Source: Nemertoderma westbladi (lineage: Eukaryota > Animalia > Xenacoelomorpha). From it: a stretch of 64,000 nt of DNA. Where the stretch lies: contig JAUCBJ010000825.1 of assembly GCA_032718475.1 (NCBI GenBank), positions 26,301-90,300 of the forward strand, read 5' to 3'. The position numbers and the translations under genes are program-made. Shown one piece after another: positions 1 to 64,000 of this stretch (within the stretch, counting starts at the first letter, position 1; every line of letters starts with the position of its first letter). Under the pieces are notes generated by a model. That model did not search any database and was not told where the DNA came from. It saw nothing but the letters and a program-made list of their open reading frames with translations.

Positions 1-3000
1 ACAACTAGGTCACATGTGTAGAGGTGGGTCACTAATTAAGGACACCAGTTCTATATTGGGACAACTAGGTCACATGTGTAGAGGTGGGTCACTAATTAAG
101 GACACCAGTTCTATGTTGGGACAACTAGGTCACATGTGTAGAGGTGGGTCACTAATTAAGGACACCAGTTATATGTTGGGACAACTAGGTCACATGTGTA
201 GAGGTGGGTCACTAATTAATGACACCAGTTCTATGTTGGGACAACTAGGTCACATGTCTAAAGGTGGGTCACTAATTAAGGACACCAGTTCTATGTAGAG
301 ACAACTAGGTCACATGTGTAGAGGTGGGTCACTAATTAATGACACCAGTTCTATGTTGGGACAACTAGGTCACATGTGTAGAGGTGGGTCACTAATTAAG
401 GACACCAGTTCTATATTGGGACAACTAGGTCACATGTGTAGAGGTGGGTCACTAATTAAGGACACCAGTTCTATGTTGAGACAACTAGGTCACATGTGTA
501 GAGGTGGGTCACTAATTAAGGACACCAGTTCTATATTGGGACAACTAGGTCACATGTGTAGAGGTGGATCACTAATTAAGGACACCAGTTCTATGTTGGG
601 ACAACTAGGTCACATGTGTAGAGGTGGGTCACTAATTAAGGACACCAGTTCTATGTTGGGACAACTAGGTCACATGTGTAGAGGTGGGTCACTAATTAAG
701 GACACCAGTTCTATGTTGGGACAATTAGGTCACATGTGTAGAGGTGGGTCACTAATTAAGGACACCAGTTCTATGTTGGGACAATTAGGTCACATGTGTA
801 GAGGTGGGTCACTAATTAAGGACACCAGTTCTATGTTGGGACAATTAGGTCACATGTGTAGAGGTGGGTCACTAATTAAGGACACCAGTTCTATGTTGGG
901 ACAACTAGGTCACATGTGTAGAGGTGGGTCACTAATTAAGGACACCAGTTCTATGTTGGGACAACTAGGTCACATGTGTAGAGGTGGGTCACTAATTAAG
1001 GACACCAGTTCTATATTGGGACAACTAGGTCACATGTGTAGAGGTGGGTCACTAATTAAGGACACCAGTTCTATGTTGGGACAACTAGGTCACATGTGTA
1101 GAGGTGGGTCACTAATTAAGGACACCAGTTATATGTTGGGACAACTAGGTCACATGTGTAGAGGTGGGTCACTAATTAATGACACCAGTTCTATGTTGGG
1201 ACAACTAGGTCACATGTCTAAAGGTGGGTCACTAATTAAGGACACCAGTTCTATGTAGAGACAACTAGGTCACATGTGTAGAGGTGGGTCACTAATTAAT
1301 GACACCAGTTCTATGTTGGGACAACTAGGTCACATGTGTAGAGGTGGGTCACTAATTAAGGACACCAGTTCTATATTGGGACAACTAGGTCACATGTGTA
1401 GAGGTGGGTCACTAATTAAGGACACCAGTTCTATGTTGGGACAACTAGGTCACATGTGTAGAGGTGGGTCACTAATTAAGGACACCAGTTCTATATTGGG
1501 ACAACTAGGTCACATGTCTAAAGGTGGGTCACTAATTAAGGACACCAGTTCTATGTAGAGACAACTAGGTCACATGTGTAGAGGTGGGTCACTAATTAAT
1601 GACACCAGTTCTATGTTGGGACAACTAGGTCACATGTGTAGAGGTGGGTCACTAATTAAGGACACCAGTTATATGTTGGGACAACTAGGTCACATGTGTA
1701 GAGGTGGGTCACTAATTAATGACACCAGTTCTATGTTGGGACAACTAGGTCACATGTCTAAAGGTGGGTCACTAATTAAGGACACCAGTTCTATGTAGAG
1801 ACAACTAGGTCACATGTGTAGAGGTGGGTCACTAATTAATGACACCAGTTCTATGTTGGGACAACTAGGTCACATGTGTAGAGGTGGGTCACTAATTAAG
1901 GACACCAGTTCTATATTGGGACAACTAGGTCACATGTGTAGAGGTGGGTCACTAATTAAGGACACCAGTTCTATATTGGGACAACTAGGTCACATGTGTA
2001 GAGGTGGGTCACTAATTAAGGACACCAGTTCTATATTGGGACAAGTAGGTCACATGTGTAGAGGAGGGTCACTAATTAAGGACACCAGTTCTATATTGGG
2101 ACAACTAGGTCACATGTGTAGAGGTGGGTCACTAATTAAGGACACCAGTTCTATATTGGGACAACTAGGTCACATGTGTAGAGGTGGGTCACTAATTAAG
2201 GATACCAGTTCTATATTGGGACAACTAGGTCACATGTGTAGAGGTGGGTCACTAATTAAGGACACCAGTTCTATATTGGGACAACTAGGTCACATGTGTA
2301 GAGGTGGGTCACTAATTAAGGACACCAGTTCTATATTGGGACAACTAGGTCACATGTGTAGAGGTGGGTCACTAATTAAGGACACCAGTTCTATATTGGG
2401 ACAACTAGGTCACATGTGTAGAGGTGGGTCACTAATTAATGACACCAGTTCTATGTTGAGACAACTAGGTCACATGTGTAGAGGTCGGTCACTAATTAAG
2501 GACACCAGTTCTATATTGGGACAACTAGGTCACATGTGTAGAGGTGGGTCACTAATTAAGGACACCAGTTCTATATTGGGACAACTAGGTCACATGTGTA
2601 GAGGTGGGTCACTAATTAAGGACACCAGTTCTATGTTGGGACAACTAGGTTACATGTGTAGAGGTGGGTCACTAATTAAGGACACCAGTTCTATGTTGAG
2701 ACAACTAGGTTACATGTGTAGAGGTGGGTCACTAATTAAGGACACCAGTTCTATGTTGAGACAACTAGGTCACATGTGTAGAGGTGGATCACTAATTAAG
2801 GACACCAGTTCTATGTAGAGACAACTAGGTTACATGTGTAGAGGTGGGTCACTAATTAAGGACACCAGTTCTATGTAGAGACAACTAGGTTACATGTGTA
2901 GAGGTGGGTCACTAATTAAGGACACCAGTTCTATGTTGGGACAACTAGGTTACATGTGTAGAGGTGGGTCACTAATTAAGGACACCAGTTCTATGTAGAG

Positions 3001-3055
3001 ACAACTAGGTTACATGTGTAGAGGCGGGTCACTAATTAAGGACACCAGTTCTATT
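1..3055 (+). repeat. 60-bp minisatellite (~51 units) derived from the 3' end of the upstream CFAP52 exon plus donor AG|GTGGGT
   Basis: Unit reads GGA CAC CAG TTC TAT GTT GGG ACA ACT AGG TCA CAT GTG TAG AG|GTGGGT = GHQFYVGTTRSHV*R, matching the CFAP52 segment GHQFxVGTxxSHIYR that precedes exon 3103. Phase 2 fits that exon. The array start is outside the window. Confidence 0.92.
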
Positions 3056-3102
3056 AGACCCCACTTGTAAAAGCATCCTGTACAAGTTTTCTGTACATTT
3101 AG

Positions 3103-3306
3103 ATTCAACTACGCTGAATTCTCTTACGACATTATGTTCACGGCTCACCACGCTCCTGTCAATGACGTCGCTTTCCCATACGAATGTTCGGATCTTTTTG
3201 CCACCTGCTCCCAAGAAGATATTCGAGTTTGGAACGGGAAAACATCTAAAGAACTCCTCAGGATCACCGTGTCCAATATGACTTGTAACGCCATCGATTT
3301 TATGCG
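3103..3306 (+). CDS. CFAP52: CFAP52/WDR16 WD40 axonemal protein, internal exon
   Basis: tttAG|...ATGCG|GTAAG; translates FNYAEFSYDIMFTAHHAPVNDVAFPYECSDLFATCSQEDIRVWNGKTSKELLRITVSNMTCNAIDFMR, matching recalled CFAP52 motif ELLRITVPNMTC..IDFMR. Confidence 0.93.
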
Positions 3307-3439
3307 GTAAGACATAATCTTTTTAACTAACTAATTATAATTAATAGATAATTGAAATTATTATGTCAAACTTAATAATTGGAATATAATAGATAATTGA
3401 AAGTTATTGTTATGAAAGAATTACAATATTGTGCTTTGG

Positions 3440-3808
3440 CACTAGAACAAAGCCGCCTCCGCTTTACAGGACATTGCTTTCGCCGTGAGGACCAGCCAGT
3501 GCATCATAATCTTGTGCTTTGGCGCCCACATGGAGCGAGTAAGCATGGTGGACAGCACATGACTTTCTTGAGACGCATCTTAAAGGACACTGGCTTTGAA
3601 GATGCCGATAATCTCGCGAAAGTTATGAGGGATAGGGAGTTGTGGCCGTACAACTTTGTTGATAAGCCGGCATAACATTCTTAACGCACGCTGCATTGGG
3701 GAATATTGCCAATTGTAGATTGCATGGTGGTGGCAAAAATATTTTTGTTAAACTGGAATAGCATCACAATGTGCAGCTTCAATGCAGCATGTCGATTGTA
3801 GTAGTAGT
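3440..3808 (+). mobile_element. RTE-clade LINE 3' fragment in intron
   Basis: RLRFTGHCFRREDQP...W..MRDRELW; closely similar to the copy at 15069-16316; ends in a (TAG)n tail; about 90 bp extra in the 3'UTR. Confidence 0.85.
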
Positions 3809-4041
3809 TTAGGAACGCTGCAGTGTCTCAGTGCCGGTCCAATGGGTAGCCTTGGGGTCGTGAACTTGAAACTTTCATCTTCATCTTTCTCATTATCTTA
3901 GAGTTAAGTTATCCTCCTGACTACACGCTGGCCGATACTTAATTAAACTAATTATTAGTTTAAAACAATAGCTAATAAAAATTACTCTTAAACAATATGA
4001 TTATTTTACTTGCTTAACTTACGTAATTGCTGTTCACTTAG

Positions 4042-4210
4042 CGACGGTAAAACTATCGTATCGGCTTGGAATGATGGTAAGGTCCGTGGTTTCTACCCGG
4101 AGACTGGTAACCTAATGTTTATCATACACGACGCCCACACTAAGAGCGTCACTTCCATAGCGACAACCAATGACTGCGCTCGAATAATCTCGGGGGGTGG
4201 AGAAGGACAA
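4042..4210 (+). CDS. CFAP52: CFAP52 exon
   Basis: ttAG|C GAC GGT...GGA CAA|GTTAGT; DGKTIVSAWNDGKVRGFYPETGNLMFIIHDAH...IISGGGEGQ. Confidence 0.95.
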
Positions 4211-4453
4211 GTTAGTTCACTTTAATTAATTAGTTAAATATTAATTGGCCCAGAGTTATGTAAGTAACATGTAAAGCGTAACATGTCGTAGCATTCTATG
4301 ACGCCATTAGCTGTAAAATATCATTCTTAAAAAAATATTAACCGGTTTAAGGCATAATGATATTCATATATTAAATAAAGATGGAAGGATATAGGGTGAA
4401 GCATGTATTCAATTCACTGTTACGGTAATTAATTAGTTTTAATTTTTAATTAG

Positions 4454-4540
4454 GTTCGTGTTTGGGATGTCTCCAACCGAAAGATTCCCAAAATGATTGC
4501 CGCTATGAAGGAACACAACGGAGAAGTTACTTGTATCAAG
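4454..4540 (+). CDS. CFAP52: CFAP52 exon
   Basis: ttAG|GTTCGT...ATCAAG|GTAATT; VRVWDVSNRKIPKMIAAMKEHNGEVTCIK. Confidence 0.93.
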
Positions 4541-4542
4541 GT

Positions 4543-4576
<34 letters not shown>

Positions 4577-7034
4577 CATCAATCAAGGTAATTCAAATAG
4601 GAATAACATTTACTTGTATCAAGGTAATTAAAAAAAAAAAAAAAAAAAAAAAATTCATCAATCAAGGTAATTCAAATAGGAATAACATTTACTTGTATCA
4701 AGGTAATTAAAATAGGAATAACATTTACTTGTATCAAGGTAATTCATATAGGAATAACATTTACTTGTATCAAGGTAATTCAAATAGGAATAACATTTAC
4801 TTGTATCAAGGTAATTCAAATAGGAATAACATTTACTTGTATCAAGGTAATTCAAATAGGAATAACATTTACTTGTATCAAGGTAATTCAAATAGGAATA
4901 ACATTTACTTGTATCAAGGTAATTCAAATAGGAATAACATTTACTTGTATCAAGGTAATTCAAATAGGAATAACATTTACTTGTATCAAGGTAATTCAAA
5001 TAGGAATAACATTTACTTGTATCAAGGTAATTCAAATAGGAATAACATTTACTTGTATCAAGGTAATTCAAATAGGAATAACATTTACTTGTATCAAGGT
5101 AATTCAAATAGGAATAACATTTACTTGTATCAAGGTAATTCAAATAGGAATAACATTTACTTGTATCAAGGTAATTCAAATAGGAATAACATTTACTTGT
5201 ATCAAGGTAATTCAAATAGGAATAACATTTACTTGTATCAAGGTAATTAAAATAGGAATAACATTTACTTGTATCAAGGTAATTCAAATAGGAATAGCAT
5301 TTACTTGTATCAAGGTAATTCAAATAGGAATAACATTTACTTGTATCAAGGTAATTCAAATAGGAATAACATTTACTTGTATCAAGGTAATTCAAATAGG
5401 AATAACATTTACTTGTATCAAGGTAATTCAAATAGGAATAACATTTACTTGTATCAAGGTAATTCAAATAGGAATAACATTTACTTGTATCAAGGTAATT
5501 CAAATAGGAATAACATTTACTTGTATCAAGGTAATTCAAATAGGAATAACATTTACTTGTATCAAGGTAATTCAAATAGGAATAACATTTACTTGTATCA
5601 AGGTAATTCAAATAGGAATAACATTTACTTGTATCAAGGTAATTCAAATAGGAATAACATTTACTTGTATCAAGGTAATTCAAATAGGAATAACATTTAC
5701 TTGTATCAAGGTAATTCAAATAGGAATAACATTTACTTGTATCAAGGTAATTCAAATAGGAATAACATTTACTTGTATCAAGGTAATTCAAATAGGAATA
5801 ACATTTACTTGTATCAAGGTAATTCAAATAGGAATAACATTTACTTGTATCAAGGTAATTCAAATAGGAATAACATTTACTTGTATCAAGGTAATTCAAA
5901 TAGGAATAACATTTACTTGTATCAAGGTAATTCAAATAGGAATAACATTTACTTGTATCAAGGTAATTCAAATAGGAATAACATTTACTTGTATCAAGGT
6001 AATTCAAATAGGAATAACATTTACTTGTATCAAGGTAATTAAAATAGGAATAACATTTACTTGTATCAAGGTAATTCAAATAGGAATAACATTTACTTGT
6101 ATCAAGGTAATTAAAATAGGAATAACATTTACTTGTATCAAGGTAATTCAAATAGGAATAACATTTACTTGTATCAAGGTAATTCAAATAGGAATAACAT
6201 TTACTTGTATCAAGGTAATTAAAATAGGAATAACATTTACTTGTATCAAGGTAATTCAAATAGGAATAACATTTACTTGTATCAAGGTAATTCAAATAGG
6301 AATAACATTTACTTGTATCAAGGTAATTCAAATAGGAATAACATTTACTTGTATCAAGGTAATTCAAATAGGAATAACATTTACTTGTATCAAGGTAATT
6401 CAAATAGGAATAACATTTACTTGTATCAAGGTAATTCAAATAGGAATAACATTTACTTGTATCAAGGTAATTCAAATAGGAATAACATTTACTTGTATCA
6501 AGGTAATTCAAATAGGAATAACATTTACTTGTATCAAGGTAATTCAAATAGGAATAACATTTACTTGTATCAAGGTAATTCAAATAGGAATAACATTTAC
6601 TTGTATCAAGGTAATTCAAATAGGAATAACATTTACTTGTATCAAGGTAATTCAAATAGGAATAACATTTACTTGTATCAAGGTAATTCAAATAGGAATA
6701 ACATTTACTTGTATCAAGGTAATTCAAATAGGAATAACATTTACTTGTATCAAGGTAATTCAAATAGGAATAACATTTACTTGTATCAAGGTAATTCAAA
6801 TAGGAATAACATTTACTTGTATCAAGGTAATTCAAATAGGAATAACATTTACTTGTATCAAGGTAATTCAAATAGGAATAACATTTACTTGTATCAAGGT
6901 AATTCAAATAGGAATAACATTTACTTGTATCAAGGTAATTCAAATAGGAATAACATTTACTTGTATCAAGGTAATTCAAATAGGAATAACATTTACTTGT
7001 ATCAAGGTAATTCAAATAGGAATAACATTTACTT
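4527..7034 (+). repeat. 36-bp minisatellite (~68 units) containing the exon end TTACTTGTATCAAG plus donor GTAATT
   Basis: Unit ttacttgtatcaag|gtaattcaaataggaataacat; first copy overlaps the exon end; two poly(A) tracts near the start. Confidence 0.97.
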
Positions 7035-8194
7035 CCTGGAATGACGTCACTCTATACTGTCCGGTAATAACATCTACTTCCTGGAATGACGTCACTCTAT
7101 ACTGTCCGGTAATAACATCTACTTCCAGGAATGACGTCACTCTATACTGTCCGGTAATAACATCTACTTCCTGGAATGACGTCACTCTATACTGTCCGGT
7201 AATAACATCTACTTCCTGGAATGACGTCACTCTATACTGTCCGGTAATAACATCTACTTCCTGGAATGACGTCACTCTATACTGTCCGGTAATAACATCT
7301 ACTTCCTGGAATGACGTCACTCTATACTGTCCGGTAATAACATCTACTTCCTGGAATGACGTCACTCTATACTGTCCGGTAATAACATCTACTTCCTGGA
7401 ATGACGTCATTCTATACTGTCCGGTAATAACATCTACTTCCTGGAATGACGTCACTCTATACTGTCCGGTAATAACATCTACTTCCTGGAATGACGTCAT
7501 TCTATACTGTCCGGTAATAACATCTACTTCCTGGAATGACGTCACTCTATACTGTCCGGTAATAACATCTACTTCCTGGAATGACGTCACTCTATACTGT
7601 CCGGTAATAACATCTACTTCCTGGAATGACGTCACTCTATACTGTCCGGTAATAACATATACTTCCAGGAATGACGTCACTCTATATTGTCTGGTAATAA
7701 CATCTACTTCCTGGAATGACGTCATTCTATACTGTCCGGTAATAACATCTACTTCCTGGAATGACGTCACTCTATACTGTCCGGTAATAACATCTACTTC
7801 CTGGAATGACGTCACTCTATACTGTCCGGTAATAACATATACTTCCAGGAATGACGTCACTCTATACTGTCTGGTAATAACATCTACTTCCTGGAATGAC
7901 GTCACTCTATACTGTCCGGTAATAACATCTACTTCCTGGAATGACGTCACTCTATACTGTCCGGTAATAACATATACTTCCAGGAATGACGTCACTCTAT
8001 ACTGTCTGGTAATAACATCTACTTCCTGGAATGACGTCATTCTATACTGTCCGGTAATAACATCTACTTCCTGGAATGACGTCACTCTATACTGTCCGGT
8101 AATAACATATACTTCCAGGAATGACGTCACTCTATACTGTCTGGTAATAACATCTACTTCCTGGAATGACGTCACTCTATACTGTCCGGTAATA
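7021..8194 (+). repeat. 45-bp minisatellite (~26 units)
   Basis: Unit aataacatctacttcctggaatgacgtcactctatactgtccggt; shares aataacatYtactt with the abutting 36-bp array. Confidence 0.97.
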
Positions 8195-8226
8195 TTACGC
8201 AGTTCCAACGTATAATTTCTTTACAG

Positions 8227-8370
8227 GTCCGTCGGAATGACTCGGAATGTATTTCAACCTCGACGGACGGAACTACGATTATATGGGATCTCGAGCGATT
8301 CGTCCGATCGCAAATGATTATGGCCAATACATTGTTTCAATGCGTTGCTTACAGACCCGACGAATGTCAG
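8227..8370 (+). CDS. CFAP52: CFAP52 exon
   Basis: ttacAG|GTCCGT...TGTCAG|GTAAGT; VRRNDSECISTSTDGTTIIWDLERFVRSQMIMANTLFQCVAYRPDECQ. Confidence 0.95.
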
Positions 8371-9130
8371 GTAAGTCTTACAGACCCGACGAATGTCAGG
8401 TAAGTCTTACAGACCCGACGAATGTCCGGTAAGTCTTACAGACCCTACGAATGTCAGGTAAGTCTTACAGACCCGACGAAAGTCAGGTAAGTCTTACAGA
8501 CCCGACGAATGTCAGGTAAGTCTTACAGACCCGACGAATGTCAGGTAAGTCTTACAGACCCGACGAATGTCAGGTAAGTCTTACAGACCCGACGAATGTC
8601 CGGTAAGTCTTACAGACCCTACGAATGTCAGGTAAGTCTTACAGACCCGACGAATGTCAGGTAAGTCTTACAGACCCGACGAATGTCAGGTAAGTCTTAC
8701 AGACCCGACGAATGTCAGGTAAGTCTTACAGACCCGACGAATGTCAGGTAAGTCTTACAGACCCGACGAATGTCAGGTAAGTCTTACAGACCCGACGAAT
8801 GTCAGGTAAGTCTTACAGACCCGACGAATGTCAGGTAAGTCTTACAGACCCGACGAATGTCAGGTAAGTCTTACAGACCCGACGAATTTCAGGTGAGTCT
8901 TACAGACCCGACGAATGTCAGGTAAGTCTTACAGACCCGACGAATGTCAGGTAAGTCTTAAAGACCCGACGAATGTCAGGTAAGTCTTACAGACACGACG
9001 AATGTCAGGTAAGTCTTACAGACCCGACGAATGTCAGGTAAGTCTTACAGACCCGACGAATGTCGGGTAAGTCTTACAGACACGACGAATGTCAGGTAAG
9101 TCTTACAGACACGACGAATGTCAGGTAAGT
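8348..9130 (+). repeat. 29-bp minisatellite (~27 units) = last 23 nt of exon + GTAAGT
   Basis: Unit cttacagacccgacgaatgtcag|gtaagt; first copy is the real exon/intron junction. Confidence 0.97.
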
Positions 9131-9358
9131 ATGTGATAAGTAGGATAAGTAAGATAATAATTACTTACTTTTGGGAGGTTGTCAATCAATAATATAATAC
9201 TCAATGTAGTCAATGTTAAATAATACGTTAAATGTTAAGTAATATAGCTCAATTTTTTTAACTAGTATTTTTATTACTATTTATAATAATAATTTTTTTT
9301 TAATTTGGAGACATCATGCCAACCGATAATGTATACGTCATTTATTATCGTTGCCTAG

Positions 9359-9520
9359 GTGATAACTTCTGGAACTGACCGCAAGGTTGGCTACTGGGAA
9401 ACTTACGACGGATCGCAGATCAGAGAGATCGATGGATCTAGAAGTGGAGCCATATTCGGCATGGACATGGCGAGTTCTGGAGATTACTTCATACTGGGAG
9501 GGGCTGACAGATTAGTCAAG
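9359..9520 (+). CDS. CFAP52: CFAP52 exon
   Basis: cctAG|GTGATA...GTCAAG|GTGGGA; VITSGTDRKVGYWETYDGSQIREIDGSRSGAIFGMDMASSGDYFILGGADRLVK. Confidence 0.95.
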
Positions 9521-11648
9521 GTGGGAGACTATTTCATACTGGGAGGGGCTGACAGATTAGTCAAGGTGGGAGACTATTTCATACTGGGAGGGGCTGACAG
9601 ATTAGTCAAGGTGGGAGACTATTTCATACTGGGAGGGGCTGACAGATTAGTCAAGGTGGGAGACTATTTCATACTGGGAGGGGCTGACAGATTAGTCAAG
9701 GTGGGAGACTATTTCATACTGGGAGGGGCTGACAGATTAGTCAAGGTGGGAGACTATTTCATACTGGGAGGGGCTGACAGATTAGTCAAGGTGGGAGACT
9801 ATTTCATACGGGGAGGGGCTGACAGATTAGTCAAGGTGGGAGACTATTTCATACTGGGAGGGGCTGACAGATTAGTCAAGGTGGGAGACTATTTCATACT
9901 GGGAGGGGCTGACAGATTAGTCAAGGTGGGAGACTATTTCATACTGGGAGGGGCTGACAGATTAGTCAAGGTGGGAGACTATTTCATACTGGGAGGGGCT
10001 GACAGATTAGTCAAGGTGGGAGACTATTTCATACTGGGAGGGGCTGACAGATTAGTCAAGGTGGGAGACTATTTCATACTGGGAGGGGCTGACCGATTAG
10101 TCAAGGTGGGAGACTATTTCATACTGGGAGGGGCTGACCGATTAGTCAAGGTGGGAGACTATTTCATACTGGGAGGGGCTGACAGATTAGTCAAGGAGGG
10201 AGACTATTTCATACTGGGAGGGGCTGACAGATTAGTCAAGGTGGGCGACTATTTCATACTGGGAGGGGCTGACAGATTAGTCAAGGTGGGAGACTATTTC
10301 ATACTGGGATGCGCTGAAGGTGGGAGACTATTTCATACTGGGAGGGGCTGACAGATTAGTCAAGGTGGGAGACTATTTCATACTGGGAGGGGCTGACAGA
10401 TTAGTCAAGGTGGGAGACTATTTCATACTGGGATGGGCTGACAGATTGATTAGTCAAGGTGGGAGACTATTTCATACTGGGATGGGCTGACAGATTAGTC
10501 AAGGTGGGAGACTATTTCATACTGGGAGGGGCTGACCGATTAGTCAAGGTGGGAGACTATTTCATACTGGGAGGGGCTGACCGATTAGTCAAGGTGGGAG
10601 ACTATTTCATACTGGGAGGGGCTGACAGATTAGTCAAGGTGGGAGACTATTTCATACTGGGAGGGGCTGACAGATTAGTCAAGGTGGGAGACTATTTCAT
10701 ACTGGGAGGGGCTGACAGATTAGTCAAGGTGGGAGACTATTTCATACTGGGATGCGCTGAAGGTGGGAGACTATTTCATACTGGGAGGGGCTGACAGATT
10801 AGTCAAGGTGGGAGACTATTTCATACTGGGAGGGGCTGACAGATTAGTCAAGGTGGGAGACTATTTCATACTGGGATGGGCTGACAGATTGATTAGTCAA
10901 GGTGGGAGACTATTTCATACTGGGATGGGCTGACAGATTAGTCAAGGTGGGAGACTATTTCATACTGGGAGGGGCTGACCGATTAGTCAAGGTGGGAGAC
11001 TATTTCATACTGGGAGGGGCTGACCGATTAGTCAAGGTGGGAGACTATTTCATACTGGGAGGGGCTGACCGATTAGTCAAGGTGGGAGACTATTTCATAC
11101 TGGGAGGGGCTGACAGATTAGTCAAGGTGGGAGACTATTTCATACTGGGAGGGGCTGACAGATTAGTCAAGGTGGGAGACTATTTCATACTGGGAGGGGC
11201 TGACAGATTAGTCAAGGTGGGAGACTATTTCATACTGGGAGGGGCTGACAGATTAGTCAAGGTGGGAGACTATTTCATACTGGGAGGGGCTGACAGATTG
11301 ATTAGTCAAGGTGGGAGACTATTTCATACTGGGATGCGCTGAAGGTGGGAGACTATTTCATACTGGGAGGGGCTGACAGATTAGTCAAGGTGGGAGACTA
11401 TTTCATACTGGGAGGGGCTGACAGATTAGTCAAGGTGGGAGACTATTTCATACTGGGAGGGGCTGACAGATTAGTCAAGGTGGGCGACTATTTCATACTG
11501 GGAGGGGCTGACAGATTAGTCAAGGTGGGAGACTATTTCATACTGGGTGGGGCTGACAGATTGATTAGTCAAGGTGGGAGACTATTTCATACTGGGATGG
11601 GCTGACAGTAGTCAAGGTGGGCGACTATTTCATACGGGGAGGGGCTGA
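9479..11648 (+). repeat. 45-bp minisatellite (~48 units) = last 42 nt of exon + GTG
   Basis: Unit ggagactatttcatactgggaggggctgacagattagtcaag|gtg, in frame with the exon (VGDYFILGGADRLVK)n. Confidence 0.97.
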
Positions 11649-11740
11649 TTGTAGCATGTTGTAGGCCACCAATAAAAAAGCAGGTTGTTCCATCTGATGC
11701 AAAGGCGCTATTTTATTGGATGTTTCGAGTTGCTTTGTCC

Positions 11741-11815
11741 TAGGACGGTCACTAAGACCGGTCCTAGGACGGTCACTAAGACCGGTCCTAGGACGGCCAC
11801 TAAGGCCGGTCCTAG
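11741..11815. repeat. 24-bp repeat x3, probably in a degraded MITE
   Basis: taggacggtcactaagaccggtcc repeated three times. Confidence 0.7.
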
Positions 11816-12512
11816 CCAGGACACCATTTTATGAATACCACTTAGTCGGTGACTGGACTAGAACCGTGTAAGGACCGACCTAACAAAGTCGGAACCTTAA
11901 TTAAGGACTGGACCTAAAACACTGTCCTAACTCTGGGACCAGACCTAGTTATGGATACCAGGGATGATGTGTCTTATTGAGTGAAATAAACCTGAATAAT
12001 GTCGAGTTGTATTGCTCTTTATATATTTATATAATTATATTCGATTTTAATAAAGTAGCTCTGCATTTCACTCCGGCCGAGTGGTAATATTTCCACGAAC
12101 GAGTGCAAACGAGTGAGTGAAATATAAAACGAGAGCCTGAAAGTGAAATACGCGGTACAGTACAGGTAGCGTATGCTGTACGTAGCCTACAAGCTGAATA
12201 AGTAGGCTTACTAGTGTAGGCAGCGACAGATTGAGTTACTGTTAGGCCTACCTCACCGTCACCGTATAATACGGTACAATCATACTGAAAGAATCATACT
12301 GTTACTTTATTTCTCGTCGTGATATATAACACCCCATAACCTAACATTGAGTTTACTTTCTTTATTTCCGAGCGTATTTCACTCCGAATTGAATATAAAA
12401 CTGATTTATTAATTAGTTTATTACTTTTGTAATTAAACTGCTATGAAACTCGACTATATCGACATTATTTAGCTACTTTTAATCCATCTAACTAATTATA
12501 TTTGACCCGCAG

Positions 12513-12674
12513 TTGTTCAACTATTTCAACGGCAACGTAACCCATGTCGGAGTCGGCCATTCTTCCGAAATAAACAGAGTTAAAGTTTCCCCGGATATGA
12601 AGTACGTCGTTTCTGTTAGCGCCGATGGGGGAATCATTAAATGGAAGTTCCCCAAATTTGAGAGCAGCAGTTAA
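12513..12674 (+). CDS. CFAP52: CFAP52 terminal exon
   Basis: cgcAG|TTGTTC...; LFNYFNGNVTHVGVGHSSEINRVKVSPDMKYVVSVSADGGIIKWKFPKFESSS*, matching the CFAP52 C-terminus VTHVGVGHS...VSVSADG. Confidence 0.95.
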   Translation: MFNYFNGNVTHVGVGHSSEINRVKVSPDMKYVVSVSADGGIIKWKFPKFESSS

Positions 12675-12748
12675 AGTCGTAAGAGAAACTCTGGAATCAC
12701 TCAACTTGGATGTGGATAGTGTTACATACCATGTCGCACCGATAAATG

Positions 12749-12754
12749 AATAAA
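12749..12754 (+). promoter_or_regulatory. Polyadenylation signal AATAAA of CFAP52
   Basis: About 75 nt after the stop, followed by a GT/T-rich tract. Confidence 0.65.
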
Positions 12755-13086
12755 GCGTTGTTTTGTACATTAGGTGAACAACTATATTGACTATAATACG
12801 TTATGTACTTTTTCTACAGTAACGGTAAACTAATTACTTGTTATCGCAAATGTATTTATTAATTCTTTTGATAAATTTTGTATGAGATGACAATATTATT
12901 TATTAACTTAAACAATAAACGAGAGATTTGAGTATTATAAAAAATCAAATTAATTTAGAATTCATCGAAATGATAAACTATAGAAACGATCACCCGCAGC
13001 CTGAGGTGTTCGGCAGCTGATCGCCTCATTGGTTGGAAGGCTCTCTTTGAAAATCTAAACAATGACAGGGTATTCATTGCCTTTTA

Positions 13087-13212
13087 CCTGGGTCTGTACT
13101 ACTACTAAAGCACCCCCCAACCTGGGTCTGTACTACTACTACTACTAAAGCACCCCCCAACCTGGGTCTGCTACTACTACTACTACTAAAGCACCCCCCA
13201 ACCTGGGTCTGC
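13087..13212. repeat. Short array (~3.5 units, 32-41 bp) with variable (TAC)n core
   Basis: cctgggtctg(tac)n taaagcaccccccaa repeated. Confidence 0.85.
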
Positions 13213-15068
13213 ACTCCACGATAGATATACCCATTATTGGTTGGCGTTATCTCCTTTGCCGAAGTCTGGGCTGCAGAAAATATCATTAAGACCATTCGTG
13301 CAAGTGGAGTAGGCCTAGATAGGTAGTGTTCGGATATGAAAATAAATAAGATGGTTTTGGTGAATGTTCCCAAGTAGGGTAACCTGATACTCTATGGATC
13401 TTTTCGTAGAATCTCGGTTACTGTGACACACCCAGACACACCGATATTATAATAGTATAGTCAATAAATGATAATTGTTGCATTCGAATTAAAAGATACA
13501 CAGAACCGTAGCGTAAATGCACTAAAGTTACAATAAGTATAATTATAGTTGAATATAAAGCACAGCGTAATAAGAATAATAAACGCCGTGCCTTGTATTC
13601 TTGTATTCTTGTATATATATTTAGTGATTTAAAATTCACACGGTAGAACTCGTAGAGCACACCAAATTAAGTATATAAACCTAAAAACTACAGTATATCA
13701 AATAATTAAGTACGGGCCTACAGTTGTAAAAATTACGCAAATAAGGCACAAAATGCACATAACTAATAATGAGAAGAAAAAAAACATTATAGTAAAAATA
13801 TACATTGTATACAAATTGTGCAAAAACTGGCTAATTCTTCTGTTTAAATGGACAATTCAATGAAAGAAATGTAGTCCATTTAATTTATTTGAATACTTGT
13901 ACCTTAGTTAGGGAGTTTGACTGGATAGGTCTCGAGTCAGTGTATCCAGGCGAGCCGGGACAATCTGGGACGGTGAAAAGATATGCATCAAGATGCTTTT
14001 TAAAAGTCTCCAGTGCGCAGCCTGTCAAGTCTCTTATATGTTTTGGGATGGTGTTAAATAATTTAGGTCCAATAACACAAAAACTGTTGTCTATAAGAGA
14101 GGAGACGCGACATGTAGCCTTACTTGCAAGGGACGGTATGGTACAAAGTCGACCTCTGCGGATGTTTTTTGTAGATTTAATTTTATAGGTTAAATCTGAA
14201 ATATTTGGAACTCTATTTTCGATAATTTTCCATGTATATATTATTATATACCTTTCTCTCCTCCGCTCGAGCGAATATAACCGTAACATTTTCAAGCGTT
14301 CCCAATAATTTATGTCCTTCATTCCAAACTATGCGGCGGGTGTAGGCCCGTTGTACATTTTCAATTTTTTGGATATCAGCTACAGTAGCTGGGTTCCACA
14401 ACTGGCAGCAATATTCGAGTCTTCGACGGACGAGAGAATTAAAAAGCGTAACCATGGGGATTACATTACGGGTTGTAAATGTCCTTAGTATCCAGCCACA
14501 TAACTGAGATCCGGTTTTACAAATGTTGGTGATATGTAATGAAAAACGCCCTTTATCACTGATGGTCACACCTAGATCTTTAGTTGCATGATCTGAAGTT
14601 ATTATCAAATGGTCGCCAGTAGAATTTATATAAGTGTAGCTATTGTGTGGATGAGATTTGGGTTTGTTGCTGTAGTGCAGATGCTCAAATTTGTCACCAT
14701 GCAGATGCATATTGTTATTTACAGCCCAATCATATATTGTATTCAAATCTCTTTGTAGATTATTGTCATCATTGTTAAGAGATGGAGCAGTTACTCTTGT
14801 GTCGTCAGCAAATGATGATAATTTTATTGTTTGTGTTAGTGTTAATGTCCCCAACCATAATAAGGAACAGTAGGGGTCCAAGTACCGTTCCTTGTGGAAC
14901 CCCGCTAAGGATGGGTTGGGGATGGGAACTGGCACCGTTTATTACAACTTTCTGGGACCGATTTGTTAGGAAGTTTACGAGCCACACTCTCAAACTACCG
15001 CTGATACCAAGTTTTTTTTAATTTTGTGAAGTAAGTTGCCGTGGTCTACCTTGTCAAATGCCTTGGCA

Positions 15069-16316
15069 CTACTACTAGGATCGGCATGCTGCATTGCAGC
15101 TGCATTTATAAGAATGCTGTGCCGGCTTGTCAACAAAATTGCACCGCCACAACTCCCTATCACCCATGACATTTGCTAGATCATCCGCATCTTTAAGGCC
15201 AGTGTCCTTTAAGATGCGTCTCAAGAAAGTCATGGGCTGTCCACCATGCTTATTCACTCCATGAGGCTGCCAAAGTACAAGATTATGCACTGGCTGGTCC
15301 TCACGGCGAAAGCAATGTCCTGCAAAGCGGAGGCGATTTTGTTCTAGTGTCAAGCTTGGGGGAACCAATGAGACACCTCCAATGTTATATAGTGTCTGGT
15401 TGGAGATGTGTGCATTGTACTTGACACAATGTACCCGGCGTAGCATTCTTGTGAATGTGCCATCCAGAGATTTGGTGTCCTCAGCAGTTAGAGCCCAGCA
15501 TGGACTCCCGTAGAGGAGTACTGGAACTACTGCTGCTCTAAATAATCGGACCTTAAGTTTCCGATTAATTCTAGGTGACTTCCAAATCCTGGAAAGCCTA
15601 TTCAAGGCTGCCCATGCCTTTCCCTTACGTATTCGAAGGTCCTCCTCACCTGACTTCCGGATCCATGATCCCAGGTAACAGAAGTCGTCCACATGCTCAA
15701 GCATACCATCCTTTGAGCTTATGCTCATCCGATCAGAGACTTGCTGAGGACTTTCAAAGTTAACTGTCAGAATTTTGGTCTTTCTGGAGTTAATAAAAAG
15801 ACCAACACTAGAAGCAGCATGTTCTAATGAGCTGAGGAGCCGCTGGGCTCCCTCTAATGATTCTGAGAGTACTCCTAAGTCATCAGCAAAGTCTAGATCA
15901 GTTAGGTACTTGGCTGGATTTCCTCGACTTCTGGAGCCAGTAGGTGGAGTTATCATCACCCCATCATCATTATGATGATCTAAGGACATCCGTAGAACAT
16001 AGTCAACCACAATAATGAACAAGAATGGTGCAAGTGTGTCTCCTTGGAGGACGCCCCATAACACTTCAAATGGTTCTGTGTCACCGTCAACAGTAGACAC
16101 AAATGTTGTCGAACCATCGTATACTGATCTGATTGCTGCAATAATTTCATCAGGAATCCCATATAATGAAAGTATGCTGAACATACGTGAGCGAAAGACT
16201 GAATCAAAGGCCTTGAAGAAGTCAACAAAGATAACAGCCAGATGCCTGTCTTTCTTTTTTGATAACTCTTCAATTATCCTTCTAAGTGCCAAAATGGGCT
16301 CCATGGTCCCACGACC
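15069..16316 (-). mobile_element. 5'-truncated RTE-clade LINE inserted in the CR1-group RT
   Basis: ORF with VDFFKAFDS, GVLQGDTLAPFLF, DFADD, LRFAGHCFR; (TAG)n tail; TGGCA duplicated at 15064-15068 and 16317-16321; splits the host YLDFA|KAFD motif. Confidence 0.93.
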
Positions 16317-16460
16317 TGGCAAAGTCAAGGTAGATCACATCGGCTCCTTCACCCGTTACCAGCAAGTCTAGAATGTATGTGTAATGGTCTAGTAGTTGGT
16401 AAAGACAAGAACGCCAGGCCCGGAAGGCATGCTGAGTCACAAAGGAGGTTATTTATCTCC

Positions 16461-17592
16461 TGTAAAGGCTTTTGCGGAATTAGCCGGTTATTTTCCCCGT
16501 AAAGTACTCTGTAGTTGGTTTAACAGGCATAAAAGGCCGTGTCCTTACTGTACTGGTGTTTTAGAGGACATAAAAGCCATTTCTTCTGTATGTGTACTTT
16601 AACGGACATAATTAGCAATTCTATGACGCAATACGCCAGATCCTCTTGAAACAGTGTAGCTACCATGACGACGGCTAACAGCTGATGCTGTACACGTGGA
16701 GCTTGTTCTTTGTTCTCTGTTCCTTCTTTGTTCGGTCGACCAATCAGAGCGTTTTTTGCTTCTGTGTTGGAGATTGTATATAGAAACTCGTGGAGTTGAG
16801 TCAGTATGTGATTTTGTCCACAGCCTACAACACCGGCTTTGGAACCTCCGTGTTTCAGTCTTTAGCCCAACATTAGTAGGCTTAATTATAGAACGTATAT
16901 CTGTTATCTGCATTCATAACCATTCATACCTTAAACTTTGTACTGCTATTTACTGTCGGTTATTCATTATATTTGTTGATGGAATATTATATTTGGAATA
17001 CTGATAAATAATCAGACACCCCAATCTTCTTGATATACTCAAGGTTAGAGAGACCGGTTACATATAACGATTGCGACTTACATTAAGTGGTTTGAAGTGA
17101 ATCTAATGCTATTTCATAAGCCCTACATGAATTGTCTGTTGTTCTCTTTATATGTGACTAAAATTAGTGAAAGTCGGCAGATTAGTGTGCAGTATTGTGT
17201 ATGATTGTGACTGATAACAAAGCATCTCCTAAAGAATGCGCCATATACGTGAATCTATAGCCATCCCGTTGTGTCTAGTTTAAGTCATAACTCTGTTTAC
17301 ATATTTAGAGCGCCACGTCCTAAAGGAACTGTTAATATTTCCCGAAAGTGAATAATATTTGTCAGAGATTATATATTACGATCAGTCGAATAATACAGTA
17401 GGCCTACCCCGCAATACGGTTAGGCTTCCGAATCCAGTCTCCCGGGTATATCCAGCGGGTGAATGATCGCGCATAGACTGGCTTCGGCTAATGTATTGTA
17501 TCAAATACTTGTCATAGGCTAAAGACGATCTATTATCTAAAAGACATCCCAATTTCGCAGGTTAAACTGCTAAAGGTCTGAAAGCGCGAACA
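16461..17592 (+). mobile_element. Solo LTR related to the BEL/Pao LTRs downstream
   Basis: TG...CA termini; 5-bp TSD TCTCC (16456-16460, 17593-17597); 3' half similar to 26970-27594; host LINE frame (VEYLE|INNLL) resumes across it. Confidence 0.9.
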
Positions 17593-19835
17593 TCTCCAGA
17601 TATTCTACTAGTCTCCACCTTACTAAACGTTCAAGGGTCTTTGAGAGGATGGATGTAAGACTTACTGGTCGATAATTAATTGGCTCCAGTCGAGATCCTT
17701 TCTTAAATATTGGGGTAATATGTCCAAAATTAAAAGTAGATGGAAATATACCAGATGATAATGATTCCTGATAGATTATAGAGAGGGGATGGGCCAATTC
17801 ATTCTTCCTTTACATGATTTGAGTAGAAGAGCTGGAATACCATCAGTACCTGCCGATGAGGCTGCACATTGCTTATCAATAGCCATGATAATAAGTTCTA
17901 ATGTAATCGGGACATCAGTTAGTTTGGTATCTTGATCGACTTTAAAGAACTCTGAGGGTGAGTAGACCCTACGAGCTGTAATTTGATTGGAAAAAACTGA
18001 TTGGTATTGTTCGTGTAAAGTTTCACAAACATCAACGGTATTAGAAACTATTTTGCCGTTGATAACAAAAGGACCAACATTTACTTTATCCTTACGTTTC
18101 GTGTTAGCAAAGGAAAAAAATAATTTCGGATTTACTTTGATCTTATTCACGGCATTAATTTCGTTCCTTTTTGATTCATGCAGGCGAGATAGATGTAACT
18201 CTGAATCGAGTTTAGTCAAATCGGATTTTAATTTGGCTATTTTCACACTTTCACACAACTTTGTTCGTTTTTTAAATAATGACCGTCTGTCTAAGGGAAT
18301 TTTTGCTTTGGAATTTGGTTTTCTCGGTGGAACGTTACTTTCGCAAATAGATTCTAAATTTTGTAACAAAATTTCAACTTTTTGGACCAACGTTTTATCT
18401 CGAAATAATTCTGACCAATCTGTTTCTTTAATTTCTGATTTCACAGATATCCAATCAGTTTTTTCAGAAATAAAGTTCAGGTTCTTAAAAGCTTGCACCG
18501 GTGTACGTTATTGCGTTCTATATTTTGTTGTGTGTTTGCTTCTATTGTACTCGTGAAAATTTGTACAACATTGTGGTCTGAATAATTGGTACCATATACA
18601 TTTACTTTGTCTATGTAGTCTAAATCGTTGGTAATAAGTAGATCGATGGTACTGTTCAAGCGGGTTGGTTTGTCAAAGACCTGGGTCATAATCCAGCGTG
18701 ACATTAATCCAAGCAATGCATTGCCCTGATAATTTATAGATGCTATTGGAGAGTGAGATGAAAAAGTGTCCCTGCCCCAAGAAATGTTGGGAAAATTAAA
18801 GTCCCCAGAGATTAGGAGTCTCTACTATTGAAATTTTCGCATTCAATAATATTTTCAACCCTATTTAAACACTCCTTAAATAATTCTATTTCACAGGAAG
18901 GAGGCCGATATACTACAAATACTAGGGTATCACTACACTGAAAATGAACAGCCAAGAATTCACAAACAGTATTTGAGTATTTTTCGATTATTGTGAAAAC
19001 AATATTATCATTTATATATATACCGGCACCTCCTTTGGCTCTAGAATCCCTGTCAGCCCTAACTAAGGTATAGCCTGGTACTTTTAATTCAGCATCCAAA
19101 AACTTACTATTTAAATGGGTTTCGGTTAGGGCAATAAATTGGGGAGAAGAACTAGCCAAGTCCTGAATATGTGGTACTTTAGATGGCTGGCCTTGAAAAT
19201 GTAGCCCTTGGATATTTAGTACAATAAAATGTTGATTAATATTATTTTGATAACAATTCGTGTAGCTAGAAAAATTGCCATCACTGAGCCCTTTTTGGTT
19301 ACTACTATTAGTAGTAGTAAGAGTATTACTACTACTAATATTAGTGTTAGTAGAACCGGTAGTAAGAGTATTACTACTACTAATATTAGTATTAGGTAGA
19401 ACCGGTAGTAAGATTAGTATTACTTGGAGCACAATTGAAATTATTCGTGTAGCCCTGGCTCTTAATATTATGTAAATTGGTAAAATTTGCATTTATATTT
19501 TCCTTAGGGGAAGAACCAACAGCGTTTTGCATTTTGGCTTCATTATTATTCAATTCAAAGTTATTAATATGAGTGCGAAAATTATTATTGGCGCTCATTC
19601 CTCTATGAAAAATGGTATCCCCAAAATTATTTACATAACTGTAAGGGTTTGGGTTGGATACCGGTACTATATGAACCTGGCCCGACTGGGCAAAACCTTG
19701 CATTTGTTGTGTGTTGTGGACACTCGGTTGCTGAGTATAGTATTGTGTTTGGGTTTGAGGTGGGGATGCAGCTGCCTGGGGCTGTAGCTGCACCAACTGC
19801 TGAAGTTGGTGAGAGAACTGGCGGTGCATTCCCAG

Positions 19836-20062
19836 GCGTTACGCTGTGCCGACATTGTCGGCGTTACGTTATGGCGACAGTGTCGGCGTTACGTTATGCC
19901 GGCACTATCGGCGTTACGTTATGGCGACAGTGTCGGCGTTACGTTATGCCGACAGTGTCGGCGTTACGTTGTGCCGACATTGTCGGCGTTACGTTATGCC
20001 GACAGTGTCGGCGTTACGTTATTGCGACAGTGTCGGCGTTACGTTATGCCGGCACTATCGCA
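19836..20062. repeat. 25-bp minisatellite (~9 units) with internal palindrome
   Basis: gcgttacgttatgccgacagtgtcg; tandem units form GCCGACA-G-TGTCGGC hairpins. Confidence 0.9.
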
Positions 20063-20066
20063 CTAT

Positions 20067-20808
20067 TCGTTCTAGTGTCAAGCTTGGGGGAACCAATGAA
20101 ACACCTCCAATGTTATATAGTGTCTGGTTGGAGATGTGTGCATTGTACTTGACACAATGAACCCGGCGTATCAATCTTGTGAATGTTCCATCCAAAGATT
20201 CGGTGTCCTCAGCAGTTAGAGCCCAGCATGGACTCCCATAGAGGAGTACTGGAACTACTGCTGCTCTAAATAATCGGACCTTAAGATTCCGATTAATTCT
20301 CGGTGACTTCCAAATCCTGGAAAGCCTATTCAAGGCTGCCCATGCCTTTCCCTTACGTATTCGAAGGTCCTCATCTGACTTCCGGATCCATGATCCCAGG
20401 TAACAGAAGTCGTCCACATGCTCAAGCATACCATCTTATGCTCATCCGGTCAGAGACTTGCTGAGGACTTTCAAAGTTAACTGTCAGAATTTTGGTCTTT
20501 CTGGAGTTAATAAAAAGACCAACACTAGAAGCAGGATGTTCTAATGAGCGGAGGAGCCGTTGGGCTCCCTCTAGTGATTCTGAGAGTACTCGTAAGTCAT
20601 CAGCAAAGTCTAGATCAGTTAGGTACTTGGCAGGATTTCCTCGACTTCTGGAGCCAGTAGGTGGAGTTATCATCACCCCGTCATCATTATGATGATCTAA
20701 GGACATGCGTAGAACATAGTCAACCACAATTATGAACAAGAATGGTGCAAGTTTGTCTCCTTGGAGGACGCCCCATAATACTTCGAATGGTTCTGTGTCA
20801 CCATCGAA
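20067..20808 (-). mobile_element. RTE LINE internal fragment
   Basis: Near-identical to about 15340-16090 with small indels. Confidence 0.9.
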
Positions 20809-21251
20809 CGTTGATAATGCTGTTTGCAATTGCAAATTCGGTAGATTTCTGTGAGTAAATGTTTCGCCGACAGCAGACAACCGGCCATTTAAAATGGAAA
20901 TCAACACAAAATTGGTCTGTTGGTAAATATGTTGATAAAATGCAGACAAATGCTGCCGTACGTGATTAACAGATTGGTAATCAGACAATTAAGTTCAATA
21001 AGTTTTTTAAGCCCTTGGCCTCTTTATGATGGTAGATAACTTAAGACAACTCAATTTTTAAATCGGTATCTAATGTTTGTCGCTTGGATTGTGTTTCTAG
21101 ACTACGAGATATACAATTCACTGAGACTTGGTTATAAACGTACTACTACTGGTGGGTGGCCTTGACGGAACAGATGATCTATCTAATATCATGGGTGATA
21201 GCGATAGGGAGTAGGAGTAGATTAGTAGAGGAGTAGAGTAGAGTAATATAT

Positions 21252-21290
21252 ATGCAGCTGCAATGCAGCATGTCGATAGTAGTTAGTAGT
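21252..21290 (+). mobile_element. RTE 3'-terminal stub
   Basis: atgcagctgcaatgcagcatgtcgatagtag matches the RTE 3' end and tail. Confidence 0.6.
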
Positions 21291-21530
21291 TTTAACCCTG
21301 ACGTTTATTTATAAACGGTCCCCCATTGGGCAATGTGGTTTCTCTTCATTACCATTAACATTGGCGAGTATTCCAAACAAACTCACAGAACATTCTACAA
21401 AAATGTGAATTACGGATAACTAAAGGAAATCAAATGAAAAAGTTTTAAATTATTTAAAATTTAATTAAAAAAATTCCAGAAATATTACACGATTTAGAAA
21501 CTGATAATTATTATTGCATCAAAAATGTAA

Positions 21531-23756
21531 TCAAGGCCAGTTCAGAGTGTTCCTATTGTTGTAGGCAGAATATTCGCACTCAAGGTCCATGAGGGTGTGA
21601 TCCCGCTCCCTAAACTTCGAGTAATTCATCGTCTTACACCGCGACGGAACATCCTGCCAGGCGATGTAATCCGTCAGATTGTATCGGCGGGTTGGATCGA
21701 GTACCGGTAGGAAACGGTCGTAATTCGCACGAAACAACGGAATCGCGTAACCGAAGAGACAGAAGTAGCCCAGGTAGATAGCGCCCGCCGCGCCCAGCCA
21801 CATGGCGCGGCACCTGCGACGCACGCTAGCGGGAGCGTAACGACCAACCGCCGGGTCGCCGCGGAACATTGGGTTGCTGAAGACGCGAGCGAACACCGCG
21901 AAGTTGAGGAAGTAATCGCGGTAAGTCATGTGAACCGAAGGAGGAGGAATTCCTCGGAGGAGCAGCTGTTGGTAGAACATGTTTATATTGAGTTTCGTGT
22001 ACCACCGGAGATACGGTAAGCCAATCAGCAACCCGCCGAAACCGGCGCCGTATTTATCGAGGTCGCGCTTCGTCCAATGCGGGAAGGCGAGAGCAGTGGC
22101 GGCTATACCGACAGTGGGGGCGACGAATGCTGCGACAACGTAGTGACGGAGAACCGTCCGACGGTGGTGCAGACGAATCTGCCGAGAGTTGGTCGCCTCC
22201 GGTTGTGTGAGGGGCACCTTATAGCGGAGAGTCGGTGGGTCGTATGGGTTGAAAGGACGACTCAACCTGTAACGTACACCGGCAGTATTTTAAAAATTAT
22301 AAGTTAGGACAATTCCGACCCATTCAAAAATCTAATTAAATTTTCGTCCGGGTCGGAATTGATCGGGTCGGAATTGTCCGGGTCGGAATTGTCCGGGTCG
22401 GAATTGGCCGGGTCGGAATTGTCCGGGTCGGAATTGTCCGGGTCGGAATTGTCCGGATCGGAATTGTCCGGGTCGGAATTGTCCGGGTCGGAATTGTCCG
22501 GGTCGGAATTGTCCGGGTCGGAATTGTCCGGGTCGGAATTGTCGGGATCGGAATTGTCCTGGTCGGAATTGTCCGGGTCGGAATTGTCCGGGTCGGAATT
22601 GTCCGGGTCGGAATTGTCCGGGTCGGAATTGTCCGGGTCGGAATTGTCCGGGTCGGAATTGTCCGGGTCGGAATTGTCCGGGTCGGAATTGGCCGGGTCG
22701 GAATTGGCCGGGTCGGAATTGTCCGGGTCGGAATTGTCCGGGTCGGAATTGTCCGGATCGGAATTGTCCGGGTCGGAATTGTCCGGGTCGGAATTGTCCG
22801 TACACCTAAAAATTATTGACTCCAAGTGTTCCACTTACACGTCTAGAGTTGGACTTCTGTAGGTTCCGGGATATCTCGGCGTCACCAACTTCCAATCAAT
22901 CATCTGGGAGGCGATACCGTTGACAAATCCGTTGCTATAGAAACGTCTGTATAACCTATTGCATGTCTGCAACATGTGGGTAGACCAATAAACCGCCACG
23001 CAACTACCCAATGGGAGTAACCACTTGGAGTCCCACCAGCTTTTCCTGAATGTAATAAAACGATGTTTCAAACAGTAAGACTAAATTTCTAAGGAACTAC
23101 CCACCACTAACCTAATAATCAACAGTTTCTTAGTTACCGGTACCCGGTAGGCCTACTGTTAATAACTCGTTAGAGTTCTTACTTTATATTATTTATTATT
23201 ATTCAATTAACTGTATCACAATTATCTATTAATTTATTCGAAATACTGTAGATTGATGTTATAAAGTAGCCTAGCATATGCTTTATGACGCCATTCATTT
23301 TAATTATCAGTAAATACCGGTACTTATTAATTAACTGCAGAACTTCCTCATTGAGTTTTTATCGATAAAGATTACTGGATTACATTGATTCATTCATAGC
23401 GCACTATCATAGCGTTTATACGAGACAGAATTACGTAAAGAAGTTACCGGCAGACCGGTACAATACAGATTTCCTGGTTATAACAGTTGTTTTTTTTTTA
23501 TTAGAACCAACTAAACTAACATGCGACGGGTATCCTGCTCAGCTAGGAGAGCGGGCCAAGCGATCTGGTACTCGTGGAGTCTTCCATAGCGGGACACGGA
23601 ATAGGTTGACTCGACACCAGCCGAGTCCATCAACCGCTTAGCATCCTCCGACAGCCCTCCATCCTTCTCCGATCTAACTGTCCGATGGCGGCGGGATTTA
23701 AACATGGAACCCAGTTTCTTTATCACTCCCGGCTCGTTGTCTCCACTCGTTGCCAT
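21531..23756 (-). CDS. 3-exon gene for an uncharacterised ~392-aa protein with predicted membrane segments (exons 23756-23521, 23045-22839, 22266-21531)
   Basis: Canonical sites AT|GTTAGT, ttcAG|G, GT|GTAAGT, tacAG|G; both introns are phase 2 and join three ORFs in frame; hydrophobic stretches such as YVVAAFVAPTVGIAATALAF. Confidence 0.75.
22308..22800. repeat. 15-bp minisatellite (~30 units) in intron, with one inverted copy
   Basis: tccgggtcggaattg array at 22347-22800; inverted gacaattccgaccc at 22308-22321. Confidence 0.93.
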
Positions 23757-24017
23757 AACACCGTCCGTTTATAAAGTATAGGCCAGTAGGCCTATGGACT
23801 AAGTTTCGTAGGCTACTTAATTGATACCGGTCAGCCGGTAATATACTGATATATTTTACAAGGGCTGAAGGGTGAACAAACCTTATACTGTTATACAAAC
23901 ATATTCTAACAGTACCGGCTGACCGGTACCGCGTTAGTCTGTTAGTGTTCTGGTGTTGCGTGGATCATTATCAGAGTTTTCGGCAGTTTCTGAGTTTGGT
24001 GAAAAGTTCAATTCAGC

Positions 24018-24916
24018 CCAGGTTGGAATTCATGCATGAGCGCGCAGGTACGCTTTGTTGTTTTGAAATCACCGCGCACCTGAAATTGGCTCGTCGCGCG
24101 CACCTTATCATATGTCATAATCCAAACAAAATCGCGCAGCTCATGTCATGCATATCTAAAAAAATCGCACAGTTCATAAGAACAATTTTACATTCCTATT
24201 TTACAAGTTTGAGCATTTTAAGCTTATCTTTACGTCTGTCTGTCTGTACGTTGAATCTAGGCTTACATAATAAATGTAATTTTTGCAACATCAAAATTGT
24301 TAATATTAAAAAATATTTTTTTAATCCACTGCTATGGTGGCCCATCGGGCTCACTGCTTTTATAACAGAAAATATTATTTTAGATTACAAACAAAACATG
24401 TAATTTCAAAAAAAACGAATATTGAAATAGGTACCAGTCTGCCAATAATACTTTGTATAGGCCTACCTAACAATTAGGCTTAAACATACAGTTGGCTTAT
24501 AATTAAGTCATACTTATAATACATTGTTACTTTCTGACTTTACCTGTTTACTAACGTAACATCGGCATAGCATAGACCTAATAACAATACAACAATAGAG
24601 TACTGTAGTTAAAATAAATAGACAAATTCAGCTCCGGTTGCCGGTATTACAGTATTATGGTGAAGTGATTTGACTGTTTGAAGAATTGGAAATGAGAAAC
24701 AAATGCGAGCGTAGCGAGCGAAATTTTTTTGTGTATTTTCGTGATTTCAATTAATTTGTGGTGCGCATCAGAGGCAGAGCTGCGCGCTGAGGCGCAACGC
24801 GCACCTGTCTCACACCCGAACGCGCACCTGTCTCACCCAAACGCGCAACGCGCATCTGGTTTGCGGTCATTCGCGCAGGTACGCGTCCGAGTTTTGCAGC
24901 ATGAATTCCAACCTGG
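24018..24916. mobile_element. Non-autonomous DNA transposon with 8-bp TSD
   Basis: TIR CCAGGTTGGAATTCATGC / GCATGAATTCCAACCTGG; TSD AATTCAGC (24010-24017, 24917-24924); subterminal CGCGCA motifs. Confidence 0.9.
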
Positions 24917-26353
24917 AATTCAGCTCTGGCAGTCTGGGTCTAGCTTCTCTCTCTAGTCTGCTAGTGTGCCAGCCTGGAAAAAGTCACCAAGGCGCGCACA
25001 ACGCCCGCGCACTTCATTGCCAACCAACCGCGCATTCCCATATAGAAAAATCGCGCACCCCAAGAATCTTAACCGCGCACCCCAAAAATCTCAACCGCGC
25101 ACCCAAAAAATTCAACCGCGCAACCCCCAGCCCCCGAAAATAAAAGGTAGGATAGGCCTACTGTACTGCTGTAGTTTAAATTGCGCGAGACTACTGCTAC
25201 GACTACCGCAAGCCTGACACGGGACCGGTACAATTTAGTAGCAGACTGATTGCTGCCCAAGCCCAACGAAAATCGTATAAATCGTAGGCCTACTTACTGC
25301 AATACTGTATTACACATTTATTTATTTTATTTATTTATTTATTTACATTTATTATTTGCAAAAACACTAATTATTAGGCCTATCACAATAATAGTTAATG
25401 ATTAGAAAAAATTAAATCAAGAAGTAGATAATTAAACTAAGTTGTTAGGCGCATCCGCATATACTGTACACGGACAGTTCACGTACGTACTATTATTTTA
25501 CTGTATTATTATAGTTATACTGTAGATACAGTAAGAGTATTTGAGTAACAACGTAAACCAATCTCGATGTAAAACAATCGTATGTTTTTCAAAAATGTTG
25601 ATCAGTTGTTTAAAACAAGTGTGACGTTATGCTGTTATGAAAGGTTTCATTAAAAAAATTTATATTTAAAATTGTATGCCTACAGTATATTTCTCTAGTT
25701 CAATTTTGGAATAAAAAATTTCATTGCGAAATCTAATAACTATTTACGTACATGTATAATGCGTACATGGAGTTCTTGGAAATGCTGCGACCAGAGTAAG
25801 TACGGAAACGGAAATAAGGTAGCATAATGTAATCAGGTCATACTGTATGTTTAGGTTAACCGATCACAGTTCTGAATTAAAAATGTAATGTTCTTAGTAG
25901 AATGATATACTTTTATTTGTATATTTACATTCATATTTATGTACTTTTATTTGTTTATTTAAAGGTCAGCAATAATATTAAAGGTTTTAAAAAGAATATT
26001 AGAGAATTTCAAAACATATTTTCGGCCGAAATTTCGGCCGAAATTTCGGCCGAAATATTTTTTTACATTTGTTCAGCTCTTTCATTTGATGTCATTTTCG
26101 GCCGAAATCTCGACCGAAATTTCGGCCGAAAATGACATCAAATTGAAGAGCTGAAAAATGTAATAATATATTTCGGCCGAAAATTCAGTCGAAATTTCGG
26201 CCGAAAATGACATCAAATGAAAGAGCTGAAAAAATGTAACAAAATATTCTAAATGTTAAACTAAATATCATAATAAACTATAAAACAAAATATTATTTTA
26301 AATTTCGGCCGAAAATATGTTTTGAAATTCTCTAATATTCTTTTTAAAACCTT

Positions 26354-27594
26354 TGTAAAAGCTTTTGTGGGATGTAACTGGCCCTTTTGCTTTGCAATCC
26401 AGTTCCCCCCCAGGCGCTGGAATACTCTAAAAAGCTCTCTAACTCGAATGATGCAAAGCGACCGGCTGATTGGCTGATTTGTTATACGAGGGGCTCTTTG
26501 CTATGTTCTATCGGCCAACCAGAGCTATAGCAGCAGAGTATGCAACCAGGGCAACCGAGCGGAGTGACTCATTTTGTGTGTTGGCCAAGGGCTGCAAAAA
26601 TCCTGATAGTTCGGCATTTAGATATTCGTGGAACCTGAGGAATCTGGTGTTCTGCCAATGAGAGCTATCCCTCTCTGTGTAAAAAGATACCTGCAACGGT
26701 GTTAGAGTCAGAGAGTTCTTGTTATAGTTGTGTTGTTTCTATCTAGGCCAGGAACACCGGCTCTAGAGTCAATTCGTTTCAGACTTTAGAAGAAACATTA
26801 GTAGGCTTAGATTATAGAATGTATAACTGTTATCAACCTTAACAACTCAATCAGTCTTAACGGCACATATATTGTCATATCATATCTTAACCTACCGTCT
26901 TAATGCTTTTTACTGTTGTTATTATTTTGTATCAGTTGGTTGAATATTATTTGGAGAACACCTATAAAGAACCCAAATTTCCCAATTTTCTTGATACACT
27001 ACAGGTTAGAGAGACAGGTTACATATAGCGATTGCGACTTATATTATTGTGGTTTGTAGTGAATTTAATGCTATTTGATAAGCACTACATGAGTCAATTG
27101 CTGTTCTCTTTATATATGATAAAATTCATTGACAGTCGGCAGATTAGTGTGCAGCATTGTGCGTTACCGGTAGTGTGCATGATTGTGACTGATAACTAAG
27201 CATTTCCTAAAGAATGCGCCTCATACGTGAATCATAAGCCTTCCCGACTTACAGTTGTGTTTAGTATAAGTCATATCTCTGTTTACCTAGATAGAGCGCC
27301 ACGTCCTAAAGGAACTGTTAATATTTCCCGAAAGTGAATAATATTAGTCAGAAATTATTTATTAACGATCAATCGAATAATACAGTAAGCTTACACCGCA
27401 ATAACAATCTAAGCCCTACGAATCCAGTCTCCCGGGTATATCCAGCGGGTGAATGGACGCGCACTAGGCTGGCTTCGGCTAATGTTGTGTTTCTTGGTAT
27501 TAAATACTTGTCATTTTCTAAAGTCTATTTATAAACCAAAAGACATATAAATTTTGGCAGGTTAAACTGCTAAAGGTCTTCAAAAGGGCGTACA
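26354..27594 (+). repeat. 5' LTR
   Basis: About 5 mismatches to the 3' LTR by eye. Confidence 0.97.
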
Positions 27595-27663
27595 ATAACA
27601 GTTATTGTCTTTATTGCAGTAAGCAATAAAGTTAAAAGTACCGGTCGACCGGTAAACCTGAAC

Positions 27664-27808
27664 CGGTACTGTTGTAGGTCCGTAGGCCCAACTGCCAGAA
27701 TCGGTACTGCTGTAGGTCCGTAGGCCCAACTGCCAGAATCGGTACTGCTGTAGGTCCGTAGGCCCAACTGCCAGAATCGGTACTGCTGTAGGTCTGTAGG
27801 CCCAACTG
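27664..27808. repeat. 38-bp tandem repeat x4
   Basis: cggtactgctgtaggtccgtaggcccaactgccagaat. Confidence 0.9.
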
Positions 27809-27818
27809 TCTTAACCGG

Positions 27819-28877
27819 TGTAACAGCGGATTCAGTCCCCCGAAGAATCGGTCCCCCCAGACCAGATCTGCTAGCGGATTTAGTCCCCCCGGACCCAATC
27901 CGCTAGCAGATTTAGTCTCCCTAGGACCAAATCTGCTAGCGGATTGGGTCCTCGTTCGCGGATTTGGTCCCCCCAATGTTATTGCAATAAATTCAAAATA
28001 CACTGCCAGACTGCTCCGTTCCCTTCCTTATTGTCAATGGATACAATACTGGCAGACCGGTTATTCAGTATGTATCGTGTATTGTTCTGGTTAGAAAACA
28101 TTGTGTGTAACCTGGTCCTCTCCAATTTCGTAGTACGATAAATTTATTGTAATGAGGTTATATTGTTTTAACCTTTTTATTATTATAAAATTTATCCTCC
28201 CCATCTGCAAACTATAATAATATGAATGAACATGAATGAATAACTGTTACTCAGTTGGGTTTAGGTGTAACAGCTGAACTGAATATACCTGAATATACCG
28301 AAATGACACCAACTGACCAATGACAAATCCAACCAAATACACCTGACAACTCGAACTACAGTATGATTATTTACTGTAATAGGGACAGTACAATATCTTC
28401 CTCCTCCTCATGTAATCATCCCTCATCCATAATGAATCTATAATGTTGAAATTAGCCGCTTTCCTGAGTATAGTTGCAACTTTGTTGAATTGACTGGATA
28501 TGTGTCATCTCCCGAAATATAATTATAGACGGCTTGATAAAGCTGCGTCTCATCGAAGTTGGCCATAATAGCCTACTGTACTGATGCGACTATATCAGTA
28601 TATACAGATGTGGGAATTTAGTTTAACGCAGTAGTGGTAGCTACTGCAGTTTTAATCAGTCTATAATTTAATGCATAAGCTACGCTGCTATGCCAGTACC
28701 AGTACTGCTGCACTCAGCACTGTCTGACTGTACTGTAAAATTATAATTTAAGGGGGGACTCAATCTGCGGAGGGGGGACAGAATCCGCTAGCGGATTCGG
28801 TCCCCCCGGACTCAATCCGCTAGCGGATTCGGTCCCCCCGGACCATATCCGCGGGGGGGACAGAATCCGCTGTTACA
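27819..28877. mobile_element. Ginger-like MITE
   Basis: TIR TGTAACAGCGGATTC / GAATCCGCTGTTACA; CCGG 4-bp TSD; TGT termini with a 4-bp TSD are typical of Ginger. Confidence 0.8.
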
Positions 28878-29069
28878 CCGGTACTTCCAGTATAAGTACA
28901 TTAGTATTATTCGACTTTGATTATTGTATACCGGTAGGTCTTAGTACTTAATCAGGGAACGGCCGCCCTGGTTTTTTATTGAGATTTTACTTATTTCTGT
29001 CGATTTTATTTACATGTAAGTTAATATTGAGCTGAAGACGTGTAAGTCTGCTCAGATTGTTCAGATAAT

Positions 29070-29645
29070 TGTAGGCTGGACTGTTGTCTGACTGTTGTTG
29101 AGTCTGGAGAGATTGCGGCGTGTGTGGAGTTTGTCCAATAAAGTGCCAGTTAGTAAGTTGGGGCAGCCAGGGCTGTAAGGTCAATCCCCTCTTAAAGAAT
29201 AAGTCGTACTACCGTGTTAGAACGCATACTAACTAACCATTTTGGAATCTGCACATACTGTAGTTTATTTAGGCTTGATAGTAGTCTGCCAGCGTTTTTA
29301 GTCTGTGTTTGTTTGTGTGGTCTGTTCAGGTACCGTAATAGTTATTACTCAGATATTTTGTAGGCTGGATTGTTGTCTAGCTATTATTAGGTCTGAAGAG
29401 ATTGCTGCGTGTGTAGAGTTTGTCTGATAAAGTGCCAGTTAGTAAGTTGGGGCAGCCAGTGCTGTAAGGTCAATCCCCTCTTAAAGAATAAGTCGTACTA
29501 CCGTGTTAGAACGCATACTAACTAACCATTTCGGAATCTGCACATACTGTAGTTTATTTAGGCTTGGTGGTAGTCTGCCAGCGTTTGGTTTGTATTTTGT
29601 TTGAGTATTCTGTACGGGTAGCGTAATATTTATTATTCAGAGTTT
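29070..29645. repeat. ~290-bp tandem duplication in retrotransposon leader
   Basis: tgtaggctgga...taggcttg block at 29070 and 29360. Confidence 0.85.
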
Positions 29646-30933
29646 ATGCGATTATTCGCAACATTCATGTCCCCAAGTTTATTCCTACAGTAATTGTGCT
29701 TGTTACACATACCGTTATAGTTAAATTAACCCCGGTACTACACGGGCTGCTTGGCGTAGGTAAAGACTGGTGACTTTGTGCTCCGGTCACTCCAGCAGAT
29801 GCCGTGGTTCTTTTAACTGTTCAAGTATATTTAACTACTGATTATTTGTTGTACCAGTACTTGTACCTAATTTAGGGTTTAGTGTACAGTACTTTCCGAA
29901 AGTAATTAGTGCGTAGGCAGTGTATTGTGTTGTAAAGTGGTTAATAGGCACGTTGGATCTGGTAGTCCGCGGTAATTAACTTCCAGGTAGGAACACTCCG
30001 TGATACATAACGTAGTACCTATAGCGATACGGCTATAGGTCGTCAGGCGGTGGTATTTTCCTATCTGGACAGTGCAATATATTTACTACTACTTATTATT
30101 TTCAAATACCGTAGTACCCTGTCCATTGTAATAACCAGAATTCTAACCCTTTGTTAGGCTGGTTTGTAGACTTCCTGTAAAATTACCCTAAAAATTTCGT
30201 ACGTAATATTTTGTTGTGTTTAATTAGAGATTTAATCTCACCCGTATCGTAAGTAATTTGTAGTATTAAGTAACTTAGGTAAATTAGAATTATCTGTTTT
30301 AGTGTCCCATAAGTAGCACTTCACTGAGAGCGCACAGCTTCTGTGTAGTGACTTCCCCCAGAAATAATAACATTTATTTCAAATATTGACAAAACCCATT
30401 TTAAACGGGTATATAAATATTATAAATCAACTCAAACGATTTATAAATAATAGGCCTGCCATACAACAACTAGGTCTCAATATCAGTTGGACTACTGCTT
30501 AAATAACGGTAATAAAGTAAGTTAAAGTAACCAAGTAACCCTAAAATATTCAGAAATTCAATCATTCTAAAATAATTGACATACCGGTATTTACCATAGG
30601 CTTATTATATTTATTTCTATAAATTTGGGCTGAAATCATACCGGTATTCTGTAATTAATTCTAGTTCATAATTATACTTATATATACTATAAGTGTAAGC
30701 TGCATACCGGTATTCACGATAGGCCTATTATATATTTATATATATTTGTGCTAAAATTATATACCGGTACTCTGTGACAAACCTAGTTTACAATACTTAT
30801 ATATACTATAAGTGTATACCGGTATTCTAATATACTGCAATAAATTACCGGTACTAGGCCAACGGTCATACTGAATTACTAGACTTGCTTTAACTGTAAC
30901 TATAGCAGTAAGCATTCAACTGTATAACTAAAC

Positions 30934-33900
30934 ATGTCTGACACCCAGCAAACCCTGTCAGACAGTCTAATCGATACAACCATCTGTGACACAGATAGGA
31001 GTGTGGAGCGATTAAGAAAGGGGTTCAGCTCACCTCCTACTGAAAGAAAGGTCATCCCTCCAGTAGTAGTATCAGACCCTAAGCTAATCCAACTCCGTAG
31101 GTCTATCATCGGCACTCGGGCCCAAGTCAAACGGAACCAGGAAGCATCTGTCCAACAGCAGCAACATCCTAGTCAAGAAACTTGTTCCCACGATCCGATA
31201 GCTCCAGTAGTTCGGATACTGTAGAGCTGACCCCCGAACGCGGAGTGCAGATGGCGGCTACAGCCTACTCGGATCCCCTTCTCACCCTTCCTGCCGTAGT
31301 GCTAACTACTATATTGATTGCGGTGGAGGAACATCAAGCCGATTGGGCGAGAAGTAAGCGAGGGACCCAAGATAGTTATGCGGGATACGCCAGGGAAGAA
31401 TTGATGTCTATTGTCGAGTCACAATGGAACTTTCCCGGACCCGGACTCCCGTTAGATTTGTCCGAAGCTACTTGGGAAGACATACACAGGATGGGAGTGG
31501 CTAAAGATATGATGGATCCAGCTGTTTGGAAGAGGTCAGCAGCCGGATATGTGCAGGGATTCTTCGGCTCCTTAGAGCGAATAGAAGAACAACTGTTTCG
31601 ACAACCCCAAGGACCTCAAGAGCAGGAAGAGCTGCTTTATCAAGTACGCGAAAGAACCCTACGCATTAGACTAATCCTATCAGCCTTTGAGGAAACTTCT
31701 AAAAGAAGACAGGACACGTCGCTGCAAGTTGCTGTCAAGACTTGGTTCCAGCGGGTAGGTCTCAAAGTACAAGAAACGGCCCAGTGGAAATCCCAGCTGG
31801 CTGAGAGACCAACCTATGAAGAACCAACCGATGCCACCCTTTCTCAAGGGGAAAGCGAAGAGACAGCATCAGAGAAGCCGCCCTCTAGAGACGCTATTGA
31901 CATTTATCTGTCCGACTACCAGCGATTCCTAGGAGACGAAGAGTTGAGGAGATGGCTGTCTGGACTTTCCCCTAATAGTGAAGGAGCCAAGCATGTGTTG
32001 GACGCAATCGATATTGAAATGCTAGCTGCAAACCAAGCTAAATTTGATGAACGTCTCCGCATAGCTAGAGCACAAGAAGAACAAGTAAAGAAAAGGCGGA
32101 TAGAAGACAGAAAGGCAACGGCAGTAGCAGCGGCAATGGCGGAGGCAGAAGCGGAAAGAAAAGCGACTGTAGCAGCGGCAATGGCGGAGGCAGAAGCGGA
32201 AAGAAAAGCGACTGTAGCAACGGCAATGGCGGAGGCAGAAGCGGAAAGAAAAGCGGCTGTGGCAGCAACAAGGGCAGTGGCAGAAGCAGAACGGAAAGCG
32301 TCTGAGGAGACTACCCAACTGGAGTTGGAAAATCTGCAAGAGACGCAAGACTGCATAAATAAACAGTTAACTGCTAGCCAAATGCAGATGATGAGTCGAT
32401 CTACTCCCAAACGCCAAGGATACACATCATCGGAGGAAGGCGAGACCACCGATCCTGAAGGCGGAGGAAATAGATCTCGTCTAAGCAGGCGTAGAAAAAC
32501 ATCTCACCGTCACAAATTGCCTGATTTGCCCCCAGCGGTTAGAAGACAACTAGCTAGCACAGACTTAGGTAGTACAGAACCCACAGACCAAATTATTAAG
32601 GTCAAAAGACTCCCTACCATAGTTGATGAGCCTGAAATAATTAGGCCTGTCGTTCCCAAAACCACTCCTGTGCTAGAGACCCCTGTACTTCCAGAGCTTA
32701 ACTCTAAATTCCCTTTACACAGTACTACACTGCCTGTACCCGGTAGAACAGTCCATGAGAATATCCCTGTCCTGGGCACTGAGAGAGAAATCAAGGATTT
32801 GTCTCCCGTCGTCCCGCATCGGCCCGCTACAATGTTGGCGACTCCCGCTTCGGCGGTCGAGTGGGTAGAGGAGGGACGTCAGGGGATGAATCTCCTGCTC
32901 GGACAGATGCAGGAGACTGTCCACCAACTTAAGGGAACAGTAAGGGAAGGTAGGGCAGAATTGCAAGAAGTACAGCAAAGTATCGCGCTAGAACGCGACA
33001 AATTAGTCAATATACAAAAGGGTATACCAATACCCCCAGTAACATTGTGTCAACCTGTTAGGTCTGAAGTATTACATGCGCAAGGTGTGGAGCCTACACG
33101 CATCTATACTGCTAGTGAAGTAGAAACTCCTATAGCAAACCCTATTAAGGGTGATTATAAACCTGTTGTTAATGATATTCCCTATAGACCTGATAATGAT
33201 CCGAGAAATTTATATACCGATAATTCGATATTAAATAACACGATGGCCCAAGAAAGCTTTACGCGTCAGATGGCTAGAAAAGAAGCCCGCCAAGCGGTCA
33301 AAGTGGGAGAGATCGTCAAATTCAATGGAGATGAGATGAAATGGTTACCTTTCAATGAATATTACAAAGATAGCATACAGAACTCTGTACTATCTAACGG
33401 AGAGAAACTTAGATTCCTCATCAAGTGCTTGGAAGGACCTCCCAAGTTAATGGCGTTAAAGTTCATTGGACATCCAGATGGATTAAGACAAGTTTGGGAT
33501 ACATTAAACATCAGGTATGGTAACAAGGATAACATAGCTAAGTATTTGTATGCAAAATTAGTAGCCCCCCGAAAGTTCCTTAGTAGTGGGATTATAGAGT
33601 TTTCCGATGAGATTCAGGAGATCTGTAGACAATTGGATTGGTTAGGTAAGTCTCATGAATATCAGAGTTCCATGGTTATTGGAGCCGTAGTCTCTACTTT
33701 ACCAAAGGGTGGAGTATGTACACGCTGGGACAAGAAAGTGTTGTATATGAATGAGCATCAACGACGAGGCCCTACCATGGCTGATCTCATGTCCTTCTTA
33801 GATAGTGAAGTAAAATTACAACTCATAAAGCAGTCCAGAGAGAAAACATCGGAAAATAAGGTAAGTGAGAAACCCGTTTCTAGGAGAAGGGTAACACCAG

Positions 33901-35585
33901 TGTGTTATACTGACGACGGCGAAAGCCAAGCTTCTCAAGAAGAGGACAGCGGGAAAGACACAGCAAAATCTTACTAGGACAACAAGACCTATAAAGACGT
34001 AAGTAAATATAAGTCTCGAACCAGTGACAGGAGAGAACAGGTAACAACAACTCCTCCTACATCTCCTAAGAGAATTCGCGGAAGAAAGCCCGAAGAAAGA
34101 ACGAGAGTGCATAACGTTACCCAAGGTAAAGTGAGTAACATCAAACCAAAATGTGCGCTGTGCGACGGGCCCCACCGTTTGAGTGTGTGTGCTGAATTCC
34201 TAAAGAAATCCCTGGTAGACAGACGTGAAGTCATGTGGGATAAGCGGTTATGCTATAATTGCCTCAGACAAGGACACCAACGGCGAACCTGTTACTCCGA
34301 CGTAAGGTGTGCAAAGTGCGGTGCGAAACATCACATCTTGTTACACAGTGAATTCGAATGAAACAACCCGAGTCAGGTAAGTGAGCCCGAACTACATGTC
34401 CAATTCAGTGATGTAAATGACACTGATCAAGAATCTGAGATGGAAGGATTCTATACTGACGAATTCTCCGACGCCAACGAATCCTGTTACCTAATAAATA
34501 CCGCGGTGTATCGAGCACTTACTTACGAAAAGGACACCGACAATGAGTTCCCCCCAACTACTTTTGACAGACAACCATCTTGGAAAGCTCCAACTTCCAA
34601 CGTAGGAATCAGAGAATTTCCTGTAGTGCAGGTAAGAGTTCACGGTCCTAACAAATGTTACATAGTGAACGCCCTCCTTGACTCCGGCAGCACAGGAACA
34701 TTCATAGATCAAGAACTAGCCGAAGATATCTTTGCTGGACAACCCAGATTCCGAACTAAGTTGAATATGTCCGGAATTATGCAGGTTTGGAAATCTACCA
34801 TAACGGCAGATTACTATGTAGGTGAGTTGTCCACCCCCCAGGATAAATTAGGAGCACAAAGTATAAGGTCAGTAAAAATGGTGGCTATAAAGAACTTCGC
34901 TACTACCCAAGTAGAACCTTATAACTGGGACGAGGACGAGAGCATCCAACAGCTTAAGATACCTCGATTCCAGACAGATTATCCTGGAGTGCAAATACTC
35001 ATCGGCCAAAACGCGCATGAGGCGCTCGAGACATTGGAGAAACGGCCTGCTCAACCGCAGCCACTACAAACCTATGCGGTAAGAACTAGAGTAGGTTGGT
35101 ACTTCACTGGCCCTTCCCGTAGAACTCTCAAAGAGAGATTACCTCAACAACAGGTATACCAAGTAAAAGAATGGGAAGTGGAGAGCAGTGAGGTGGACGA
35201 CCCAACTGAGGGAACACCATACTCCTCAGATAATGACGATATTAACTCCACTATAGATCAATAGAGACATTGCCTTGGGACGATTAATCCAGCCGACATC
35301 GCTTCCAGAGGAGCAACTCCTCAAGAACTGATAGATACTCCAGGCTGGTTAGGTGGATCCGACTTCTTAAGTAAAGAAGAAGAAGAATGGCCTCCTCATC
35401 TTACCACGGCGGAGATTAGACAGGCCAAGGGAGCGGAGAAAGTAACACAACAACTCAATCACCCAGCTAGTCGTTTATGTTTACTGGAAAGAGACCGAAA
35501 ACTGTCCGGAAACTATGGAAGGCAAGATACTCTTCCTACGACCACTTCCCTAATCCGACAAATATCTAGGGACTCCATAACGTAA
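30934..35585 (+). pseudogene. BEL/Pao gag-protease-(deleted RT)-RNase H remnant
   Basis: KFNGDEMKWLPF..EKLRFLIKCLEG gag; CALCDGPH, CYNCLRQGH, CAKCGAKHH knuckles; ALLDSGS protease; then RHCLGTINPADIASRG...FL..EEEWP; in-frame stops ending at 33977, 34361, 35264; no RT catalytic motif or integrase seen. Confidence 0.9.
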
Positions 35586-37218
35586 TAACATATGGAGTGG
35601 GCGTGTGACTATATCATTTTATATTTGTTTTTATTTTATATTTATGTATGTATTATTATGTAATTTTATTATAATCGTTTCCTTTAATTTTATTTAGTAG
35701 AATGTTATTTTAGTGATTATTTAGTAGATTAGTGCAATATATTAGTGTTTATTACGTACGTAATTACTTATAATATATATTTTGTGCGACGGCGAGAAAT
35801 AATTATTTTTCTCTTTCCTTACTGTCCGTATCATATTATAAATACGTGACTACAGTAAGATGAAATGTCCGTACTTATTGGAGTACAATAAAGCCACTAC
35901 TATATTCAAGTATTATTGGTAGGCAGAGTATTAGGAATGCAAAGTTCAGATCCTCGTGTCTCGGCTAAACCAAGCTCTGGGTAGACCTTGGAAACGACTT
36001 GCCTCTTCACACTGACATTGCTTCGTGCGATATTGCTCTTCTACCTTATATTAAATAATACATATAGTAGCGTGATGTCCCTCTAACAGTAGCGTAAAAC
36101 GCAAATAAATCTGTTAAACCTTTTGACCATCTGTAATTCTAGTCGATTAAGATATCGCGGCACCCACCGATATACGTGAAAGACAAATTCTAGAATCAGT
36201 GGTTAACGTCCCCAGACAAGTTCTGGAATAAATCGGTGCCCATCTTAAATATTAATTTAATATTTATTAAAATCTGTAAAATTCAGATCCTTTAAAATTT
36301 CTAGTCAATTAAGATATCGCAGTACTTACCGATACTCTTAAAAGACAATTTTATAGAATTAAGGATCCTAAGTCCCCAGACGTGCTCTGGAATAAAAATT
36401 GTGTCAATTTTAACATTAAATAATAAAATTCACGGGAATAAATTTAAATTCATATTTTAAATGAATTTCATAAATTGTCATTTTGTGCAATTTATAACAT
36501 TCCCAAAATTCCATTAATTAATAGATCATGGGAGCGGAGATTCATCCTATTGAGTGTATTAGAGTGCGAGAATCTCCAACATATAGTCAATAGCCGATAA
36601 AATTAGTAAAATCATGTATAAAGAGGATATTGACAATTAAAGAATTACTATTAAATAGCATTCCAGATCTGTATGCATGAGAATTACCCTAATTCTACCG
36701 CTAGCTTTCCATAATGTCACCATAGCAACACCCACGCTAGAATTAGAAGCAAGTTAAAAGAACAATAGAAAGCTTGTCCCATTGCATAGCATAGAGAATA
36801 CATAGCACACTGTTAGTATCCAAGGATACACAATAATAACGTGACATTCTGGAAGGCACTGACTAACGGACAAATGGCCCGAGTGTGTGTAATTTGTGAC
36901 AGTTGTGTGTATGGAATTTGTGAGTTTATAGGCGAATGTTACTACTAAGGTGTGTTTACAGTAGCGAGTCGCAATTGTGAAAGTAACCCTAACTCTCCAG
37001 TAAGAACCTGAAGTGGATTCAAGCCTTTGGGACGGACAGTGGAGGGACTTGTGCCGGCTATCGTTGTCGTGCTGTTGCTACATGTTGGCGTAAACACCGC
37101 GACGACGGTACATCGGCGCTGAGAATCCCACTGTCCGGGGGCAAAGAAAAGGTAGGCAGCGACGCCCGCTCGCCTAAACATAAACTCCTTATAATATTAA
37201 TAAACCCAAATAGCAGAT

Positions 37219-38815
37219 ATGACGGAGTTGATAGAAGATGATCTTGGTATCAGGGAGCGATATACTCTACCTTTACAAGCATTTGTGGATAGCTTGATAC
37301 GCGGTGAAGCCGATCCAACCCTTACGGAGGACGATGGTCGTTATATCGAACCGCCGATGTCCCAAGAGCAACTTGCGCGTGAATTGGACTATCGAAAATT
37401 CACCGCTCGCTATACGAATCGTAATGGTACGTATATGGACTTCTTAACTACCGGCCATCCTATCGATTTGCATGATACGGACGATGTAGACACAGAAAGG
37501 GAAATGGTTCTATTTAAATATCATACCCAGCGGAGTCGTAACGATAAACCGAGAATAGATCACGAAAATTATATTCGTAACAGACTGGGAAGACGAACCA
37601 ATATGCCTAGAATCGGAGGAGATTCAGCCTATCGCGCCCGGAACAGCGACAACGATTACATCCTAGAATGGTATCAAGGTCCACAGTGTCTCACTGCGTA
37701 CGATTATCGCCATGCCAACTATGTTTCTCGGCAAAGTTGTCGGTTATGCGCATCGAGAGACCATGTTACGCCCATGGACACAAACGTCCGCTGTTCCTAT
37801 TTCCACGAACAACCGGCGATGGAAATTTATTGCGCGTATTGCAGACTCAATAACTTGCACATTTTTGCGGTTTGCCCTCAATTTATGACTCAATGTCACC
37901 ATTGTCAACTAAAGGGACACGCCAGTTTCGATTGCCCTTTTTAATCACGATTTGGAAAGCGTAGATGAAATGATCACACTACGTTACATCAGAGCTTGGG
38001 AAGCGAACACTGATTTACATCGTGATTCGAGCCATCGTTATTATCCTGGACGCGCTTACGAAGGAGTTTATGTGTTCCATCCTTATCTATTCGCTTCTGT
38101 CGAACAGAAATCACGCATATCGAGTTACGAACTACTGAAGCGCGTCGGAGAATGTATTTCAACCAAGTTCGTACGCAAATTTCTTAGGAGTGTTAATCCT
38201 AGCGACCTTCATTCCTATAGCTTAATCAATTAGAACTTTGAAATAGACTCTATTCATTATACGTATATTTTACTATTAAATTGTGCTGTGATCTAATAAT
38301 TATATTATTGTAATTTGTAATTTATGTTAATTATGGGCCTCCAGGCCTGGATTAAAAAGAAATATATATAATATAATTATATCCGTCAGGACCCGGACTA
38401 TGGAGACTTATTTGTTAACTCACACCCCGAGTTACAGGAAGTATATCGACGGCCTTACGAATACCGAGCCCGCGAATGCGAGTTGGAAAGAACCATTAAA
38501 CCCAGGAAGTTTCTGACTGCCTATGGTCCACCCACGGCTCTCGTTCAGACCACTCGTAAAGGACCCGTAAGAGCGGCTGTCCTAAAACGCGCTCTAAAGG
38601 CCGTTAGACCCCTCTCCCCCGACGTTGATGTCAACCAACCCGGCACTTCGACCGGTGGATACACCGACCATAATCCTACACCCTCTGATGCAATCATATT
38701 GCACCCTTCACCCAGGAGTTATAGCCCTCCTTGTAAAGTGGCTCGCCCCAAAGAGAAAAAGACTCTGGCTAGCTTTAAAAAACTGCGTAAACGCCGTCTA
38801 CGTAAGAAAGACTAA
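37219..38815 (+). CDS. Accessory Cys/His-rich ORF(s) between pol remnant and 3' LTR
   Basis: CRLCASRDH, CAYC..H....C, CHHCQLKGHASFDC (CCHC); a 1-nt shift in a T-run links 37219-37944 to 37952-38233; further open frame about 38390-38815 with a basic tail. Confidence 0.6.
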
Positions 38816-38893
38816 CTGTTTAGAGTATTTACGTATATTAGAAACTGTGATTTTGTATATTTTATAGACTCAAATCCCATTTTCTGGGAGCGG

Positions 38894-40134
38894 TGTAAAA
38901 GCTTTTGTGGGATGTAACTGGCCCTTTTGCTTTGCAATCCAGTTCCCCCCCAGGCGCTGGAATACTCTAAAAAGCTCTCTAACTCGAATGATGCAAAGCG
39001 ACCGGCTGATTGGCTGATTTGTCATACGAGGGGCTCTTTGCTATGTTCTATCGGCCAACCAGAGCTATAGCAGCAGAGTATGCAACCAGGGCAACCGAGC
39101 GGAGTGACTCATTTTGTGTGTTGGCCAAGGGCTGCAAAAATCCTGATAGTTCGGCATTTAGATATTCGTGGAACCTGTGGAATCTGGTGTTCTGCCAATG
39201 AGAGCTATCCCTCTCTGTGTAAAAAGATACCTGCAACGGTGTTAGAGTCAGAGAGTTCTTGTTATAGTTGTGTTGTTTCTATCTAGGCCAGGAACACCGG
39301 CTCTAGAGTCAATTCGTTTCAGACTTTAGAAGAAACATTAGTAGGCTTAGATTATAGAATGTATAACTGTTATCAACCTTAACAACTCAATCAGTCTTAA
39401 CGGCACATATATTGTCATATCATATCTTAACCTACCGTCTTAATGCTTTTTACTGTTGTTATTATTTTGTATCAGTTGGTTGAATATTATTTGGAGAACA
39501 CCTATAAAGAACCCAAATTTCCCAATTTTCTTGATACACTACAGGTTAGAGAGACAGGTTACATATAGCGATTGCGACTTATATTATTGTGGTTTGTAGT
39601 GAATTTAATGCTATTTGATAAGCACTACATGAGTCAATTGCTGTTCTCTTTATATATGATAAAATTCATTGACAGTCGGCAGATTAGTGTGCAGCATTGT
39701 GCGTTACCGGTAGTGTGCATGATTGTGACTGATAACTAAGCATTTCCTAAAGAATGCGCCTCATACGTGAATCATAAGCCTTCCCGACTTACCGTTGTGT
39801 TTAGTATAAGTCATATCTCTGTTTACCTAGATAGAGCGCCACGTCCTAAAGGAACTGTTAATATTTCCCGAAAGTGAATAATATTAGTCAGAAATTATTT
39901 ATTAACGATCAATCGAATAATACAGTAAGCTTACACTGCAATAACAATCTAAGCCCTACGAATCCAGTCTCCCGGGTATATCCAGCGGGTGAATGGACGC
40001 GCACTAGGCTGGCTTCGGCTAATGTTGTGTTTCTTGGTATTAAATACTTGTCATTTTCTAAAGTCTATTTATAAACCAAAAGACATATAAATTTTGGCAG
40101 GTTAAACTGCTAAAGGTCTTCAAAAGCGCGTACA
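38894..40134 (+). repeat. 3' LTR
   Basis: Copy of 26354-27594 at offset 12540. Confidence 0.97.
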
Positions 40135-41034
40135 ACCTTTAATATTATTGCTGACCTTTTGGCGTTAACGGCGCCTCATATTTACCTTGCCAAGTAATAG
40201 TGTTATGATAAAAAACTAATAAATTTTGAACTAAAAAATTAACTGTTTTTCTAAACATATGTAAGTATGGAAATCGAAAACGAAATAGTTGAAATAACCT
40301 GCCACGAATGCATATGACGACATAAATACACACAAGACAATATATGTCAATTAAAATTTCCGTACTTACATATGTTTTCAGCATATGTGCAGAAAACAGG
40401 AAAATTTTTGGCGCGCAAGAGCGCGCACACACACGCCATGTGCGCGCAAGCGCGTACACATATGCCATGTGCGCGCAAGCGCGCACATGTGGCTTGCTCT
40501 GTGGGCGCACGGCGCACGTTTTTGGCCTTTTCTGCGCACGCGCACGCGCACCCATTATTTTACCGCGCACAACGCGTTTTAATTTTTGCAAACATTTTCC
40601 AGGCTGGCTAGTGTGTAGTGCAGTGCAGATTGCTGAGATTGTATTGGCAGATTGGTACCACTCCTACACCCTGCACTACCGGCATGGCCTACTATATACT
40701 GATATAGGGCCTATATGGTACTGTGGTATATGTCAGTATGTAGATGTAGGCCATGCTACCGGTACCACTACTGCACAACTACCAGACTTGCAGACAGCCA
40801 GACCTAGTTGGAATATTTATCGTATTCGCGCCGAACAGGTACAGCCGTACAAGTTAGAAATCGCGCCGCGCCAGACGAAAATTAGCGCAGCAAATGCATA
40901 CAATTCGCGCCGTCCTAGCCCAAAATACGCACCGAGCCACATTGTAAAGATTTAGGTATTACTGTGTGCTACAACCTTAAATTCGATAATAATATTGTCG
41001 TGAACAAGTAGCTAAGGCTTATAAAATCTCTAAC

Positions 41035-44000
41035 ATGATTTTTCGTTGTTTCAATCAAATGGAGCTGAAAGATCTCATTCATTTCTTTATCATATATAGT
41101 TATAGCTATTGTACTCAAGTATGGTTGCCGCGTTCACGATGGGTAGTATCGATCTCATTGAAGGTGTGCAACGTTATTATACGAGACGTCTTTATTTTCG
41201 GTGCAATCTACCGTAGTTAGGACAAGTTATTTCGAACGATTGGAGCATTTTAAGCCGCAACCATTAGAAATTCGCCGTATAATTTATGATCAAAAAATGG
41301 TATTTTCTATTTTACACGGTTTGATAGATTTAGCCTTTGATGATTATTTCTCTTATCCAGTGCGTAGAGGATTGAGAGGACACAAGCACAAGCTATTGGT
41401 TAACTTAAAGTGGAAATTTCGAAATTTTCGTTTGCCAATCACGCGATTCCAATATGGAATGCATTAGAAGCCACAGTAGTAGATTCAGAGAGCTTACTAT
41501 CTTTGCATTAGACGCCACAGTAGTAGATTCGCAGAGCTTACTCTCTTTGCATTAGACGCCACAGTAGTAGATTCACAGAGCTTACTCTCTTTGCATTAGA
41601 CACGCCACAGTAGTAGGTTCAGAGAGCTTACTCTCTTTGCATTAGACACGCCACAGTAGTAGGTTCAGAGAGCTTACTCCCTTTGCATTAGACGCCACAG
41701 TAGTAGATTCAGGGAGCTTACTCTCTTTGCATTAGACGCCACAGTAGTAGGTTCAGAGAGCTTACTCTCTTTGCATTAGACGCCACAGTAGTAGATCCAC
41801 AGAGCTTACTCTCTTTGCATTAGACGCCATAGTAGTACATTCAGAGAGCTTACTCTCTTTGCATTAGACGCCACAGTAGTAGATTCACGGAGCTTACTCT
41901 CTTTGCATTAGACACCACAGTAGTTGATTCACAGAGCTTACTCTCTTTGCATTAGACGCCACAGTAGTAGATTCACAGAGCTTATCTCTTTGCATTAGAC
42001 GCCACATAGTAGATTCACAGAGCTTATTATCTTTGCATTAGACGCCACAGTAGTACAGTAGATTCAGAGAGCTTACTCCCTTTGCATTAGACGCCACAGT
42101 AGTAGATTCAGGGAGCTTACTCTCTTTGCATTAGACGCCACAGTAGTAGGTTCAGAGAGCTTCCTCTCTTTGCATTAGACGCCACAGTAGTAGATTCAGA
42201 GAGCTTACTCCCTTTGCATTAGACGCCACAGTAGTAGGTTCAGAGAGCTTATTCTCTTTGCATTAGACGCCACAGTAGTAGATTCACAGAGCTTACTCCC
42301 TTTGCATTAGACGCCACAGTAGTAGGTTCACAGAGCTTACTCTCTTTGCATTAGACGCCACAGTAGTAGATTCACAGAGCTTATCTCTTTGCATTAGACG
42401 CCACATAGTAGATTCACAGAGCTTATTATCTTTGCATTAGACGCCACAGTAGTACAGTAGATTCAGAGAGCTTACTCCCTTTGCATTAGACGCCACAGTA
42501 GTAGATTCAGGGAGCTTACTCTCTTTGCATTAGACGCCACAGTAGTAGGTTCAGAGAGCTTCCTCTCTTTGCATTAGACGCCACAGTAGTAGATTCAGAG
42601 AGCTTACTCCCTTTGCATTAGACGCCACAGTAGTAGGTTCAGAGAGCTTATTCTCTTTGCATTAGACGCCACAGTAGTAGATTCACAGAGCTTACTCTCT
42701 TTGCATTAGACGCCACAGTAGTAGGTTCAGAGAGCTTACTCTCTTTGCATTAGACGCCACAGTAGTAGATCCACAGAGCTTACTCTCTTTGCATTAGACG
42801 CCATAGTAGTACATTCAGAGAGCTTACTCTCTTTGCATTAGACACGCCACAGTAGTAGGTTCAGAGAGCTTACTCCCTTTGCATTAGACGCCACAGTAGT
42901 AGATTCAGGGAGCTTACTCTCTTTGCATTAGACGCCACAGTAGTAGGTTCAGAGAGCTTACTCTCTTTGCATTAGACGCCACATAGTAGATTCACAGAGC
43001 TTATTATCTTTGCATTAGACGCCACAGTAGTACAGTAGATTCAGAGAGCTTACTCCCTTTGCATTAGACGCCACAGTAGTAGATTCAGGGAGCTTACTCT
43101 CTTTGCATTAGACGCCACAGTAGTAGGTTCAGAGAGCTTCCTCTCTTTGCATTAGACGCCACAGTAGTAGATTCAGAGAGCTTACTCTCTTTGCATTAGA
43201 CGCCATAGTAGTACATTCAGAGAGCTTACTCTCTTTGCATTAGACGCCACAGTAGTAGATTCACGGAGCTTACTCTCTTTGCATTAGACACCACAGTAGT
43301 TGATTCACAGAGCTTACTCTCTTTGCATTAGACGCCACAGTAGTAGATTCACAGAGCTTATCTCTTTGCATTAGACGCCACATAGTAGATTCACAGAGCT
43401 TACTCTCTTTGCATTAGACGCCATAGTAGTACATTCAGAGAGCTTACTCTCTTTGCATTAGACGCCACAGTAGTAGATTCACGGAGCTTACTCTCTTTGC
43501 ATTAGACACCACAGTAGTTGATTCACAGAGCTTACTCTCTATGCATTAGACGCCACAGTAGTAGATTCACAGAGCTTATCTCTTTGCATTAGACGCCACA
43601 TAGTAGATTCACAGAGCTTATTATCTTTGCATTAGACGCCACAGTAGTACAGTAGATTCAGAGAGCTTACTCCCTTTGCATTAGACGCCACAGTAGTAGA
43701 TTCAGGGAGCTTACTCTCTTTGCATTAGACGCCACAGTAGTAGGTTCAGAGAGCTTCCTCTCTTTGCATTAGACGCCACAGTAGTAGATTCACAGAGCTT
43801 ACTCTCTTTGCATTAGACGCCACAGTAGTAGATTCACAGAGCTTACTCTCTTTGCATTAGACGCCACAGTAGTAGATTCACAGAGCTTATTCTCTTTGCA
43901 TTAGACGCCACAGCAGTAGTAGATCCACAGAGCTTACTCTCTTTGCATTAGACGCCACAGTAGTAGATTCAGGGAGCTTACTCTCTTTGCATTAGACGCC

Positions 44001-44963
44001 ACAGTAGTAGGTTCAGAGAGCTTCCTCTCTTTGCATTAGACGCCACAGTAGTAGATTCACAGAGCTTACTCTCTTTGCATTAGACGCCACAGTAGTAGAT
44101 TCACAGAGCTTACTCTCTTTGCATTAGACGCCACAGTAGTAGATTCACAGAGCTTACTCTCTTTGCATTAGACGCCACAGTAGTAGATTCACAGAGCTTA
44201 TTCTCTTTGCATTAGACGCCACAGCAGTAGTAGATCCACAGAGCTTACTCTCTTTGCATTAGACGCCACAGTAGTAGATTCAGGGAGCTTACTCTCTTTG
44301 CATTAGACGCCACAGTAGTAGGTTCAGAGAGCTTCCTCTCTTTGCATTAGACGCCACAGTAGTAGATTCACAGAGCTTACTCTCTTTGCATTAGACGCCA
44401 CAGTAGTAGATTCACAGAGCTTACTCTCTTTGCATTAGACGCCACAGTAGTAGATTCACAGAGCTTACTCTCTTTGCATTAGACGCCATAGTAGTAGATC
44501 CACAGAGCTTACTATAAATTACTCGATGTTGTTTGCTGCGTTTTTGCAAATTTGATAGAAACTTGGCGTGATCCTTTTTTCCTTTTTTTTTAGTAATTAT
44601 TTTTTAATCTTTTTAATTCAGATTCGTCAGTAATTACAGTAATTGGTTTTTAATACGGGTTCTGCTTCACTAATGATTCATAGTTTTTATTCGTTTTAAT
44701 ATTTAGTAAATAGATATAATCAATGTTCCTTGCTTTATAGTGTATTGAAGGAGTGTGTTTGCTTTCGATAATTTTTGTTCGCTCTTTATTTTATATTAAT
44801 AAAGTTTTATCATTCTGGATTTTTAGTGTATGACCCCCCATAAGTGCAGTTAAAGCCTGGGCGGTCTTCTCCCCTTCTATAATTAACTTCTAATTTAGCA
44901 TAAATGTTTATTTTACCATGGTTTTGAGTGTTAATAATAATAATAATAATAATAAAATAATAA
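41035..44963 (+). mobile_element. CR1/L2-like LINE 3' fragment with internal satellite
   Basis: SYFERLEHF...LEIRRI...LRGHKHKL...WNALEATVVDSESL; sequence resumes after the array; (AAT)n tail near 44933-44963. Confidence 0.7.
41459..44514 (+). repeat. ~44-bp satellite (~69 units)
   Basis: tgcattagacgccacagtagtagattcacagagcttactctctt with recurring variant blocks. Confidence 0.97.
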
Positions 44964-46859
44964 TATCAAAAGTTTCTAAATTTGCAAAAAAATGTAAAAT
45001 AAAATAATTAAATTAAGGACATTTATTCTATTAAATTAATACACATGACATGTTCTAGAACATTTTGATTATGTATGAATATCCATATACTTAATTATTC
45101 CAGAATATAAATCTTGTTTAATAGAGTCCAGTTGACTGACTGATATTACACTATATATATATTACCTATATTCTTATTTAATATTTATTCCACGAAAGTT
45201 ACACAAATTACAAACACAATTATTCTAGAACACATTTTAGATAGATTAAATTAAGAATAACGTCACAGTTTTTTACAAATTATTATGAATCTAAAAGTCC
45301 CATAGAACATCAACTTGAATCCGCAACTCACGACTAACTGATAAACACTATATTATCTGTATACCTATATACCTACTACCTATATCTTATTTATTAACTA
45401 TTCCACAAAAGTGAAACAAAATACAAACAAAATTGTTCTAGAACACATCATACTATATCTATATATCATATATCCTATACGTATAATACATTTGTTATTG
45501 TATGAAATATAAAATAGCTTCGTTGATTGTAAAATTCCCAAAGAACATTAATTTGAAACCATTACCCTTATAAATACTTGAATAACTACTTATTTATGAA
45601 AGTCCAATGGGAACATCAACTTTAAACCTATATAAAATTAATGAAAAATGCTATATATATATCAACTCTGAGTTGTTTAATTTATGAAGAAATAGCAACT
45701 TCTGAGTTATTAAAATAATGTGCTATTGTTCTAGATTAAATTAAATAGTCTGAGTTGTTTAAAATATGTGCCAAGAAATAGCCTTCTGAGTTATGAATAT
45801 GATATATATGAATATGAATATGTGCCAAGAGGAATATTTTTCGGTATCTTAATTTTAGTTTTACCGTTTTTACTGCATTGCCGTTTTCGAATTGAATTGT
45901 TCTAGAATAAATTCCTTACAATATAAACAAACTTTTTGTACAAGCACACATATTTACAATTTAAAAGTTCTAGAAAACACATGTTACTATAATAGCATAT
46001 TTTCATTAGTTACTATCATATAGCTTACGATACTAGACATTTTACGAATTGTTATTTACAGAGCATCTCCTTGAATTATCTTTACTGTTTTAAAGAAATC
46101 AACATTCTATTTGGAAAAAAGCATGTGCTCTAATAAATAAATTGAACGTTTGGACGTATTTGGAACGACGTGTTTTCACACAATCATTATACCCAAATAT
46201 TTTATACTTGCTTGGATTTATGAGATGTGTTTGGAGTTAATTTCTTCTTCTTATGGGTGAACTTTTATTGTTTTCAGAGTGCCCCCTCCCAATCTGAAGG
46301 AAGCAATACCTAGACCAAGGACCCCAAAATATTGTGCATAGAGAATTTAATGGACAAGATCTCAAGAAACAAAAACAATAACCACAGGGTATGTTAGCAG
46401 CAGTCAATTGATAAATGAAAACAATGGAATATATTTTGAATTCGATTAAACAAATTATTATCAATTATATTTAAAGATTATATATCATATATCGGAATTA
46501 CTATATATAATTAAGACCAAAAGACAACCTTCCATAACGAGTATCTAAATTTAACAAGGTGATCTTCCAAGTACATTAAAAACTAAAATAAAAAAAATCT
46601 TATAAGTATATAATCTAATAATAATAATAATCTAATCTTATATAATCTTATATCTTAAATAATAATCTTATATCTTCAAATCTACAAATCTTATAGTAAA
46701 TAAGTGCACAAACAAAAGTAAATGTATTTTAACCTAGACTAAACTATTAATGTATACCGGAAGTATTATACACAATTAAGATCATCAAGGCAACTTTATT
46801 AGATCATGCCGATTATTTGCTATTGTATTGCCATTAAACGATCTTGTTACCAAAAAAAA

Positions 46860-47490
46860 TGAAAAGAAACACGTTACAGAAATTGCCTTTTCTTACCTAA
46901 ACAATAACCGACTTAAGAATTAAGGGAAATGAGCAGATTACTAAACCCGCAGATTCCAACCAAAACAATAAACGACTTATGAATTAAGGGAAATGAGCAG
47001 ATTACTAAACCCGCAGATTCCAACCAAAACAATAAACGATCCCATTACCAATTGAGGAAAAGGAACAGGTTACATAAGCAGGCTTTCTAACAAAAATAAT
47101 AAGTGTTATCATTACCAATTGAGGGAAATGGTGGTTACACAAACGACATTTTCTAACCTATGCAATAAACGATATCTTGTTACCAATTGAAATAAAGGAA
47201 CAGGTTACAGAAGCGGGGTTTTCTAACCCCAAAACAATAAACGATCTCATTACCAGATGGAAACGAGCATATTACAGAAGTGGGGTTTTCTAACCAAAAA
47301 CATAAACTATCTTAATATCAATTAAGAGAACGGAACAGGAAATTTTTTAACCAAAAAATTAAACAATCTTAATATCAATTAACATAAATGAACAGGAAAC
47401 AAAAGCGGCCCTTTCAACAATAAACGACCCAATTACCAATTGAGGGTAAGGAGCAAAGATAAGAGAGGCGTATTTTACAAACCAAAACAT
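46860..47490. repeat. Degenerate ~64-bp tandem repeats
   Basis: attaccaattgagg..aggttacag..ttctaaccaaaacaataaacga; near-exact pair at 46917 and 46981. Confidence 0.75.
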
Positions 47491-47760
47491 TAAACTGTCT
47501 CGGCGTGTTACAAAATGTAATATAATTTACATTTAATACTTATTTGGCCTGATATAATACGATCATTAATTATGATTTTGGTAGAACGCATTTTAAGTAA
47601 ACTATAATAACAAAATAAATATTCCAAAAACATCAGTAATTATTAATAACCTATGGACAATTTAAAGCTATGGACTATGAAAAACGAAGAATAAAAAACA
47701 AATAAAAGATCATAATTGATTAATTATGCGCCCTGCTGCCCCTATGGGATGTGTGACGAG

Positions 47761-49487
47761 TTATATGTGTCCAGCATTGAAAGGACAAACTGGGAAGACA
47801 CCCACTGGATAATCCAGCAGCCGGATGGATGATATGTGGTAGGAAGGAGGAGTGACTTGTTCATCACCCTCCTTCAACGCTGGCCGCATCCACCCGGACA
47901 CCATCCAGTGAACCCCCTCCAAGACGTTAAGGTCCCTTAAAATCTGCCGGATATACTCACGACACCGAGGCACCTCATCCAGGCTGAGGCGTCTACCTCC
48001 TACAAAGCTGTTTAGAAAGCGACGCGACGTGACAGCTTCAACCCGATCTATGGCCTGGAGGAAATCCGGCTTAACAGCCATAGAGAATCCCCACTTCACT
48101 GTGGGGCAGGACACCAGACAGGGACAGTCCCTCCCGTACTGCCCGTCGCATAGTGCCCCACCACAGACGTCCTCCACCACCTTGATTCGGTTCAAGTTGA
48201 GGGCTGTCGCTCTCATAGCGAATGAACCCATCGCTGTCGACTCGGGGTCCCAAGTAACGGCCGACTTCTCCACATTGGACGGCTGGATTACCGGTACCAG
48301 CATATCGTCTACCCCGACAACAACGAGGTCGGAATTCTCTTTCCCTATGAGAACAGGGTCTATGATGTGGACTTGGGACCCCACGCCAACACTTCTGTCC
48401 ATAAACAGCCTTGCCGACTGTTTGCCGTCGTTAGCGATCACGGCAAACACCTCACCGCTCTCGGTGCATCTAAAATAACAAAATAACATAAATTATAAAT
48501 CCATTGCAGCAAATGAGTTTAGTATAAATATCCCCGTTATATTATTATAATTATCTTTTTGAGACACAGTAGTAAACTCCCACCTCGGCGAATTAATATC
48601 CCGCCTCAATGTTTAATAATCAATTAAGGGAAAGGTGCAGGTTACAGAGACATGTTATTCTAACCAAAACAATAAACTAAAGTTACAATGTTACAATGTT
48701 ACATGTTACAATGTTATTTTTGGATGTCATCAGCTGTTACGATTTCCCCTGGAGAGGGAAGAATTTTGATTTCATGGAAAGTCCCCTTCCCCACCACGCC
48801 TATTTGAACATTTTATAAAAATGTATAATAAATTTAATAAACCTCTTTTATTCTTATGAATATTAGAATAAACTGATAAAGTGTAGTGTATATTTTGTTG
48901 AAAGTTTTTTGCATTGATGTTGAAAAATTGCAACCTGTAAACACCATAAAAGCAAAATAACTCACAATATTTTATTATTTTTTGATTACTGGTTACAAGT
49001 AAATTAAATTGAGTTACATTGTACTAGATTGGTGAGTTTTTTTGGTGTCCCAGTCAATAATGATCAAAATGGACTACAATTCACACTTTGTGGGAATGAA
49101 CCCGCGACCTAGGGATGAGAGAAATAACCCATGGCACCCAATTCCTCTACTATTTATGCTATTTTATATTAAATGTATGTATTCTGTTTAAATCAAGTAT
49201 GGAAATAGATTATATCAACACAATAACCTAAAAAATATCATACGATTGTAGGTCTGCGTTGATTTTGAAAATTTCGTGGCACCAAATCCACCAGACTTTT
49301 TCTTTACAATTACGGACGAGGATTTCTTTACGTGCAGCACCTCCGCACACAACTTGAGGCCGTCCTCGATATCGTCACCCGCTTCCTTCACGTAGGGCAA
49401 CTCAACTTGACGATACCTTGTCGCAAGGAGGTGGTGGGCACGCTCCACATTCCCACTTATAACGTTTAGCGTTACCTCCGAAGGCAT
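47761..49487 (-). CDS. 2-coding-exon gene, ~322-aa uncharacterised Cys-motif protein (49487-49228, 48469-47761)
   Basis: AG|GTTATT donor and tttAG|A acceptor join YNRMIFFR|CTESGEVFAVI in frame; CGGALCDGQ..CPC motif; probable UTR exon 50309-50168. Confidence 0.7.
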
Positions 49488-50837
49488 TCTAAAAACAAAA
49501 TTATTATGGTGAATAAATACATTATTGTGAAATAAATATAGCCAATATTGTTGTGATAAAAAGTTTTCATTAATCCCGGCAAAACACATGCAAAAATGTA
49601 ACTAACAAATATTTTTTCAAACCGTGATATATTATTTACTTACAGTCTTTAGCAGAAAGGAAATGATACATTGATAGGAACATTTGTTTCTCTTTTTTTA
49701 GTATAATATTGGATTGATTTAATTCAAACTTATTTATTGTAAAGCCGGAATGTGCAAGCAATGCCCAATAAGACATTGAATAATGGTTGGAAGTAAAGTT
49801 CAAAAATTATATTCAATTGATATTAATTCTTTAGAATAATAATTATTGTTTAGCATAAACACAAAGTAATTAACCCATTATCCATCAGTTTTAGTATAAG
49901 TTTAAACCGGAGAAAAGGCTGTAGACAAAAATAAAAAGAAATGCAAATGTCTTTTTGATATAATTTTGATAAGAACGTGGTTGTGATAAGAGGGCATTGA
50001 CTTATTTTCAATAACAAATGAAAATTAATCGTATTATTATTTTAAATATTAAATATTTACATTAAGAATAAGAGCCTAGCATATATAATATCATAAATAG
50101 CAGCTTTCCTAGGCAATTCTTATATATCTATTAATTTAATTTAATTTTTAAAAATTAAATATTTTACCTATAACCCACTTGCTTAAAGGCCGAGCATAAC
50201 ATGGCCAGGCCATGCGTGAGTTGACTCTTCGATTTTGGAAATAATCGGTCTGGCAGAAAATCAGAGAATGTTTCCCAAGTGATAGACCCCCAAGGAGCGA
50301 AACTTGAAACTGCAACTAAATTCTAATTGACCCCCCCCCCCCCCCTCCCAAAATCTCTAATTAGACCCGCCACCCACCCATTCAACAACGGATATCAACC
50401 CACCCGCCCACCAGAATGTTGTCTAATTTAAAACTTCTTAGGTCAGCCCACCCGCCCACCAATTAAATTTTACTTTATTAGCTCACAATTTCATCATTTC
50501 ATCATTATTTCAGGAAACAGACTTAGAAAATTCTCGACTTTCGTTTCATTATCTACAGTACCTGTACTACTATTATGCATAACGTATAACACATTCATTG
50601 AAATAAGTAGCGTACTCTGGTATTATTATATAAAAGTACAAACACAGCGATGATCTGTCCGACTCCACTTACCTCAAATATTCGTAGAAAATAAGCGATG
50701 GACGAACTGATGCGGTACGAATCCAAAAATCTTTCAGTGAATGCTAAAAACTATAACAGGTAGAATAAACTTATTACCTTTATTGCTGAATTGCCTTAGG
50801 ATTTATACTGAACACACAAGGTTTGGCCTGACACTGT

Positions 50838-51240
50838 CTCTATACTGATGAGTCATTCAAAGACCTCGCCCGCGGCAGCAAGTAGACTATCACCACACCA
50901 CAAGGAACATTCTTCAGATGAATACCGCGCCAATGATACACATCAAGATTGGTTTGGACTTTGATGTATGCGACGACCATTAGGAAATGAATGCCCAGTG
51001 TCACTCTTCCTCCTGTCTCAGACAGTGGTCGAACATTACTTCAAAGAACATTCCCCGCACTACCTTGGTAGATATTACCTTTCTGCAGTTTATGTATAAA
51101 CAACCAATAGAAAGTGTTGTGTCTCACTATGGCTCTGTGAGGTCTCATCCTTAACATTACTTATTTCATGCAAGCATTCGACCAATAGAATGTGTCCTTT
51201 CAGCGGTTTCTATACTGATGAGTGCTTCAGAGTCCTCAGT
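50838..51240. promoter_or_regulatory. Candidate bidirectional promoter
   Basis: Lies between divergent genes; repeated ACCAATAGAA (CCAAT) at about 51103 and 51181; repeated TCTATACTGATGAGT at about 50839 and 51209. Confidence 0.4.
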
Positions 51241-51485
51241 AATTGGTTTAGGTCCAACTATTACTACAACAATCTCAGTCTTAGTATATTGGATTCTAGA
51301 GTTTGTGTAAACTCAATTCTGCAATTGATTAAGTAAACTATATATTTTAAGGGCTTCCAGGCGCCATTGTTGGCCAAGCCTAACTATTCTTGAATTGATG
51401 CCATAGTTTCTTACTTCAATACTTCTATATATTTCAATACTTTATTGTTATCATATTGATTAACCGTGTTCATCAAGCAGTCAAG

Positions 51486-54400
51486 ATGCCGAAGAGAAAG
51501 GCGACGATTTGCACTCACTGCCTTGGTACTGAAGGCAAACGGAAACACAATCGGACAACATGCCCGCGACGTGAGAGGGGTCTACCAGCGGTACTTCCAT
51601 TCCATGGTTAGTTTTATTATTAGGCCTATATTTGCGCTTGTCTTTCATCGTAGGCCTATCTGCCTGTCTATTGTATTATTTTTGCAATATATATTAGACA
51701 TACGCCTAAACGCTGTTGCTATAGAGTGACTACAAAACAAAGACCCAAGACCAAAATAATAAAGACCTGCATAATATTGTAACAGTTGTTAAGTTTCGTT
51801 TAATGTTGTTGATCCCCCATCAAGCGTCTGTGAGCTGCTCCTTTATTATTAACCTTTAAATGGCAATGGCACCTAACACTCTTTGGGACCTGTACAAAAC
51901 AAAGAGGTAAAATCGCCTTGCATCCCAAAGAGCGTAGGTCCCAAAGAGCGTTAGGTCCCATTGCTATTTAAAGGAGAAGGTTAGTAAATGATCAGGTTAC
52001 ATAGGCGTATTAGCGGAACCAAAACAATAAGCGAAAGTTAACACGTGTTTTATACAGGTCTTTGTTATTTCGGTCTTTGGTCTTTGTATTGTAGTGACCC
52101 TGCTGCTATATTGATATGATACTTCTCTTGATATAGGCTACAGTATACACTGATACCAGTTAAATACTCAATTCTGCAATTATTGATAGGTCTATCCGGG
52201 GTTTTCTGCCCATACGAAAAATACGAGGATTTCACATTTCGACATGTCGACTTGTTATTGGAATTTTATATATTATTTTATATATAGCCTACTTATTAAG
52301 CGTTTTATATCGCATATTTCTATATTCGTTTATTGTTTTGGTTAGAATCAGCAGTTCTGTAACCCATAACCTGGGTTGTTGGTGAAAGCCTGGTATGCTT
52401 CACATGGAGCGAATAAACACGGGTTTTCGTGCAGTCAAAAACTAAAAGGACGTGTTTCACACTCACATAATTTTGAAATTTAAGCTTATATTTAATACAT
52501 TAATAGGCCTACTAAAAAGGAATTACAATATCGTAATATCATAGAATATAGCAGGCCTATTTATCTGACTACTGTACTAACAATACTATAAAAATAAACT
52601 GTTGCGCCACAAGTAATATTGATTTCATGATTATTGTTGCACATACATTGCTAAATAATTATTGTAACATAATCGAGGTTGCTAAGTATTGAATGGCTCG
52701 CTGTAAGAGTATTATTAATAAACATAATTCAATAATTCAAATTGTATTATTTGAAGAAAAAGAACCATTACTGCTAGTAGTACCGGTGGTAGTACCTGTA
52801 GACTTTCAGTAGTACAAAATATATTGTCCGGATGGGTTCAGGGGTTATGTTGCTACCACCAAATTCATATATTTTAACTATTTAAATTTATCACATTCTT
52901 TTTTTATCATATATTTAACTATTGTTTAAGATCGTCACCTATAATTATTTAAATGGCAGTTCAATTTTATTTTAATATACATTTTAACGAGGACCCCTTG
53001 GGAGACAAGGTCTTTACCTCAAGGGTCATGCATTCTTCGAGGCTAATGTACACCATAAACATTGTAATCTACATACAATTTTAAATAATCAAGGTACGAG
53101 AGACATAATTTTTAATCTACATACAAATTTTTAATTCAACCTGTGATTCTAATTAATTGGTAACTATAAATTAAATATTTTCAGTCATTTTAATGTGATT
53201 TTAAATGTGATTTCAAGTGATTTTAAGCGTGATTTTAATGTGATTTTAATGTGATTTTAAAGTGACGTTAAGCGTTATTTTAATGTGATTTTAAGCGTGA
53301 TTTTAATGTGATTTTAAGCGTGATTTTAACTTTTAACTTAGCCTGCATACATTTATAAATTCGATTCGTGATTTTAATTAATTTGTGTTACTGAGCTTTA
53401 AACCTACATAATTATTCTTTTTAAAATTCAATTTGTGATTTTAACCAATTAGATTTTGTGCCTTGTGTAAAATCAGTGTTAACTACTTTCAGTTTAAAGT
53501 GCATATCTTTACCTGTTGTTGCTATCGTTCCTATACTCTATTAGTCCTCAATAAATAAACTAGCCCTATGCTGCTATGGCGACGTGTTCTGATATCCCCA
53601 TTATATATCCTGTACTGAATTATCGTGTGATCATGCCATAAATCCATTCTCGTGGAACTATCTACGTTTTATATTCTGATATTTACAATATTTATATTTT
53701 GATATGTTTTGTTAGTATGATTAATAAGTTGTGGTTTCTAAATATGTGTACCGGTATCTCTATAATTTTGCACTGTAATGCATTTTGTTTATGTATATAG
53801 CAGTATCGTACATTATGCGCAACTATAATGTATATTATTGTTTAATCATTGCATAATATATTAACTATAACAATGTGTAGGTGAAAACAATAGCGGTACT
53901 TTAGACTGACACGCGGTAGGAACATAGAAAAGCAAAACATATGTCCTTATTAATTAGTTTATTAACTAATTAATCCATAGGAAAACGATCTCATATGTTA
54001 TACTTTCCAATTAATAGTATTTTTATACAAATAATAAATTTTATGTTCTAGTATTTGGCGACAACAATCAAGTCTCCACGACCCAAGGAACTGTAACAGC
54101 AGCTGTTCCACCGATCCCCCCTATGAGTTCCAACAACCAACAACAACATCAAGGTAGTGATACCAATATAACCTTAATTCATATATCACGCAATATGTTA
54201 TATAACTTTTGTAACCCCCTTTGTAACATATCTAAACCATTGATAGTGCAGAGAGTGATAATAAATATGTTATATATATATATATATATAATAACAGTGT
54301 AATTCCACAGTAACTAGATAATATTTATAAATAATATTGGATTTAATTTCGGTAATATTAATATTTATGTTCTATTGCAGATAACAACACTCAGCCGCCA

Positions 54401-57400
54401 CATCCACCAAACGGCACTCAGCCGCCACCACCACCAGTAGCTCGGCTATATTCTGACGTTGTTCGCACTCCAACAAGTGAAACCCGTTAGGATTTGTATT
54501 TAATATATTTATTATAATAATTAAAATATCTTAATTTAATATTAATGTTCGCAAAGAAATGACAAATTTCTTCGAATTTAGATTTCTTTAGTTCACTAAA
54601 TTAATAATATAATAAAATAATAATAAATTTTATGTTCTAGTATTTGGCGACAACAATCAAGTCCCCACGACCCAAGGAACTTCAGCAGCGGTTCCACCGA
54701 TCCCCCCTATGAGTTCCAACAACCAACAACAACATCAAGGTAAGTGAAACCAATATAACCTTAATTCATATATCACGCAATATGTTATATAACTATTCCT
54801 ATGTTGCAACAGGACTGACTACCTTTGTAACGTAACAAAACTATTGGTTGTAATATATCTTTATGAACGAACGCAGAGTGTGACAATAAAAAATATATTA
54901 TAAGTAAACTGGATAATTTTTATGTGAATAATATTGTTTTAAATTTCGGTAATATTAATATTTATGTTCTATTGCAGATAACGAGCCGCCACAACCACCA
55001 AACGGCACTCAGCCGCCACCACCACCAGTAGCTCGGCTATATTCTGACGTTGTTCGCACTCCAACAAGTGAATCCCGTTAGGATTTGTGTTTAATATTTA
55101 TATATTTATAATAATAATTATTATTAATGTATGCAAAGTAATTGTTCGAACTTAAATTTCATTAGTTTACAAGTCTTGAAACATCTTAGATTACCCTGAG
55201 GCTGATCTCTCTTGGCTATTACCTGTTTGACATTTCACTACTTCCCTAACAAAAGCAAAATTTCCATATCATTGGGTTGATTAAGAAGTTGTATCTGACA
55301 CGGTCTGGGATCGAACCCGGAACAACAAAGCTAGAAGCTGTAAAAATTTGGGATTAAACAGTAATTCCACAGTTAATTGATAATTCTTATGTGAATAATA
55401 TTGGATTAAATTTCGGTAATATTAATAATAGTATTTGTTTTTCTATTGCAGATAACGACACTGAGTCGCCAGAACCACCAAACGGCACTCAGCCGCCATC
55501 ACCATCGGTAGCACAGCTATATTCATCAACAAGTCCATCAACAAGAGAATCACGTTAGTATTATTTAATAAATTTATTATAGCTAAAATAACGATAATTA
55601 TTATTACTGCACGAAAACATAAGAATACCTATTCATTTGTACTTAATATATATTTCCATAAAGTAAAATTACCGGTCTTATAAAGTAAAGTTACCGGTGA
55701 TCTTGTGTCGAGAAACATCACAGATAACCTATATAGGCTCATCTCTCTTGGCTTTTACCTGCAAGGCAGTAAGACTTTCACACTAACTCTCCATGTTAAC
55801 CAATCTGTAACTACCCAACCCTTTTCGTTATGCCCAAAAGTAAAGATAACTAAAAACCCATATCGCTGAGTTGGTTTAGAAATTGTAACTGACTCGGTTT
55901 GGGATCCAACACACGACCTCCCTACTCGAAGCTTTAATCAATTAGTCATTATAGAATAACTACTGTATTTGCATGTTTTAAAAGTAATATTTTGTATATT
56001 TTTATTGGACTATAAACATACCCAATAATTAGGGGGATCGCATACATATAAAAAACAATAACAATAATCATATTATTATCACTAACATTACATTAATTCA
56101 GCATTAAGCATTAATTAATATTAAGCTTAAAATTAAAAGGTTAAAGATATTATTAATTATTATATTATTTTTTAGATTTAAATGCAAACCATCCTACTCA
56201 GCACCGAGTTACTATATCGGATATCCAAAGACTAAGGAATGCAGTGGCAACAGAAGGCCGACGTGTTGTGGAGTGTGGCGGCGGCGGGGACTGTCAGTAC
56301 CTCGCCGTTTCTGTTTCCGTTGACGCCCTACTCGGAGAAAGACAGCAATTAACTTCTATTGAACTTCGTAATGCCGTTGCGGAGGAGTTAGAAAGAAATA
56401 GAAGTACGTATGTACCATTTATAGCCACTGTAGGAGGCAGAGAGCAAGATCAACAATATAATAGATATGTGGATGGGGTACGTAATGGGGGGGCTTGGGG
56501 GGATCATATCACACTAACAGTTATGGCCAAAATACTTCATATCAAAATTGTCGTTTTCCATACGGGGGTCAATGGGTACACGTCAGTAGGTGAGGGCAAC
56601 CAATCAATAAAAATTGGATTTCTTCACCAACAGCAACATTATGTAGCCCTTTTAACTAATCGAAATATTCCAGAACCAATCTGTAATCAATATGTGATTT
56701 CTTCTCCCAATATGCCATCTCTGTTTACTGTACCAAACTGCGCTACTGATACACAGACTAACGAACGGACGGAGCAACCAATGACGGCATCTGACGGACA
56801 GACCAACAGCCGACAGGACGATGACATGACAGGGTTGGGACCTGAAACTTTTCCTGACTGGGGGACCAACACTGACTCAGGCAGACAGACCAACAGCCGA
56901 CAGGACGATGACATGACAGGGTTGGGACCTGAAACTTTTTCTGACTGGGGGACCAACACTGACTCAGGCAGACAGACCAACAGCCGACAGGACGATGACA
57001 TGACAGGGTTGGGACCTGAAACTTTTCCTGACTGGGGGACCAACACTGACTCAGACGAAGCAATGACAAACGGACAAGACGAGGGGGGTGATGGGATGAC
57101 GACCGACAACGGACAAACTGGGGAGCAAGATGATGAGGGAGATCTGGGTGGACGGTGCCAAAACTGTCTGAGAATGTCAGTTGAGGAGATGCCCATTAGG
57201 ACGCGGTGGTATCACGGAAACATTTTAGGGAGGGAGTTTGGGGAACTTAGGCTGAATGTGAGGCAGAGGGGGGCTAATGTCGAGCGGGATTTCGTGCTCT
57301 GCACAGAATGTTTTAATTATCTAACCGTAAAAACTACTCACCCTAAGTGGCGGGACGGTTGGGCAGCTTGTCTTTGGACAAAAGTTAAGAATTCACGGGA

Positions 57401-59516
57401 CGGTAAAATTTGGGGGGCAATTCCACACAGTTTGAGGCAATCTTGGGCAGGAATGGAGCATCGCTTCTCTAGGGCAGTTAGGGCACACTTGGGGGACGAG
57501 GCAAAATTTAAGGACATTACTGTTAATAGAGAGTGGCAACTTCGGGAGAAAAATTCACACATTGACTACAGATTTGTTAAAGCATTAAATATGAACTATT
57601 TAATGGATGTTAAGTGCCCACTAGGTTGCGATGAGTATATCGAATTTGTAAACTTACTTCCTTTGAAGCACTTTTTGCATCTATTCATTCCAAAATTTCA
57701 GGCATTTAAAGCCAACAAACTTTTAATCCGCGGCATTCGTTCCGATTACCCTGAAGACTGTCCCACTGATTTGGGTTACATTGTTAAACCGTCTCTGGTT
57801 GTATGTCCAGATCAAGGATTGTGTGTAGCTTTTTGTAGGGGCCATAAAGATGCTGAACACGAATATATACACGTACCCAAACACCCTGGACAAGACCCAC
57901 TACAATATCCTGACAGACTTGCACCAGCGACAGTGACACCAAATATAGTTAGGGACACAAATATTGGACAATTTACTAGTAGTTTACCTGTAGTTAAAGA
58001 AATAGGGGGTTACCATGGCATTAGTAGTACTTCTCTTGCGCCATTGGTTGAATGTAACATCCAAGATAACCGTCTGTTCTCTGATGAGAGACTTGTTCTC
58101 GAACAGAGACCAGATATTTTACAGTGTACTCTTAATAATCAAGTGTTGGGGGAGTGTTGGGCTAAGGAAGTTTTAACATATGCGGATCCTTATCCAGAGG
58201 ATTTAGTAGAGCATTGTATGAAGGGAGCAACATATGTACCGATAGGGGGGGCATACCAACAGTGGCAGGATTATGTAAAATTAGACAAAGGTAAGAAGGA
58301 CGGACATAAAGACTATGCACTACCACTAGTACATAAGACAGACAGACATGGAGCTGACTCTTTCCAAATAAGTTTAAACCCTATGCTACCACTTACATCT
58401 TCATCAGCTCAACTTCTTGCACATTCCCCACCCATGTATAATTTACTGATCTCGAACAAAGACAAGGACAAATATACCAAAATTTTAACGGATACTACTC
58501 ATAAGACTTTAAATTCAGTAAGACCTCAAAGTAGCCTTAAAGACGAAACAGAAGTTACACTCAGTGAGCGCGTTTCAAATCAGCATGGTTTAACAGCACT
58601 ACAAAAGGCTACCACAATCCTTAGTAATACTATACCGGGGGTTCAAATGAGGGATAATTTAGGTCAATCAAAAGGGGGTGAAGTAGAAATATTTATTAGA
58701 AATCCATGCAACAGACGGTTTAATTATAATCTAATAGTTCTTAATGGTCAGGGGGGTGCTGATAATTTAATTATGAATGATGGGGAATATTATGTGCAGG
58801 CTATAGGTAGTAACGAGGGTATACTATTTAGGTGGGGTGAAGATTACTTTTTTCAAGATACTTTGGGAATCAAATTTAAGGACAATTTAAATACATCAAA
58901 TATTTTAAAAAATTTCTCTTACGTACTCTTTTGTAAATTAACATCTGGGGATGGGCCTGACAAAATTAAAGAACTTTCCAATCTAGCTGGCCAATCAAAA
59001 TTAAAATGCAATCTGCACCCACTCGATTATTTAATAAAGTTACAGTTAATCAACAACCACCCATGTAGTATTGAAGGGTGTACTAAAACTGCTCGGTACA
59101 AGTGTCCACATGGAATCCAACTGTTCGACTGCCCCGTTTCGCTTTGCTACACACACGCTAAACCGCTCATTCTGCTCCCACATGAGACCCTGGTTAACAC
59201 GCCAAGTCTGCAGCAAATGAACCGTGTTCCTGAACGAGCCGACCATCCTCCAGAGGAGATTAGAGACAGCGAGGAGGAGGTGTTAGGGAGATTCAACGAC
59301 CAACCAGACCAAGATGTTCTCCGTTACATCGAGATACTCGACCGCAGTATTGGTCTCGTTGGAGCCCACGCACTATCTGAGGTACCATCAGATGTATCCA
59401 CTCTCTTATCCAATCCTCAGAAAGTGCCCATCTACGATATCAATATCTCCTCGAGAGTCCACATTCTCCTCAACCAACACCCAGTCAAAATCCACCCTAG
59501 CAAAAAGCTTGCATAA
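51486..59516 (+). CDS. Multi-exon Zn-knuckle / Pro-Gln repeats / OTU cysteine-protease / Cys-rich protein, likely truncated transposon (Helitron-like) protein
   Basis: Exons 51486-51606 (CTHC..HNRTTCP), 54052-54153, 54381-54485, 54641-54739, 54978-55076, 55452-55553, 56176-59516, all introns phase 1 with GT-AG; OTU motifs GDCQYLAVS, WGDH, HYVAL. Confidence 0.7.
51724..52100. mobile_element. Palindromic MITE in intron
   Basis: Imperfect arms gactacaaaacaaagacc / ggtctttgtattgtagtg; inner inverted repeat ctctttgggacct / aggtcccaaagag. Confidence 0.65.
53187..53330. repeat. 11-12-bp minisatellite
   Basis: (ttttaatgtga / ttttaagcgtga)n. Confidence 0.85.
55190..55930 (-). mobile_element. Two degenerate tRNA-derived SINE-like fragments flanking an exon
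   Basis: B-box GGTTCGATCCC on the minus strand near 55308-55319; blocks 55190-55330 and 55725-55925 are mutually similar. Confidence 0.45.
56798..57054 (+). repeat. 87-bp coding repeat x3
   Basis: QTNSRQDDDMTGLGPETFPDWGTNTDSGR repeated. Confidence 0.9.
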
Positions 59517-60632
59517 TGCTGGCATGTGACACAACCGCTGCACTTTACATACTTGTGCTAACAAATTGCAAGCATTTTGGTTAACATCACAGTTAATGCT
59601 ATTTTATTGTGTTTTTAATAAATAGAGTAAAACATTGTTATAAATGTCAAATTGTTAATGTAATGCAAGCTATTAATTAATCATTTGCTATATCCGCCAT
59701 GCTGGGGGGAGATATTTAGTGCTTGTAATATGTAAGCTTTATGCGAGCTTAAAATTGTTTAATTTTCTGCTAACTTATTGCAGACATTATGCTAGCTTAA
59801 AATTACGATTATGTGATTTTTATAAAAAGATTACCCATAATGTATTGCAAGCAGTGATTCATGATTGGGCATAGTCTGGGTCATTAATAATAATTCATTT
59901 GTCAAATTTATTTTTAATAAACTATTTAGTTATTGCATTATTCATCCATCTGCGATCTGTGCGATGGCTTACTGGCTAGTAATAATATAAACTGTAATAC
60001 ATGTACAGTTGTACGCCTCGACCTAATGACTGTCATATCCTTTACCTCAGCGCAGCTTGAACTTACTGGTGCTGGATGTCCCGTAGCTTTCTACTGTAGG
60101 TAGAAATGGAGAATGCAGGACCAGGAAGGGACTACCATCCTGCCTACTGCCAGACTGTGGACTGCATGATCTACGTCTTGTATGTACGTCTTGTACGTGT
60201 ACCTGAGTAGAGTACCGTACCGTACTGCCGTACAGTCTTACCTCTGCCTGTGGCCTGTCTGTACCTACAGTCTGACACTGACAGTACAGTCTAGCAGTCT
60301 AGTACAGTGTAGTACAGTAGTACTGTCTGACTGTAGTAGCTTAGGACTGTAGGACAATCAGACAGTAGGACAGCGGACAGGTTTATGTTCTGATGTTGTT
60401 TGTCAGTTTGTAGTTCTGTAGTTGGATGTTGGACATATACAGCAGTACAGTGCAGTTGCAGCCTGTGGTGAGCGTGAGAGAGAACTGGAGAAGGAGAAGT
60501 GAGACTGAGATTGGCCTACAGATACTCTGATACATGCACAATGTCTGAATGTATGACGTACGTCAGTACGTACATGTCCAGTCAGTCAGTAGGCCTATTT
60601 CTGTATATCAGTACCGTCGGTCCTCAGTATAT

Positions 60633-60810
60633 GCCACGTTGGAATTCCTGAATTCATGCTGCACACTCAGACGCGTACCGGCAGACCGGTAGGCCTACCT
60701 GCTACCCAGCTACCGGTCAGCCGGTACCTGCCAGCCTGCACCGCTGCACCTGGCTGCCTGGGCGAATGAAATGACCGCAAACCAGATGCGTGTTCGGGTG
60801 AGACAGGCTG
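60633..60810 (-). mobile_element. Degenerate end of the 24018-24916 element family
   Basis: gaattcatgctgca...aatgaccgcaaaccagatgcg...ggtgagacagg is the reverse complement of about 24826-24916. Confidence 0.7.
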
Positions 60811-60990
60811 ACAGGTGCTCGTTCTCGTTGTGCATTTCAGCATTACTGCATTAAATACTACTACTGTACTAAGCGCCGAATGGCGAACGCAAGTTCGGAT
60901 GATCTTATAAAATAAAATAGAAATAAAACTTTTCAATAGGGCAGCCAGGGCTGGAAAAAACATATTTACTTACAATATTTACTTACATAG

Positions 60991-61420
60991 GTCAGTTAGG
61001 AACACTGGTCACTTTCTGGCTGAAGCTCAGCCAAAAATTGTCCACATATTTACAGCCAGAAAGTGTCCGTGCAGCCACTATTTGTCCTTCACAGGCTGCG
61101 ATTATATTTCCGGACATATTTGGCTGTTACTCCAATAGTACTCAAAGCAGAAGCTGGGCACATTTTTATTTTTAATATTATGACTGTATGATAGTTATCC
61201 CAACGATGAGATTCTAATTCTCAAATCAATTTATACAGAATTTTATGGCGATTCTAATGGCATAATTTTTAGAATGCCAATGTTTAAATTTCACTGCCGG
61301 TTTTCAAATGAAATTTAGCATTGTTTTCTATGGAGAAATTTCACTCTGAGAGCGTTTTCCGCGGACACATTCTGGCTGTAAATTGGACATATTGTGACCA
61401 GTGTTCCTGACCAGCTGACT
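60991..61420. mobile_element. MITE
   Basis: Inverted AGGAACACTGGTCAC / GTGACCAGTGTTCCT at 60998-61012 and 61394-61408. Confidence 0.65.
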
Positions 61421-63045
61421 GTAGGTACTGCAGTAGGTCTACTGACATAGGCCTATCTCGATCGGGATATATCAACCTTTCCAAAATGCGGGCTAAACTC
61501 TTTCCGGTTTATTAATAATCCGGTTATTAATAGGCCTACTGTAATACCGGCAGACCGGTACTGAAATATGGAGTTGGAATCCATTATCGATATTTCATTA
61601 TATACCGGCCAGGGCTGGCAAAAACCTTAGGTTTTTCAAAACAAAAATTAGGTTTTTGCAGGTTTTTGGAAGGTTTTTGCAGGTTTATTGAATGTTACCG
61701 CTAGGTTTTTGTAGTATTTCTTTCAGGCTGTATTTGTATGTTGATTGATTAGATTGACCTGACTGCCTGAGCTTGATTGGTTTATCAGTTCATTCGTTAT
61801 GGTTAGATAAATTATATGGGGCCGGATTTGTAATAATAATAGCCCTACAGTAATACTGTAAAAAAAAAATAGTAATAATATCAATTTGATCAAGATTATA
61901 TTTTATACAGCCCATTGCCTTGTAGATACAGATAAACCTACAATATATTATATTACAATAAATAATCGATTTAAATTTTGTTTTAAAAAGGGATAGGGTA
62001 ATATTAGCAGATTAGTCAGTCCAGCAGTGAGGTTTTATTGTCGGCATAGTTTAAGACAGAAACTCAAGAGTCTGTACATGTACATTTTATGCGCATGAAA
62101 CCAAAATATTTTTGTCATCAGAAATTTTCAAAAACACAAGCAATTTGGCTCTTTTTGTGATCAAAAACCTAAAAACCTAGTTTTAGGCCCGTATGCTAAG
62201 TGACTTTTTTGTGCGCCGAACGCGACGCGGCGCAGATGTGCGCCTGCGCAGTCGAAAACAGTGCAAAATCCGCGTGGAAAAAATTGTGCGCCGAACGCGT
62301 TCGGCGTACATGCCCTACTTAGCAGAATGGGTTTTAGGCTTTTTTCAAATTAAAATTTCAAATAAAAACAATAAAAACACCCCTTCTGTCTTGGAGTTGT
62401 GGGGGCCTTCTGGTCTGGAACTCCTGCCTGCTGCCATTTTAGAGTCGAAGCAGTTGAAGTTTCAGCAGTTGAAAGTTTAACTTCTCTTTCTGTCCTTGAC
62501 TGAATATTTTTATCATTAAATTGCAGTTTTGCACACATTTATAACTTTTTTACACCTTACAGCCTTATCCGTGCACTTTGACTTTTACTATTTTGCACAG
62601 ATTACCGTGCACTTTTGGTGTTTTTCACACAATTCTGCGCACTTTTATTTCAATTCCGCGCACTTTTACCGCGCACTATTTCAAAACCGCGCATAACGCG
62701 TTGCGATTTTTGCACTCCATTGGCAGCCTGGAATATCAGATAGTGCTGTTACAGACTGACAGTGGTATAATTTTAAGCCAATTAGGAGGCCCCTTGTTCG
62801 ATCCCTTGTTGCCTTGACCGTGTAGCACTGTTTTCTGTTTGTGCAGTGTTTTAAAAACGGTCCTCCGAATAACCCCAAACCAAAAACCTGGTCAAGTCAA
62901 GGGATCGAACCAGGGCCTCCTACGTCTGTACGTGGAATGCACTCCCCAGTTTCTGGTTAAAATTCCCTAGTTTATTTTAGTTTATTCTTAGTTATTTGTT
63001 AGTAGTGTTTTTTCTGTCTGAGATATTACAGGATTAGATGTATGC

Positions 63046-64000
63046 ATGATGACTTCTGTTAGACAATTGGCTAGGGAAAGGAAGCGTAAACTAGATGATG
63101 AAGTTGCTGAAGTATTTGGGAGTATTAAAGTTGCATCTTTAATTAATTCCAATCCAACTGACTCTCCACTCCCAGATATTCAATCTGGCTCGTGTAGTTC
63201 GAGTGCTGGTACAGTTATATCTGTTCAGGAATTACAAGAAATAGGATCAGGTTCAGATTTTGAACATTTTACTGATGATGCCAGTGATGGTGAAGTTGAA
63301 AGATACTGTAATGGTGGTGGTAGTAATAATACGAATGTCAATAATAGTACCGGTAATAATGGATCTATGGTTGTTAGTCACAGTCCCAATAGGCATGAGC
63401 ATTCTTCGTTTCTTTGTTGCAAATTGGCTTCATGTTTGGATGAGAATCGTGCCAACATATCTAATAATGTATTTTCTTCAATATTGCGAGTTTTGCATGA
63501 ATATCACCCTTCCCTTCCCATCACAACTTCTGTGCTACTTAAAGATCATCAAAGTATAGTGCCCTATTCGGAATGTGTTGTTTATCCATGCTCAGGGGGT
63601 TTTATGGCATTTTTCGGTTTTGAAAACAGTAATCTAAATGCAAATAGCAAACTTTTGGTAAACATAGATGGTGTCCCTCTCTCGCGTTGTTCTGGGCTCA
63701 CACTCTGGCCGATTTTAGGTTGCGCCTATGGATCTAGTCAACCTTTTCCAATGGCGTTGTGGGCTGGAAAGGTAGGTAAACCTACTGACATAGATCAATA
63801 TTTAGGTAAGTTTGTGGTCTTGATTCAAGGATCACTTATCAAGCCATACTTGTTAATAGCGGATTCCCCAGCTCGTAGTTTGATCTGTTGTACCAAGTCT
63901 CATGGTGGATATTTTTCATGTAACTACTGCCATATCCCTGGTGAGGCATGGCCACCTGCTCCAGAAAGATTTGAAAAGGTTATATATCCTGGAAATAGGT
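63046..64000 (+). CDS. CACTA/EnSpm (CMC)-type DDE transposase, runs off window end
   Basis: Open frame from ATG 63046 (not in the supplied ORF track): NIDGVPLSRCSGLTLWPILG..PF..GKP..L..FV..ADSPARS..KSHGGYFSCNYC. Confidence 0.85.
   Translation, partial: MMTSVRQLARERKRKLDDEVAEVFGSIKVASLINSNPTDSPLPDIQSGSCSSSAGTVISVQELQEIGSGSDFEHFTDDASDGEVERYCNGGGSNNTNVNNSTGNNGSMVVSHSPNRHEHSSFLCCKLASCLDENRANISNNVFSSILRVLHEYHPSLPITTSVLLKDHQSIVPYSECVVYPCSGGFMAFFGFENSNLNANSKLLVNIDGVPLSRCSGLTLWPILGCAYGSSQPFPMALWAGKVGKPTDIDQYLGKFVVLIQGSLIKPYLLIADSPARSLICCTKSHGGYFSCNYCHIPGEAWPPAPERFEKVIYPGNR

Follow-up and report, generated by a model that had tools for sequence, protein, structure and literature searches.

Four minisatellites spanning 5' splice sites of CFAP52 in Nemertoderma westbladi: a dense, probably harmless instance of a known repeat type

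In the 64-kb window of Nemertoderma westbladi DNA analyzed here, we found that four of the six CFAP52 introns seen carry a head-to-tail minisatellite of 27 to 69 copies, and that the unit of each array repeats the end of the preceding exon together with its donor. This class of repeat is already in print, as the 'mirage' minisatellites of lancelets and as the VNTRs of the human genes F7, CBS and 6-16, and CFAP52 stands out by the density of its arrays. We propose that the arrays are probably of the mirage type: four stretches of 29-60 bp at exon ends were repeated in the following introns, having been seeded at exon edges, turned over and tolerated. The arrays would thus likely represent an unusually dense, harmless case of a known type of repeat.

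Anatomy of the arrays

The six CFAP52 exons of the window, numbered on its forward strand (Table 1), cover the C-terminal half of the protein and are intact, as an earlier sequence-only reading of this DNA had stated, with AG and GT ends, 308 codons and a terminal stop. The top identities of the protein are 65% (sea cucumber and jellyfish), with 62.6% to Branchiostoma belcheri. In a tree of 28 rows (27 chosen from 131 proteins, most vertebrates left out), it forms a long unresolved branch that falls neither in the supported clade of vertebrates and tunicates nor in the group that contains the named cnidarians. Searching metagenomes for the locus of a close relative gave 5 loci of 324 candidates, at 40-55% identity. 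We came across neither an allele nor a relative that lacks the arrays, and the ancestral introns are therefore reconstructed rather than seen.

Table 1. CFAP52 exons and tandem arrays of the 64-kb window
Feature	Positions	Strand	Remarks
60-bp minisatellite	1..3054	+	at least 51 copies, 51 donor positions; begins before the window edge
CFAP52 exon	3103..3306	+	next intron array-free
CFAP52 exon	4042..4210	+	next intron 243 nt, array-free
CFAP52 exon	4454..4540	+	last 14 nt open the 36-bp array
36-bp minisatellite	4527..7034	+	69 donor positions; unit of 14 exonic and 22 intronic nt
Fifth array, 45-bp x 26	7021..8194	+	overlaps the end of the 36-bp array; same intron; no established exon origin
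CFAP52 exon	8227..8370	+	last 23 nt open the 29-bp array
29-bp minisatellite	8348..9130	+	27 copies; unit of 23 exonic and 6 intronic nt
CFAP52 exon	9359..9520	+	last 42 nt open the exon-derived 45-bp array
Exon-derived 45-bp minisatellite	9479..11648	+	48 donor positions; unit of 42 exonic and 3 intronic nt
CFAP52 last coding exon	12513..12674	+	TAA at end

The four arrays have periods of 60, 36, 29 and 45 bp, with 93-97% matches. As had been claimed from the letters alone, the 36-, 29- and 45-bp arrays begin inside CFAP52 exons, and each unit joins the final 14, 23 or 42 nt of its exon, respectively, to the donor and the first bases of the intron (Table 1). The 60-bp unit consists of the final 44-46 nt of the upstream CFAP52 exon and 14-16 intron nt. 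GT is kept at 192 of the 195 donor positions of the four arrays (51+69+27+48), which, after subtraction of the three genuine donors inside the window, leaves 189 extra donors, close to the '~190' first estimated. The full consensus CAG/GTAAGT is present at 23 of the 27 donors of the 29-bp array (22 of them extra), and donors 2-18 of the exon-derived 45-bp array are in frame and stop-free, with GT kept in 16 of 17. When each unit was compared with the window by short-word BLAST, there were no cross-matches among the units, which speaks against a common origin and bears out the view of four independent events, each at the same type of site.

Microhomology at the array junctions ranges from 0 to 6 nt: the ends of the 36-bp array share 6 nt, and microhomology is absent from the 29-bp array. 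Two arrays end mid-unit, namely the 60-bp array, whose last copy has the first 15 nt of the exon-derived stretch and then stops, and the exon-derived 45-bp array, whose final copy is partial. Variants accumulate toward the 3' ends of the arrays, and their order contains repeated blocks (ABEFCDA twice and EFCDA once more in the 60-bp array, CAAEFBB twice in the exon-derived 45-bp array). Together, the repeated blocks and the 3'-end variants fit unequal exchange or slippage. Units 1 and 3 of the 36-bp array (4541-4587 and 4624-4666) are variants containing poly(A). We rejected a retro-insertion as their source, since the poly(A) lies on the 5' side of the inserted piece, where target-primed insertion does not put it.

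The list of four donor arrays given by the sequence-only reading was correct but left out a fifth large array (Table 1), which has a donor-like GTAATA in every unit. We considered it as a candidate for a decayed mirage of the acceptor side, an origin that we do not claim: its score against the next acceptor was reached by 30 of 5000 shuffles, or by 24 of 400 when the post hoc cut was allowed for; with the whole unit, 29 of 500 shuffles reached it, and another place in the window scores better. With this array counted, the donor arrays make up four of the five arrays in the gene and occupy four of the six introns seen. The intron after exon 3103..3306 carries a high-copy interspersed repeat. 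The genome also contains a 69-copy array, apparently derived from a LINE 3' end, that lies away from any splice site seen.

Sequencing runs and donor choice

Three of the four arrays are not assembly artefacts, a possibility that the sequence-only reading had raised, as their joints are present in short-read contigs of two samples. Specifically, DNA-like runs of samples S1 and S2 contain the head-to-tail joint of the 60-bp array (contigs of runs X1 and X3), tandem contigs of the 29-bp array (X1 and X2) and a joint that goes back 45 in the exon-derived 45-bp array (X1 and X3). It is extremely unlikely that the arrays, or the lengths they have, were made by the assembler. None of the arrays is crossed by a long read or a contig, the runs cover the 60-, 29- and exon-derived 45-bp arrays, and X1 may be the source sample; however, the joints recur in S2, whose sequence differs from the window by substitutions, and the variant patterns are structured. 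Moreover, the depth ratio of the exon-derived 45-bp cycle in X1 (942/32 = 29) agrees with the 31 expected from the window. As to length differences between alleles, the summed ratio of this array is ~29 in X1 and ~10 in X2, though contig depth is no copy number.

The splicing of the gene was read from a spliced contig of X4, a run of sample S3 that was tentatively labelled as DNA and that we took as RNA because the exons are covered, the introns are skipped at GT..AG and unique intron stretches are missing. In this one contig from one sample, the exons are joined at the genuine donor at all four array junctions. Window position 9520 corresponds to contig position 1056, which is the exact exon sum with first donors, and at the loose ends of the contig exon is joined to exon. 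An array junction was present in neither of the two X4 records examined. The contig also supplied the upstream exon, for which an end in TAY AG/GT had been predicted: it ends in TAC AG, and the 46 bases before exon 3103 equal the 60-bp unit at 45 of 46 positions. The sole mismatch lies at donor position -3, where the exon has C and the copies have G, this C being gone from every visible copy of the array.

Normal splicing is thus undisturbed and uses the most upstream donor, as had been supposed, in one transcript contig from a sample whose own arrays are unseen; rare isoforms may be missing from it, as contigs lose them. The strongest case for first-donor use is the exon-derived 45-bp array, because its later donors are in frame and stop-free; in the other three arrays, of 60, 36 and 29 bp, splicing from a later donor would yield a stop or a frameshift, and decay of such transcripts could hide it. 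The assembled transcript skips the 22 extra full-consensus donors, which are spaced by 29 nt, as well as the 16 in-frame stop-free donors. These same donors, and the presence of three arrays in two samples, count in favor of a reading in which the arrays are selected, either as decoy U1 sites that tune splicing or protect the transcript or, for the 45-bp array, as a source of CFAP52 isoforms with extra 15-residue repeats. We consider such selection very unlikely, given that X4 holds no array-junction contig, that copies decay through indels and lost GTs, that the 60-bp copies contain a stop and a weaker -3 base, and that two of the six introns are array-free.

Proposed origin of the arrays and a possible bias to exon edges

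We favor a mirage-type account in which short duplications, likely born of repair or replication, came first at exon edges, with fill-in at staggered breaks or flap slippage as the presumed seeding route. Ordinary repeat turnover would then likely have produced dozens of copies, and the arrays would likely be tolerated and neutral, since the transcript uses the upstream genuine donor. As a guess, the exon-edge bias could stem from breakage where short exons form nucleosome or transcription-pause boundaries, in a gene that is active in the germ line. The exon copy differs from the array copies at two sites in the exon-derived 45-bp array (both synonymous, near the 5' edge and shared by all copies) and at one site in the 60-bp array, for which the exon was read from another sample. 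Among the points against this account, all four arrays lie on donors, and the two mid-unit ends need a later deletion beyond duplication and unequal exchange.

When arrays are collapsed and placed at random in the gene, the probability that at least four of five span a donor is 1.3e-4 to 6.1e-4, the latter with only intronic and donor-spanning places allowed (a post hoc test on one gene). Based on the array density outside the gene, arrays at four or more of six donors have a probability of 1.6e-10, or 0.012 at 100 times that density. These values suggest a bias of arrays to exon edges inside the gene, and the occurrence of four independent arrays in one gene hints strongly that short duplications have mutational hot spots at exon edges. 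The bias is suggested by one gene, chosen for that feature. Alternatively, positional bias might be absent, and the window, picked post hoc among very many, might hold an old minisatellite-rich stretch with short introns from which exonic duplications were purged, four arrays having come to lie on donors by chance. The DNA outside the gene is mostly transposon and partly young (LTRs 99.6% identical), so the local array rate is underestimated, and at 100 times the rate the probability rises to the 0.012 given above. Even so, with five arrays given, the probability stays at 6.1e-4, and the literature has further genes that carry more than one boundary array (PGBD5 and Adh3; PMC3902484, PMC3087553), which makes an absence of bias improbable.

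The sequence-only reading had gone further in proposing that some process targets donors, through R-loops, an RNA template or rolling-circle copying. Its positional part agrees with the bias suggested within the gene, but donor specificity does not follow: four donors against no acceptors has P = 1/16 under even odds, and the mirage class covers both exon-intron boundaries (PMC3087553). As for the mechanisms, these data give no sign of R-loops, RNA templates or rolling circles: the G skew on the coding strand is strong in only two of the four units (0.23 for the 60-bp and 0.45 for the exon-derived 45-bp unit, with 0.11 for the 36-bp and 0.0 for the 29-bp unit), and the variant order is that of block duplication. 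We also discarded a G-rich or R-loop-prone unit as the common cause, which only two of the four units fit.

A concrete form of that proposal is a donor-specific origin coupled to splicing, in which the exon 3'-OH left free by the first splicing step, or RNA paused just beyond the donor, would re-anneal to the template strand, and DNA synthesis primed or displaced there would copy the exon tail and some intron bases, to be fixed as a tandem duplication; it is in our view unlikely. It would account for the donor-spanning statistics, for three of the four units being composed largely of exon sequence followed by just 3-16 nt of intron and for the skew of two units, and how mirages arise was described as unclear in 2010 (PMC3087553). 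However, acceptor-side mirages are in print (PMC3087553), the skew is small in the 36-bp unit and absent from the 29-bp unit, and there is no direct sign of an RNA template, as every unit has intron bases and none joins two exons. Similarly, we give a small chance to a mutational process of this animal, tied to splicing, that would seed duplications at 5' splice sites, for instance through DNA synthesis primed by the free exon 3' end once the first splicing step is over, and inflate the short introns of highly transcribed genes into donor ladders of kilobase size. Were it true, CFAP52 with its four ladders would be a test locus for the way in which mirages arise, which is unexplained, and for the choice of a single donor out of as many as 69 in an invertebrate. 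Searches that reached few subscription papers found no genome-wide test of mirage origin in print. Overall, we favor mirage-type duplication with an exon-edge bias that is probably not specific to donors.

Lancelet mirages and human VNTRs

Mirage minisatellites of lancelets were reportedly described by Canestro et al. in 2002. They are present in Adh3, the globins BflGb6 and BflGb9, troponin C and PGBD5, with units of 10-72 bp in Adh3 and repeats of 60 and 108 bp in PGBD5 (PMC3087553, PMC3902484), and somatic instability is reported for those of Adh3. CFAP52 resembles these genes in that an exon-intron boundary lies within tandem units a few tens of bases long, which multiply its splice signal, in that splicing is undisturbed and evolution is concerted with boundary units excluded, and, for Adh3 and PGBD5, in having more than one unit type per gene. 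Specifically, the boundary units of the lancelet globin mirages lie outside homogenisation (PMC3087553), and the exon-side edge of the exon-derived 45-bp array, with its two differences from all copies, resembles them. CFAP52 differs from the lancelet cases in that four of the six introns seen are affected, all on the donor side, with 27-69 copies compared with 3-6 in BflGb6.

For the first step, small tandem duplications from break fill-in (CST and Pol alpha-primase, followed by end joining) are established and could explain how an initial short duplication arises where microhomology is scarce, although the abstract of that work is silent on exon edges and on growth to dozens of copies (PMC8355091). 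Arrays of this kind make introns up to ~40-fold larger and can cause errors in assembly and gene prediction, and those of CFAP52 form a natural stress test of donor choice.

In humans, exon-spanning VNTRs are described for F7 IVS7 (37 bp x 5-9), 6-16 intron 2, CBS IVS13, LMNB2 and PDGF intron 4 (PMC1557585). As in CFAP52, the first unit spans the boundary, further copies of the donor follow downstream, and the most upstream donor is used; it is the only one used in F7, LMNB2 and PDGF, and first-donor choice was shown for F7 (PMC1557585). In 6-16 and CBS, the next two pseudo-sites are used as well (PMC1557585), whereas in CFAP52 pseudo-site use was not seen at the level of the contig. The human cases, known from mammalian cells, have one array per gene with 5-26 copies (PMC1557585), compared with the four donor arrays of CFAP52.

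Minisatellites at exon ends of CFAP52

Over the first 11.7 kb of the window, Tandem Repeats Finder together with a unit-by-unit parse called five large arrays (table below). We found that four of these five arrays in CFAP52, a conserved axonemal protein gene, are demonstrably exon-derived and occupy four of the six introns seen. As the sequence-only reading had claimed, the 36-bp, 29-bp and second 45-bp arrays start inside CFAP52 exons, at the last 14, 23 and 42 nt, respectively. The units further include 22, 6 and 3 intron bases. GT is kept at 192 of the 195 donor positions of the four exon-derived arrays, and the 189 extra donors agree with the ~190 it had estimated. That reading had also called the units unrelated, and no match was found between units of different arrays when the four exon-derived units were compared. 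Its list held all four donor arrays but missed the fifth array. The six exons are intact, as it had described: they have AG and GT ends, give 308 codons plus a stop when spliced, and tile the C-terminal half of CFAP52 by alignment (top solved-structure match E = 1e-21). The best identity among 131 CFAP52-like proteins is 65%, so that none of them is a close relative, and in the tree the protein sits unplaced on a long branch.

Features of the window
Feature	Position	Class	Donor positions	Details
60-bp array	1-3054	exon-derived	51	
36-bp array	4527-7034	exon-derived	69	
Fifth array (45-bp x 26)	7021-8194			
29-bp array	8348-9130	exon-derived	27	
Second 45-bp array	9479-11648	exon-derived	48	
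Poly(A) variants	4541-4666			units 1 and 3 of 36-bp array; 28 and 24 A
Interspersed repeat	3436-3808			very high-copy; in array-free intron
RT element, 3' end	15109-15353			88% like interspersed repeat
252-codon ORF	21531-22289 (-)			no Pfam match
15-bp x 30 array	22307-22800			beside 252-codon ORF; one inverted unit copy at 22307-22321
LTR retroelement	26354-40135			1242-bp LTRs 99.6% identical; 934-codon ORF with DUF1759; protease-like ORF; three small unassigned ORFs at 37204-38815; intact reverse transcriptase absent from listed ORFs
44-bp x 69 array	41460-44513			first unit continues LINE-like 3' end
Exon-like cassettes	54009-55617			duplicated with flanking introns, 76-79% identity; donor-like ends in two (~100 nt each); acceptor-like starts in three that are proline-rich
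1119-codon ORF	56157-59516			OTU domain; downstream of cassettes, with which possibly one large intron-carrying transposon

The exon giving rise to the 60-bp unit lies outside the window and was found in a contig of X4, a run of sample S3. The 46 bases before the exon at 3103 in this contig match the unit at 45 of 46 positions, and the upstream exon ends in TAC AG, in line with the predicted end, while the 60-bp copies end in TAG AG, or in TAA AG in 4 of 51. In X4 the genuine exon has C at donor position -3, a base missing from all 51 visible copies, so that the decoys should be slightly weaker than the real donor; drift or selection may lie behind this loss.

The fifth array abuts the 36-bp array, has ~14 nt in common with its unit, and carries a donor-like GTAATA in every unit. 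It also resembles, weakly and perhaps by chance, the next acceptor with the start of its exon. The poly(A) variants, duplicated as a 79-83 bp block, bring a frame shift and a stop to all later donors of the 36-bp array. At position 4445, within the pyrimidine tract that precedes the 4453 acceptor, the window has T where X1 and X2 have G, an allele or a consensus error.

DNA-like runs of two samples (X1, perhaps the source sample of the window, and X2 and X3 of S2, which carries substitutions relative to the window) were aligned to stretches of the window that end with one or two units. X1 and X3 contain the 60-bp head-to-tail joint, X1 and X2 tandem 29-bp contigs, and X1 and X3 a joint going back 45 in the second 45-bp array; in X1 this 45-bp cycle is covered at 29 times the depth of unique sequence, where the window predicts 31. 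Joints were found for these three arrays. No record in the runs spans any array, so lengths are as assembled. The four-array observation is real.

Splicing across the arrays

X4 is listed as DNA by guess only; we read it as RNA because its contig (1488 nt, depth 992) contains none of the unique intron stretches and leaves out, at GT..AG borders, 3306-4041 and 4211-4453. Window position 9520 falls at contig position 1056, exactly the summed exon length expected from splicing at the first donor of the 36- and 29-bp arrays, and loose ends in X4 join exon 8227-8370 to 9359 and 9520 to 12513. Neither of the two X4 records compared with the window contains an array junction. First-donor choice, as proposed earlier, is thus seen as use of the genuine donor in one transcript contig of one sample, whose own arrays are unseen, and rare forms can be missing from contigs. 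Splicing at any later donor of the 60-, 36- and 29-bp arrays would bring a stop or a frameshift. In the second 45-bp array, donors 2-18 are in frame and stop-free (first stop at 10349), so decay would not hide their use; this exon-derived array is the best test of first-donor use.

Positional bias and possible origin

For a chance estimate, every array was reduced to a single unit and the upstream exon was given a placeholder length of 200 nt (gene 3,366 nt, intron 2,238 nt). The probability that at least four of five randomly placed arrays span a donor is then 6.1e-4 for intronic and donor-spanning places only, 4.0e-4 when acceptors are also allowed and 1.3e-4 when exons are too. Outside CFAP52 there are two large arrays in 47.8 kb of the window, a density at which at least four of six donors would be hit with P = 1.6e-10 (0.012 at 100x that density). 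Since the non-gene part is mostly transposon DNA, partly young, and CFAP52 was picked for its donor arrays, these values suggest a positional bias in CFAP52 rather than prove it. The 44-bp array, near which no splice site was seen, serves as a control within the window, showing that splice sites are not needed for large arrays to form. Its first unit runs on from what is presumably the C-terminal coding end of a LINE reverse transcriptase; tblastn gave a weak match to the RT tail at 13888-14328 (E = 0.016), Pfam none. The element does not resume after the array. The excess of donors over acceptors (4 vs 0) is not significant, and the donor-targeting process proposed by the sequence-only reading is possible but improbable, its support being limited to this one gene. 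R-loops, one of the causes it had offered, are not shared by all, since G skew is marked in two of the four exon-derived units only.

We propose that each exon-derived array was seeded by a duplication of 29-60 bp that straddled the exon end, through fill-in at a staggered break (PMC8355091) or slippage. Junction microhomology, readable in three of the four arrays (6 nt in the 36-bp array, 2 nt in the 60-bp array, none in the 29-bp array), is compatible with this. Growth probably followed ordinary minisatellite turnover, given the repeated variant blocks and internal deletions in the unit-by-unit parse. Three arrays (60-bp, second 45-bp and 44-bp) break off within a unit, which could result either from deletions at a later stage or from the array having formed at the end of a break. 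The exon-derived arrays would survive because they leave the exon copy intact and splicing takes the upstream donor, as seen in one contig. At the exon-side edge of the second 45-bp array, two synonymous sites set the exon apart from every copy; selection on the exon and an edge that escapes homogenisation would be expected to produce this.

Relation to boundary-spanning minisatellites

The four CFAP52 arrays share these defining features with mirages, minisatellites whose unit spans an exon-intron boundary: tandem units of minisatellite length across such a boundary, a splice signal duplicated many times, undisturbed splicing in the one contig, and concerted evolution that leaves out the boundary unit. 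Most minisatellites of lancelet Adh3 reportedly belong to this class, so that several arrays in one gene would have precedent. Lancelet mirages occur at both boundaries, with normal splicing, unstable lengths and unclear origin (PMC3087553), and PGBD5 and troponin C are further cases (PMC3902484). In human F7, 6-16, CBS, LMNB2 and PDGF minisatellites the first unit spans the boundary, and mutagenesis showed upstream donor use in F7 (PMC1557585). Judged from literature listings, we found no genome-wide splice-site enrichment test and no link to R-loops. The CFAP52 arrays are new members of an already-known repeat class; what stands out is their density in one gene, for which a genome-wide test would be worthwhile.
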